From positions 33,170,001 through 33,234,000 of the forward strand of contig NC_086386.1 of the NCBI RefSeq assembly GCF_036588685.1: a DNA stretch of 64,000 bases, written 5' to 3'. A program made the position numbers and the translations under genes. This DNA comes from Mytilus trossulus. Taxonomy: Eukaryota. Below the pieces are notes generated by a model. The model was not told the origin of the DNA. It did no database searches and was given only the letters and a program-made list of their open reading frames with translations. How positions within the stretch are numbered: position 1 is the stretch's first letter; every line of letters begins with the position of its first letter. Of this stretch, positions 1 to 64,000 are shown in pieces.

Positions 1-336
1 TTTTGAGTAGTTGACCAATCATAAATACTTTTTGTAAACCTGATTAATTAGTTTCTTTTTTAAAGATATAAATGTAAAGATGTGGTATACTTGCCAATAA
101 TACAACATCTGCTAGAGACCAAAGGTCTATTTCTACAACAATAAGCAAACATATTTTTATAGTTTATAAAATGAAACGCCTAAATAACTTGCTGGTGTGG
201 TATATGATCATGATGACCCTGAAATCAGCATTAAGTCAATCTGTAAACAGGTTTTTGCAGTAAGGATGAAGAAAGAAACTATGATAAAATAGCTAGTCAA
301 TTACATGTAAATAATGTGATATTTATTTGATTTTAG

Positions 337-1902
337 GAGGAACACCAAAAGAAATATTAGACAATGATGAAATAATGGAATTATATTTACCTGCACTGAA
401 AGCAGATTATGGCTTGTTAGACCAGTTTGAGTAAGTTTAAGATAGTTTTTGTTGTTGTTTTGTCATGTATCACTAGTACATAATTATAGTATTATATAAA
501 TGTATTTAATTTTCTTGTTTTTATGCCCCATTTATGGTCATTATGTTTTCTGGTCTCTGCGTTGGTCTGTTTGTGCTTTCGTTCCTTGGGACATACATGT
601 ACTAGGGATATATTCTTGTTTAATTTCAAACTTTTTATGATCTAAGCACTGTTTTGATCAAGTCAGCATTAATGAAATAAGTGGAATACTGTTTGGTTGC
701 CATGTTCATCAGTTTTTGAAAACCTTTAATTGCAAGAAATTTGCACATTTATTTATATATTTTCCTTATTTATATTATAAAAGGTTTTTGGTTTTGTGCT
801 GTTTTCATGAGTTGTCTTTTGTTAAGTAATCAACAGATATTTCACACATATAGATATATAAAGTGAAGCTTATTTTGGCATGACAGGTTTGTTCAAGAAA
901 CAGTACATTTGTAACAAAACCAATAACCACTTTTCCCCTGAATCTCACTTGTTTATATACAGTGAGGTGCATTTGCAATGTAATATTATCTAATCCAGCT
1001 GAAAAACGCTATATTGGAATTATTTCTATTTTCTAGTTTCCAACCTGAGCCTGGTAAAGCTGTAGTGTCCTGTCCTATACAAATGTATGACGGAGATCAC
1101 GATAAAAAACATGATGATGATGGTAAGCTAAGTGAGCCAAGTAAACAAATTAACTGTAGCTTTTAAAAATATGAAAATTGCAAAGTAAAATTGAAAGGAA
1201 ATGGGGAATGTGTACAAAGGCATTTTTTTGCATCTGATGATGAATCCCTTTTCTAAATTTTCAATCATGTTATTATGAATAAGAAGATGTGGTATGAGTG
1301 CCAATGAGACAACTCTTCATCCGAGTCACAATGTGATAAAGAGGAAACCGTTATAGGTCAAAGTACAGCCTTCCACTATGTCAACAGTGAGCCTTGGGCT
1401 TGGCTCACAACAAACAGCAAGCTTTAAAGGGCCTTAATAATTGCTTCTTACTTGCTACTTTTTTAACACCAAATCTTGCATCATACATGTATAGTATCCT
1501 TACATTTTAATATTTGTGTAAGAGAAATGGATTATACAGCCAATGGCATGAAAGGTTCCTTCACCTGTAATCCTGTCTGTAACTCTTCTTCCTATAGTAA
1601 TCAATTCCTCTGGTGGCATTAACCAGCAAAATATAGTGTTCTTATTTACAAAGTGTTTAAAGTGGTCATAAATATTGTGTTTTTTTTGTGTTGTGCATTT
1701 GCTGTCCCATAAATATGTAAACACATTATCTTCTTTATTTCTGAAAATTAAATATTTCTCTTTTTTTTTCTAATTTTCAGCCTGGAAAGAGTTAACCAGT
1801 GGAACCTTTAGTTTACAGTTTTTACCTGGCGGACATTTCTTTCTAAAAGAAAAGAGTAACATTGATTATTTACTGGATTCTATATCTAAAAATCTTGCCT
1901 AG
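337..1902 (+). CDS. Type II thioesterase (OLAH / medium-chain S-acyl FAS thioesterase-like), last three exons: 337-430, 1037-1122, 1781-1902; 5' part lies outside the window
   Basis: Canonical ag/gt boundaries join in frame to GGTPKEILDNDEIMELYLPALKADYGLLDQFD-FQPEPGKAVVSCPIQMYDGDHDKKHDDD-AWKELTSGTFSLQFLPGGHFFLKEKSNIDYLLDSISKNLA*. The GGTP, LPALxAD and PGGHFF (catalytic His) motifs are typical of TEII enzymes. AATAAA signals occur near 2783 and 2802. Confidence 0.88.
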
Positions 1903-4002
1903 ATAAATTTCTATGTTTAACATGACTTTAGCTTTGTAAGTGATAGAAAAAATCTGTTTATATTCAGGCTATTATATTACTCCAAATATCTATAGTAGGT
2001 TAGATAAGATTTCCGTCAGTTCACCTCATTATTATAATAAGCAGGTTTTGATGAAATTGAATTAAACCAGCTAGTAATGGCTTGTATGTTATTACTTGAG
2101 TATGAAACTGTCTCCATCCAATTTTTTTTAAAGAAATTTTTTATTTCCCTTTGACAAAACTTTCTCCTGATCTTGAGTAGAATCTCCTGAATGGGAAGAA
2201 ATTAATCAATGAAAATTTGTTCCTTTTTTGGCAATTCACAATTTGCTTATTCTGTAAAAATTGTAATTTTTTGACAATTTAACTTTACACTTTTCAGAGT
2301 TTCTTATTGTTGTCAATCTGACTGCATTGTTTGTTTAAAAAAACCTTTTCTATTATATGATTTAGAATTTCCATATATTTTTTTAAATCATCAAATACAG
2401 AATTGATTATTGCTTTTACTTCAACTACCTTGTGAAATTGGACTTCAAATTTATATAAAAGGCAATTGTCAACAAAATCCTGTAAACTTTTTCTACTTTT
2501 GCTTCGAGAATATTGATTTAAAAAAAGTTTCTATTGTTTCCAGTATGAAAAATAAAAAAAGAACCCTTTTTGGACATCTTACATCATTGACACTCATTAC
2601 ACTGTCAAAGTCATCCTTTTATTAGCAGCAAACACAAGTAGATGGAAAATGTATTAACATACATTTTTGCTTCACCTACATTGATATAAGTTCAATTTGA
2701 CTGACAAGTGTAATCATGGAAATTTTGTTTAACTGTGACAAAGAAATGGATGTAAAATCCTATAGGACTTTTTTACAGATATAATAAAGTGTAATTTTTA
2801 AAATAAAGTTTTTTGTTGTTGCCTGCCAAGAAATTAAACCATACCATTTTTAGCCATAATTATCACACTTTCATACTAACTAGCTATGCAATGAAAACAA
2901 AATATTTATAATAGACTATATTTTTTATAATATTTGTAAACAGACATTTATATGCATTTGTTTATTATTATTCCACATATAATTTAAGGTTGTTAAATAA
3001 TATTGTTGCAATTAAATTTTTTCATACAAATAATGCTATAGATCTTTTTTGTTATTTTAAAATAGTACAAATCTTGTCATTTTTTTGTTTTAAATATTGG
3101 TGCTTTTTTTTATCACCCAGGGCACTTTTATTGCTTTCTTTGCTATATCAGTTTTGCTCATTGTTGGAGGGTTTGCAGTGACTTGCTGTTGTATTCATCT
3201 TTATCCTTTATTGTTATTGTTTTTACTGAAATTGGGTGAGTTTAAATGTTTAAAACTGACCAAACTGTTGTAACAGTCTTGTTACTTTACTCATATAAAG
3301 TTCCCTCTAATTTTCATTCAAAATTGGAATATGTTTGTTTCACATGAGAAACTCAATACTTAAATTAACATCAAAATATCAAAAAATACCATAAAATGCA
3401 TTAAAACATAGATTGTTTTGAATGTAAAAGAAATATTTTTGTACACAATAATTAACAATACAAGAGAAAGAAAAGAAAGAATGATAATATCCAGTATTAA
3501 TTTTGAGAGGTGTATTAAATATTTTTCATTTGTCTTTTAAAGTACTGGTATTCTACCTTTTACATAAGCATGTAACTTATGTCAGTTTTGCCCTGAGTCC
3601 AAATTTAATCAGATTGTAATGAAATAATAGAGTTATTTCTCTTTTATCAAATTTAAAATTAAATTCAAAATTCAATCTAGGGAAAAACTATATTGCATAC
3701 TAGGCAATATGCAATATTCGATGTAACGAAAAGATCCTCTCCTGACTTTGTATAGCATTAATATAGTTTGTTTTCGTTTCTATGAAATGTATGATATTTT
3801 TACAGACTTCTAACATGACTTCAAAATAACGTTGTCTTAATTGGTAACAAAATAAAGATTACAGAATCAATGTTTATCTTTTGTGATTAACATGATTAAG
3901 TTGACTTCACATTGTTTTTTTTGTTTGTTTTGGAAAAGAGAACATTTTGTATGCACCAGTACGTACACATGCCATTGCTCACTAAGTTGTTCCACAAGAA
4001 AG

Positions 4003-4275
4003 TTCAGGAGCCTGTAATTCAGTGGTTGTCGTTTGTTTATGTGTTACATATTTGTTTTTCTTTCACTTTTTTACTTAAATAAGGCCGTTAGTTTTCTCGC
4101 TTGAATTGTTTTACATTGTCTTATCGGGGCCTTTCATAGCTGACTATATGCGGTATGGGCTTTGCTCATTGTTGAAGGCCGTACAGTGACCTATAATTGT
4201 TAATGTTTGTGTCATTTTGGTCTTTTGTGGATAGTTGTCTTATTGGCAATCATACCACATCTTCTTTTTTATATT
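4003..4275 (-). repeat. Copy of an abundant SINE-like repeat (family A)
   Basis: Near-identical reverse complement of 23672-23940 (aagaagatgtggtatgattgccaatgagacaact...aggctcctga). Related fragments occur near 78, 1282, 24940, 38095, 48400, 48890, 50120, 58480 and 63355. Confidence 0.8.
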
Positions 4276-5692
4276 AAATGATTTCCATTGATATTTTATT
4301 AGTCATTTAGTCCTGGCAATTCTTTACATTTTTACTGTACCTCTACTGTCTGATTGATATATATATTACTAGTATTCAAATTAAAAGAGATTTAGTTGTA
4401 ATTATATCAAATTGATGTACTGTGAACAATCAAAATATGGAATGATATCCGGCTACATTAAAGTGACATGATTTACTGGGAGAAACCAAAAACAAATTCA
4501 TTCCAAAACACAATGGCTTTATATGGTAAAGTTTATAATGAAGTTTAATTAGATTGTGATTCAAAGCGGATACATATATGCAGTGTTAAGATACGAGGAA
4601 TACAGTATCATTCCAAAGTTATTCCCACTCATTTAATCAGTCAGATAAAGAAATGAAATAGGCGTAGCATAAGTTAACAATGGGATTAAAGTTCTGTTAA
4701 TTCTCACAAATCTTTGCCAGGCAGTTCAGGAGTAGGTGCGGATACAAATGTGGGACAGGCTTACGAACGAGCGTAGGAACAGATCCTATATACCAAATGG
4801 TCTAATTTGTATTGGAATTATCATAAAGAATATAATTTCATGTCTGTATGTTAAATATAATTTACACTTTCCCTCTTTGATTACTAAGTATTTGTGAAAG
4901 TAAATGTAAGCCGACACACACTACATATTGAGCTAAAGTTTTGGTATGGTCTTCAATTGACCCACTTCATTCTACATATTTATTAATATTGCAATGATAA
5001 TGCATATCGTGTATAACAAAGTACATTCACTTATAATAATACACAATAATGTCAAGTTTGTGACTTTATGTCAACTTTTGCATACATCAGTAGCCGTGAA
5101 CATGTTTAGTAACTACCTATTCTTATTGTAATTACAATAGACTAGCGAGAGCGACACGTCAAATATTAATCCGGGTTAGAAATTCAATGACAATAATTAT
5201 TTCTTGCAATGCAATATTCTTTTCATAAGTTTAAACCATATCAATACATATGCATATTCTCAATTAAACCGAGCACACCTTTAAGTTTTAAAGATCCCGA
5301 TATTTGAGCATTAACAAGGATTTTTTTTATCAAAATTCAAAGAAGGAACGTTATCGAACGATCTTTACCTAGAAGGCATGTTTAAGTGTGTATACATTCT
5401 CCTAACAATTTGCCAGAGCAAAGAGCAAAGAGCAATAGTCTGTGTCTGAAGAAAAGAACATGTTGTTATAAAGTGCGTAATCATATTAAAAATTGACCTT
5501 TAATACAATTACTGATTGAATTACGAAATGTAAAAATCATTTGGTAAACGATATGACAAATTATAGTCTGGATATATGCAATTACTTCCATGTGTTTACT
5601 ATAAGGAATGTGAGGATGAATAGACATTTTTATTTTTTCAAGTTGAATGGATTTACAGTCGATAAATGTATTTAAAAAAGGAAAGACGAATG

Positions 5693-5879
5693 TAAAAAGT
5701 AAAATCACAAAAATACTGAACGTAGGGGAAAATCAATTCGGAAAGTCCATAATCACATGGCAAAATCAAATAACAAAACACATAAAAAACTAATTAACAA
5801 GAACAGTCATATTCCTGACTTGGTACAGACATTTTCGAATGTAGAAAATGGTGGATTAAATCTTGTTTTATAGCGCTAA
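5693..5879 (-). repeat. Isolated 3'-terminal fragment of the Penelope-like element at 34715-36585
   Basis: Close match to 34716-34900 (aaaagtaaaatcacaaaaatactgaac...tatagcgcta). Confidence 0.75.
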
Positions 5880-6514
5880 TTTATAGATATCCAGCTCTGG
5901 GTTTTTTCTGAAGCCTTTTTTGCTCTATGTATCATAACTGATTTCGATTTCTAAATGTTTCAATGTTTCAGAATCCTTTTGATTTGCTGCATAACCTATT
6001 TGATGTTAGGAATACAGTTAACTATTTACTGACATCAGCAGTAATAGTGAACATAACCATGAACATTTTCAATCACATTGTTTGAACGTTTTAAATAACC
6101 CCGGAATTCTTTATGTTAGTCATATGTTGTTTCCTATATGTACAAGGAAATTCTCTCACGATTTTACAATCAGATATACTATATATAAGTGAAAAGAACT
6201 AGGTGACTTAAAATTGGTATCCAAATGTAACGCATTGCTTTATGATACAGAAACCAATAAGCGATAGGTAACCCAGCATTATTATGAAGAGGTTTCTGCA
6301 CTGCCTCATCATACAGAAACCCACCAACGATATATCGGTGGCCTTAGTTAGATACAGAGAGGTTTACGCATTGATAAGTAAGGACACCAGTAGTATACCG
6401 TTTTCAAAAGTCATAAATAAGCCATACATTCATTACGATAGTTAGCACGAATTTAATACTCAGAGGCTACTATTCTGCTTTCAACATTGCAAGTGCAAAC
6501 AAAACTAGATCTGA

Positions 6515-6897
6515 TTTGATAAATATTTACACCACTGGCCGATGCCACTGCTGGTGGACGTTTCATCCCCGAGGGTATCTCCAGCCCAGGAGTCAGCACT
6601 TCGGTATTGACATGAATATCATTTATATGGTAATTTTGTTTTTATAGATTAACTGTATGCCAAAGTAATAATTCTAAATACTAAGGATTCTTACTCCAGG
6701 CACAGACAGGCACAGATTACCTTAGCCGTATTTGGCACAACTTTTTGGAATTTTGGGTCCTTCAACTTTATACTTGTTTGGCTTTCTAACTTTTTTTTTT
6801 TTTTTTTTTTTTATCTTAGCGTCACTTATTAGTCTCATGTAGACTAAAGGCACGTCTGCCGTAAAAAATTATAACCCTGGTAACTTTGATAACTATT
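6515..6897 (+). mobile_element. Retrozyme-like monomer (~370 bp) with a decayed hammerhead
   Basis: Colinear with the copies at 23480-24135, 55270-55632 and 58625-58868. Terminal redundancy tttgataa(a/c)tatt at 6515 and 6885. The hammerhead core near 6820-6862 is mutated. Confidence 0.7.
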
Positions 6898-7164
6898 GAT
6901 ATTCATGATTCTTTTAATGCAACTGAATGGATCAAGCGATACTGGACATCAATAATAAATGAACGTAGAGGCAAGATCCTTGACATAGAAAGGAATTGAA
7001 AAATGATGTTGCATATTAAAGGAAACAGTCAATCTTTTTTATTTCCTGACTAGTAACAGAAAACATATATAGCAAATAGTTTGTATACGGACACTCTTAA
7101 TTATGCACGATAATCCTTCAATTTCAATTCAACGACATTAAAGTATACAATGACGGAATCATCT

Positions 7165-7675
7165 TCAAAGCCAAGTTTCATCTAAAGGTTCCAATTCCCG
7201 AATAGTATGGCAGATACTAGTACTAGAAAAGTCAAATGATACTCGATTTGTTCGAGTGTTATTTCCACTTCTAGTATTCTCTATGTCCGAATGATTCATT
7301 GAATGAATCGAATTTGGTGGTTCCAAAGAACTCCCATTCGGTAATTCAGTGATAGATTGGCACGTTGCAGATAAGGAAAATTGTCGATTTTGGAGATCCG
7401 GGAGTGATTGGCACGTAGCGTAAAGTTCTGAAAACTGATAATTAGGCACAACATTATTTGAATTAGAATTAATGTCCGTTTCAATTCTATCATTAGCAGA
7501 AAGTTCTGAAAACTGATGATTAGGAACAACGGTATTAGAATTGGAATTGATGTCAGTTTCCCTTCCATCTTTTGGAACACTGTTCATGTCAATTCTAGAT
7601 TCATCGGAACTCAAATAGTGACTAGCTGTTGAAAAAGAGGAGATCCCTCGTGACATAGAATTCCGATTTTCAAAA
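7165..7675 (-). CDS. GPCR1 exon 2: long Ser/Asn-rich C-terminal tail with internal repeats, ending ETWL
   Basis: Acceptor tatttcag at 7676 joins in phase 2 to the donor at 8454 and continues in the frame of ORF 7165..7776. A homologous exon lies downstream of GPCR2. The joined protein is 520 aa. Confidence 0.8.
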
Positions 7676-8454
7676 CTGAAATATAAATGTAAATTAAGAT
7701 AAAAATCATTTGCAAACAAAACAAAATATGCATTGATTACTGTTTTGTATTGTAATAAATCATAGCATTTAGGCATTGCAACTTATGCATATCCTGTTAT
7801 TTACAATCGGGGTGGTTGGGTAAATGTGAATAAAACAAAAACAAGAAAAACCAAGAAACAATACCATACAAGATCTACCAATTAGGCTCAGATACCTTAT
7901 GACGTGTTTACTCACGACGAAGCATTCTGCTGTGCAAAAAATTATAGGAACTTCATTGACCTTTTCTCATGTTTTCCCCACCGATTGACAAATTTTCAAT
8001 CTGTAAATTGTTACCTATTTTAACGGCAAGTCCCATCACATTTGAATATATGTACTGCCCCTCTCCTCCTTTGGTCCATTAAACATGTCTTTATTACATT
8101 CGTAATCACAATACAATGCATTCGCGTAATTCGATATTAAGAACATGAGAACATAAGTTCATAGTAGATTGTTGATTGTCAATGTTTAACTTGTTCATAA
8201 TTTACATATACTCAATACAATTAAGTGCTTGTTAAAGTCTGCCTATTGTTTTGAAGAGCTTGCCATGACTATTAAGTATCCTTGTGTATATATGGAACGT
8301 TCTTAGTTGTCTAATCAACATATAACCATTGAGTGAACTAAGTGTTTTAAATATCGATCTTTCGGAGGCCAAAAAGAGGAAGTTAAAAGGAGTAGCATAA
8401 AGTTTTCAAAAAAAATAATAGAATCTATTTTGTCAACTTATGTAAGATACTTAC

Positions 8455-9506
8455 ATATTTTTGGTATTACAGCATGGCAAATTCTTTCTGAAGTTATCAC
8501 TGATCTCCATATATATGTAAAAGCCTACAGCATAAAACGAAAACTGGAATAAATAGAGCACTGCTTTTGCAAGTTCTAAATTTGCTTGCATTTTAACAGA
8601 CTTCTTGTCAGGAAGATATGAGTCTACAACGAACAAAATGGAGACTGGTAATGTTGTAATTAAAAAATACAGGCTAGTAAAAAATAACATTTGCGTTATT
8701 CTTTTACTCTTACGGTTTAAACGACGTCTACTTTGGTTGTTGAAAATTGACAATCTACGGAAAGCCATGGATTTTATAACTCTTTTTCCAATGAATAAGT
8801 TCATCACGAACATTATAAGGAATGGTATTACCGAAACCATGGCTAAGTCAATTAAAACAAAAACTTTTTCCTCAAATGTAAAATATTCGATTGACGTATT
8901 GTTGCATTCATATTCGTGGTTTATCATAACAAGACCATTGGTAAAAAAAAATTGTAGATCAAGTGCAAAACATATCGCAAAAGTTAAACTGTACAGAGTT
9001 TTTAAGGCTCTTGAAAAATATTTGGCTCGGTAGCGGAAAGGGAATTTTGTTTTCAGGAATCGTATTGTTGTTATGCATACAAGAGTCCAAGAAGACATAT
9101 GCATAGAAAAATAGATCAAGAATAATTGTGACAAACATCCAGGCGTGCTTATATCCCGAATATCAAAGTCAAAAGTTGCCAATATCCAATATCTTGTCAG
9201 ACCAACAATGAGAACAACTGTATTGATTGTGGCTAAAATGAATAGAAATATATAAGTTAAATTCTTGCAAACTTTCATTTTCCACAGTACTAACAATATT
9301 CCTGTATTTCCAATCAACCCGAACACGAGTAGAATCGGGGAAACAATTATCCATAACCATTTTGCTGCCTCTTTTATAGCTTCTGCTTCGGCACTTGATG
9401 GATCTGGATCACTTGAATTACCTGTCAAGTTGAATTGATAAGTTGTTACTTCGTAACTATTAGAGTGTTTGAATGAATTAAGATTTGCCTGTGCATCAAA
9501 TGCCAT
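8455..9506 (-). CDS. GPCR1 exon 1: class A (rhodopsin-like) orphan 7TM receptor, FMRFamide-receptor-like/chemoreceptor-like lineage
   Basis: Seven hydrophobic segments, N-terminal NxS/T sites, GLIGN in TM1, TM3 and ECL2 cysteines, IPF in TM5, TTLP in TM6, PCC after helix 8. Donor AT|GTAAGT at 8454. Confidence 0.93.
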
Positions 9507-10012
9507 ATAGATTTCAATCTAGAGAGTACAATCTTGTTAACAGCTATTATTATTGTCGTGTTTCTCCTCTTCTTTTAACTCAACTGTTCCCTAATTTTTA
9601 TATCTGACTTTTTTCCGCCATTTTGTACAGTTTTTTTTTCACTTTCCTATAATATTTTCCTTGTTGAATAATAATTATTCTCTAAGATATTAAGTTTTAT
9701 CTCCATACATGTATACGTTCCATTTTGTATCTTTAAAACTCATCAAGAAAGAAACATGATTCTTCATATGCCTTACTTACTATCTACAGAAAACTGCGAT
9801 AAGAAAATGTTTGTGTAAACTTCCTATTAATCTTCCAAAATTTTCTCCTTTTCACACATTTCAACAATGAATATGTCAACAAGTGTCAAAAGTTGTTAAT
9901 CTACGGACAATTTAGTCACTTTTGAAAGAAACGCTCAACTGATAACTAAAGGCTGTCCATTATTTTCTTCTACCATTTTAACATGTAATTTTTAACGATT
10001 AGTAACATAGTT

Positions 10013-10087
10013 TGTTCATTCATGTGTACTCTTTAAATATTTCTTTTTATTCAATTGTAAGATATTATTACCCAACACGGTATCATA
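10013..10087 (-). promoter_or_regulatory. Conserved non-coding block upstream of GPCR1, identical to 22622-22696 upstream of GPCR2
   Basis: 75/75 identity by eye, within wider homology of about 9810-10175 to 22420-22790. Regulatory function is inferred only. Confidence 0.5.
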
Positions 10088-11043
10088 CAATCTTGGTTGT
10101 CTGTTTATACAATGTATGAATACTCAAATTTGTACAATGATATTTAAATCTACCTATATACAATAGTTTGCTGTGTGTATGTTTTAATTGCGCATGCATA
10201 TTAATTGTTTAAATTAATGAGGGGGAGAATTACTATAATTATAATTAACTCTAAGATTACTTATATATAAAGAAATAACGTTTACATTTTATAATATAAG
10301 AGCATTTAAAAAAAGAAATAGAGAGCTGCAGACAACATAATTCCAACGGTGAATAAAAATGTATAGTTTTAGGGTCATGATTCCGTCAATGGTTGATATT
10401 TTAGTTACTTTGTTGCATCAACATGTATTAGAATGTAGTTAATATATATGATAGCGTATGTTTAACGTAGACGCAAAATTTATAGTACTCTATAATGAGA
10501 GTACATGTTTTTCCTCGTCTTTAACTGTCAACAATTCCTATTTATTTTGATTCCACAGATTAAATTCATTTATTTGGTATAATTTTCGAATAGCGAACAT
10601 TACTCCTGGTTTTCAATTATTTGAAAAAATGAAAAGGTAAAAAACGCGTATGTATCAAAAACGGATATTTAAACGAACGATACTTCCTTGATTTACGTTT
10701 GAATTATTGTAATAGTATAAGCACATGCATTCATTTAACTGGATTTTTCAATAAGATTGCTTTCAAGGTATCATCGACACAATGGGGATATTTTAAATGT
10801 AATTAAATATTTTGGAATCATTCGTTAAATAATAGTTAGTTGTCGTACCGACGTAACAATATTTGTATTAAAACTATTGAATTCACAGAACTTTTCGATC
10901 GATTAGAATTTTTAAATTACGTCGAATAGGAAATACAATGGTAAATGAAAAAGTATAAACATGAAACACCAAATCAAGAAAAAAAGTCAATTACAATGTA
11001 TGCTTTTCACGACTGGTTGTGCATTGATTGGCCCCTTACCCCT

Positions 11044-11223
11044 TGTAGATTATTGCGTTGCGTTGTGTATTTTATCGTAAGTTATCTAAGGCGTTAAAGA
11101 TATAACTACGTCTGCCATTATACGTTTCTATTCAATACAACATAAAGTATAACAATTACGCGACGTCAGAAAGATAGCGGCCGTACCGCAAAAAGGTACT
11201 TAATATTAGCGCAATTCTTAACA
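11044..11223 (-). repeat. 3' LTR (~180 bp) of the BEL/Pao element
   Basis: On the minus strand it begins TGTTAAGAATTGCG right after GCGGCCCCAGAA, downstream of the pol end. It ends CGCAATAATCTACA (imperfect terminal inverted repeat, TG...CA), with ATAAAA about 30 nt before the end. Confidence 0.6.
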
Positions 11224-11979
11224 TTCTGGGGCCGCAGAAAATGATATTCAACTCAAATTTGAAATACAATATAAAAAATTCGAAAATTGTGACATAAAAT
11301 GAAATAAAATCATAGTTAAAGTCTCTGAATAATTTAACACTACAAGTCCATCTAATAACCGTAGTTAATTTAACAGTCTATACATCCACTAATTTCTCCA
11401 GGGCAGAAAAGTTAATTCACTGTCATCATGTGTACTGCGTATTTCCAACGGATATAGCTTCACAATCGGACGGTTTGTGATTCCTGTTTCTGTCTTAATA
11501 ACAGCTGATCGAATGAGTCCATCCTTTACACGAACTAAATCCTGTACAACTGCTAATTTCCACATTATTCGCTTTGTGTCATTGTGTACTTGTACAATGT
11601 CACCTATTTGTATTGTTTGTTCGTTACTTCCAGATGTACGGTGGAATTCACGGAGTGACGTCAGATATTCGTGTTTCCATCTAGAGCGAAAATGGTTTAT
11701 TAGTTCATTATTTCTCTATAAATTTTTCACGTGCAAATCTTCGGAAGTTACACTGTCAATATTCTGTTCCGATTGGTTGTCAAGTCAACGACCATATAAA
11801 AGGTGCGCTGGCGTCAGCGGTTTGGGATCTTTAATATCAGTAGAAATGAGAGTTAAAGGACGATTGTTTAGAGTTCCCTCGATTTCGATTACAACTGTAT
11901 TCAACATTTCCGTAGTGACACATGACTTTCCTAGTATTGCTTTAATTGACTTTTTCGTGAGTCCAATTAGGCGTTCCCA

Positions 11980-14900
11980 AAAGCCTCCAAACCACGGTGC
12001 TGGGTTGGGTATGAATTTCCACTCAGTTCCTTGATCGGCAAGTTTTTCTTGTATTCGGTTGTCTTTGCTTGATCTTGTAATCTTTTCGGCGGCTGCCTTG
12101 AAGGTTGTTGCATTATCGGACAACATAATCCTTGGTGTAGATCTCCGAGCGACAAATCTTTTAAAAGCAAGTATGAAAGACTCCTCAGTTAAATCTGTGA
12201 CTATCTCCAAGTGTATAGCTCGTGTGGCCGCGCAAGTGAATAAACAAATATATGTTTTGCTGAATTCGTTGTGTTTTCCTTTTGTATACAAAGCTCCTGT
12301 GAAATCAACGCCAATTACTGAAAAAGGATAATCGTAGTTGACTCGATCTTTAGGAAGCGGTGGCGGTTCGGGTGCGCTGTAAGGCATTCCTGATATTTTA
12401 ATACATTGAACGCATTTACGAATTTGTGATTTTACGCACTGTCTTATTCTCGGTATCCAATATTTCTGTTGAATATATGCGATTGTACTGTTAAGTCCGG
12501 CATGCAAAGTCTTTGTATGTGCATCCATTACAATTAAGGACGTAAGACTGTGGTGTGTTGGCAATAACAACGGATATTTAGTACTATCCTTCACAGGTGC
12601 GTTTTGAATTCTCCCGGTAAAACGTAGTACTCCATTTTTGTCTGTATATAGTTTAAGTTGTCGAACTAGTGGCACTTTTTTCTGTGAAGATAAATTCAAG
12701 CTTTCAATGTCATCCTTAAATGTTTCCTGTTGTACTGTTACTATTAGAACTTCTAATGCTTTACATCGCTCCTCAACACTGATAAATCCGATTGACCGTT
12801 TATTTCCTGAATTCCGTAAATTCTGTATAAAACGCATGACGTATGCTGTTACTCTAATTACCTTTTCTAAAGAGCTGTATCGTTGTATATCTATACATGA
12901 AATTTTCTGTGTTAAAGCATTTGTACTTTCATCGTCTGTATTTTCATCACTAACAGTTACCATCGTGCTGCATTCTTCAATTTTCCTCGTCCATGTCGGC
13001 CAATTTTCACGATTTAAAATCCATTGCGGACCGTTCATCCATAAGCTGTTGTTATAAAGTTGTTTAGCGTAAATTCCGCGAGTTAAGTAATCAGCTGGAT
13101 TGTCATCTGTTGGACAATAATTCCATTCAGCATTCTCTGTTAATTTTCGTATTTCTTTAAATCGATTTTCTACGAACGGTTTTAAGATTTTTGACGATTT
13201 AATTCAACTCAAAACAATTTGACTATCGCTCCACATATACACATGTTCTGTTGTTATGACTTTAAGAAGATGCGTTGCTAATCTGGCGCCGATAAGCGCG
13301 CCCATAAGTTCTAAACGTGGTAAAGCCTCCAAACCACGGTGCTCGGTTAGGTATGAATTTCCACTCAGTTCCTTGATCGGCAAGTTTTTCTTGTATTCGG
13401 TTGTCTTTGCTTGATCTTGTAATCTTTTCGGCGGCTGCCTTGAAGGTTGTTGCATTATCGGACAACATAATCCTTGGTGTAGATCTCCGAGCGACAAATC
13501 TTTTAAAAGCAAGTATGAAAGACTCCTCAGTTAAATCTGTGACTATCTCCAAGTGTATAGCTCGTGTGGCCGCGCAAGTGAATAAACAAATATATGTTTT
13601 GCTGAATTCGTTGTGTTTTCCTTTTGTATACAAAGCTCCTGTGAAATCAACGCCAATTACTGAAAAAGGATAATCGTAGTTGACTCGATCTTTAGGAAGC
13701 GGTGGCGGTTCGGGTGCGCTGTAAGGCATTCCTGATATTTTAATACATTGAACGCATTTACGAATTTGTGATTTTACGCACTGTCTTATTCTCGGTATCC
13801 AATATTTCTGTTGAATATATGCGATTGTACTGTTAAGTCCGGCATGCAAAGTCTTTGTATGTGCATCCATTACAATTAAGGACGTAAGACTGTGGTGTGT
13901 TGGCAATAACAACGGATATTTAGTACTATCCTTCACAGGTGCGTTTTGAATTCTCCCGGTAAAACGTAGTACTCCATTTTTGTCTGTATATAGTTTAAGT
14001 TGTCGAACTAGTGGCACTTTTTTCTGTGAAGATAAATTCAAGCTTTCAATGTCATCCTTAAATGTTTCCTGTTGTACTGTTACTATTAGAACTTCTAATG
14101 CTTTACATCGCTCCTCAACACTGATAAATCCGATTGACCGTTTATTTCCTGAATTCCGTAAATTCTGTATAAAACGCATGACGTATGCTGTTACTCTAAT
14201 TACCTTTTCTAAAGAGCTGTATCGTTGTATATCTATACATGAAATTGTCTGTGTTAAAGCATTTGTACTTTCATCGTCTGTATTTTCATCACTAACAGTT
14301 ACCATCGTGCTGCATTCTTCAATTTTCCTCGTCCATGTCGGCCAATTTTCACGATTTAAAATCCATTGCGGACCGTTCATCCATAAGCTGTTGTTATAAA
14401 GTTGTTTAGCGTAAATTCCGCGAGTTAAGTAATCAGCTGGATTGTCATCTGTTGGACAATAATTCCATTCAGCATTCTCTGTTAATTTTCGTATTTCTTT
14501 AAATCGATTTTCTACGAACGGTTTTAAGATTTTTGACGATTTAATTCAACTCAAAACAATTTGACTATCGCTCCACATATACACATGTTCAGTTGTTATG
14601 ACTTTAAGAAGATGCGTTGCTAATCTGGCGCCGATAAGCGCGCCCATAAGTTCTAAACGTGGTAAAGCCTCCAAACCACGGTGCTCGGTTAGGTATGAAT
14701 TTCCACTCAGTTCCTTGATCGGCAAGTTTTTCTTGTATTCGGTTGTCTTTGCTTGATCTTGTAATCTTTTCGGCGGCTGCCTTGAAGGTTGTTGCATTAT
14801 CGGACAACATAATCCTTGGTGTAGATCTCCGAGCGACAAATCTTTTAAAAGCAAGTATGAAAGACTCCTCAGTTAAATCTGTGACTATCTCCAAGTGTAT

Positions 14901-16007
14901 AGCTCGTGTGGCCGCGCAAGTGAATAAACAAATATATGTTTTGCTGAATTCGTTGTGTTTTCCTTTTGTATACAAAGCTCCTGTGAAATCAACGCCAATT
15001 ACTGAAAAAGGATAATCGTAGTTGACTCGATCTTTAGGAAGCGGTGGCGGTTCGGGTGCACTGTAAGGCATTCCTGATATTTTAATACATTGAACGCATT
15101 TACGAATTTGTGATTTTACGCACTGTCTTATTCTCGGTATCCAATATTTCTGTTGAATATATGCGATTGTACTGTTAAGTCCGGCATGCAAAGTCTTTGT
15201 ATGTGCATCCATTACAATTAAGGACGTAAGACTGTGGTGTGTTGGCAATAATAACGGATATTTAGTACTATCCTTCACAGGTGCGTTTTGAATTCTCCCG
15301 GTAAAACGTAGTACTCCATTTTTGTCTGTATATAGTTTAAGTTGTCGAACTAGTGGCACTTTTTTCTGTGAAGATAAATTCAAGCTTTCAATGTCATCCT
15401 TAAATGTTTCCTGTTGTACTGTTACTATTAGAACTTCTAATGCTTTACATCGCTCCTCAACACTGATAAATCCGATTGACCGTTTATTTCCTGAATTCCG
15501 TAAATTCTGTATAAAACGCATGACGTATGCTGTTACTCTAATTACCTTTTCTAAAGAGCTGTAACGTTGTATATCTATACATGAAATTGTCTGTGTTAAA
15601 GCATTTGTACTTTCATCGTCTGTATTTTCATCACTAACAGTTACCATCGTGCTGCATTCTTCAATTTTCCTCGTCCATGTCGGCCAATTTTCACGATTTA
15701 AAATCCATTGCGGACCGTTCATCCATAAGCTGTTGTTATAAAGTTGTTTAGCGTAAATTCCGCGAGTTAAGTAATCAGCTGGATTGTCATCTGTTGGACA
15801 ATAATTCCATTCAGCATTCTCTGTTAATTTTCGTATTTCTTTAAATCGATTTTCTACGAACGGTTTTAAGATTTTTGACGATTTAATTCAACTCAAAACA
15901 ATTTGACTATCGCTCCACATATACACATGTTCTGTTGTTATGACTTTAAGAAGATGCGTTGCTAATCTGGCGCCGATAAGCGCGCCCATAAGTTCTAAAC
16001 GTGGTAA
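11980..16007. repeat. Tandem triplication of a 1342-bp internal pol segment
   Basis: Units start at 11980, 13322 and 14664. The ORF sets are near-identical and offset by exactly 1342. The junctions show a 2-bp AA microhomology. Confidence 0.97.
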
Positions 16008-18258
16008 TGAAATCGGTTTTACGGGTACTACTCTGTTTTTAGCCATGACGATTACCGATGAATTTGCTGTAACTAAGTAAGCACAAGCTCCGTATGCTAA
16101 CTGACTGGCGTCTTTGAAAATATGTAGTGATGTTTTCTCGTTAATAACTCCTTCTGTTAACATTCGTGGGAATACTATTTTGGTAGCCTCCTCGATATCT
16201 AAAGCTATAACTTGCCATTTACTTCTCTGTTCGTCGGACAAACATTCATCCCAATCCAACTTTGCCCTCCATAGAGTCTGCATAAACAGCTTAGCTTTCA
16301 TCGTAATTGGTGTGATTAATCCAAGGGGGTCGAAAATTCTAGACGATGTGCGCAAAACCTCACGTTTTGTTATCATTTTGTCCTTTTCCATAAATTCAAT
16401 CTGTTGAAATTTCAAATCGTCGGATTCCCTATCCCATCTCATGCCTAAAATTTTGACTATGTCGTCATTGTCGCCAATCTTGTCTTGTCCTGCGATGTTC
16501 TGTAATTCCGTATTATTAGAATTCCAAGACGTTGAATCCTGCCTCTGATAATAATTTTCGTGACTCCGTGTAGAATTTCAAAAGTGATTGTTTATCTGTA
16601 AAACTGGTCAGAACGTTATCAACGTATAAATTTCTTTGTAATTCTGTTGATGTAGTTTTGTCTCTAAAATGTTTTATTAGCGTGGCGCTTAACAAGAATG
16701 GCGAGCAGGTGGCGCCGAAAAGTACAACCTTAAACCGATAAGTAATCAAACGGCTTTCTGTGTCCATGGGATTTTCTAACCAATAAAATCTTGTGACATC
16801 TCTGTCATCAACATCTAATTCAATATGCAAAAAAGCCTTTTCAATATCTGCTGTAACTACATATTTATACATTCTAAAGCGTACTAATATCTCCGGCAAA
16901 TCAGTCATAATTGGTGGATATGTTGCTAGGCAATCGTTAAGACAAGGACTACTGTCGTTCGCTCTACAGCTACAGTTATATACTATGCGTATCGGGGTGG
17001 TGACTGAATCCTTTTTTACGGGATGATGCGGAATGTAATGAATCTTGTTTGTGCATGTACTTTCATCACATACCTTTTCAATGAATCCTCTTTGTTCTTG
17101 GTCTGTAATTGTCTCACCATACTTTCGGAACATCTCGGGATCCTTCTTCAGTCGACGAATAACGCTTTCCGTTCTGCGTCTTGCGATGTCTTCATTTGTC
17201 GGTAGTTCTGGCGCATTCTCTCTCCATGGTAATTTCGTAATATACTTATCATTTTTCTTCGTAATAGAGGTTTGTAAGTAATTTTCAATTGATTCAGCCA
17301 GATGCATGTCATGCTTTATTAAATCCTTATATATATGAATGTTAAAAATTCGTTTTCAATTTATACTCGATTCGCTAATGTTACAAGAGTTCCATTTCAC
17401 AACTACCTCTGTTAATATAAGAATTGTATTAACAAGGTAAAAACACTTTCTAAATGATAAATTTAGCTTTTATAGGAATGGGTGGTATATTGCCAACAAT
17501 ACATGTAACCTAAAGTTGATATTTGACAAAGTAATCAATAATATAGAGTAGCGAAAAGAATGATCGTAATGTCTTGGTTTAATATTGCAAAGTGTATTAA
17601 ACAATAATCATTTGAATTTTGGATTTTAAAATACTGGTATTTCACCTATAACATAATCATGTAATTTATCGAAATCGTGCTCATAGATAGAAAATTCTAA
17701 TCATAATTTAATGCAATGATTATAATGTAAAAGAGTTGTTTCTCTTTTATTAAATCCCAAATAGAAATACATGTAACGCAATGTTTGAAATGTTAAACAA
17801 TATTCATTGGTAGTGATTATATAAAACAAAGAAAAATTGACTACAACACACTGATTTTTTATTATATTTTTATCCAAAGAAACGAATACCTTATAATTGT
17901 GTTTGGCAAAACCTTTTGGATTTTTTAAAACGAAATCAGCGTCTGGTGTCAACATTTTTATACCTGCTATCTATGATGAGTTTATTCGTATATACGCCCT
18001 TGAAATAATTCCCTGTGTATTTTTCATTCAAAACAAGTATTAAAAAATCATGTTATATTTGTAATGAAACCAAATGGAGACTGTAGATGTACTAAACACA
18101 AAGTTTTAAATTTAAACCCGTCCATCTTAGTAAAACTACAAAATAATTCGCATACAAGTACAATTATATCATAAGATAATTATTCTGATTAAGTTTCATT
18201 AGTTGGTGGTGATGTATTCAGAAAGAGAATCAGATACAATTATGTATTTTAGTTCATA

Positions 18259-18770
18259 CTGGGCTTCACAAAAGTAAAGCTCTCGGTGGGCATGTGTTAC
18301 CTTTCCACGTCAGTTTTAATCTAACGGCGTACTACAGTACATGATATATAAGGCATGTAGATGTTATTGTTACAGATCAGCTAAATTATCTATAGTAAAG
18401 GATCCTACAAATTCATGTAAGATACAGTCACAGAAAATAATTATATTCATAAGTACGTCTGAGTCAGTGACAACTCTACAACAGATTGATCCATTGGATC
18501 GCCATCAATGATGGTGATACATGGCTGTGTACATAATGTATATACAACTCGTCTAAACATCAACCCAACAATGTTAGATCTGTAAATTTGCTTTTGCAAA
18601 TGTTTGGTCCTTCCCTCGCCGGGATTCGAACCCATGCTACTGTGATATCGTGACACCAAATCGCCTACACTGCAGCCGTCCCGCTAGACCACACGACCAC
18701 CTGGGCGTCACAAAAGTAAAGCTTTCGGTGGGCATGTGTTACCTTTCCACGTCAGTTTTAATCTAGCGGC
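18259..18770 (-). mobile_element. tRNA-derived (SINE-like) unit of 442 bp with a 70-bp terminal direct repeat
   Basis: 18259-18328 matches 18701-18770 with 3 mismatches. A tRNA-like head at 18611-18706 has A box TGGTCGTGTGG and B box GGTTCGAATCC. Confidence 0.7.
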
Positions 18771-19709
18771 GATATTTCAAACAGATGACTTAAAAGAAGT
18801 AGATTAAAAGAAATACCATATAAAAAACGATAATGACAAAGAAATGCATCATCGTAAATATAACCAAAAATGAACATTCAGGGGTTACCTCAGTGCTTAA
18901 ATGATACAGAAACCAATTATTGATACATGTATGTGGCCCAAATCATGAACATAAACGCTTCATCACTGCTTAATGAGCTTAATGGGCAATTAATCTATGA
19001 ACAGTTAACACACAGTTAGTATTCAGAGGTACCTCCTTTTCTACAACAATTAAAGGGGCGGAAATTTAGCCCATAATTGGCATTTCTCATTCTTTTCAAG
19101 TTTTTTCAAATTCAATGTCTTGGAGCTAGGGATTCAGGAAAACAAACACAACGACTGTATCAGCTATGACCCTGTCATATATTGAAACAACACATATAGT
19201 TAAAATTTTGTGAATTCAAACAGTCAACTTATATTTCCAGTCTAGTTAGAGAACAAAATACTTGCAAACAATGTATAAAAATATATTAAGAAAAAAACCC
19301 ACTTAGTTTGACAAAGTAGATAGAAACACTGTTTAATGTTACACGTCTCTAATCTTTCTTTTTCCACGGAACACATGTTTCTGATCTGACTGACCACACA
19401 TATTTTTTGCATTTCACGTTTCGTCTGATGATTCTGTTTTACCTATTCCCGAGTAGGTAGGCAAATACAAGAGTCAAACTTCAAATGATATTCCAATTGC
19501 TTGCATGCTACTTTCTCTTCGAGGATTATGATGTCCATTGACTAGTAAGATGAAATGAATTCGGAAATTTTATAAAGCGAATGCTCTAACTAAACGATGG
19601 ACTGGGTCGTTGTAGAAAATTCGGATTGTTGATTTAGGATATCTGGAAGTGTTTGGCACGTAGCGGAAAGCGCAGAAATATGTCCATTAGGTAGACTAGT
19701 AATTGTATT

Positions 19710-19827
19710 TTAATTAATGTCAAGCTCAATCCCATTAATTCTGACATCTGTTGATTCATCGTTACTGAAATATTGACTAGTTGTTGAAAAAGTTGCTCTT
19801 CGTGAAAAAGAGGTCTGACTGTTTGAT
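19710..19827 (-). CDS. GPCR2 exon 2: C-tail shortened by a premature TAA
   Basis: Acceptor atttcag at 19828, phase 2, reading SNSQTSFSRRATFSTTSQYFSNDESTDVRINGIELDIN*. It aligns with the GPCR1 tail (FSTASHYLSSDES...IETDIN). The joined protein is 387 aa. Confidence 0.72.
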
Positions 19828-20289
19828 CTGAAATATATATTTATTGAATCACAATTAAAAAACATGAAGGCAAATTAAATTAGACACAAAGTGCATTTAT
19901 TAATGTGCACTACTTCAATATAGAATAATAGGTAATGCACCATACCAGCCTGGCATTCAAAATGTATAAATCAAATTCTTCATTGCATGCATTCATGGAC
20001 TGTGATCTAGTTAAAAAGGGATTTATCATATTTAAAAACGCTTTCAGAGAAATATTGAAAACAATCCTGCTATCGGGTACTCATTTTTCTGGATTGTGAA
20101 CGTGTCTGGTTCCGTTCCTTTATTTCTAACCAACTTTTATAACTTATGTTATTGAGAATTAAATAGAATAATATTAACATTTGTTTACACGACAAATCTT
20201 TCTGTGTTGGTTTGTATGATTGTGTAAATACATATTTATATTTAGATTTACATAGAAAAACACATTAATACGCCACCTGTCTACGGATA

Positions 20290-20708
20290 TATATATAAAT
20301 CGGACAACCGGATGTTGGGTTGCTGCACCTGAATGGTAATTTTTAGGAAATTTTGCTGTTTTTGGTTATTATATTGAATATTATTATAGATAGAGATAGG
20401 CTGTAAACAGCAATTATGTTCAGCAAAGTAAGATTTACAAATAAGTCAATATGACTAAAATGGTCAATTGACCCACTAAGGAGTAATGGTCCTTTACAGT
20501 CAATATTTAACAATTTTCCACTGATACTACTGGGCCAAGTTCATTATAGATAGAGATAATTGTAAGCAGCAAGAATGTTAAGTAAAGTAAGATGAACAAA
20601 CACATCACTATCATCAAAACACAATTTAGTGATTAATCCATCTGCGTCTTTTGTTTTATATTCACATAGACCAAGGTGAGCGACACAGGCTCTTTAGAGC
20701 CTCTAGTT
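20290..20708 (+). mobile_element. HINE (Helentron-associated, DINE-1/pearl-type) 3' fragment
   Basis: Ends with GGTGAGCG, then the hairpin AGGCTC-TTTA-GAGCCT and TAGTTT. The internal motif attatagatagagat is repeated near 20384 and 20544. Confidence 0.55.
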
Positions 20709-21031
20709 TGTGTTAAAAACTAGTTTAACACTGTTTCATTTTCGTGTGTAAGTCCCAAGTCTGATATTAAAATGCTTCCATCTGTATGCAATGCCAAAAT
20801 TCTGTGTACGCAATGAATATTGGGGTTCATAGTAGATCGTCCAATGTCTGTGCGTTTTTTTTTTATTTGGGACGCGAAACGCCGTCTAATTGATCTACTA
20901 ACGAGTTCCATTTATTCATTTTGTAGGGTTCACGAAAAGGTGTAAACATTAAGTTTTCAAAATGAGTCCATTGTTTTAAAAGTACATATATTTTGTGCAA
21001 TTTTTGAATTACACATTTTGAAGAAACTTAC

Positions 21032-22077
21032 CTATCTTTCTCATTGCAGCATGGCAAAAGTCCTCGGATGCTTGTCCTAATCTCAATATATATGTAAAAG
21101 CCTATAGCATAAAATGAAAACTGGAATAGATATAAAACTGCTTTCACGAGATCTAGATTTGCCTGCATTTGTACCGGTTTATTATCAGGTAAATATGAGT
21201 CTATAACGAATAAAACTGAGACTGGTAATGTTGTTATTATAAAATATAGGCTACTGAAAAATAACGTTTGCGTTATTCGTTTACTTTGACGGTTCACGCG
21301 ACGTCTACTTTGTGTGTTGGAAATTGATGTCCTACGAAAAGCAATAGATTTAAGAACTCTTTTCCCAATAAATAAGTTCATAACAAACATAATGAGAAAT
21401 GGTATGACCGAAAGCATGGCTAAGTCAATCAAAACATAAACTTTTTCCTCAAATTCATAATATTCGTCAGACGTGTTGCTGCATACATATTCGTCATCTT
21501 CTAGAATAAGACCATTTGTAAAGAAAAAGTGTAAATCCAACGCTACACAAATCACAAGAGTAACAATATACAAAGCAGCCAACGTTCTGGAAAAAGATTT
21601 TGCTCGGCAACGGAGTGAGAATTTAATTTTGAGAAATCGTATTGTTGTTATGCACACAAGAGTCCACGAAGACATATGCATAGAAAAATAAATGAGAAAT
21701 AATTGTGACACACATCCGGGCGTGCTTATATCCCGAATATCAAGGTCGAAAGTTGCCAATATCCAATACCTTGTCAGACCAACGACGAGAACAACTGTGT
21801 TTACTGTGGCTAAAATGAATAGAAATATATATGTCAAATTCTTGCAAACTTTTATTCTCCACAGGACTAACAATATTCCTGTATTTCCAATCAACCCGAA
21901 CACAAGTAGGATCGGAGAAACAATTATCCATAACCATTTTGCTGCCTCTTTTATAGCTTCTGCTTCGGCATTGGAAAAGTCAGATGAGTTGGTTGACAAG
22001 TTGAATTGGGAAGTTGTTATGTCGTAACTGTTGGAGTAGTTAAATGACAACTGGATTGCATTATCATCATCTTCCAT
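21032..22077 (-). CDS. GPCR2 exon 1: orphan 7TM receptor, close paralog of GPCR1
   Basis: Long stretches are identical to GPCR1 (AEAEAIKEAAKWLWIIVSPILLVFGLIGNTGILLVLW). Donor AG|GTAAGT at 21031. Confidence 0.93.
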
Positions 22078-23479
22078 ACAAATTTCAATCGTGAAAGTTA
22101 TCTTTTAAACGTATATTGTGTTACGTAAAACGTTGTGTTGCTTCTTATCCTATTACATTTCAAAATTTTATGTCTGAAATCACGATTTGATGAACATTAA
22201 TTCCTGAAATTTTCTATGTCAATGTTTTCCAGCCATGTTGTACGAATACATAATTTAATAACAATATTTTCCTTGTCTAATTTAAATCCATACTCGAAGA
22301 TATCACTTTTTATCTCCAAACATGTACACGTTCCATGTTTTTTTTACTCACCTGCAACGAAAGACAATTCCTCGCATGACTTAAGTCTTATGACAGAAAA
22401 GTAAGAATATAATACGTCTGTGTTAACTTCCAATTAATCTTCCAAAATATACTCCTTTTCACACATTCAAACAATGAACATGTCAACAAGTGTCAAAAGT
22501 TGTTAATCTTCGGACAATTTGTAAATAGTGAATAAAATACTCAGCTGATAACTAATAGGTGTCCATTATTTTTTTCCACCATTTTTAACTTGTAATTTTC
22601 TAAACAATTAGTGACATAGTATGTTCATTCATGTGTACTCTTTAAATATTTCTTTTTATTCAATTGTAAGATATTATTACCCAACACGGTATCATATAAT
22701 CAGGGTTGTCTGTTTATACAATGCACAAATACTCAAATTGAATCATTATATTTAAACCTACCGATATTACAAAAGTTTGCTGTGCATGTATGTTATAAAT
22801 ATGCTTTTATAACTATTGTTGAAATTAGAGCAAATAGAATTAATTCGGTTGCTTTATTATACTCTTATATGACGTAAGAATAACACGGAAGGATATTTTT
22901 ACAACAACGCCTTTCAAAAAACCAAACATTATTTACTTTTAAAAAAAAAAATTGACACACTAAAAAGTACCAGGATGGGAAGATAATTAATGATTGAACT
23001 AAACCTCTTACCATTTTTTTTAAAACGAATTGATAACGTAATCGTCACCACGCCATTATACATTTAATAGTAATAATGTTTTATAAAAAAGTTTGTTGTA
23101 GATGAATTGAAAAACAGGAAAAGGGTATTCATTAATCAGTGCTATATGTCTATATGTATTATACATGTTATAAGACGATCTGTATTTCTGTGGTTGTTTG
23201 TTTGTTGATCGATTTAATATACTCTGTACCAAACACCAGCAGACAAATGTAATCATAACATACAAGGCTGAGCTTAGTGCCGATTGTTTGAACTATAGAT
23301 GATTTATCTGTATGCCCTCTTCCGGGTTCATAAAATTACGTCATAGTTTTTAATTAAATGAATGAGTCTAATGTGCATGTGAATGTCCGTTTTAAAGGTA
23401 GAATACCAGCTTAATATATAGTGGTAGTTATTTTGTTGATATGACTTAGTCTATAAATTTACATTGCTATCTTTTGATG

Positions 23480-24135
23480 ACAATAAACTCATCCAATATA
23501 CCAGAATTAAATTTTGTATTTGCGCTAGACGCGCGTTTCGTCTACAATAGACTCATCAGTGACGCTCAAATCCAAAAAAGTTAAAAAGGCCAAATAAAGT
23601 TCGAACTTGAAGAGCATTGAAGACCAAAATTCCTAAAATACATCTAGGGTAATCTATCCCTGAGGTAGATAATATAAAAAGAAGATGTGGTATGATTGCC
23701 AATGAGACAACTATCCACAAAAGACCTAAATGATACAAACATATATAACAACTATAGGTCACCGTACGGCCTTCAACAATGAGCAAACCCATACCGCATA
23801 GTCAGCTTTAAAAGGCCCCGATAAGACAATGTAAAACAATTAAAACGAGAAAACTAACGGCCTTATTTATGTAATAAAATGAACGAAAAATAAATGTGTA
23901 ACAAATAAACAAACGACAACCACTGAATTCTAGGCTCCTGACATGGGACAGGCACATACATACCTAATGTGGCGGGGTTAAACATGTTAGCCTTGATATT
24001 TCAAAAACTCAAAATGTTTGTAAACAGTTAGTTTATAAATACAATGTATAACCATATCAATGCTAATTCTATCAGCACAGAAATGCCAACTACTAGGATG
24101 GTGATTTCTAGTGGGAATTAAAAGTCCACCATACA
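23480..24135 (-). mobile_element. Retrozyme-like monomer interrupted by a family A SINE-like insertion (about 23670-23990)
   Basis: Reverse complement of the 6515-6897 family on both sides of the insertion. Confidence 0.7.
23522..23565 (-). ncRNA. Type I hammerhead ribozyme motif, core intact
   Basis: GCGUCA-CUGAUGA-GUCU(AUUGU)AGAC-GAAAC-GCGC-GUC-UAGCGC: full catalytic core, 4-bp stem II, minimal palindromic stem III, and stem I with one mismatch. Confidence 0.8.
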
Positions 24136-27100
24136 GTTGTATGATACTATGAATTTTTCAAATGTTGGTATGCGTTTTCTTTTAAAAAATCTACATTGAA
24201 TTGTATATGTGGTCTATGGATGCAGTATAATTCTATATTTATGAAGAGCTCGACTAAACATATTCTTTCTGTACTTTAGAAATACTTTGAAGCTTTATAT
24301 TGTCAATTTAAATGTGTTTTCTTGGGTCAACATTAAATGTTTACACATTTGTTATTGACAATTGTATTTCCTATCTGAATTAATTATAACAATCTTTTTC
24401 TTTTGTGTATCAACCAGACGGCGAATAGAATAGTTCTTTAATATAAATAGTTTTACGTCGATTTACCAGCTGACTATATAACACGGGATTTCATGATATT
24501 CAATTACATTTCAACACATTGTGTCGATACTCTCATGAATGCAATCTTTTTGAAAATCAAACTAATTGTATTTCAAATGAATGCATGTGCCAATACAATA
24601 ACAATAATTAAATGATTATCACAATACACATAGATCAAGGAGGTCTTCCTCGTTTAGAAGTGCATATTTTGATACGGTGTGCATTGATAATTTCAATGAA
24701 CTTTTTTTACAGTCATTGTGTTACTTTTACAAATAGAAGTATTTGTTTTTGAAACCAAGAGTGATATTTTCTATTTGAAAAAGAGACCAAGAAGATGAAT
24801 ATTATCTGAATATAAGAAAAAATGGAAATGAAACAGTTATAGTGTATGCCCTTATAGTTTTACAATTAGGAATTTTTTATTGTCAGAGAGTTGTCTACAT
24901 TTTCAAACATCTTAATGTTCTATATCTTTAATGGTCTATTGTTGAGAGTTATCTCATTGACAATCATACCACATCTTCTAGACAATGATACAACAATACA
25001 ATTCAATTAAATTGTCGACCTTTTGATCTAAACATTATTGTTTTTTAATTGTAGATCTTATGATAATATTCACCGAATCACTCGCATATCTATATGAAAA
25101 CAAAAAAGTCAACAAGCAACTATATATGTCCATATACTCTTACTGACCTAGAATATTACAGTTTCCGACAAAACAAGTATCTATGAACATGATACAATCT
25201 AACCACTTGATTTTTAGGTCATTTATGATGATTATATCTGAGATGGTTTGAAATTCATATAAATATCAACATTGATGTTTAATGAATACCTAATCGTGTT
25301 AGACGTGCAATATTAGGCAATAAATAAATTATTAAATAAGAAAATTTGGTATGATTGCAAATATGAAAACTATCCAAAATTTATGTATTGAGCTATTTTA
25401 GAACTACATGTATATTACAACCTCAGCGTTGTCATGGGCAAACATATTATTATCCGCCCAATGTAAAAAAAATCTTCCAAATCTAGATATCCTTTTTTCA
25501 CATCCTCATCATCCGCCATGGTTACAATACATTTTGTTAACTACCAGCTAAGTTTCAAAAGTGTTTACAAAATATGAATCTGACTGCATCTTTACATTAT
25601 CTCCAATGTACAGACTAGCCAGTATAATTTGTGATGTTGCTCTTCTATTTCATATTTAAAACAATAGGATCGGAACCCTTACATGCATGACGTAAATAGA
25701 AATTCCTTCCAGCTCAATTTTCTACTGAGATTAATAGATGAAATCAACATCAGCAATTTTTATTTGCCACAAAGAGGTAAACAGTAAAATTTCTCTATAT
25801 TTCTATGTAAATAAATATGCCTTAAGTTTTTTTTAAGATTATTTTACATTCTTCTGTCTTTCAATTTTGCTAATCCAAGAAGACCGCACGGTGACCTATA
25901 TTGATTAGTCTCTGGTTGAAGTTTGTCTCAATATTAATCTTCCTATCTATATATTTTACGTTAAAATTACGTTCCAACCTTTTGATTTCTTGAAACAATA
26001 CAGTGTGGCGTTTTTCGTGGAGGATTATCTTCTGAAATTTCGATTTTTTGAAAGCTTTACTTATAATAAAATTTCAAATTCGTCAGCTGTTTATTTTTAT
26101 CCAACTTAAAAAACTGCATAAAAGGTAGCAAAAAGGAACAGATTTAAATATCATCTTTGGAAATTTGAATTCATAAAATAAAATGACGGATTGAAATAAC
26201 AGTTTATAAATTTCGCGTGTCCCAATCTTCTGACCGATTTTCCTCGCGAACGCTGAGTCACAAAAGTGTTAAAGCGGATGTAAATGTAATTGAGAACTTT
26301 ACAAAAAAAGAAACAGAAATCTACAGCCAAATTTATGTAAAGTGAACTTTAAATTTCCTGAAGGAGTTTTCCTGTGCATAGTCAAATGCGCAAAATTTAA
26401 ACACTTGTGACTCCGAGTGTTCGTTGTAAATCAGATGTATTGATGGTTGAAAATACATTCGGTTTCATAGATAACATTGTCAGATCAAAAGACAAGTTAT
26501 TGCAACAGCAGTAAAATTAACCCAAATGATCACAGATCTATGTATAATTCGTTACACGAAAAGCGATTTCTGAGTTAACTCTCATAAGCTTTGGTGATGT
26601 CCTCGTGCTAAAGACGTCAGGAAATACTCTGGGATAATAACAATAGCATCGTGGTTACGGTTTCAGCTTTATAATCTTCTGATACTAGTATGCATTTGTT
26701 GAGATATATGAGTGGTTTAAAATATAATCGCTCTGTCAAGTTCTGTGGTTATTATATTTGTTAGGGAGGAATTTTTAAAACTTAAAAACGAAAGCATATG
26801 GTTAGATTAAAAATGCAACTTGATTTAAATTCACAATAAACACGGAATTTATCTGATAAATCTTACATAATTATATAAGGAGATATGTAGCAAAATTTTT
26901 ATTGTGTCTAGTAACTAAATATTTCATTGTTGTCTAGTAACACAATTTAAACTTTATTTTAAAAACGTCGCCATTTGATATAGTCTATCGAGTTATACTG
27001 CAACATAATTAACATGATATACAATCACATTTTATCAAATAATAGTTTGATAGTTTTTCACAATGATTTATAACAATACTGAATTGCTCATTATGCAATA

Positions 27101-27714
27101 TTAATAAGCAATAATAAAGATTCCATTACTTTATTACAATACACATTAATTAAGTTCATAAAAATACGAGTTCAATTAAATTTATATTTCTGAGAAAGGT
27201 ATTCATTAATAGCTCATGTTATTTATATTATTATATAATCATCATTATTCAATGATTTTTATAGGTTTTTTAATTCCAGCCGTTGACATTATGACTTATT
27301 AGGGTTGCCTTTCTTGAGTTTTTTTGCTTTTCGCATAATTGAAATTCTGATTATGGATGAAATTCTTATGCTGTTGTTGAATCAGAGATTTTGTTTAATG
27401 TATTTTGCTTTTCGCATAGCTGAAATTCTGATTATGGATCCGATGTTTTTTTTTATATATTTGAGATTAAGATTTTACCATTGGCTTAAGGACTTTCCGT
27501 TTTGAATTTTCTTTTGAATTCTTGGATATTTTTACGTTTTATTAATTATGGAGATTGACATCGATTCGATTAATGGCATATGAAAGTACGTCTTGTTGTG
27601 GTGATGTTTGGAGTAATTATTTATAGAACCAATACATCGATCTTGATTTTTCGATTACATGTATCAATTAGTAGTTACAATTTAGTTTACGTCAGAGAAA
27701 TAGATATCCAAGAT

Positions 27715-28505
27715 ATATCCCAAACACTGTACCAAGAGCATTCACTACAGCCAGGCCATACGAATAAAAAGGATTTGCTCCATCAACGATATTGCAAAAA
27801 AACGTCTACAAGAACCTCGCGGTCACCTTCAACGGGCTATAAAAGAAAATACATTGATAAAGGTTTTTCTCGTGCTAACAACATCAGGCGATTTTACAAT
27901 ATAAAGACAAAAAGGTCTACAAGACGGTGCCTTTTGTGTTGACTTCCCATTCAAATTTTGACAACCTATCTCACCTAATTCGTGATAGTTGGAAAGAGAT
28001 CGAAAAACTATCCAAGATCTTTCCCGAGTCACCTGTACTGGCTTTCCGTAGGCCCAAAAGCATTAAAGACTTGCTGGTGAGAGCTGATTTATCCTCTCAA
28101 GCGGTTGCGGAAACAAACGATGGCACACTTGCAAACAAATACTGGATACCCAGACTTTTAACCGTCACTCCACTGGCACAGAATACACCATATTTTGCAA
28201 TGTTAATTGCAAGACTACAAATGTTGTGTATCTCTTACAGTGTAAATGTGCTAAACAGTATGCTGGCGAGTCAGAACAGCCAATTCACAAACGAATGAAC
28301 GGCCATTGTAGCGACTACCAATGCAAGCCAGACCTCCTTCTCAGTCAATATTTGAGATCCCCTAGCCACACTAAGGCAGATCTCAATCGACTGACCACTA
28401 AAATCATTGACCTCAACTCTGCTTGGTCTAAGGAGGATAGACTTGCTCGGGAAAGATTTTGGATAAGAAAAATCATACTTTGGCACCAAATGAGATAAAT
28501 GAAAA
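27715..28505 (+). mobile_element. Penelope-like retroelement 3' fragment with C-terminal GIY-YIG endonuclease, frameshifted
   Basis: HCTKSIHYSQAIRIKRICS (RT thumb), PVLAFRRPKSIKDLLVRADL (linker), NCKTTNVVYLLQCKCAKQYAGE...RMNGH...RERFWI (GIY-YIG). Confidence 0.88.
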
Positions 28506-28552
28506 GATATAGCTCGACTCCGTGCAGTGCTCAACATTTAGGTTATATTACT

Positions 28553-29762
28553 TATTAGGTCTTTCCACTTTTCTGTGGAAAGACCTATTGTTTTTCTTCT
28601 GATTATTTTTTTTTTTTTTTTTTTTTCTTCCGCCTAATTTTGTTCTTGCGATAAACATTTGTTTCGCAATATGTCGCTTAGATATTTGGTGTATGATATC
28701 GAACAGTTTATGCGCTTTTGAAATTTACCCTGCGTAAACGAATACTTTTCTTTGTAGGAGTTATCTCCCCAAACACTGTTTTCCTTGTTAGCGCATCTCC
28801 TTCGCAACCGTAAAAGATTATGACAAATTTATTTTACAAAATTGCTCGTTATATCCTTCGCATGATTTGTCCTATTTGACCGAAGCGATATGACCGCTCC
28901 ATATGAGAGTTATTTCCCCTTATGCATCTGATATAAGTGATATGAATTTCTATCTTATAAATCATAAGTGATAGAGACCTAGGATCTTTTGATTTGAGGT
29001 CCTTGGTCCCAAAAAATGAAAATTAGGTCAAGGTCAAAGGTCAAGGTCATATTCTAATATTTGAATTTGGCTTATTTTCACTTATATCCAAAGACTGTAT
29101 AAGATATCAACAAATTATTTTTACTAAATTGTTAGTTGCGACATGTCGTAAGATGTAAATTTTGATTGCAAGCGTACGTTGAATGTAAAAGGGAGTTTTC
29201 TCCCCTCTTGTATTTAAAAATACACGTTTGGTGATATAACTCATTAACTAAATATAATAAAGACCTATGGTCTTTTGATTTGAGGTCCTTGGTTTATGAA
29301 TTTGAAATTGATCTCAAGGTCATAGCTTAATTTGACGTTCTAGATTTTGACCTTTGCTTTTATTCTATATGTATACATGATAAAGATATACAACTTTTAG
29401 AAAAAGATATCAAACCATTTAACCTTGTAAAAAACAACCGGAAGTGACCTTTTGTAAACCGGACATAGCTATTTTTTTGTACTTCATTAAAATAAAAGTA
29501 TATAGAACCAGATATTTTTGGAATCAGTGTCAAGTAAATATACAAATATAATCGGAAGTAACATTTTTCAAACCGGAAGTAAAAAATTATCTCTCTTATT
29601 TAAAAAAAATGTATGGAAACAATATATTTTTGGAATCAGCTTACTAGGAGCTATCATTTGACGATTGAAATGACATTTTAAACTTAGTTTCACAACTTTT
29701 CATATCAAAATACATTGTTTTGATGGAAAGACCTTCAATTGTTCTCTGAACAATTGGTTTTT
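28553..29762 (+). mobile_element. Apparently complete HINE (non-autonomous Helentron-type element)
   Basis: 5' hairpin TAGGTCTTTCCAC-TTTTCT-GTGGAAAGACCTA and a T-tract. Internal repeats tcttttgatttgaggtccttggt near 28985 and 29271. 3' subterminal GGAAAGACCT near 29725, hairpin CAATTGTTC-TCT-GAACAATTG and a T-run. Confidence 0.72.
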
Positions 29763-31024
29763 AATTATTACAGTCTTTGTTTCTTTTTCTTAACCTTTTT
29801 CATTTATTAAATAAATTTGTTGAAGATACCAATTTAAATTGCTTAATTTTTTGATGGATGTATAAGTACCAAGCCACGTTCTTCTAGTTATACTTAGTAA
29901 AAAAATATTATTACATTTTAACGGCCGTGTGTTTGCGATGTGTAAATATTTAGACTCTGTTGTAGCTACTTTACTCTTTCAATTTCAAATATTTTTAAAT
30001 TTAGATCGTTCAGTGCTGTCTATTTGGTAATTTTACAGACGTTATCATGCTTATACATATTATACCATCATAATTGTCGTTCCCGATAAAGTTTTAGAAT
30101 TGTGCTAGTTCAAATCGCACATTATTATTTGTATTCAAAGCATATATGTGAACTCTCTGTTGCATTAAACCAAATAACCTATGTCATGTTTAACACATTT
30201 TTAGAATGGTACAAGCGTCTTAACTTATGTTCGGTTTCATTTTTTTATTGTATAAATTTCAAAATTTAGTAAAAGTTAAAACTAAGAAGATTTAAAGATG
30301 ATTAATTTAACATCAGAATCTGACTAAGGAAGGATATATGTTATCCGAAATATTTATAAATAATTACATTTATAGTAACGTTTTTTTGTATTTGGGGCTG
30401 TTGTGTAAACTTTTCAAGTCGTTTATATATTTATTTATTGTGTACTTGTATTGTTACTCGTAACGATCCAGCGCCCTCGTGGGGAAAATCGATGACTACT
30501 ATTCAGACGTTTTATATATATATATATATATATAAGCATAAACAATATATCGGCCATTGTCAGTCTTGTCAAATCTATTTATTTTTTATATTTATAAACA
30601 AATCATGACAAATTATCAAAAACAGATGATTTTATTTTAAATATCATAAAATAATGAGAAATGGAAATCAAATTGAATCAAAAAAACAAATCAACTTATT
30701 TTGTCGAGTTGCAAACAGTCTCTTTAATCAAATGCAGTATGTCGTCATTTGCTATTTGCGGTCAAAATATATAGCAACATGTCCAAATTTATATTTTACA
30801 CATTCTATCAAATGACAAGATTATATTATACTTAATATGTTAATTATACTGTTTAAATGATATTCAATGTTGGAGAGCAATACTTCAGGGTCAATCACAT
30901 TAAAACATTACACATTTTGATTTTATGAATGGTTTTAACTTTACTACAAAATAGGATTTAAATATACTTCTCAAATTAAGACAAAATTGAATACGTTAAA
31001 AGATTTTGAATTTCTTCTATATCA

Positions 31025-31600
31025 AATAAAGGCAACAGTAGTATACCGCTGTTCAAAGGTCACAAATCCATGGACAAAAACAAAATCGGGGTAACAAACT
31101 AAAACTGAGGGAAACGTATTAAATATAAGAGGAAAACAACGACACAACATTAAAATGTAACACACACAGAAACGGACGAAGCATTAGACAAAATCATATG
31201 AGAATAACAAATACAACATCAAAACCAAATACATGAATTTGGGATAGATAGGTACTGTGACACGTCTTATAGTAATGTGAATTCACACTCAAAAATGAGA
31301 GAAAACAAATGACACAACGGAAACACAACGATAAAATGTAACACACATAGAAACGAATTAAAATGTAACAATGGCTATATTCCTTACTTGGTACAGGAAA
31401 TTTTCAAAGGAAAAAATGGTGGGTTGAACCTGGTTTTGTGGCATGCTAAACCTTCCTATTTTATAGCCATGTGAAATACAACATTAAAATGACAACATAA
31501 TATTACAGGACTACAAAATAAATAAATAAGAGAACACAATTGACAAAAAAACCACACGAATAAAAGCTAACAAAAGGAAACAAGTTTAAAATTTTGATTT
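31025..31600 (-). repeat. Interspersed repeat (family B) with an internal duplicated motif, adjoining a decayed retrozyme piece (about 31610-31730)
   Basis: Its end cagtagtataccg also occurs near 6387. The motif taaaatgtaacacaca is repeated near 31151 and 31333. It shares the cctgtaccaagt core with other families. Confidence 0.5.
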
Positions 31601-33017
31601 GCCAGAAGTGCATTTTGTCCACACAATACTTTATAGTGACGCCCAGATACAAGTACAAAGTTGAACAGCATCTAGGACCAAAAGTTCTAAAAAGTTGTGC
31701 CAAAAACGGCCAGGGCTTTCTGTAAGTTACCAGAACTATCAAAAATATTCAAACAAACGCAAACTTGTGTAAACAGTATACGCATATAGAATAAATCATA
31801 TCTATGAATATGATATTCAGTTTTTGAGAAAAAATGACCATTCGTCAATTGTTTTTTTTTGTATTGATTTTAGGTTATATTATGATTGTTGTGTTGTCAA
31901 ATTTAAGCATGATAGGTAGACAATTAAGATAAATATTATTATTGATTGACAGTTTTAATTGTCACAATTCGCATCTGGTGCAGTGAAATGTGTACTGTGA
32001 TTGAAATGAAACATTTCAGGCAGATTTCATTTTGTCTTTTCCGGTATTGAAACGGGTCTGACAAAACATAAGTCTATTGTAGGATAAAGGAAAGTTTGGT
32101 GGAAGCCAAGGCTCCGTTTCAAAGACCGTACTATGACCTATAATGGTTTACTTTTAGATGTTTTGACAAGGTAGAACAGTTCATTGGACCCACGCCTATG
32201 CTTCTTATATCTATACACACTTTGTCAAACGAGAGGATATTTTGTAAAATGCAATGCCGAAGCACTAAATAAATATTTGAAAAACAAACATATGAAGATA
32301 GCTCTATATAATTATCTGCGTAAATACTATAAGATGATGTATTGTACTTGAAACATAACAACGAAACAAATAAGAAGGCATTAAATGAATTAGAAATAAA
32401 ATTAGAATTAGAAATTAGAAACCGATTACGGATATTTACTTGGGCTACAATTTAAAGTGGGGAGGCCAAGTTCAAATACAAATTAGAAGAGCACTTTACG
32501 ACAAATATTACAAACCTATTTGTCCAAGTGGGAGAATGACATCGTAGCCTGGCCATGGGAAAGGGACAAGCCTTAACTTTTTTATTAGCATATGATCTGA
32601 AATTTTATAGATTCTATTAATTTTATAGACAAAACATTACTGATTTCTGTTTAGTCATTTGACTCGTAATGTTTGAAACAAATAGAAGCAAATTATGCTC
32701 TTTAGTGAATTTTTATGACAGTTCTTTTGTTCAATTAAAAAAAAGTAGGCATCTCGTTAAGAATAATCGTCAAAACTACAAACGATTCATATTGACTCAT
32801 ATAATTGCATCTTTCTAATGGTTAGAATATAGAATAGGCCACTCATTAATAAAAAAAATGTAAACTGATACTTGAAACACAGCTGTTTACCAAGTAATAA
32901 AATTAAATTCATCATGAAAATAATGAATGATAATCAATTTCAGATTTTTTTACAAAAGATTATAAATTCATAATATTTTTTGGGGTTATACATATACATG
33001 TCTGAGTGTAAGTAATT

Positions 33018-34034
33018 ATGAATACATGTATATCAGACAATTTAATTTATGATAATACTAGCATTTACGCAAATGGTTTTTTGCTAGATCAAATATCATC
33101 ATGGCTATGGATAATCTGTTCACCAGTAATTTTTCTTCTAGGATTATTTGGAAACAGTTTGACAATTTATATATTAATTTGTATGGAGTTTTGGACGAAT
33201 GCAACATTCTCTTTTCTTTTGATTCTATCACTTTCCGATACCACAGTACTTTGCGTTGGACTAATACGGAAGTGGATCCTAGAATTGTTTGAAACTGACG
33301 TCAGAGCACTAAGTAATATCGGATGTAAGATTAATTTGTTTTTGGTCTACTTTTCGATGCACTTATCTTCCTGGACTTTAGTTTGTGTAACAGCCGAACG
33401 TTTTGTAAAAGTTCGATTTCCGTTACAGTTTGTATCGACGAGTATATCATTGAAAATTGTTTTTTGTTATATCTTCATAATTGTTATGTGTATTTGCGCT
33501 GATTGTCACTTTTTCTGGACTAATGACTTGATTATTACTGAAAACGGAACAGCATTATGTAATAGTACATCCGATAAATATTTTATTTTCGAGGAAAAAT
33601 ATTATACCTTTATAGATTTAGCCTTGCTCTCTTTAATACCATTTATAGTTATGCTAACAATGAATATTTCGATGATGAAAACTTTACAGAAATCAGCTAG
33701 ATTTCGTGCGAAGTCGATATCTTTTTGTAGAAGTAGATACAATAACAACGAAAATAACCATATTCTTACAAAAATGCTGATCGTTACGAATGTTTACTTT
33801 CTGTGTTCAACATTACCGATTTCGATTATTTTTGTGGTTGATTCATATGTTCATAATATTTCGTCGGATTATAGCCATTCACAGCTAAATCTAGCGACTA
33901 CCGTTTTATATTTATTCCAATACTCTAACTATACAATAAATTTCTACATATATATAACAATAAACAAACACTTTCGTCGTTGGCTGCCGAAGAGTATTAT
34001 CTCTAAACCATGTATTCCAAGCAGGTATTTATGA
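33018..34034 (+). CDS. GPCR3: orphan 7TM receptor (possible phase-2 donor at 34025; no tail exon identified)
   Basis: 338-aa ORF with GLFGN, LSLSDT, GCK, TAERF, IPF, STLP and NYTINFYIY. Homologous to the other five receptors. Confidence 0.92.
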   Translation: MNTCISDNLIYDNTSIYANGFLLDQISSWLWIICSPVIFLLGLFGNSLTIYILICMEFWTNATFSFLLILSLSDTTVLCVGLIRKWILELFETDVRALSNIGCKINLFLVYFSMHLSSWTLVCVTAERFVKVRFPLQFVSTSISLKIVFCYIFIIVMCICADCHFFWTNDLIITENGTALCNSTSDKYFIFEEKYYTFIDLALLSLIPFIVMLTMNISMMKTLQKSARFRAKSISFCRSRYNNNENNHILTKMLIVTNVYFLCSTLPISIIFVVDSYVHNISSDYSHSQLNLATTVLYLFQYSNYTINFYIYITINKHFRRWLPKSIISKPCIPSRYL

Positions 34035-34714
34035 CTTATATTTAGCAGGATTTCTTATATTGGACAATAATTTCTCTAATTTAAGGATGTACTAAGGTCA
34101 GGTGTAGGTACTTTGACAGAAGTTCTAGATCTGTCTCGTTGTTATTTTCCTACGGTACATGCTAAATATGCTGCCCCATCACACCTTTTGTTATAAAATA
34201 AGACTCCAAATATTCGTAACAGATCATTCACCAAAATTTAAGCAGATCCTGTATTTTTTTTCTTGAATTCTGAAACCCAAATAATATGCAAAATATCAGG
34301 TTAAAGTCCGTTTCAGACTTTTCCCGCTATTAACAAAAAAAAAAAAAATCGAAAAGGAGCTCCGTAAACTATCAATATTTTAGCTAAGGATGTTCCTTAA
34401 CGATTGGCCTATTAACTTAGAGTATCAATTATAAATCTTCGGTTTTTTTAAAGGGGGCTTGCGGGTCTTAATCAAATTTTTTATGTAAAATAGGATTTTG
34501 CTGTATTTTTCTACAAATGATATAAATCTTATACTTAATAGAAATATGAAAAAAAAATTGGTCACCGTTCATTTACGCTCACAATCGGCCTCCGAAAGAA
34601 GCATACGTTTTTGTTAATGTCCTTTTTTCCTGTTGAACTAATAGGAGAAATAGCGGTAATATCGAATTAAAAAAAAGAAATTAATTACAGAAATCGCTTA
34701 AATTTTACAGTTAT

Positions 34715-36585
34715 CAAAAAGTAAAATCACAAAAATACTGAACTTAGAGGAAAATCAATTCGGAAAATCCATAATCACATGGCATAATCAAATAACAGAA
34801 CGCATCAAAAACGAATGGACAAGAACTGTCATACTCCTGACTTGGTACAGGCATTTTCAAATGTAGACAATGGTGGATTAAACCTGGTTCTATAGCGCTA
34901 ACCCTCTCACTTTAATGACAGTCTCATCAAATTTCGTTATATTTACATTGATGCGGCAAAACAACCGACACAATAAATAAAATAGTCAAAATATGGGTAC
35001 ATTGTACATCAGTCATCATCGTATAACAATTTTAAAAGGAACAATTTAACAGAACACAAAAACATCTACTTTCAACGAACACATTGATTGATTTGAGTGT
35101 CTGACGTCCGAAATATTTGTATACGTCACATAAATTTGTCGTTCAATGTGCATACAAACAATTTTAAAATTCACATAGGCAATGTTAGCATACAGGGTTA
35201 AAAAGTCAAAAGTATGTAAGAGCAAGTTTCAGAAATAGACCGAGATTTAAACTGGTCCAAAAGTTATATATAGAATTTATAAGAATCCAAAAATAGTTAA
35301 TTCCACTACGCGATTGAATGATTTTGTCGTTTGTGGTTCAACGTATATAGTAATGCATAATAGAAATATTTCATAATGGCATATAATAGAACAATATCAT
35401 ACTGAAGGGATCTTTTAAAGTACAGACACTCGTTATAAGAACAAAAGAAATACAAAAAGTCGCATAGACAAAATAAACCACCAACAAATGAAAGCCAATA
35501 CAAACACATTGACGAGATGTATAAGTACCGATCCACGTCAAATGGATATCACATAAAACCATTCAACAGTAAAAGTAATATTAATAATAGAACATAGACA
35601 AATGAAAGAACAATAAAACACGTTGTTAAGATGATAAACAACATCAGTACGCAGAATCTTAACATCAAGACCATCGTGTATTATTTGAGAAGTTGATATG
35701 AAATATTTATCAACAAGGTCTTGGACCTTTCGATGAACTTTTTTAGAAAAAGGACGAGACGTTCTTTGACATACCCCTGGTTCATCAACTTTCTACCCAG
35801 ACACTGATGACGTTTTACAATGTATGAGTAGGAGCTGCAAGCTCTTGAATATCGAATAAGTTGATAAATTTTTTTCCCATATGCAGATGAAGTCGGTATA
35901 TTGCTACTAAGGTTGGGGAAATTTATAATTTCAAAATTAAAATCGTCTCGGTGGTCATATATTTTGGTACTGAGATGACTGTGTAAATCAAATTCGAGAT
36001 ATAAGTCTAAAAATGAGGCAGAGGAAGCCGTGTCTGTTGTTTCTTTAATCTCTAGTTCTGGAGATATATCAATGGAACCCAATCAGAAAAGTTCGAATTG
36101 TTTATGGAAAGAACACCATCAATATATCTGAAAGTGAAATTAAATAAAGTGGCTTCTTTGATCCTCTTGTTTTTTGACAAGTGTCTGGAGGAACTCCGAT
36201 TCATATGAAAATAAGAAGAGTTCGGCACGAAGAGGCTCACAGTTTGTTCCCATAGGAATGCCGACAATTTGTTGGAAAAGTCTACCTCCAAACTCAACAA
36301 ATATGTTGTCGATAAGAAGTTCCAGCATACTACCCACTTATTCTTCTGTGTAGTATGTTTTACCTTTTTGTTTGACACTATTAACGAAATATGCCTTATG
36401 AAATCCCAAAGTAATAAATTTATAGCGTATGCTGCCATTTTTATGTTGAAAGGCCTTGTGGATTATTTCTTTTAGGCGATTTTTCAATTTCACATGGGGA
36501 ATGGTGGTATACAGGGTTGAAAAATCAAAAGTTTTGATGGAACTAATTTCAGAAAAAGACCGAGATTTAAAATTGTCTAGAAGTT
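34715..36585 (-). mobile_element. Penelope-like retroelement, 5'-truncated RT pseudogene plus about 950-bp 3' region; no C-terminal GIY-YIG (Naiad-type layout possible)
   Basis: Frameshifted pieces: KTFDFSTLYTTIPH, QQIVGIPMGTNC, FRYIDG (YIDD mutated), SASFLDL, YDHRDDFNF, SSNIP, QLIRYSRACS. Confidence 0.88.
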
Positions 36586-37020
36586 CTAGCATAAGCTAAA
36601 ATTATTTTAGCATGAACTAAATTCATTGTAGCATAAGCTAAATTCATTGTAGCATAAGCTTCATTCGTTTTAGTATAAGCTAAATTCATTTTAGCATAAG
36701 CTAAATTCATTACGTTTATGCTAAAATAAACTTTAATTTCATATTCATGACCTTGATTCCGCGCCAACATTTATGTATAAGCTAAACAATTCAGCATATG
36801 CTAAATTGATTTTAGCGTATGCAAAAATGAATTCAGCTTATGCTTAAAATGAATTCCGCTGAAGCTAAAATGAATTCCGCTGAAGCTAAAATGAATTAAG
36901 CTTATGCTCAAATCATTTTAGCATATGCTAAAATATAATATAGCATATGCTAAAATATAATATAGCATATGCTAAAATATAATATAGCATATGCTAAAAT
37001 ATAATATAGTATATGCTAAA
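36586..37020. repeat. 21-bp minisatellite array (agcataagctaaattcattgt-like) that switches orientation mid-array and resumes at 38012-38055
   Basis: Forward units at about 36586-36720; reverse-complement units (aaaatgaattcagcttatgct, atgctaaaatataatatagc) at about 36820-37020. Confidence 0.85.
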
Positions 37021-38012
37021 ATTAAGAAATAATTCATGGAAGCCATAGATTTGTTGGAAATTTACACATGGCCTGGGCCGTGATATTCGAATTTTATCCT
37101 GAGCGTTAGCGAGGGATAACATTAACGAATATCACGGCCCAGGCCATGTGTAAATTTACAACAAATCTATGGCTTCCATGAATTATTTCGATTCTAATAG
37201 GACAAATAAGTTATTTTAAATACTGAAGCGAGGGTTGGTATGCCGTGTGTGGAGCTGTTCTTTTTTACTCCTTGTTAGATAAAGCTCAAATATTCTCATA
37301 CATCTTTAATCTGCATTAGTTATTTCGTTAATAACCGCTAGAAAAAATATGTTTTTAATTCTCAAATCCAATATTTCCGATTTTTAATTAACATGTTTTC
37401 TCGTAAGCTACCATCAAATCCAAAATTGACATTTCGTAAAGAAGGAGCTGCCATGTTGACTCGCTGAATCAAAGGCAATAGAATAGAAAACCTCAGAATT
37501 CCATTTTAATACAATATTTTACGAACTTCGTTGGTTACAAAAAAGTTTTTATTTTTGTGATATTGACTAAATATTGTTTTTATACTGCAACTTTAATTAG
37601 TATATTAATATTTTTTTAAATCGTAACATAAATATCAAGCTTATTTGCATCCCTTAATGAACCCCTCATTGTAGAGAAAGTGTTCCATGATGAAATTGAC
37701 ATTGCACAAAATATACAGTGTTACTATATTTAGGAAATAAACAAAACTAGTTGCAATACATTAATTCTTTTTTTATTATGCATCTGAATAAGAATAAAAG
37801 TTCTGTAATGTTTTTTGTTTAATTAACATTAGTAATACAATAAATTTGGCAAAGCGTTTGCAATGTAGTTTCAAATACATGTGGATTTACGTGGGAGGTA
37901 TATTGTAACATCCATTATTATGTATATCTCTGAGTCTGCGCTAAGTATAGATATATCGAGAATTTTCACACAGTGTTGTTCACAAAGCGAAAGAAGCACG
38001 TCATATTAGAAT
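37021..38012. mobile_element. Non-autonomous element with a long terminal palindrome, inserted in the 21-bp array
   Basis: 64-bp arms at 37026-37089 and 37126-37189 with one mismatch. ATTCTAATA at 37191 is mirrored by TATTAGAAT at 38004-38012, after which the array resumes. Confidence 0.75.
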
Positions 38013-39214
38013 ATAATATAGCATATGCTTAAATGATTTAAGTGTATGCTAAATTCGATATTTATGACCCTTATTCCGCGATATACGGAAATGACAAATG
38101 TCAAACAATCAAAACGAGAAAACTATCGACCTAATTTATGTAAATAAAACGACCGAAAACCAAATATGTATCACGTCAAAAAACGACAACACCTGAACTA
38201 AAGGGCTCCTGACTTGGAACCCAGGTATACTCATTTGCGAGTCATACCCTTTAAAATTTTAGCGCGGGATTATTTTCAAGATTTTGTATTTATCATCGAA
38301 GAAATCTTGAGGTTTCACAATCAACAGTTATAAGTATCAGGCCAAAATTATTTTTTTTTAAATCTTTTATTTTATTTTATGCTCCTTGTAAATGCCAATT
38401 AAGTGAATGGTTTTAAGTTCGAAACATGGACCAATATTAACTTAATAACGGAAAACCCAATAACAGCAATAAAAATATAAATTACCAGGAATTTTTATAA
38501 ATCAAGATTTTACTGATAAGCATTTTTCAATTTGGTTGTGATATAGAAACTACCACCAAGCATCAAGTAAAATCCCATAATTAATGCACGATTCATTAAT
38601 CGTTGGTTATTGAAATCGAAAAATAATTTGTTATCTAATTATGTCCTATATCTTTTGATGACAATGAAAAGTAAACATTTTTCATCGTGTCCGATTATGA
38701 TGATCACACTGGACTGTGTCCCTTGATAGAACTATTCCGAGAACTGTCTATTGAAAGAAATGAAAACTAATATAAAAACTTCCTAATTGCTTTATTGCTA
38801 ATAGAAACTATTAAATGATTCGCCACAGAACAATTACCAATTCAAATGATAGAGAATATGTAATTCTAAGAAGAATTGATATTTATTGCAATTCTGAGAA
38901 TCGAATATCCGTATTCAACACCATTTTTTTTAATAATCTTGAGTCATTGACTTGGTTTCAGTGTGATTCAGATCACTCTATCTTTGTTTTTAATTAGCGA
39001 AGTACAGATTTGAATAGAATGTATTTAGCAAAGCATATTGACTGTAAATTGTAGAACTTTACCGATTATATAATTAACAGCCAAAGTCATAACATAGGTA
39101 TCAACATTTATAGAAATAACATGCTTAAACAAAACTGATTTATGAACATATACTTGAAGAAAACAAGTATTATTTCAACGTAGTATAACAGAAACAAATC
39201 AACCAAAAATACAA

Positions 39215-40197
39215 ATGGTAGACAATTCTTCTACTAATACAACAAGTGAAAAAATGTTTTTAGATGAAATTTCTTCATGGCTGTGGAAAGTACTTGCGCC
39301 TATAATTTTTTCATTTGGAATAATTGGAAACATTCTTATAGTTTTTATTCTTATCAAAATGGAATTCTGGAAGAAACTCACATATACTTTAATACTAGTC
39401 TTAGCTATTTCCGATATGATGGTACTAGTAAGCGGATTATGTCGACGATTCATTTTAGAAATATTTGAGTTTGACATTAGAACAATATCCAATATAGGGT
39501 GCAAATTTTCGTTATTCTTTGTATATTTTTCTATGCATATTTCATCTTGGACTTTAGTCTGCCTTTCAACTGAGAGATTTATCAGAGTAAAATTTCCTTT
39601 AAAATTCCTTGCAGGGAACATATCTACAAAGCTCATTTTATCATACGTCATCATTTGTGTTCTATTTGTTCTACTCGATTCTCATTTTTTCTGGACAAAT
39701 AGTTTAGTTATTTCAGGCAATAGTAAACATTGCAATAACACGTCCGAAAATTATTTCCAGTTTGAAGAACGATACTTTTCAATAGTAGACATGCTAGTAT
39801 TGTCTGTGATTCCATGTGTTTTGATATTTCCAATGAATATATCTTTCTGGATAGTTCTAAGGAAGTCTCGAAAATTTCGCTTAAACAATATGCAACGAAA
39901 CATGAGAAATGTTCGCCTTGGAAAAAACAAATTTGATGAACGAGGTAAAACGTTAACAACAATGATGTTCCTCACCAGTATATATTTTCTAGGAGCAACC
40001 TTGCCGATATCTGTTTTGTTTATTGTGGACTCATACATTCGACAAGACTTACTTACCAGTTTTATGGTCTCTAAGTTGAACTTTGCAACGTCTTTGTTTT
40101 ACTTATTACAGTATACAAACTATTCTGTTAATTTCTTCATCTATATAACTATAAACAGACAATTTAGAAAGTGGCTTCCATTTCATACTTTGCTAAG
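39215..40197 (+). CDS. GPCR4 exon 1: orphan 7TM receptor, closest to GPCR3
   Basis: GIIGN, LAISD, GCK, STERF, ATLP, NYSVNFFIY. Donor AG|GTAAGC at 40198. Confidence 0.92.
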
Positions 40198-41470
40198 GTA
40201 AGCTAAGTTTCTATTTGGTATCTGCATGAAGGGTTTATATATCATCATTCGTGTATGTTAATCAATGAGTTTGAATGTCCTTCTGGTATTTTTTATCCCG
40301 CGTTGATTTTATGTTGTCCTCCGGCTGGTTATATACGAAAAGTATTCTTTGACAGCTATATTTTTTTTCTGATGGGAATATTTTAAAATGATGAAATATA
40401 GGTCAATAAAATCAATAAAATTATCTTAAGTACACTGAATCCTAAAACAAAAGAACAAATCGTAGCCTAAATGTTCATAATAAGCAAAATAAGGAGTTAA
40501 ACACGCTTATAGTTGGATGCATTTTAAAAAAAAATGGTTCCAATGTGTGATCATCATATATACTATGGGTTACGTTGCAGTTAACATGCTTTAAAAGGAC
40601 AAATGGGTCTATAAATGTAAACACTCGAACAAAATGTTGATGGTGATATAACATACTTGCAAAATAATGAGTAATGGAACTTTTTAAACGATTTATTTAG
40701 TTTTATTTTAGACAAAAACACACTTAGTTATGTGCAATGGTTCCTGGCAAGAAAAAAAGCAAATTAACGTCGATGTTACTACAATGTAATTGAAAATATA
40801 CAATATGTAACTTATTCTAAGGTTAGATATAACATGAATGAAAAGTTTTAAAAATACCATTCAAGCAACATACACACAGACAAACACACACATAAACCCC
40901 CTCCCCAAACACATGAAAAACACATAAAGTTAAACATCCGGTAGTCAAAAATCAGTGTTAACAAGGACCATGGTAGATCTGAAATGTACACCAAATATTT
41001 GAATGTAAAAAAACCTAGTGGTATAAGTGTGTCTTTTAAAAAAAATCTGTTTTTTTTGTCATCTTGAAGTTTTTTAAAGACTGATAAAGGTCTGGTGAGT
41101 TGCTTGTCATAAACATATTTGAGTACAATCATAAAAACTTGCATACACTCGAAAAAAAAAAATGGCAATGTGAACACGTTCAGATAACCTGCGCAGAAAT
41201 TTGACACTTATTTTAAATTGAACACGATTCTTGGTTTGAAATATTATATGTTCATAATAGTATTTGAATGTTTCTCAAATAATTATAAAATCAAAACTAT
41301 ATGTTAACTAGGCTGTTTACAGATCACGTTGATTATTCATTGTTTAGGCTTACTTATTTTTTCGATTATTCTACTAAATCATGTAAATGTAGAAAATATA
41401 AGTATTGCAGTTGTCATGATCGGAGCAATGATTAACCACAGTTATCTTAACATCTTTTATTTTTTTTTAG

Positions 41471-41588
41471 AAAGAAGCGACTCAAACACGTAACAGTCAC
41501 CTTAATTTCGCTAACTGATTCATCTGATTCGATGAGGGCAGAACGTATAAATATTAGACACGACATAGTCGATGGAATTAAACCGTGA
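41471..41588 (+). CDS. GPCR4 candidate exon 2 (C-tail)
   Basis: Strong polypyrimidine acceptor ttttttttag at 41470. Phase 2 gives KKRLKHVTVTLISLTDSSDSMRAERINIRHDIVDGIKP*. Confidence 0.5.
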
Positions 41589-44280
41589 GTGAAGGAGAGC
41601 ACAACATATTCGAAGATAAAGATTTGTAAATATATTATCGACATTTATGTATGAATTTGAAATTGACAAGCACATCTTTCGTCATAACCTATATGTAAAT
41701 TTAGATCAAAGTATTATCATTTTACTAAGCACAAAATGTTATTTTGAATCTTTTTAATTGAGATTTATCGTATTTTTACTCTAAAGATATATTTGGATAT
41801 CTTTAATTGATTGTTCATTACATTATTGTCATTCATTTATATTCCTGTTTGTAATGATGATTTTGAATTAAATGTATAGAGTTTCATATATATTTATTAA
41901 AATTAATGTTTGTTTATATATGAACATGCATATATTTTATAGGATGAAGCGAAAAATACATCATATTATTGAATGTTTTTATCTTATGGAAATGAAGAAA
42001 ACAAGATATATATTGTTTTATACCTATCAATTCTAAGTGAAATCATATCAATAAAGGTTTATAAAGTCGTCACATAATAACCTTAGTTATTCATATTTCT
42101 ATTTTCCATTTTGTGAATCAATATTATTCTATTATAATAATCAAACATTAGGTTTTGGTCATTCTTTTCTAAAGACTAAAACAACATTAGTTTAAAAGCA
42201 TACTTTTTAGAACTTGTGATTTCTATCTATAGTATCCATATCCCTTCTTAAAACAAGTTATTTGTATAAAAAATTAATATTGGATTTATGAAACTCTATT
42301 TGACTTCTTTAATATATGTGTTTTATTGTATGGAGAGGAGCGATATCATTCTTTTTATAAATTCTAACAGAAATCTAGAAAGTACCCGTAACACATTATC
42401 ACTCTTTTAATTGTTTGGTTGTAATTATTAAGAAATAGGTTGAAGAACCTCGTTAGATAAAAAGACTAATTACAAATAAATAATTATGTATCGTGCATTA
42501 AAACTTGCAATAAACATCTTTAATATGCCTCCAATCCATCATGAACAAAACTTTAAAAATGAGATAGGAAAACCCAGAACACAACTTGGACCTAGTCCTG
42601 AGAATACGTTGAAATTCGTAATTATTATATTCAATTACACCTTATGAAAGAATCCTGTATTTTGATTGGTTGATAGCTAGTGTATTTTTCACCAATTTGC
42701 TGTTATAAAATGAATATCGTTCATTTTTTAACGCCGCCGGGGTATTTGCCAAAAGGATATAGCTTTTTTACACTCTCTGCAGTAGTATTTGCCAAAACAT
42801 ACTCTATCCAACTATACGCTTGTAACGCCACAATCATCAATGCGTTTTTGAACATTGACATACGGTGTTTTTAAACAGATATAGATAGCATGTTCTTGGA
42901 GGGTATTTGCAAAAAATACATGTCTTAAGAATTAATTTCCCTCGATTGACGGCTCGCGAAATTTAACATTCTCTCCACCTTGAAACCTTCAACAAATAAC
43001 ATTTAATTGCACTCTTAAATAAAAGTGTTTAGCGAAAGATGATTCGAACGGTCCATGAGTGCGTGTGGTCAAAAACTTATGTGTCTGTCCTGATTAACGA
43101 GTACACTTATTGTTGTCCCAGTACAAATACTGTCTCAAGGCAGGTCCACAATGCATTCATTTGATTATAATGATTCGCATACTCTATTCCATTCTAACAT
43201 GCACATCTGAATTAACATTTACAATTAGGTGAGGCGAAACTGTGGAATTCTAACTAATTTATTTGCTAATCTTCTTCATCTTTCGTGTGTAATCTTTACA
43301 AGATTAGGCAAATGCCTCATCATTCTACACAGTTTAATTGATAAGTGAGTGTTACTTTCAACTAATTTATTTAAAGACATGAATGTATTTACTTCTGTAC
43401 ACGCTCAATCAATCTTTGCAAAAGCATCCGCATCAGTAGGTAGATATGTAAATTAATTATTCAAACCATACAATTATCTAATGTTGCAATACAAATAAAA
43501 GCATTATCAGTGGAGGCAATCATATGATTTCTAAATGGGAGTCTAAAAAATATTTGTGAAGTAAAAAAGTTGAATAGACGAAAATTAAATGGATGCGTAT
43601 ATTACGTCACACTAACCTTACATACTGATATCAACATGACATACGTCTCTTGTCATGTATCGTCAGAAAATGAAACACATCACTTTTGTGATGAAATTGC
43701 CAATATAACAAGAAGCACACATTTTGGCATGTGTCAAATTCTAGCTCAGGAAACACTACTAAAAATGGCCATGTGGTCCAATACTCAAATAACAAACAAA
43801 AAAAGATGGCGATAGTATCATTCACAAGTGATTACTGGTGTCTTCTAGAAGTTTAAAAGAAGCTTGATCCATCTGAGAGAAGGAATGATCCCCTTCTTTA
43901 AAAACAAATCGAAAATATGCTTCTTATTTTGGAAGTAGAAATAATTGTTATCCATGTCAACGTGATGAAAAGAATTATATTTCTATGAATATGTTACAGG
44001 GCATTAAGTGATTAATGTGTCTTACAAAGCACCGCACTTGATTGAGTTTGGAAATCAAAAATCACTCTTATATGCATGTACGTCTAAGTTTGTAACGAAA
44101 AAGAAATAGGAATATTTGATGTTTTTTTTTTTTAGTAAAAGATATTTTTTTTTCGTTTCTAGTATCTAATTGATAAAAAAGCCTTTACGCGTAGCTGGTA
44201 TAGTATACCATAAGTTCAACAATCAATTAGTGGACAATCTGAGGATTATCTATAAACGATAGACGACCATCATTTTATTT

Positions 44281-44592
44281 AAGGAATGGTTGAAATATTT
44301 TTTTCTGTCTATGAAGAAATAACATAAAAAATTTGGCGCACACTGAATAACGCGCGTAACGGGTTATTTTACAGTGTGCACATTATTTTTTATGTTATTT
44401 CGAATATTTCGAATTTCGAAAAAAAAATTACAGTCATTTCTTATAATTTAATTCTAAATTCCATTTTAAACCGTAGAAAACCATAAAAAAACGTTGATGA
44501 CGTCACGGTCACATGACTAAATTATGTATATGGCCTCATAACAACATAACGTCAACCAATCAGAAGACGCGTTACATCCAAAATTGAATTAT
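44281..44592. mobile_element. Long-palindrome non-autonomous element
   Basis: Imperfect palindrome at 44281-44442. ATAATTTAATT at 44443 is mirrored by AATTGAATTAT at 44582. TGACGTCA and CCAATCA motifs lie inside. Confidence 0.6.
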
Positions 44593-46443
44593 ATATCAAT
44601 GAAAGATATACCTATTGGTATAAACTTAAACATAAAAATATGAGATGAAATAAATTCAATGAAACACAAAAGATTACCTAATGGAGAAAAAACGCGCGAG
44701 GGGGGGAGGGATTGGTGATAAATGAAAACATCAAAAGAATACTTAAAGGGCATTATCTACAAGATCGTCAGTCATCTCGTTTGTTAGTTAGATGGCACCT
44801 AGTAAAAAAAAAAAGGAAATCTATTTTAGGCTATTTTCAAACATTAGTGTGTTGTTAAAAGTCAAATACAAGAAGTAGAGTAGAATCGGTAAACATACTT
44901 TTGACATCTAATGCACTTTTAATGTGAACTGTTTAGCAACAAATCATGCAAAGTAATTATTAGTACTTCTAGGAACATCATTGCGGAAGTGATTTTGTAA
45001 CATAATTTGTTTACACTACCATATAGATAACCTTAATCAATTAATAAATCCAAACATTAAATCTGTTACAGTATTATCTGATGTTTCAAATTCAATTAAA
45101 TTCCACAATAAAAGTATTACAAAACTTGCCATCAATAACTGGCGTCATAATTGGTCTAGATGAATATAAAAACCTTTATATTCTTGATTACAGTACAGAT
45201 TTATTTAATCATTTCTTATTTGTCTTTTAATCAAATTCTAATAAATATGCCAATAAATTGACAAAGTAGCGACTGTTTCCGCTTTTGGCTTGAAACATCA
45301 GAAAAACAAAATGACATATTTGAAAACTTATCTTAAATAATTCAATTTACAATTCAAAATATGTATGACATAAAAGCCAGATTATTCGATTTCAATGGCT
45401 TTATAAAAAAAGAAACAATGTTCTTTAACTTTTTTGCTTCAGTGATTGATGCACTTTGTCCCTTTATTCTCAAAGTTATATTTCTCAATTTCTTTTCTCT
45501 CTCATTTGAATTGATTATGAATATGTCTTTCTCATGCAAAATTTTGTCCTACTTCAGATTGATTTAAGTTTTATAAACTCTTCAATGTTTATAAGAGGTT
45601 TTTTGGTTTTTAAATATTTCGTTCTTGAGCATCAATTAAGAAATTTAAATGGACAAAATGCATATCTCGTGTAGTTAAATTGATTTATGTTATTACGATA
45701 AATTAGTGACGTAAGCAGGTAGTTTAAATTAAAATAATAACTAGTAAAATGTTTTTGAAAATATTCGATGTTTAATTACACATTAAACATTAAAAATGCA
45801 TTAAACAAACTTTTATGATATCAAATTCCATTAAAGTTATTAAGAGTAAATTTGCCTTTTTGTTAATCTTTTGAACATGTTTTTACATTAATGCATTGTT
45901 TTTCTTTTATCAGCTTAATCAATCACATGCATACAGATGATATGATTTTAAACTTTTACTAACCAAAATTACTAGTTTATTTTTGACCGCATTATCTAAA
46001 AAAAAATGCACTCGGTTAATTTCTGCATTTTCATCTGTACCTTTATTCTCTTGGTAAATATGAATCCCTCGTGTTTTCTTTTATTTTTCGTATGAGTGTA
46101 AATGTCCCACTCATCATTCTTCGTGTTTAAATGTGATTTCCTTCAATACTAAGAGCCTATTATATTAAACACAACGATTCCATCATGGGATTTTATTAAC
46201 ACAACAAAACAACGTATATAGCTGGTTTGTTTTAATAATGAATATCAGGTATGAATATACATATTTTAGGAAGAAATTCATTAAAAATGCAATTTGCACT
46301 AAGGATTTGTATTCAAAATGAATAATAAAATTTGTTCAATTCTAACACACAGTGTTATCAATATAGTTTTCAATATGAATATCAAAACAAAACTTAAAAC
46401 AGTTATATGTTGTTAAGGCTGAATAGGCAAAACAGCAACATTG

Positions 46444-46564
46444 TTAAATAGGATCAAATCCAGAAGACTGCGATATGGCAGGTGGTTTCTGTTCACTCTC
46501 AGTCGGTGATGTAACAAAAGATACTTGTGTTGTACTCACAAATCGACTGCCTCTTCTTGTCGGT
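46444..46564 (-). CDS. Second, intact copy of the GPCR5 tail exon (alternative last exon or orphan)
   Basis: Same acceptor (ttttactttccag) and the same 121-nt length, reading PTRRGSRFVSTTQVSFVTSPTESEQKPPAISQSSGFDPI*. It lies within a duplicated block, about 46093-46780 versus 49540-50225. Confidence 0.5.
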
Positions 46565-48207
46565 CTGGAAAGTAAAATGGAAATGTTAAATCCTCCAGAA
46601 GAAGTCAGAAATTAATAAACGCATTTCATTCCGAGATAATTGAGCATTTGAAGCATAGTTACTTTCGCAATTGAATTGTTTCATACTTTTTATTGGAGAG
46701 GGGGGGGCTTAATAGCCAACCATACGAAATGGGGGTTTCTCATTGTAAAAGCCACACGATTGCCTTTAATTTCTTACATCCTCTTTATTGCAACAGCAGA
46801 CAAGGACCGCGTGAAACAAATCAATTATTAGAGAAGTGCACGAGGAGTGTGTGTCTGTAACATGAAAAAAATTACGAAACATAGAGAAACGTCACAGGAA
46901 AAAATCTAGAAATTGTATAAAATTCAAGATTACTTTCTAATTATGTTATTTGATGTATTAACAACATTACTATTATAGAATTGTGTTAGTAATAGGGAAA
47001 TAATTCCTTCAAATCAATATCCGATCAGAATTGCAAGTAAAACTTCGTAACTTAAAATATGAACAGTGGATAGACAAGTACCGATCCACGTCTTATAACA
47101 ATGAAAACACACACTCTCAAAAAGTTTAACAAGAATAAAATTGCGCCCTCTATTGGCCTATACTTATCAAACCTAATGTAGCAATCGAAGATATGTCGTA
47201 GATTTGTGGAATATAACGAATGACATTATTCGGGTTATAAAACAGTCATATTCTGGATAATCATTTAACCAGGAGTGAAGACGTCATTTCTAAAATCCAA
47301 GATGGCCGCCATGATTGGATGATTATTTTTCGCGGCTACCCCCTATTATGATTACATACACCTAAAGGCATGTTCTTACAAAGTGTCATGCTTGTATCAC
47401 CATTTGCATGATTTGTGTGGTAAGCTGCTTAACTAATATTTACATCTAAAAAAAAATGCACTCGGTTAATTTCTGCATTTTCATCTGTACCTTTATTCTC
47501 TTGGTAAGTATGAATCCTTCGTGTTTTCCTTTATTTATTTCATTTCATTTCTATTTTTTTTTCAAAGTTATAGCATTTAGTATGGTTTTTTGTGAATACC
47601 AGTTCAATTGTAATCTTATTTTATTCTTTATCATTTCGTATGTAAGGTCCGTGTGCATAAGGCACCTTATTTGTTTAAAAAATTATGAAAAAAAAAGGAT
47701 TTTATAAGATTTTGAAATATGGCTTTTTATACTTAATGAAGTATTATTATAAAAAGTAATATAGGGGTTAGTGGGCATTTGTTTAAAATTGCAATACATG
47801 GATAGAACAAGAGGACTCTGAAAATATATCAGAAATTGAAAACATAGAGGAGCAAACATCCTTGATGTAAAAGTGCTTGACTAGGGCTGTTTCGTTTTGT
47901 ATTCATCCATTTTTAACATAATTTACAAAAATGCGGATATTTCTTCCTCTTTTCAAAATCGGGTGTTGTTTTATAATGTTCCAATTTTTAACTAAATTTT
48001 AAAGAAATGTTTACTATAAACCTATATTCAGATAGCAAAACTGATAGTAAGAAAAAAAATGATTAATTTTAGGTGTAGATATATAGTACTGACGTATCAA
48101 TTGTCCGAAGACTAATATTTTGTCTAACCAAATTGGTTAACAGAGAGACACCAAATGATAAATAAAAGTTTTTTTATTTGATACACTTCTATTTGAATAT
48201 TATTATT

Positions 48208-48745
48208 TACATAGTGTGTAAGTGATCTAAAAGTGATCTAAAACGATATATACGAGGTCAGTATATTCCATATGGGTTGAGAGCAAAGTTTAAACCCAAT
48301 AGGGGATTTACTGACCCCGTATATATCGTTTTAGGTCACTAAAACACTTTGTAACGTATTTATCTTACCGACAATCTTTTTTTGTCGAAATTAGAGAAGA
48401 ATTGTCTCATTTACAATCATACCACATCTTCTTATTTTATTTTAAAGTGTGTAAGTTTTCAATTTTAATAACCAACTTTCACTGGTCTGCACACAAAACT
48501 AATGTCAAACAATAACAACTTAATATCAACAACCTTGAAAAACCAATATTAAACAGAACTTTCAGTACATTTGAATAATCAAATAATGCCAAAGTCGTAG
48601 CTCCACTACAAATAAAGGCAAATAAATAAATTATTTTTCGAAAAAAGCCCCGTCTCCCTACTAACCCAATATGGCATATACACGGTCTCCTGGTAGACGC
48701 TTTTAACCAATCATATTCCTAGACATGTATAGGAGGTAAGATAAA
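48208..48745. mobile_element. Long-palindrome non-autonomous element
   Basis: Imperfect palindrome at 48208-48353. TTTATCTTACC at 48359 is mirrored by GGTAAGATAAA at 48735. CCAATCA lies near 48707. Confidence 0.62.
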
Positions 48746-49898
48746 AAAAAAAAATAACCCATACAGATTGTTGATCTGTGGAGTTAAGCCCTTTTCAATT
48801 GATTTTTATGGTTTGCCATTATGTTTTACTGTAACGTGATTAAGGATATGTTTGGCGCCAGCAAACACAGTTAACCCACTGTATACTTTGTGTTCCTGTC
48901 CAATTTGGGAGCTCGAAGTTCAAATGTTGTCATTTGTTCATGTTTGTCATATTTTGTTTTCGTTTTTTTGTTTTGCATGAATTAAGCTGATAAATTTCTC
49001 AATTGAATTGTATCATATTTTTCAAGGCGGGACATAACTATCTGACTTAACAGTATGATTTTACTTCGAATGCCGTAATCTGTTCATTATTACTTATATT
49101 TGCAACAAATGAACGTTGGTGGAAGTTGTCCTTTTATGCAATCATGTCACATCTCAAGATTTTTATACTGACAAATACATGTTTAGTTCCGTAGATTTCG
49201 AGGCCATATCAACTGTTATCTCTTTGTTTAAAGGTTTATTATCATTAAATGATAGTTTCACTACTATATTATATGACTCTACTAGTGTCAAAATTATAGT
49301 CTGAAAACCGTCCTGTCTATGCAGTTTATTTTGAGAGGCCTGTTTGACAAAGAAATGTTCAATAATGGATATCACATGTGTAGCAGGATCTTCTCACACT
49401 TCTAGAGCACTTAAGATTCTCCCAAAATTTTGTGGTGTTCTTGTTCAATCTTAAGTCTAGTGTGTTGTGTGTTGTGTTTTGTGTCTTATTGTTTTTTTTG
49501 TACGTTTAGTCATGACGTTGTCAGTATATTTTAGACTAATGAGTGAAAATGTCCCACTGATATATGTCACCATTCTTCGTGTATATAACTGATTTCCTTC
49601 AATACTTAGAGCATATAATATAAAACACAACTATTTCATCATGGTATTTTATTAACACAACAAAGCAACATATATAGCTGGTTTGTTTTAATAATGAATA
49701 TAAGGTATGAATATACATGTTTTAGGAAGAAATTCATTAAAAATGCAATTTGCACTAAGGATTTGTATTCAACATGAATAATAAATTTTTTTCAATTATA
49801 ACACACAGTGTTATCATATAGTTTTCAATATGAATATCAAAACAAAACTTAAAACAGTTATATGTTGTTAAGGCTGAATAAGCAAAACAGCAATATTG

Positions 49899-50019
49899 TT
49901 AAATAGGATCAAATCCAGAAGACTGAGATACTGCAGGTAGTTTCTGTTCGCTTTCAGTCGGTGATGTAACAAAAGAGATTTGTGTTGTACTCACGAATCG
50001 ACTGCCTCTTCTTGTCGGT
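49899..50019 (-). CDS. GPCR5 exon 2 (proximal C-tail exon)
   Basis: Acceptor ttttactttccag at 50020, phase 2, reading PTRRGSRFVSTTQISFVTSPTESEQKLPAVSQSSGFDPI*. The joined protein is 388 aa. Confidence 0.75.
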
Positions 50020-50906
50020 CTGGAAAGTAAAATAAAAATGCTAAATGATTAGGAACGGATAAACGCAAGTCAGTCCGAAATAATTGAGCAATACAATCAT
50101 ATTTTTTTTTGCAATTGGATTGTTTCATATTTTTTACGGCGAGGCCTTTTATAGCTAACAAAACGGTGTGGATTTTTCTCATTATTGAAGGCCGTACCTT
50201 GGCTTCAAGTGCTTACATACAATTTATTTAAACTTTTGTGGGAGTAGTTTCTTTTGCCAATATACCTTATCTCCTTATTTTTATATAATGTTTTTTTCAT
50301 TTTTTTGCCTGTGATTACTTTGTGACTTTTGCGGTTTTTTTCCTTTAGATCTTGGCATAAGCGTATTTATAGCTGACGAGAACAGTGTATTTTCAGTGTA
50401 TGCTGCATTAAGTTATTGATTAAAAAAGAAAACTGATGCCCATGTATATTTTGTTGTCTCATTGATTTAGACTGAAATGGTCGGAGGATGAAACACGGTA
50501 AATCCTGACCCTTATGATGTTGTTATCCGGGGGTCAAATATGTTGAAATAATTATGTTTTGGTTTTATTGTTTTCGATTACTGACTTTTTAAGGATTTTC
50601 TTATGCATTCTTTTATTTCTAATTGCATCTGCTACAGCGGAGTTAAATCAGAAAGTCACCACAATACCAATGTTTCTTCTATAAAATTTGAGTATGTGTT
50701 TTGTATTTATTGAATGCCAGGCATTTTGAAAAAATCATAAAAAACAAAAGCACATTAATTTATAAGAATAATTTGTTCCCAAACTTTATTTAATAATCAA
50801 ATTAAAAAATCAATCAGCGAAGAGAGGTATTAATGATAATTGTATAATATTTATAGTGATGGAAAACGTTTTTTGCTATTCACTTCGCAATACGTGTATG
50901 ACTTAC

Positions 50907-51952
50907 GTTTTGTTGACGATACAGCAACATATCTCTAGGAATGCTCTTTTAAATGCCGTGTTTGTTATCATATACAGGAAAAAATTTACAACATAATTTG
51001 AGAACATAAATAGATATGTCATCGCCCAGGCGACATCCATCTTAGCAAGTGTCAGATCATCCGCATCAAGAGCTAGATATGACTCTGTTATAAAATATAC
51101 AGACACGGGAACTGTCGCTACTAGAAAATACAGACTCGTAAAGAGAATCATGTTGGTTAACGCTCTGCTGAATTTTCCGAGTTCTTTCCTAGTTGACTCA
51201 TCAGATACCGATATTTTTCTTAATTCTTTAGATTCCATCAAAACCATGTTAATGAAAATGTTCATTATTACCATTGCCACGAAAGGGAAAACTGAAAGTA
51301 CAAATAGATCAACGTAAGTATAGATAAATTCCTCAAACCAGAAATATGCTGTAGTGGTTGCCTCACAAGATAGTTCTCCTTCTAGATCAACCAGTCCTTG
51401 GGTTTCAAACCAGAAGACATTCAGACCAGTCAACAGAAATAATATACATATTATTAAAAAAATAGTCTTCTTTATTGAAACGATCGTATGGTATCGAAAT
51501 GGGAATCGTGTTTTCAGAAATCTTTCAAACGTAATACAAACCAGTATCATTGAAGAAAACTGCATGGACGTGTATATAACGAATACATTAACCTTGCATC
51601 CGATATTTGTTACAGATCTGAGATCGATGTTAAACACTTCCATTGTCCAGTATCTAGTTGGGCCAACACATAGAACTGTGATGTCTGCCAATGCAAGCAC
51701 AAACAGAAGTATATATGTAGGTTTCTTCCAGAATTTTAATTTTGCGAGCACTGCGACAATGGATATGTTGCCAAATAGTCCAATTACTAGTAGTACTGGC
51801 GACAAAATTATCCACAAGTAGCTTGTTGTTTCTTGTAGAAGAATAATGGTGTCGTGATTATTATCAGATGCGTTTTGACGCACTGAATTTGATACATTAT
51901 GATTTCCAAGCTCGGGTGCCTGAGTGGAATTGGAAATAACTGTCGTATTCAT
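50907..51952 (-). CDS. GPCR5 exon 1: orphan 7TM receptor
   Basis: GLFGN, LALAD, GCK, TFERF, FPF, ATVP, NYVVNFFLY, CCC after helix 8. Donor AC|GTAAGT at 50906. Confidence 0.93.
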
Positions 51953-53239
51953 TTTTCTAAATGCTGAAGTGATTTTGTTTCTGTATGAACTAGTTACTGC
52001 AAATTAAGAGATTATGATTTTTGCATAAAACAACCACACATTTTTGAGACGGAAGACAATGGAGAATCTTTTATACCTTTAGTTTTATGACTTTAATGGA
52101 TTAGTTTTGGGAATATTTGATGTTCCTTCTTAATAGAAAATAATTGCTTTGTATTTGGTTAATGCACAACCTTTATGCTTTCATATAATTGCCGTTTAAT
52201 CAGAAAATGTATTAGATAATGGAACATCTAAGGATAGCTAGTACAGCTACATTTCTAAGATGTACATGAAAAGTCAACTTAAATGTCAATGAGGGGTTCA
52301 ATTTGTAAAGGTATGGAAATATTACTTCTTGAAGTAACATTGGATTGCATACATTTTTTTGTACTTATCACAACGAGAACAAACATAAAAAATAAGCTGT
52401 GAATTTTTAATTTATATTTCATTTAGATTAGTTCAAAAATGTCTTTTTTTTTTTGGGGGGGGGTAAGATAATATCAGGTGATGTAAAGGTGCGCAGTTGA
52501 GTTTATTTTAAAGATCAGTTCCTGCCAAATGATAAGTACCGATTTTCAAGTTGTCTGCATATTGATAATATAACTTGAAGGTGTTTGTATGTGTGCACAG
52601 TGACCGAGATTAAACAAATATTCATATTGTGTCGAGGAGCTATTATTAAACTATAAAGTATGATGAAAAAATGATTTATTAGATTGTGTATGTGTATTCA
52701 TGTATTGCATTATAGGAACAAGTGTTCTTTTTTTTTTTAATTTCAACAGCTATCCGGAAGGTTACTTGATAGGTATGAATCAATTTCATCAGCGTCAGTT
52801 CTTTCATTATGACGCCGATGATTTATCCTGGTCAAAGTTATTTAGGCCGGGTTAACGTATATTTGACGATGTGATGTGCAATTTTACGAACAGCAAAAAT
52901 GGGTGGTCTAACAGAAGAAACATCGATAACATCAAACTTTGTCAAAATGACTTTAGATTTGTTTGTTATCAAATTGAAATGCTTTGCACTTTGAAGTTTT
53001 CTGTTAGGCATAATCATTTTTTTTTATAGATACTAAGATGTAACGTAATATTCAGTTGCAACACCGTGTGTAACAATCATTTTGTTTAGAATGATGATAA
53101 CAACATTGTATATTTTAAGCTTCGACGGCATTAATTGGTGATCTGATAATCGCAAATATTCGTTTTAAACTGAATTTTTTCATCATCAAATCCAAAATTG
53201 ATATCATAGAAGATTTATATACTGCTGTTGCATTGTCAT

Positions 53240-53640
53240 AAAATCACCCATTTATGAACAGAATTCCATAACTTGGAAAAAGTTCATTCTAAAATTTACA
53301 AAAAATCAAAAGGGAGCTTACGTCAACAGATATAAACAATTCACCAATATGTCACGAAAACTGCTGTAAGCTTTTGTAAGTTATTGATCTAAAACAGGAA
53401 AAATCTCAATTTCTAAATAATAAAACCCAACAACTCGAAAACGTAAAATCTAAAATTTGTAAAAATCAAAAGAGGGATCACATCAAGAAATATAGAATGA
53501 GACAAAGTTTTATACTAATTGGTTCAATTGATTTTGAGTTATTGTCCGACAAAAATGAGAAACGGACGGAGGGATAAATTTAAAACATACGGACAGACAA
53601 TGGTATACCATATAACGTTCATTAAATAAACGTATAAACA
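53240..53640 (-). mobile_element. Degenerate HINE-like element
   Basis: About 160-bp internal repeats (tctaaaattt...aaatcaaaag at 53289 and 53449), an acgg/acag microsatellite near 53561-53598, and a degenerate terminal hairpin. Confidence 0.45.
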
Positions 53641-55269
53641 GGGTACATTTAATATGCAAAGTTAAAACATGCTGATTATGAATAAAATATAAAAAAAAAC
53701 CATAACATTGATATTTATGATACACATTAAAGTCACCAAATTATACTGCAATATTGAATAGTTCACCTACCACCGACACCAGACTCCTCTGAATAAATTA
53801 ATCATGAAAACGAAGACAAAAGCATTCTCACAATAACATGACAATTTGATAAACACATGAAATGAAATATAATATTTCATTTCAAGTGTACATAAACTTC
53901 AAGACTAAATTTTCGACGAGTTGAAATCTAAAACCCAACAGTTTAAGTAAGTATACCTCTACATATGCAATCTTCATCAACAAAATTCTACAACTTGAAT
54001 GCGAAAAAAGAACATGATCAATCATAATTATTTTTCGCCCTAAATTCAAAAGCAAAAAACAATAGAAAAGGGGAGGGGGATGGTTGGGTTCATTTGTTAA
54101 AGTATTAGAGATACATTACAAAAACACAACTGCAAACGGTTTCTTTAACGGTCCAAAATGTGTCTGAATTTGAAATGTGCCGTAATTTCACAAAATATAT
54201 ATTGGATAAAATGTATGCAAATATTTCTTGACTCAAAAGTTGTTAATGTGCGAATGAAACGATATGACAACGGTAAATGTTTTCTTGAAACGAGGACCAT
54301 ATAGTCACACATTCTTACAGGTTAGTCACAGACGAGAGAACACTCTGTTTAATTACTATTTTATTGGTAGAAATAACATGTGTATACAAGAGTGAAATAT
54401 GTTTTAATTGATTTTATACATAGAAATTAGGAATACCAATGTACAAATAAACATATTTGTTTGCACGTATTAAATAATACTCGTATATGTGTGTTCTAAT
54501 GTTGACATGTAACTGTAGATAGTTATTAACATCGCGGTTTCGTGCGTATTAAAAAAATATAGTATCTAGTTACATGAACCTATTTACACCAGTAACATAT
54601 ATAGTTATGATTGACTATTTAAAAATACCGCGAGCAAGCAACAGGTATATCAATAAGATACTTGAACTTAAGAATAAGATTTGATTTCTATAGATCATTT
54701 TCTTTTCTGAAAGTAAGTGAAATGCAAGTATAAAAACGTTTATAATTTTATAGATAAGGCATGCAGGTGAAAAGTTTACACATTTTTCAATAATTTTTTT
54801 CAACTCTTTATAAAATGAAATTATGGTCGAAAATTCTGAAATTTAGGAATAGAAATTTCATTTCCGAACAAAAATATCAATCTTGTTTTAATGATTTTTG
54901 AGATTTACAGTTTATGTATATCGACATGAAAAAAATATAAAAATACTCTCCTATATAATGTTCATTTTCATAGTTCAACCTACTATATTGATAATATTTT
55001 CATATCTGGTAATGAGTTTTGACTGGAGATTTCTGCATATCTGATACAGTTAACATCATTATAAAAAAGCAAATAGCATTTCATTAATATACACAATCAC
55101 TTTTTACCAATAAATTATCAAAGTTGAATTATGTGCAAAAACTTTGTTTTTGTTTTCAAGGAGCTATACATCATATGCTGCATTCAACAAACAAATCAAT
55201 GCATTTGTAAACGTTTCGTTCTGAAATTGATGTTTCTATGGAACAAACGTGTTTGCCTAAATTTGACCT

Positions 55270-55632
55270 AGTAATCAGCACTTCGGTGTTGACATGAATA
55301 TCAATTATATGGTTATTTTTATAAAAGAGGGACGAAAGATATCAAAGGGACAGTCAAACTCATAAATCTAAAACAGACTGACAGCGCTAAATTTCTTGTT
55401 ACAAAACATTGAATTTAACGGGAAAAAAACTAAGGATAATCATATCCAAGGAAAAGATTACTTTAGCCGAAAAAGGAATATTTTTTTGGAATTTTGGGTC
55501 CTCAATGCTCTTCAACTTTGTAATTGTTTGGCTTATAACAATTTTGATCAGAGCCTCACTGATGAATCTTATGAAGACGAAACGGGCGTCTTGCGTTTTA
55601 AATTAGATTCCTGGTACCTTTAATAACTATTT
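55270..55632 (+). mobile_element. Retrozyme-like monomer with a short foreign insert (about 55323-55390) and a partly mutated hammerhead (55553-55596)
   Basis: Colinear with the family. CTGATGA and GAAAC are retained, but the stem II closing pair and the stem III palindrome are mutated. Confidence 0.68.
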
Positions 55633-56466
55633 GAAAACGGAGTGTGTACATATATTAGATTGGCAAACCATTGATCGTATTTTGAATTCTAAAAGGCATT
55701 ACCACATTTTATTAAATCAATGAATCGTAAATATCTTTCTGATATCAATGCACATTTACTTTATAATTAAAATAGGCCATGCCTGTAAATAGAAAATTAA
55801 ATTGATAATAATCAAATTAAAAATATTGTTAAAGACATTTAAGTCGCTCTCGTCCTGAGCGACATTATTTTGAAAGATAAATGTACTCCATTTACTGATG
55901 TATAGGAAGCCACAATAATTCTGATATCAACCATGTCAGCGAGAACTTCAAAATAAACATATGTGTAAAAGATCGAGCTAATACAAACATTCAAGTTTAT
56001 AAAGCAGAAATAAATATCGACGATATGTACTTTCTAATTAATTTTCCCAGTTTAATGTACAAACGAAACAGTTAGTATCTTAGCAGTTGAATAGTTTTTC
56101 ATAAAATGTCATTGATAGTTATGGAAAAGCTTAACTATTCTGTTTGCACTTCGCAATGCGTTCTACATCGTGATTTAAATACCAACATATGTGTGTAAGA
56201 GGATATTTAAACGACTGAATAAAATGTATTTTAAACACCATTTAAAAGCACATTGAGCGCACTAATTGACATTTTTAATGACAAAAAAGATTCAATTGTG
56301 GAGTAATTAAAACAACAGATGGATTATCGCACACCGGGTGACAATGAGGAAGTGTATTAAGTATCCAGAGAAATAAGATACATTATAGTATAGGTAGAAA
56401 CAACATGTGGATGTCGACATAGTTTAACATTGGGATGTTCTTATTTTTATTCTTAATGTTAACACA

Positions 56467-57545
56467 ATGACAACAAACAACATCATTACATCTGTTAGTC
56501 TGTTTACAAATGAAATATTTGAGAATTCATCCTCTGCAACAGAAACACTCTTAGACAACAGATCTACAGTGGATTTCTCTACTGTTGCTACTATTTCAAA
56601 GTTAGATGATGAAATTTCTAGCATTGACAATGTAACGAACTGGATATGGATAATAGGTTCACCCATAGTGTTCATTCTTGGAATAATTGGAAATAGTGGA
56701 ATAGTACTAGTTTTATATCGAATGAATAGATGGAAAAAGTTGACGTACAAGTTAATTTTGACATTAGCTATATCCGATTCGGTTGTACTGTGTATTGGAC
56801 TTGGACGACAATGGCTTCGATTTGCTTTAGATATAGACATAAGACTGTTTTCAGATTTTGGGTGCAAATTTTCTGTCTTTCTCATATATTTTTCAATGCA
56901 TTTTTCCTCATGGACTTTAGTTTGCGCTACGTTTGAAAGATATCTGAAAACAAGACATCCATTTCGTACATATTGTGTAAATGTTTCGAAAATTTTAAAG
57001 ATAACTTATGTGTTCATTATTGTCCTAACATTGGGACTTGACTTTCCACTTCTTTTAACGAATGAACTTAAGATTAACACAGATAACAGTCGAACTTGTA
57101 ACAATACGTCAATAGAAACCTCAAATTATGAAGAAAAGTATTTTGTTTTTATCGACTTCGCATGGTTATGCTTCATTCCCTTTGTTTTAATGACGTTTAT
57201 GAACTTTTTTGTTGGCAGAACAATAAGAAGATCATTCCGACGTACAGTGAGATACATCCCAGATCCACAAAATCGTGAACGTCATTTGATTGGAAATAAA
57301 AAGTTAACTCGGATGATATTCTGGACTAGTGTATACTTTCTCCTCACAACATTACCTATATCAATACATTTTTGTGTGGACTCATTTCTAAAACCAGGTT
57401 CAACAAAAGAAACATCTGACAAAATTGATCTGTCTGAAGCAATTCTTTATTTATTCCAGTTTACAAATTACTCTGCTAATTTTTATATATACTGCAAATT
57501 TAAAGATGCCTTTAGAGAATACCTTCCTTGTAAAAGAAGATCAAG
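56467..57545 (+). CDS. GPCR6 exon 1: orphan 7TM receptor
   Basis: GIIGN, LAISD, GCK, TFERY, IPF, TTLP, NYSANFYIY. Donor AG|GTATGT at 57546, so the ORF extension to 57672 is probably intronic. Confidence 0.92.
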
Positions 57546-58624
57546 GTATGTCAGTTACTTATTCCATAATAGAACTAATCAACATAAGGAGCCAAATTTC
57601 AAACTAGTCTTTCTCGTGTGTAGTTCTCTCGCAAACGAAATAAATGTTTATTTAACAGTAACTAGACTCTAAAAAAGAAGACTTAATTGATCTACATGTC
57701 CACAAAAGTAAAACAAAATCCACTTCAAATGGAAATTTGAAATGATGTATTCAAACACTTAAAAAAAGGATAAAAAACGTTAAATATTGAATTTGTAATT
57801 CTTACAATGACATGGGTCGATTTAAATAATCACGTATGTATAAATAGCGAAATACATGTACATCACATAATACACGGTTTAAAAATTATTGACCCGGCGA
57901 ACAAGGGAGAGATGACATTGATATTTATTTGTCTGATTCTTTTGTCATAATATGATAAAAATTATATGTCTTTTCTGAACTATTACCAAGGTAAATTTCA
58001 ATACACCCTTTAATGTATTTAGGTCAAATGGTCGATTGTAATAAATGTAAAGAGATATTTTTTAATCATATTGCAGTTGATGGATATCAACTAAAATAAG
58101 ATGAGTATATAATTTCTTTATCGTAATATGCCTAACAATAATTTTTTTAAACTACTTCATAATGTGTCGGAATGAAATCGTAAAATTAAATTAATTAGAA
58201 AAATTGAAACACAATAAACTCTTCAAAGATATCAATTTAGTACGTCAATGTGCGTTTCATGTCCATAAGACTCATTAGCGGTACTCGAATTTAATCAATT
58301 ATGCATGTAGGACAAATCAAATATGATTTTGAGAAGCATTAAAAGTCAAAACAACCTTTACGTATTGATAGCTAAAGCGATATGCCGGTAGTATGAAAAA
58401 TATAAGTGTAACGAATAATTCAACAACAAAAAAAACCAGTCAATTTTCAGAAAAAAAACAACATTTCAATATAAAAAAATATGAAGATATTGTATTATTA
58501 CAAATGAGACACTTTGCCACCAGAGACCAAATTATATGGCACTTTACAACTATAAGTAACCGTACTGCCTTCAACAATGAGCAAAACAAATACCACATAG
58601 TCGGCAATACAAAATTTAGTTCAT

Positions 58625-58868
58625 TTCAATTATTTGTATATATTTCCTGTTTACAAAACTTTGAAATTTTCGATAAACTAAGGATATTCTTATCCCAGGA
58701 ATATATTACCTTAGCCGTATTTAGCATTTGAGTCGTCTTCGCTCTTCAACTTAGTATTTGTTTGGCTTTACAACTATTGTGATATGAACGTCACTGATGA
58801 GTCTTGTGTAGACGAAACGCGCGTCTGGCTTACTAAATTATAATCCTGGTACCTTTGATAACTATTTA
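58625..58868 (+). mobile_element. Partial retrozyme-like monomer inside the GPCR6 intron
   Basis: Colinear with the 6515-6897 family and ends ...ggtacctttgataacta. Confidence 0.72.
58788..58831 (+). ncRNA. Type I hammerhead ribozyme motif, core intact
   Basis: ACGUCA-CUGAUGA-GUCU(UGUGU)AGAC-GAAAC-GCGC-GUC-UGGCUU. Predicted cleavage after 58825. Confidence 0.82.
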
Positions 58869-59456
58869 TCACGGTGTATTTGATTCATAAAAGACCACCG
58901 TAACGAATCAGTTGTAGTAAACACTCATCAATGATACCATATTATATAACTGAAAGTAACGTTCAATAAATGAGATTTAGCAATTGAATAAACTAAAAAG
59001 AAAATAAAAATTACGAAACGAGTAGATTATGTGTGTGGGTCGCACGTGTATGTGGATGCATACCATTTCGCAACACATGAAATCATCTGTTTTTATGTGT
59101 TAAGTTTGTGTTGCTCCGTGTTCAGTTTTCTGTATTGTAATTTAAAGTCTGTTGTATTTCTTTTGATTATTTTTAGTAATGACAATGTCAGCTTTTCCTC
59201 GAATCATTATTTGGGAATTTCTCTATGGAATCATCTGTGTATGTTTTATATTAACTCATACTCAATAGATAACATATGTAATGTAAATTAGAGTCAACTT
59301 ACTAAAGTTATATCCAGTGTTATATATATGATAACCATTTTCCCCAATTAAAAAACAACCAAAAATAATCAAAGAAAATTGGAAGAACATACTTAAAGTG
59401 TTTTTACATAACATACATTTCTTCACTTTTTTAATTATAAAACATTTTAATTTCAG

Positions 59457-59604
59457 ATTTTCACTAGAAAGACAATCTCTTTCAGTTTCCAGAGGCAGCC
59501 GAGTGACGACAATAACAAATGCTGATTACCCTGTTGGAAACGGTTCGGTGCATGAATTTCAGGAAAATCTTAATCGTTCTGTGAATGAAACTCAGCTTTC
59601 TTGA
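59457..59604 (+). CDS. GPCR6 exon 2 (C-tail)
   Basis: Acceptor aatttcag at 59456, phase 2, reading FSLERQSLSVSRGSRVTTITNADYPVGNGSVHEFQENLNRSVNETQLS*. It shares RGSR with the GPCR5 tail. The joined protein is 408 aa. Confidence 0.72.
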
Positions 59605-60399
59605 GATGATGAATGTGAACATCATCATACACTTACTATTCCACTTAATGAAATAGAAACAAGTAGTGACAAGCTAAGAATGAAATAGATATATATGACC
59701 GTTACTGATAAGTCTTATGAAGACAAAACGCGCGTCTGGCGTATTAAATTAAAATCCTGGTACATTTGATAACTAATTGATGTACACCTCACATATTTCT
59801 TTTATTTATCTACTGGTATTAAAGGTATGTCTGGATATGGAATTGAAACGAATAGAGCCATGATAAGATGGGGTTATAGGAATGATTATGTAAAACAAAT
59901 GAATTGATTTCATTTATATACTGGTTTTAGATATACCCAGTCTTATATATGATTCAATAAATGGATTGTCAGATTTTAACTTATCTTAATTCATAACCCT
60001 CTGCAAACAGTGATTACTATTTAGGGGAAATCATAAAATTATTAAAAACATGATTAGTTAATCGTAAAGAAAGGTACGAATAATTATATATAACAAACAC
60101 TTAGACATCGATTATATAACTATGTTTTTGATCTTCATAATAATGTTTAATTAGACTACAAACTGATTATATTCGAGCTGTATTTATGAGTCGTATGTAG
60201 TCCAAGCGCATGTCCATTGTTACCACATCATAATTGTGGTATCTTTAATATGTTGTAGCTGTGCAAACTCTGCTATTTTATACTAAATGAAACACCATTT
60301 GGTTTTTGTTTATCGAAGATATAGTATTCGAGGAAACCATTAAATCTAAAAGATAACAACGAAAAAAAAACAAAAACAACCACACAATACAATGTATAA

Positions 60400-60833
60400 T
60401 TTGTCCTGATGTAAGAGAAATTTAACAGGACAAGCATTTTAAATGATAAATGAACGGGACAATTTTTTACCTATATAATTAACTGAGCCTTTGTTTTGAA
60501 CAGTTTGAGCGTATATGACAATACCTGTGGGGTGTACCAATTAAAATTCTGATATCTTTAACGTGTTTTAACTGTGCAACATATTGAATTTCATACTTAC
60601 GACACAAATGTCTTTCATTTGTTGGACGAATAAATAGTTTTCGGAAAAAACATTTTCCAAATTGTAAAAAAAGAAAAAAAAGGAAAAAACAACACAACAA
60701 TATATTTTTCCGGATGTAAGGAGAATGACACAGGACAGGCATTTTACGTGATAAAAATATGAGACAATTTTGCACCTGTATAACTAACCCAGTCTCTATT
60801 GTTCTCAATAGTTTAAACATATATGACAATACC
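60400..60833. repeat. Old direct duplication of about 125 bp (period about 307 bp)
   Basis: 60400-60525 resembles 60706-60833 (gatgtaag...acaggaca.gcatttta...tatatgacaatacc). Confidence 0.6.
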
Positions 60834-61044
60834 AGTAAGTTATTGTATTACATATGTGAAACACGATTATTCGATATGTAAACGCCTTATATCCGTAAAT
60901 GAAACTGATACTTAACGCAAATTCCAAAACAAAAGAAAAAGATTCTTAACTTTCCCACTATACATTTGCAATGTTTATTGGTTGAATGTCTATATAGTCT
61001 AATAATAATTTATGTTAATTTGTAAGCATATCATATGGGGTTTG

Positions 61045-61192
61045 TGTTGTTAATTCTTTAGTTTTCTATGTTGTGTCATGTGTACTATTGTCTGTCTGTT
61101 TGTCTTTTTTTCATTTTTAGCCATGGCGTTGTCAGTTTGTGTTAGATTTATGAGTTTGACTGTCCCTTTGGTATCTTTCGTCCCCCTTTTAT
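61045..61192 (+). repeat. Interspersed repeat (family C) 3' end
   Basis: gatttatgagtttgactgtccctttggtatctttcgtccc matches the reverse complement at 55323-55385. Weaker copies lie near 40266 and 49500. Confidence 0.6.
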
Positions 61193-63590
61193 AGAAATAA
61201 AATAAACGAAAATAGATATCATTAAAACGAACATCAAATAAATTATTCACACCTCTATGCAAACATTTTTACATATTTTTGTATCTCCTTGAATACAGTA
61301 CATTAAGAATGAAACAAAACCACACAGTATGAAATAAAAACGAGACATGAATAATTATCGACTACTTTTTCATTGTTTTTTCAAATCAATAATAAATTTT
61401 TAAATAAACAAACTTGAATACCAATTGGTAAGAATTCTTATTTCTTTTTGTGAACAGGACATAGTTGCTCTCAAAATTAGGACATTATCGAATCTTCATT
61501 ATATTTGCAACATAATTATAAATTAAAGCCTGACTTTTAGATCATTTGAATTGTAATTTACATTCGTGTTTACTTTCATGAGTTATCGTTTTCAATGGGT
61601 GCGCGTTATTGAATATATTAGGTCGATGTTGTTTTCGATTTTCGATACGATATACACAAATGTATGTTGTTAATTCATATTTTTGCAAACTATGGTTGTG
61701 ACTACAGTTCTACAAAAACAATTGTTTTCACATTAAGATAATTAAGTTAACTTCCATGAAAACATTTTTAAATAGTTCATGGAAAACAGATGGTTGCAAA
61801 CGTGGACAGAAATCTGATAACATGCATTTAATGTAATCAATACGATTGTATATACATACTTGTATTTGGAACAAAAAATCGTTCCTCATATTGTATTCAC
61901 ATTGGTACTGCAAACACGTAAGTAAGATTAGAACTATATGACTAAATAATGGTATACAATAATTTATCAATTTCTTTAAGGATCTACTAAACCGTTAGGT
62001 TAAAGTATGTCATCATTATGTTTAAAGCGTCCCCTCTCTCTCTCATTCTCTATCATGATTTTTTGATGCTCGAACAACCCGATGTCATTTATTTATAGAT
62101 TATCAATTAACGAGATTGAATTTCTCGTCTCAGCTGGGACCAGTGTTGATCTGTTTATAACTATCCTACCTCTGACGACGTTGTCAATTTTATTGTCAAA
62201 TTCATTGACAACGACATGCGCGCTTTTAGGTTCAATCGATAATTTTGTACCACTCTATTATGTTGAAAAGGGAAATTATCAGACATAAGATCAAAGGAAA
62301 ATTTTGTAAAATTGCAATAATATATAAAAACATAAATATAAACTATAGAAGAAATTCAATGCCTTCTAAGTGTATGCATGTACATTTCAATCCTCTTTAT
62401 AATTTGTGAAAAACCCTATTTTATTGATTGTAGAAATAACATAACATTTAATTGAGAAAAAAAATAGACTAACAGTGATTTAATTAAGGGTCATAGGATT
62501 CTTTATTCATCAATTCTACATCACATGCATTCATCTTACAATTACAATATATTTGTAATCTACAATATGAAATTTAACATGATGTTAAATAGACATAAAA
62601 AATCAATGGTGTCTAAACTGAAATACACATGAAATTAAGCTACATGCTATCCAGCGTATGCTCTCTAAATAGTTTAGTTTAGACTTTTAATAATTTTGAT
62701 AAATGTTTTACATTGTTATAAATCAAATATGAGAATTTAAGTCAAATCGATGAAGACGAATTTGACAACTAGTGCCCCTTAAAGATTGTTTTATGGAATT
62801 GATCAAAACATAAAATATATAAAATACGCTGTATGACCAGAAGTATGGTTTAAATTGTCATAGACTTCGAACTATATATAAAAAAACCTGTTAATTTATA
62901 CATATTCGACAGTTAAGACTTAACGCTTCCATGATTGACAGATGTTGTGTTCATACACATTGTATGCAAAATCATATTTCAAATTGTAAAACAGAAGAGT
63001 GGATGCAACCAAATACACATGGTATAGTGAATTTAAAGTAGTTCGTTTTGAACGTCGTTTGTGGCGTTTCATTGTGAACACTGCTTTATTTTTGTGATTT
63101 TACTTTTTACTGCATACTAGTCTATCAGAATTCGTTCTGTGATCGATCTTTTGATTTTGCCATGTGATTTAGGTTCTTTCCGTTTAGAAATTTTGCTCTG
63201 ATATTTTAGTTTTGTTACTTAACTGTTTTGATAATAAATTCTAAAAATTAATTCATCACAAATATTGAAATTGACACCTTATTTTTAATCATATGCAAAA
63301 TTTACGGTTTGTTATTTTTTATTCAAGATGTAACAAATTATTAGTTAGATATAGGAAGATGTGGTGTGAGTGCCAATGAGACAACTCTCCATCCAAACAA
63401 CAATTCAAAAATTAAACCATTATAGGTTAAAGTACGGCCTTTAACACGGAGCCTTGGCTCACACCGAACAACAAGCTATAAAGGGCCCCAAAATAGTTGT
63501 ATTTTTAAAAGATAGAATTGCTTCGATATACATTAACTTCAGCAACTACTATTCTTATATTTATTTATATATGTATTTCTCCAGGAAACA

Positions 63591-63676
63591 ATGGAGAAAT
63601 TATTGTTTGTCCTGATGTTCCTTGTACTTACCTACCAGGTTGAAGGATGGTGGGTCAGAATTAATCCCACTAAAAA
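63591..63676 (+). CDS. First coding exon of a secreted protein (signal peptide); gene continues beyond the window
   Basis: Acceptor ttctccag at 63584, ATG at 63591, reading MEKLLFVLMFLVLTYQVEG-WWVRINPTK, then donor GTAAGT at 63677. Hydrophobic core with a V-x-G cleavage pattern. Confidence 0.65.
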
Positions 63677-64000
63677 GTAAGTAACTGAATGTTTGATATA
63701 TACATATTTCAGTAGTCATACGAATATATATCTAAAAGGCTTTTTACCATTGGGTCAATTCTTTTGCTTGTGGATTGCATCCATAAATAATTTCGAATAT
63801 ATGATTCAATTTTACAGATTTTACCATAGGATTAGTAGCTTTCTTACAAAGGGTCCAACTGGTTCTCATACATTATGATTTGAAATTTGGTATCCATCTG
63901 CAAATGCATGATTGTTGAAGTAATACTCCAAACTGAAGTAGAAAATTTGAAAATGAAAATTGCAATAACGTTGTTTTTGTTTTGTCTCAAAGTTTGGCTC

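Follow-up and report, generated by a model that had tools for sequence, protein, structure and literature searches.

A second copy of the last coding exon, apparently present on only some chromosomes, behind a class A receptor gene of the mussel Mytilus trossulus

Results

The receptor gene and its cluster

We analyzed a window of 64,000 nucleotides from the genome of Mytilus trossulus (contig NC_086386.1, positions 33,170,001–33,234,000), and all coordinates below refer to this window. The gene studied here has, on the minus strand, a 7TM coding exon (50907..51952; 1,046 bp, i.e., 348 codons plus 2 nt), which ends in phase 2 at a GT donor at 50906. Its translation matches the Pfam model 7tm_1 over profile positions 1–260 (E 1e-20; 74.7 bits against a cut-off of 30.5). 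Because the match passes the cut-off over all seven helices, the predicted product is a class A (rhodopsin-type) GPCR. A Mytilus edulis protein (P0001) is 97% identical to the 7TM exon, and the nearest named proteins are from Mytilus. The label “mu-type opioid receptor-like” is an automatic name, and solved mu receptors are only distantly similar (E 2e-14). The helix-3 Asp of opioid receptors binds the ligand amine; in the mussel receptor, Ile aligns with this Asp of the mu receptor, so the residue expected of an opioid receptor is lacking.

The gene lies in a tandem cluster of related receptors, with six in the window and 11 on the contig stretch among the top matches listed. The other five rhodopsin-type 7TM exons in the window are located at 8451-9518(-), 21028-22104(-), 33012-34034(+), 39158-40201(+), and 56428-57672(+). 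Each has a candidate GT donor shortly past helix 8, which suggests the same two-exon layout. Further relatives occur farther along the contig, one of them with six stops. The cluster includes a whole-gene duplicate pair (8444-10216 and 21021-22827, 78% identical), and the homologous segments downstream of its members (7191-7476 and 19442-19721) are probably their tail exons; in the first, an open frame includes a 78-bp tandem repeat. When the 1.3-Gb assembly was searched with the 7TM exon, no second copy with more than 46% identity was found among 30 matches (the best 116 of 425 candidates), and the search with the tail region returned two matches. Elsewhere in the window, a BEL/Pao-type retroelement with RVT_1, Peptidase_A17, and integrase domains occupies 11400-17355, its integrase region being assembled as three tandem 1,342-bp copies with 99% identity. 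An array of 21-bp units is found at 36563-36936, adjoined by a 64-bp inverted repeat at 37026-37189.

Two homologous tail exons

The C-terminal tail of the receptor is encoded by a separate exon, of which two copies follow the 7TM exon. The coding part of the proximal copy, A (49899..50019, minus strand), is reached across an intron (50020..50906, minus strand) that contains an old dispersed repeat of about 180 bp at 50105-50286; we infer that A, with a depth of 32 in DNA run X1, is the normal last exon. The coding part of the distal copy, B, lies at 46444..46564 on the same strand, behind an intron remnant (46565..46789, minus strand) that retains a truncated old repeat and an intact-looking acceptor. 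The first-pass annotation had described the copies as sharing acceptor, phase, length, and stop, and this is correct: both are 121 bp long and either completes a protein of 388 aa. Each copy also has its own 3' region on the minus strand, 49539..49898 for A and 46092..46443 for B, with AATAAA at 49653 and 46197, respectively. The duplication of the tail exon is thus confirmed. The duplication spans no more than about 700 bp (49539-50228 and 46092-46789, 84% identical), and the two protein tails are 92% alike. No disabling change is evident in the sequence features of B, which keeps an intact acceptor, frame, stop, and poly(A) signal; the pyrimidine tract has 14 of 17 pyrimidines in both copies. 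Seven AATAAA hexamers, in addition to A's own, precede the intron remnant of B. No 7TM exon lies between the copies, as had been noted earlier, and tblastn and blastn over 40301-50900 detected no 7TM, intron-start, or promoter remnant (best tblastn E 0.36).

The eight codons first listed as different between A and B correspond to nine nucleotides, six silent and three replacement, and every Ser and Thr is unchanged, as listed. Six of the nine differences fall within 28 bp, a clustering that is not significant (P 0.08–0.10). An A-type contig of X1 lacks three A/B differences (46263, 46522, and 46524), and the I/V change is therefore allelic within A rather than fixed between A and B. When this codon is dropped, five silent and two replacement differences remain (5/7 silent, P 0.018). 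The remaining L/P and V/I changes affect no Ser or Thr, no RRxS site, and none of the last four residues.

We compared both tails with those of other Mytilus species. The 90% protein cluster of the receptor has six members, of which two are ORFs of the 7TM exon only and four are named proteins (two from M. edulis, one each from M. coruscus and M. californianus), all of 388 aa with a tail. An orthologous single tail is present in these four (P0001, P0007, P0008, and P0009), with one tail per record and no B-like isoform among them. All four orthologues share with A and B the RRxS site and the last four residues. At the first of the three positions at which A and B differ, B and all four orthologues have Val and A has Ile; at the second, A and all four annotated orthologues have Leu and B has Pro; at the third, A and M. 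edulis have Val, and B and the two more distant species have Ile. Overall, the M. edulis tail differs from A at 6 of 40 positions and from B at 7, compared with 3 between A and B.

Anatomy of the B cassette

Read along the gene strand, the order of elements is 7TM exon, intron, A with its 3' region, segment X, repeat R, element Y, intron remnant, B with its 3' region, repeat R', and flank. Segment X (47537..49538, minus strand) fills the 2 kb between A's 3' region and R, contains old dispersed repeats, and is absent behind B. The direct repeats R (47444..47536, 93 bp) and R' (45994..46086), to which no strand is assigned, are 97% identical. Two copies of R were found in the genome, and there was no further match for that part of the query in the assembly (best 40 of 461 candidates). 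The spacing from R to R' is 1,450 bp, which is the length of the B cassette. On the plus strand, R carries a strong splice-donor-like motif that is altered in R', and R could be a small exon of the opposite strand.

Y (46789..47436, likewise unstranded) is a young copy of a dispersed mobile element, its nearest copy being 96% identical. Its boundary beside R matches that of all three copies fetched. At its other end, two of the three run on where the copy in the window stops, and the old intron repeat is cut at the same point. As both are truncated where they meet, we interpret this point as a deletion-type junction of Y with the intron of B. A further joint that we considered, 46690-50173, was uninformative, with sides of 21-26 letters that lie within a dispersed repeat.

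Divergence between the copies

The split between A and B is old, and their divergence is uneven along the duplicated block, with constraint that tracks the boundaries of the mRNA. In the distal intron, 47 of 181 positions differ (26%), compared with 3 of the last 27 intron bases. In the coding part the count is 9/121, made up of about 6/30 silent (20%) and about 3/87 replacement sites (3%). The UTR differs at 11 of 254 positions up to AATAAA (4%) and at 12 of 97 beyond it. Over 122 columns, the intron remnants have 15 changes specific to A and 18 specific to B, and they share five derived states, against a mean of 0.66 for 190 other pairs. This sharing rules out two independent repeat insertions as the source of the likeness, and the two remnants are, by this sequence comparison, descendants of one insertion.

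Silent divergence resembles that of the intron (P 0.65) and exceeds that of the UTR (P 0.005, or 0.018 with 5/30), which favors purifying selection over plain gene conversion. The excess of silent changes (6/9) has a P value of 0.010-0.026 across five mutation models, although the numbers are small; the mutability of CpG weakens it without abolishing it (P 0.026 at most). Had B evolved neutrally since the split, about 37 changes would be expected in the UTR and at most 11 were seen (P about 8e-8), so neutral decay of B since the split is rejected. Because intron and silent sites have diverged and replacement sites and UTR have changed little, selection probably acted on both copies through most of their history. 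The first-pass annotation had read the silent excess as coding selection on both copies, and our results support this for the past. The excess may record past and not necessarily present selection, since the pattern would be no different if function had been lost recently.

The flanking repeats R and R' differ at 3 of 93 positions, against 47/181 in the intron (P 7e-7). Divergence between the repeats appears to be at an allelic level, against 26% between the introns, which suggests that the copies are far older than their tandem arrangement or else that R was recently exchanged. In run X4, R has the R' letter at two of the three sites that differ between R and R', and together with the low R/R' divergence this points to a recent join or a recent exchange.

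Presence of B in other DNA

We compared the locus with five of nine DNA runs, X1–X4 and X6, of which X2–X4 come from one study and X1 may be the source of the window. In X1, two B-specific pieces (46028-46244 and 46549-46840) have depths of 14.9 and 16 and do not differ from the window. Depths of 21.9-35.8 (median 30.4) were obtained for nine other locus-specific pieces of X1, which cover the 7TM exon, A with its intron, X, and the flanks. This gives a ratio of 0.51 for B as measured by contig depths in one run; three short Y pieces with 6-9 differences were excluded as repeat copies. In X1, A thus appears to be on both chromosomes and B on one. By contig depth in this single run, itself a possible source of the window, B appears to be a hemizygous presence/absence variant.

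B-type pieces were found in all four runs compared at B (X1, X2, X3, and X4), and X2 matches B exactly over 46441-46552; B is therefore not a rare accident. B-type pieces also occur in the organism labelled B, and the named orthologues (n = 4) show one tail each at the protein level. In X3, the acceptor and intron of B adjoin Y, with 7 differences over about 300 bases, and the 3' region of B continues into R' and the flank; X4 carries the X-R and the B-R' junctions. In X2–X4, B's exon and UTR may be less variable than its flanks, although the pieces are short and come from different individuals. The first-pass annotation had considered a complete receptor gene ahead of B in other haplotypes; no 7TM exon was seen there, and in X1 and X3 the intron of B adjoins Y, just as it does here. 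The tandem order is taken from the window: no contig listed for any run covers the R-Y junction, and none crosses R from X to the far flank; 47450-47641 is without cover in X2 and X3 (depth about 6). A contig of X6 (record 27, 46436-46674) shows 22 differences and no gaps and fits the exon and intron of B, not those of A, which hints at a B-like intron in a more distant allele. Among metagenome contigs, an exact-pattern scan gave no match, and a protein-based scan gave one weak locus, L027 (E 1e-5, 35 residues).

Discussion

B as a likely orphaned tail

We consider it somewhat more probable than its opposite, at roughly 55%, that B is a tail orphaned from an old allele or a sister gene and that the mRNA would normally end at A. 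Beyond the observed structure, divergence pattern, and half depth in X1, the steps we propose are as follows. B would once have been a functional tail, either that of an allele diverged long ago or that of a tandem sister gene; of the two, the allele is preferred because the flanking R and R' differ only at the allelic level. A comparatively recent exchange or deletion at Y would then have stranded B downstream of A, lacking its own 7TM exon, and the 1.45-kb cassette with B would, by read depth, be carried by only some chromosomes. Because the acceptor and poly(A) signal of A come first, the mRNA would end there, which would make B redundant. The first-pass annotation had offered a sister gene that lost its 7TM exon as a second possibility beside a switchable tail; the idea of an orphaned tail fits our data better than the switch, preferably with an allele in place of the sister gene. 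The deletion-type junction, the Pro of B against Leu in all four orthologues, and the lack of a B-like isoform among the named records support this account, and the whole-gene duplicate with a downstream homologous exon-like segment in the same cluster counts in its favor. Against it stand the intactness of B, the B-type pieces in 4/4 runs, none of them seen with its own 7TM exon ahead, and the ancient polymorphism or introgression that an allele lineage with 26% intron divergence would need.

Alternative explanations

The strongest alternative, which we nevertheless regard as doubtful, is that B works as an alternative last exon. It would then be a tandem duplicate of long standing, kept by selection and reached by skipping A and its poly(A) site, with chromosomes lacking B arising later through R x R' recombination. 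Two homologous terminal exons stand in the same phase behind one donor, splice and poly(A) signals are intact, constraint tracks the mRNA boundaries, and the silent excess persists without the allelic I/V codon; moreover, C-terminal swaps make up the enriched class among human tandem duplicated exon events (PMC9741552). What keeps this reading in view is the lack of any disabling change in B, together with its frequent occurrence in the runs. Several results speak against it. B is apparently missing from one X1 chromosome, A's poly(A) signal and seven further hexamers lie ahead of B's intron remnant, an old tandem origin leaves the 97% likeness of R and R' unexplained, and a B-like isoform is wanting among the four named orthologues. 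The tails would differ at two positions, and since no phosphorylation site or terminal motif is touched, a signalling switch of the OPRM1 kind is unlikely even if B is used. The apparent lack of B on one X1 chromosome, the difference at two positions, and the Pro peculiar to B leave the original headline of a “switchable tail” weak.

A related possibility, which we hold still more tentatively, is a segregating duplicated last exon, in which the tail of an ancient allele was captured behind the resident tail, so that carriers would have two receptor ends and 3'UTRs and non-carriers one. If this were true, the birth of an alternative exon would be observable between individuals of one population.

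We regard it as improbable that B is a long-standing duplicate without function, kept A-like in its exon and UTR by gene conversion. The near identity of R and R', the polymorphism of some A/B differences among A alleles (the three X1 sites), and the 28-bp concentration of exon differences would suit conversion, but conversion should level silent sites, and these are as diverged as the intron and more so than the UTR; the concentration itself is not significant. That the assembler set two alleles of one animal in tandem, the uncollapsed allele of the first-pass annotation, would agree with the half depth of B in X1 and the unspanned R-Y junction but is very improbable given the 2:1 depth, since an uncollapsed allele would halve A too and the A-side pieces have full depth (25.5-35.8), pieces that run into R from X (26.3) occur together with those that do so from B's UTR (14.9), and the A and B introns differ by 26%, against about 1-4% between other samples and the window at these loci.

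Comparison with known systems

Under the orphaned-tail account, the most likely meaning of the locus is a small example of mussel structural variation reshuffling gene ends. It also warns that an excess of silent changes in a duplicated exon can reflect a function it had in the past. Should B prove to be spliced, comparing carriers with non-carriers would offer a natural test of the uptake of a duplicated last exon, although the protein change is slight.

As in the bivalves, where lineage-specific tandem expansions of class A GPCRs commonly form clusters (PMC11886862), the mussel receptor sits in a tandem cluster. No literature on this locus was found by titles and abstract openings; the supplements of PMC11886862 could list the gene. 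The tail of OPRM1, also a class A GPCR, is on a separate exon, and its alternative tails can shift arrestin recruitment (PMC8534031). The mussel receptor likewise has its tail on its own exon, but the OPRM1 tails differ in phosphorylation sites and tails A and B do not. Among human tandem duplicated exon events, 77 of 236 are C-terminal swaps, and the substitution events are annotated as spliced and mostly ancient (PMC9741552). Like them, the mussel locus has two homologous 3' coding exons behind one gene, so that a C-terminus swap is possible in principle; unlike them, its copies are 92% alike in protein, B appears polymorphic in presence, and splicing to B is hypothetical. In Mytilus galloprovincialis, hemizygous presence/absence variants have been reported, and 36.78% of the assembly has low coverage at half the read depth (PMC7653742). 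The half-depth sequence of B resembles these variants, but the dispensable unit here is one coding exon with its UTR and not a whole gene. Tandem duplicated 3' exons and hemizygous variants in Mytilus are both known classes, and this locus is a further case.
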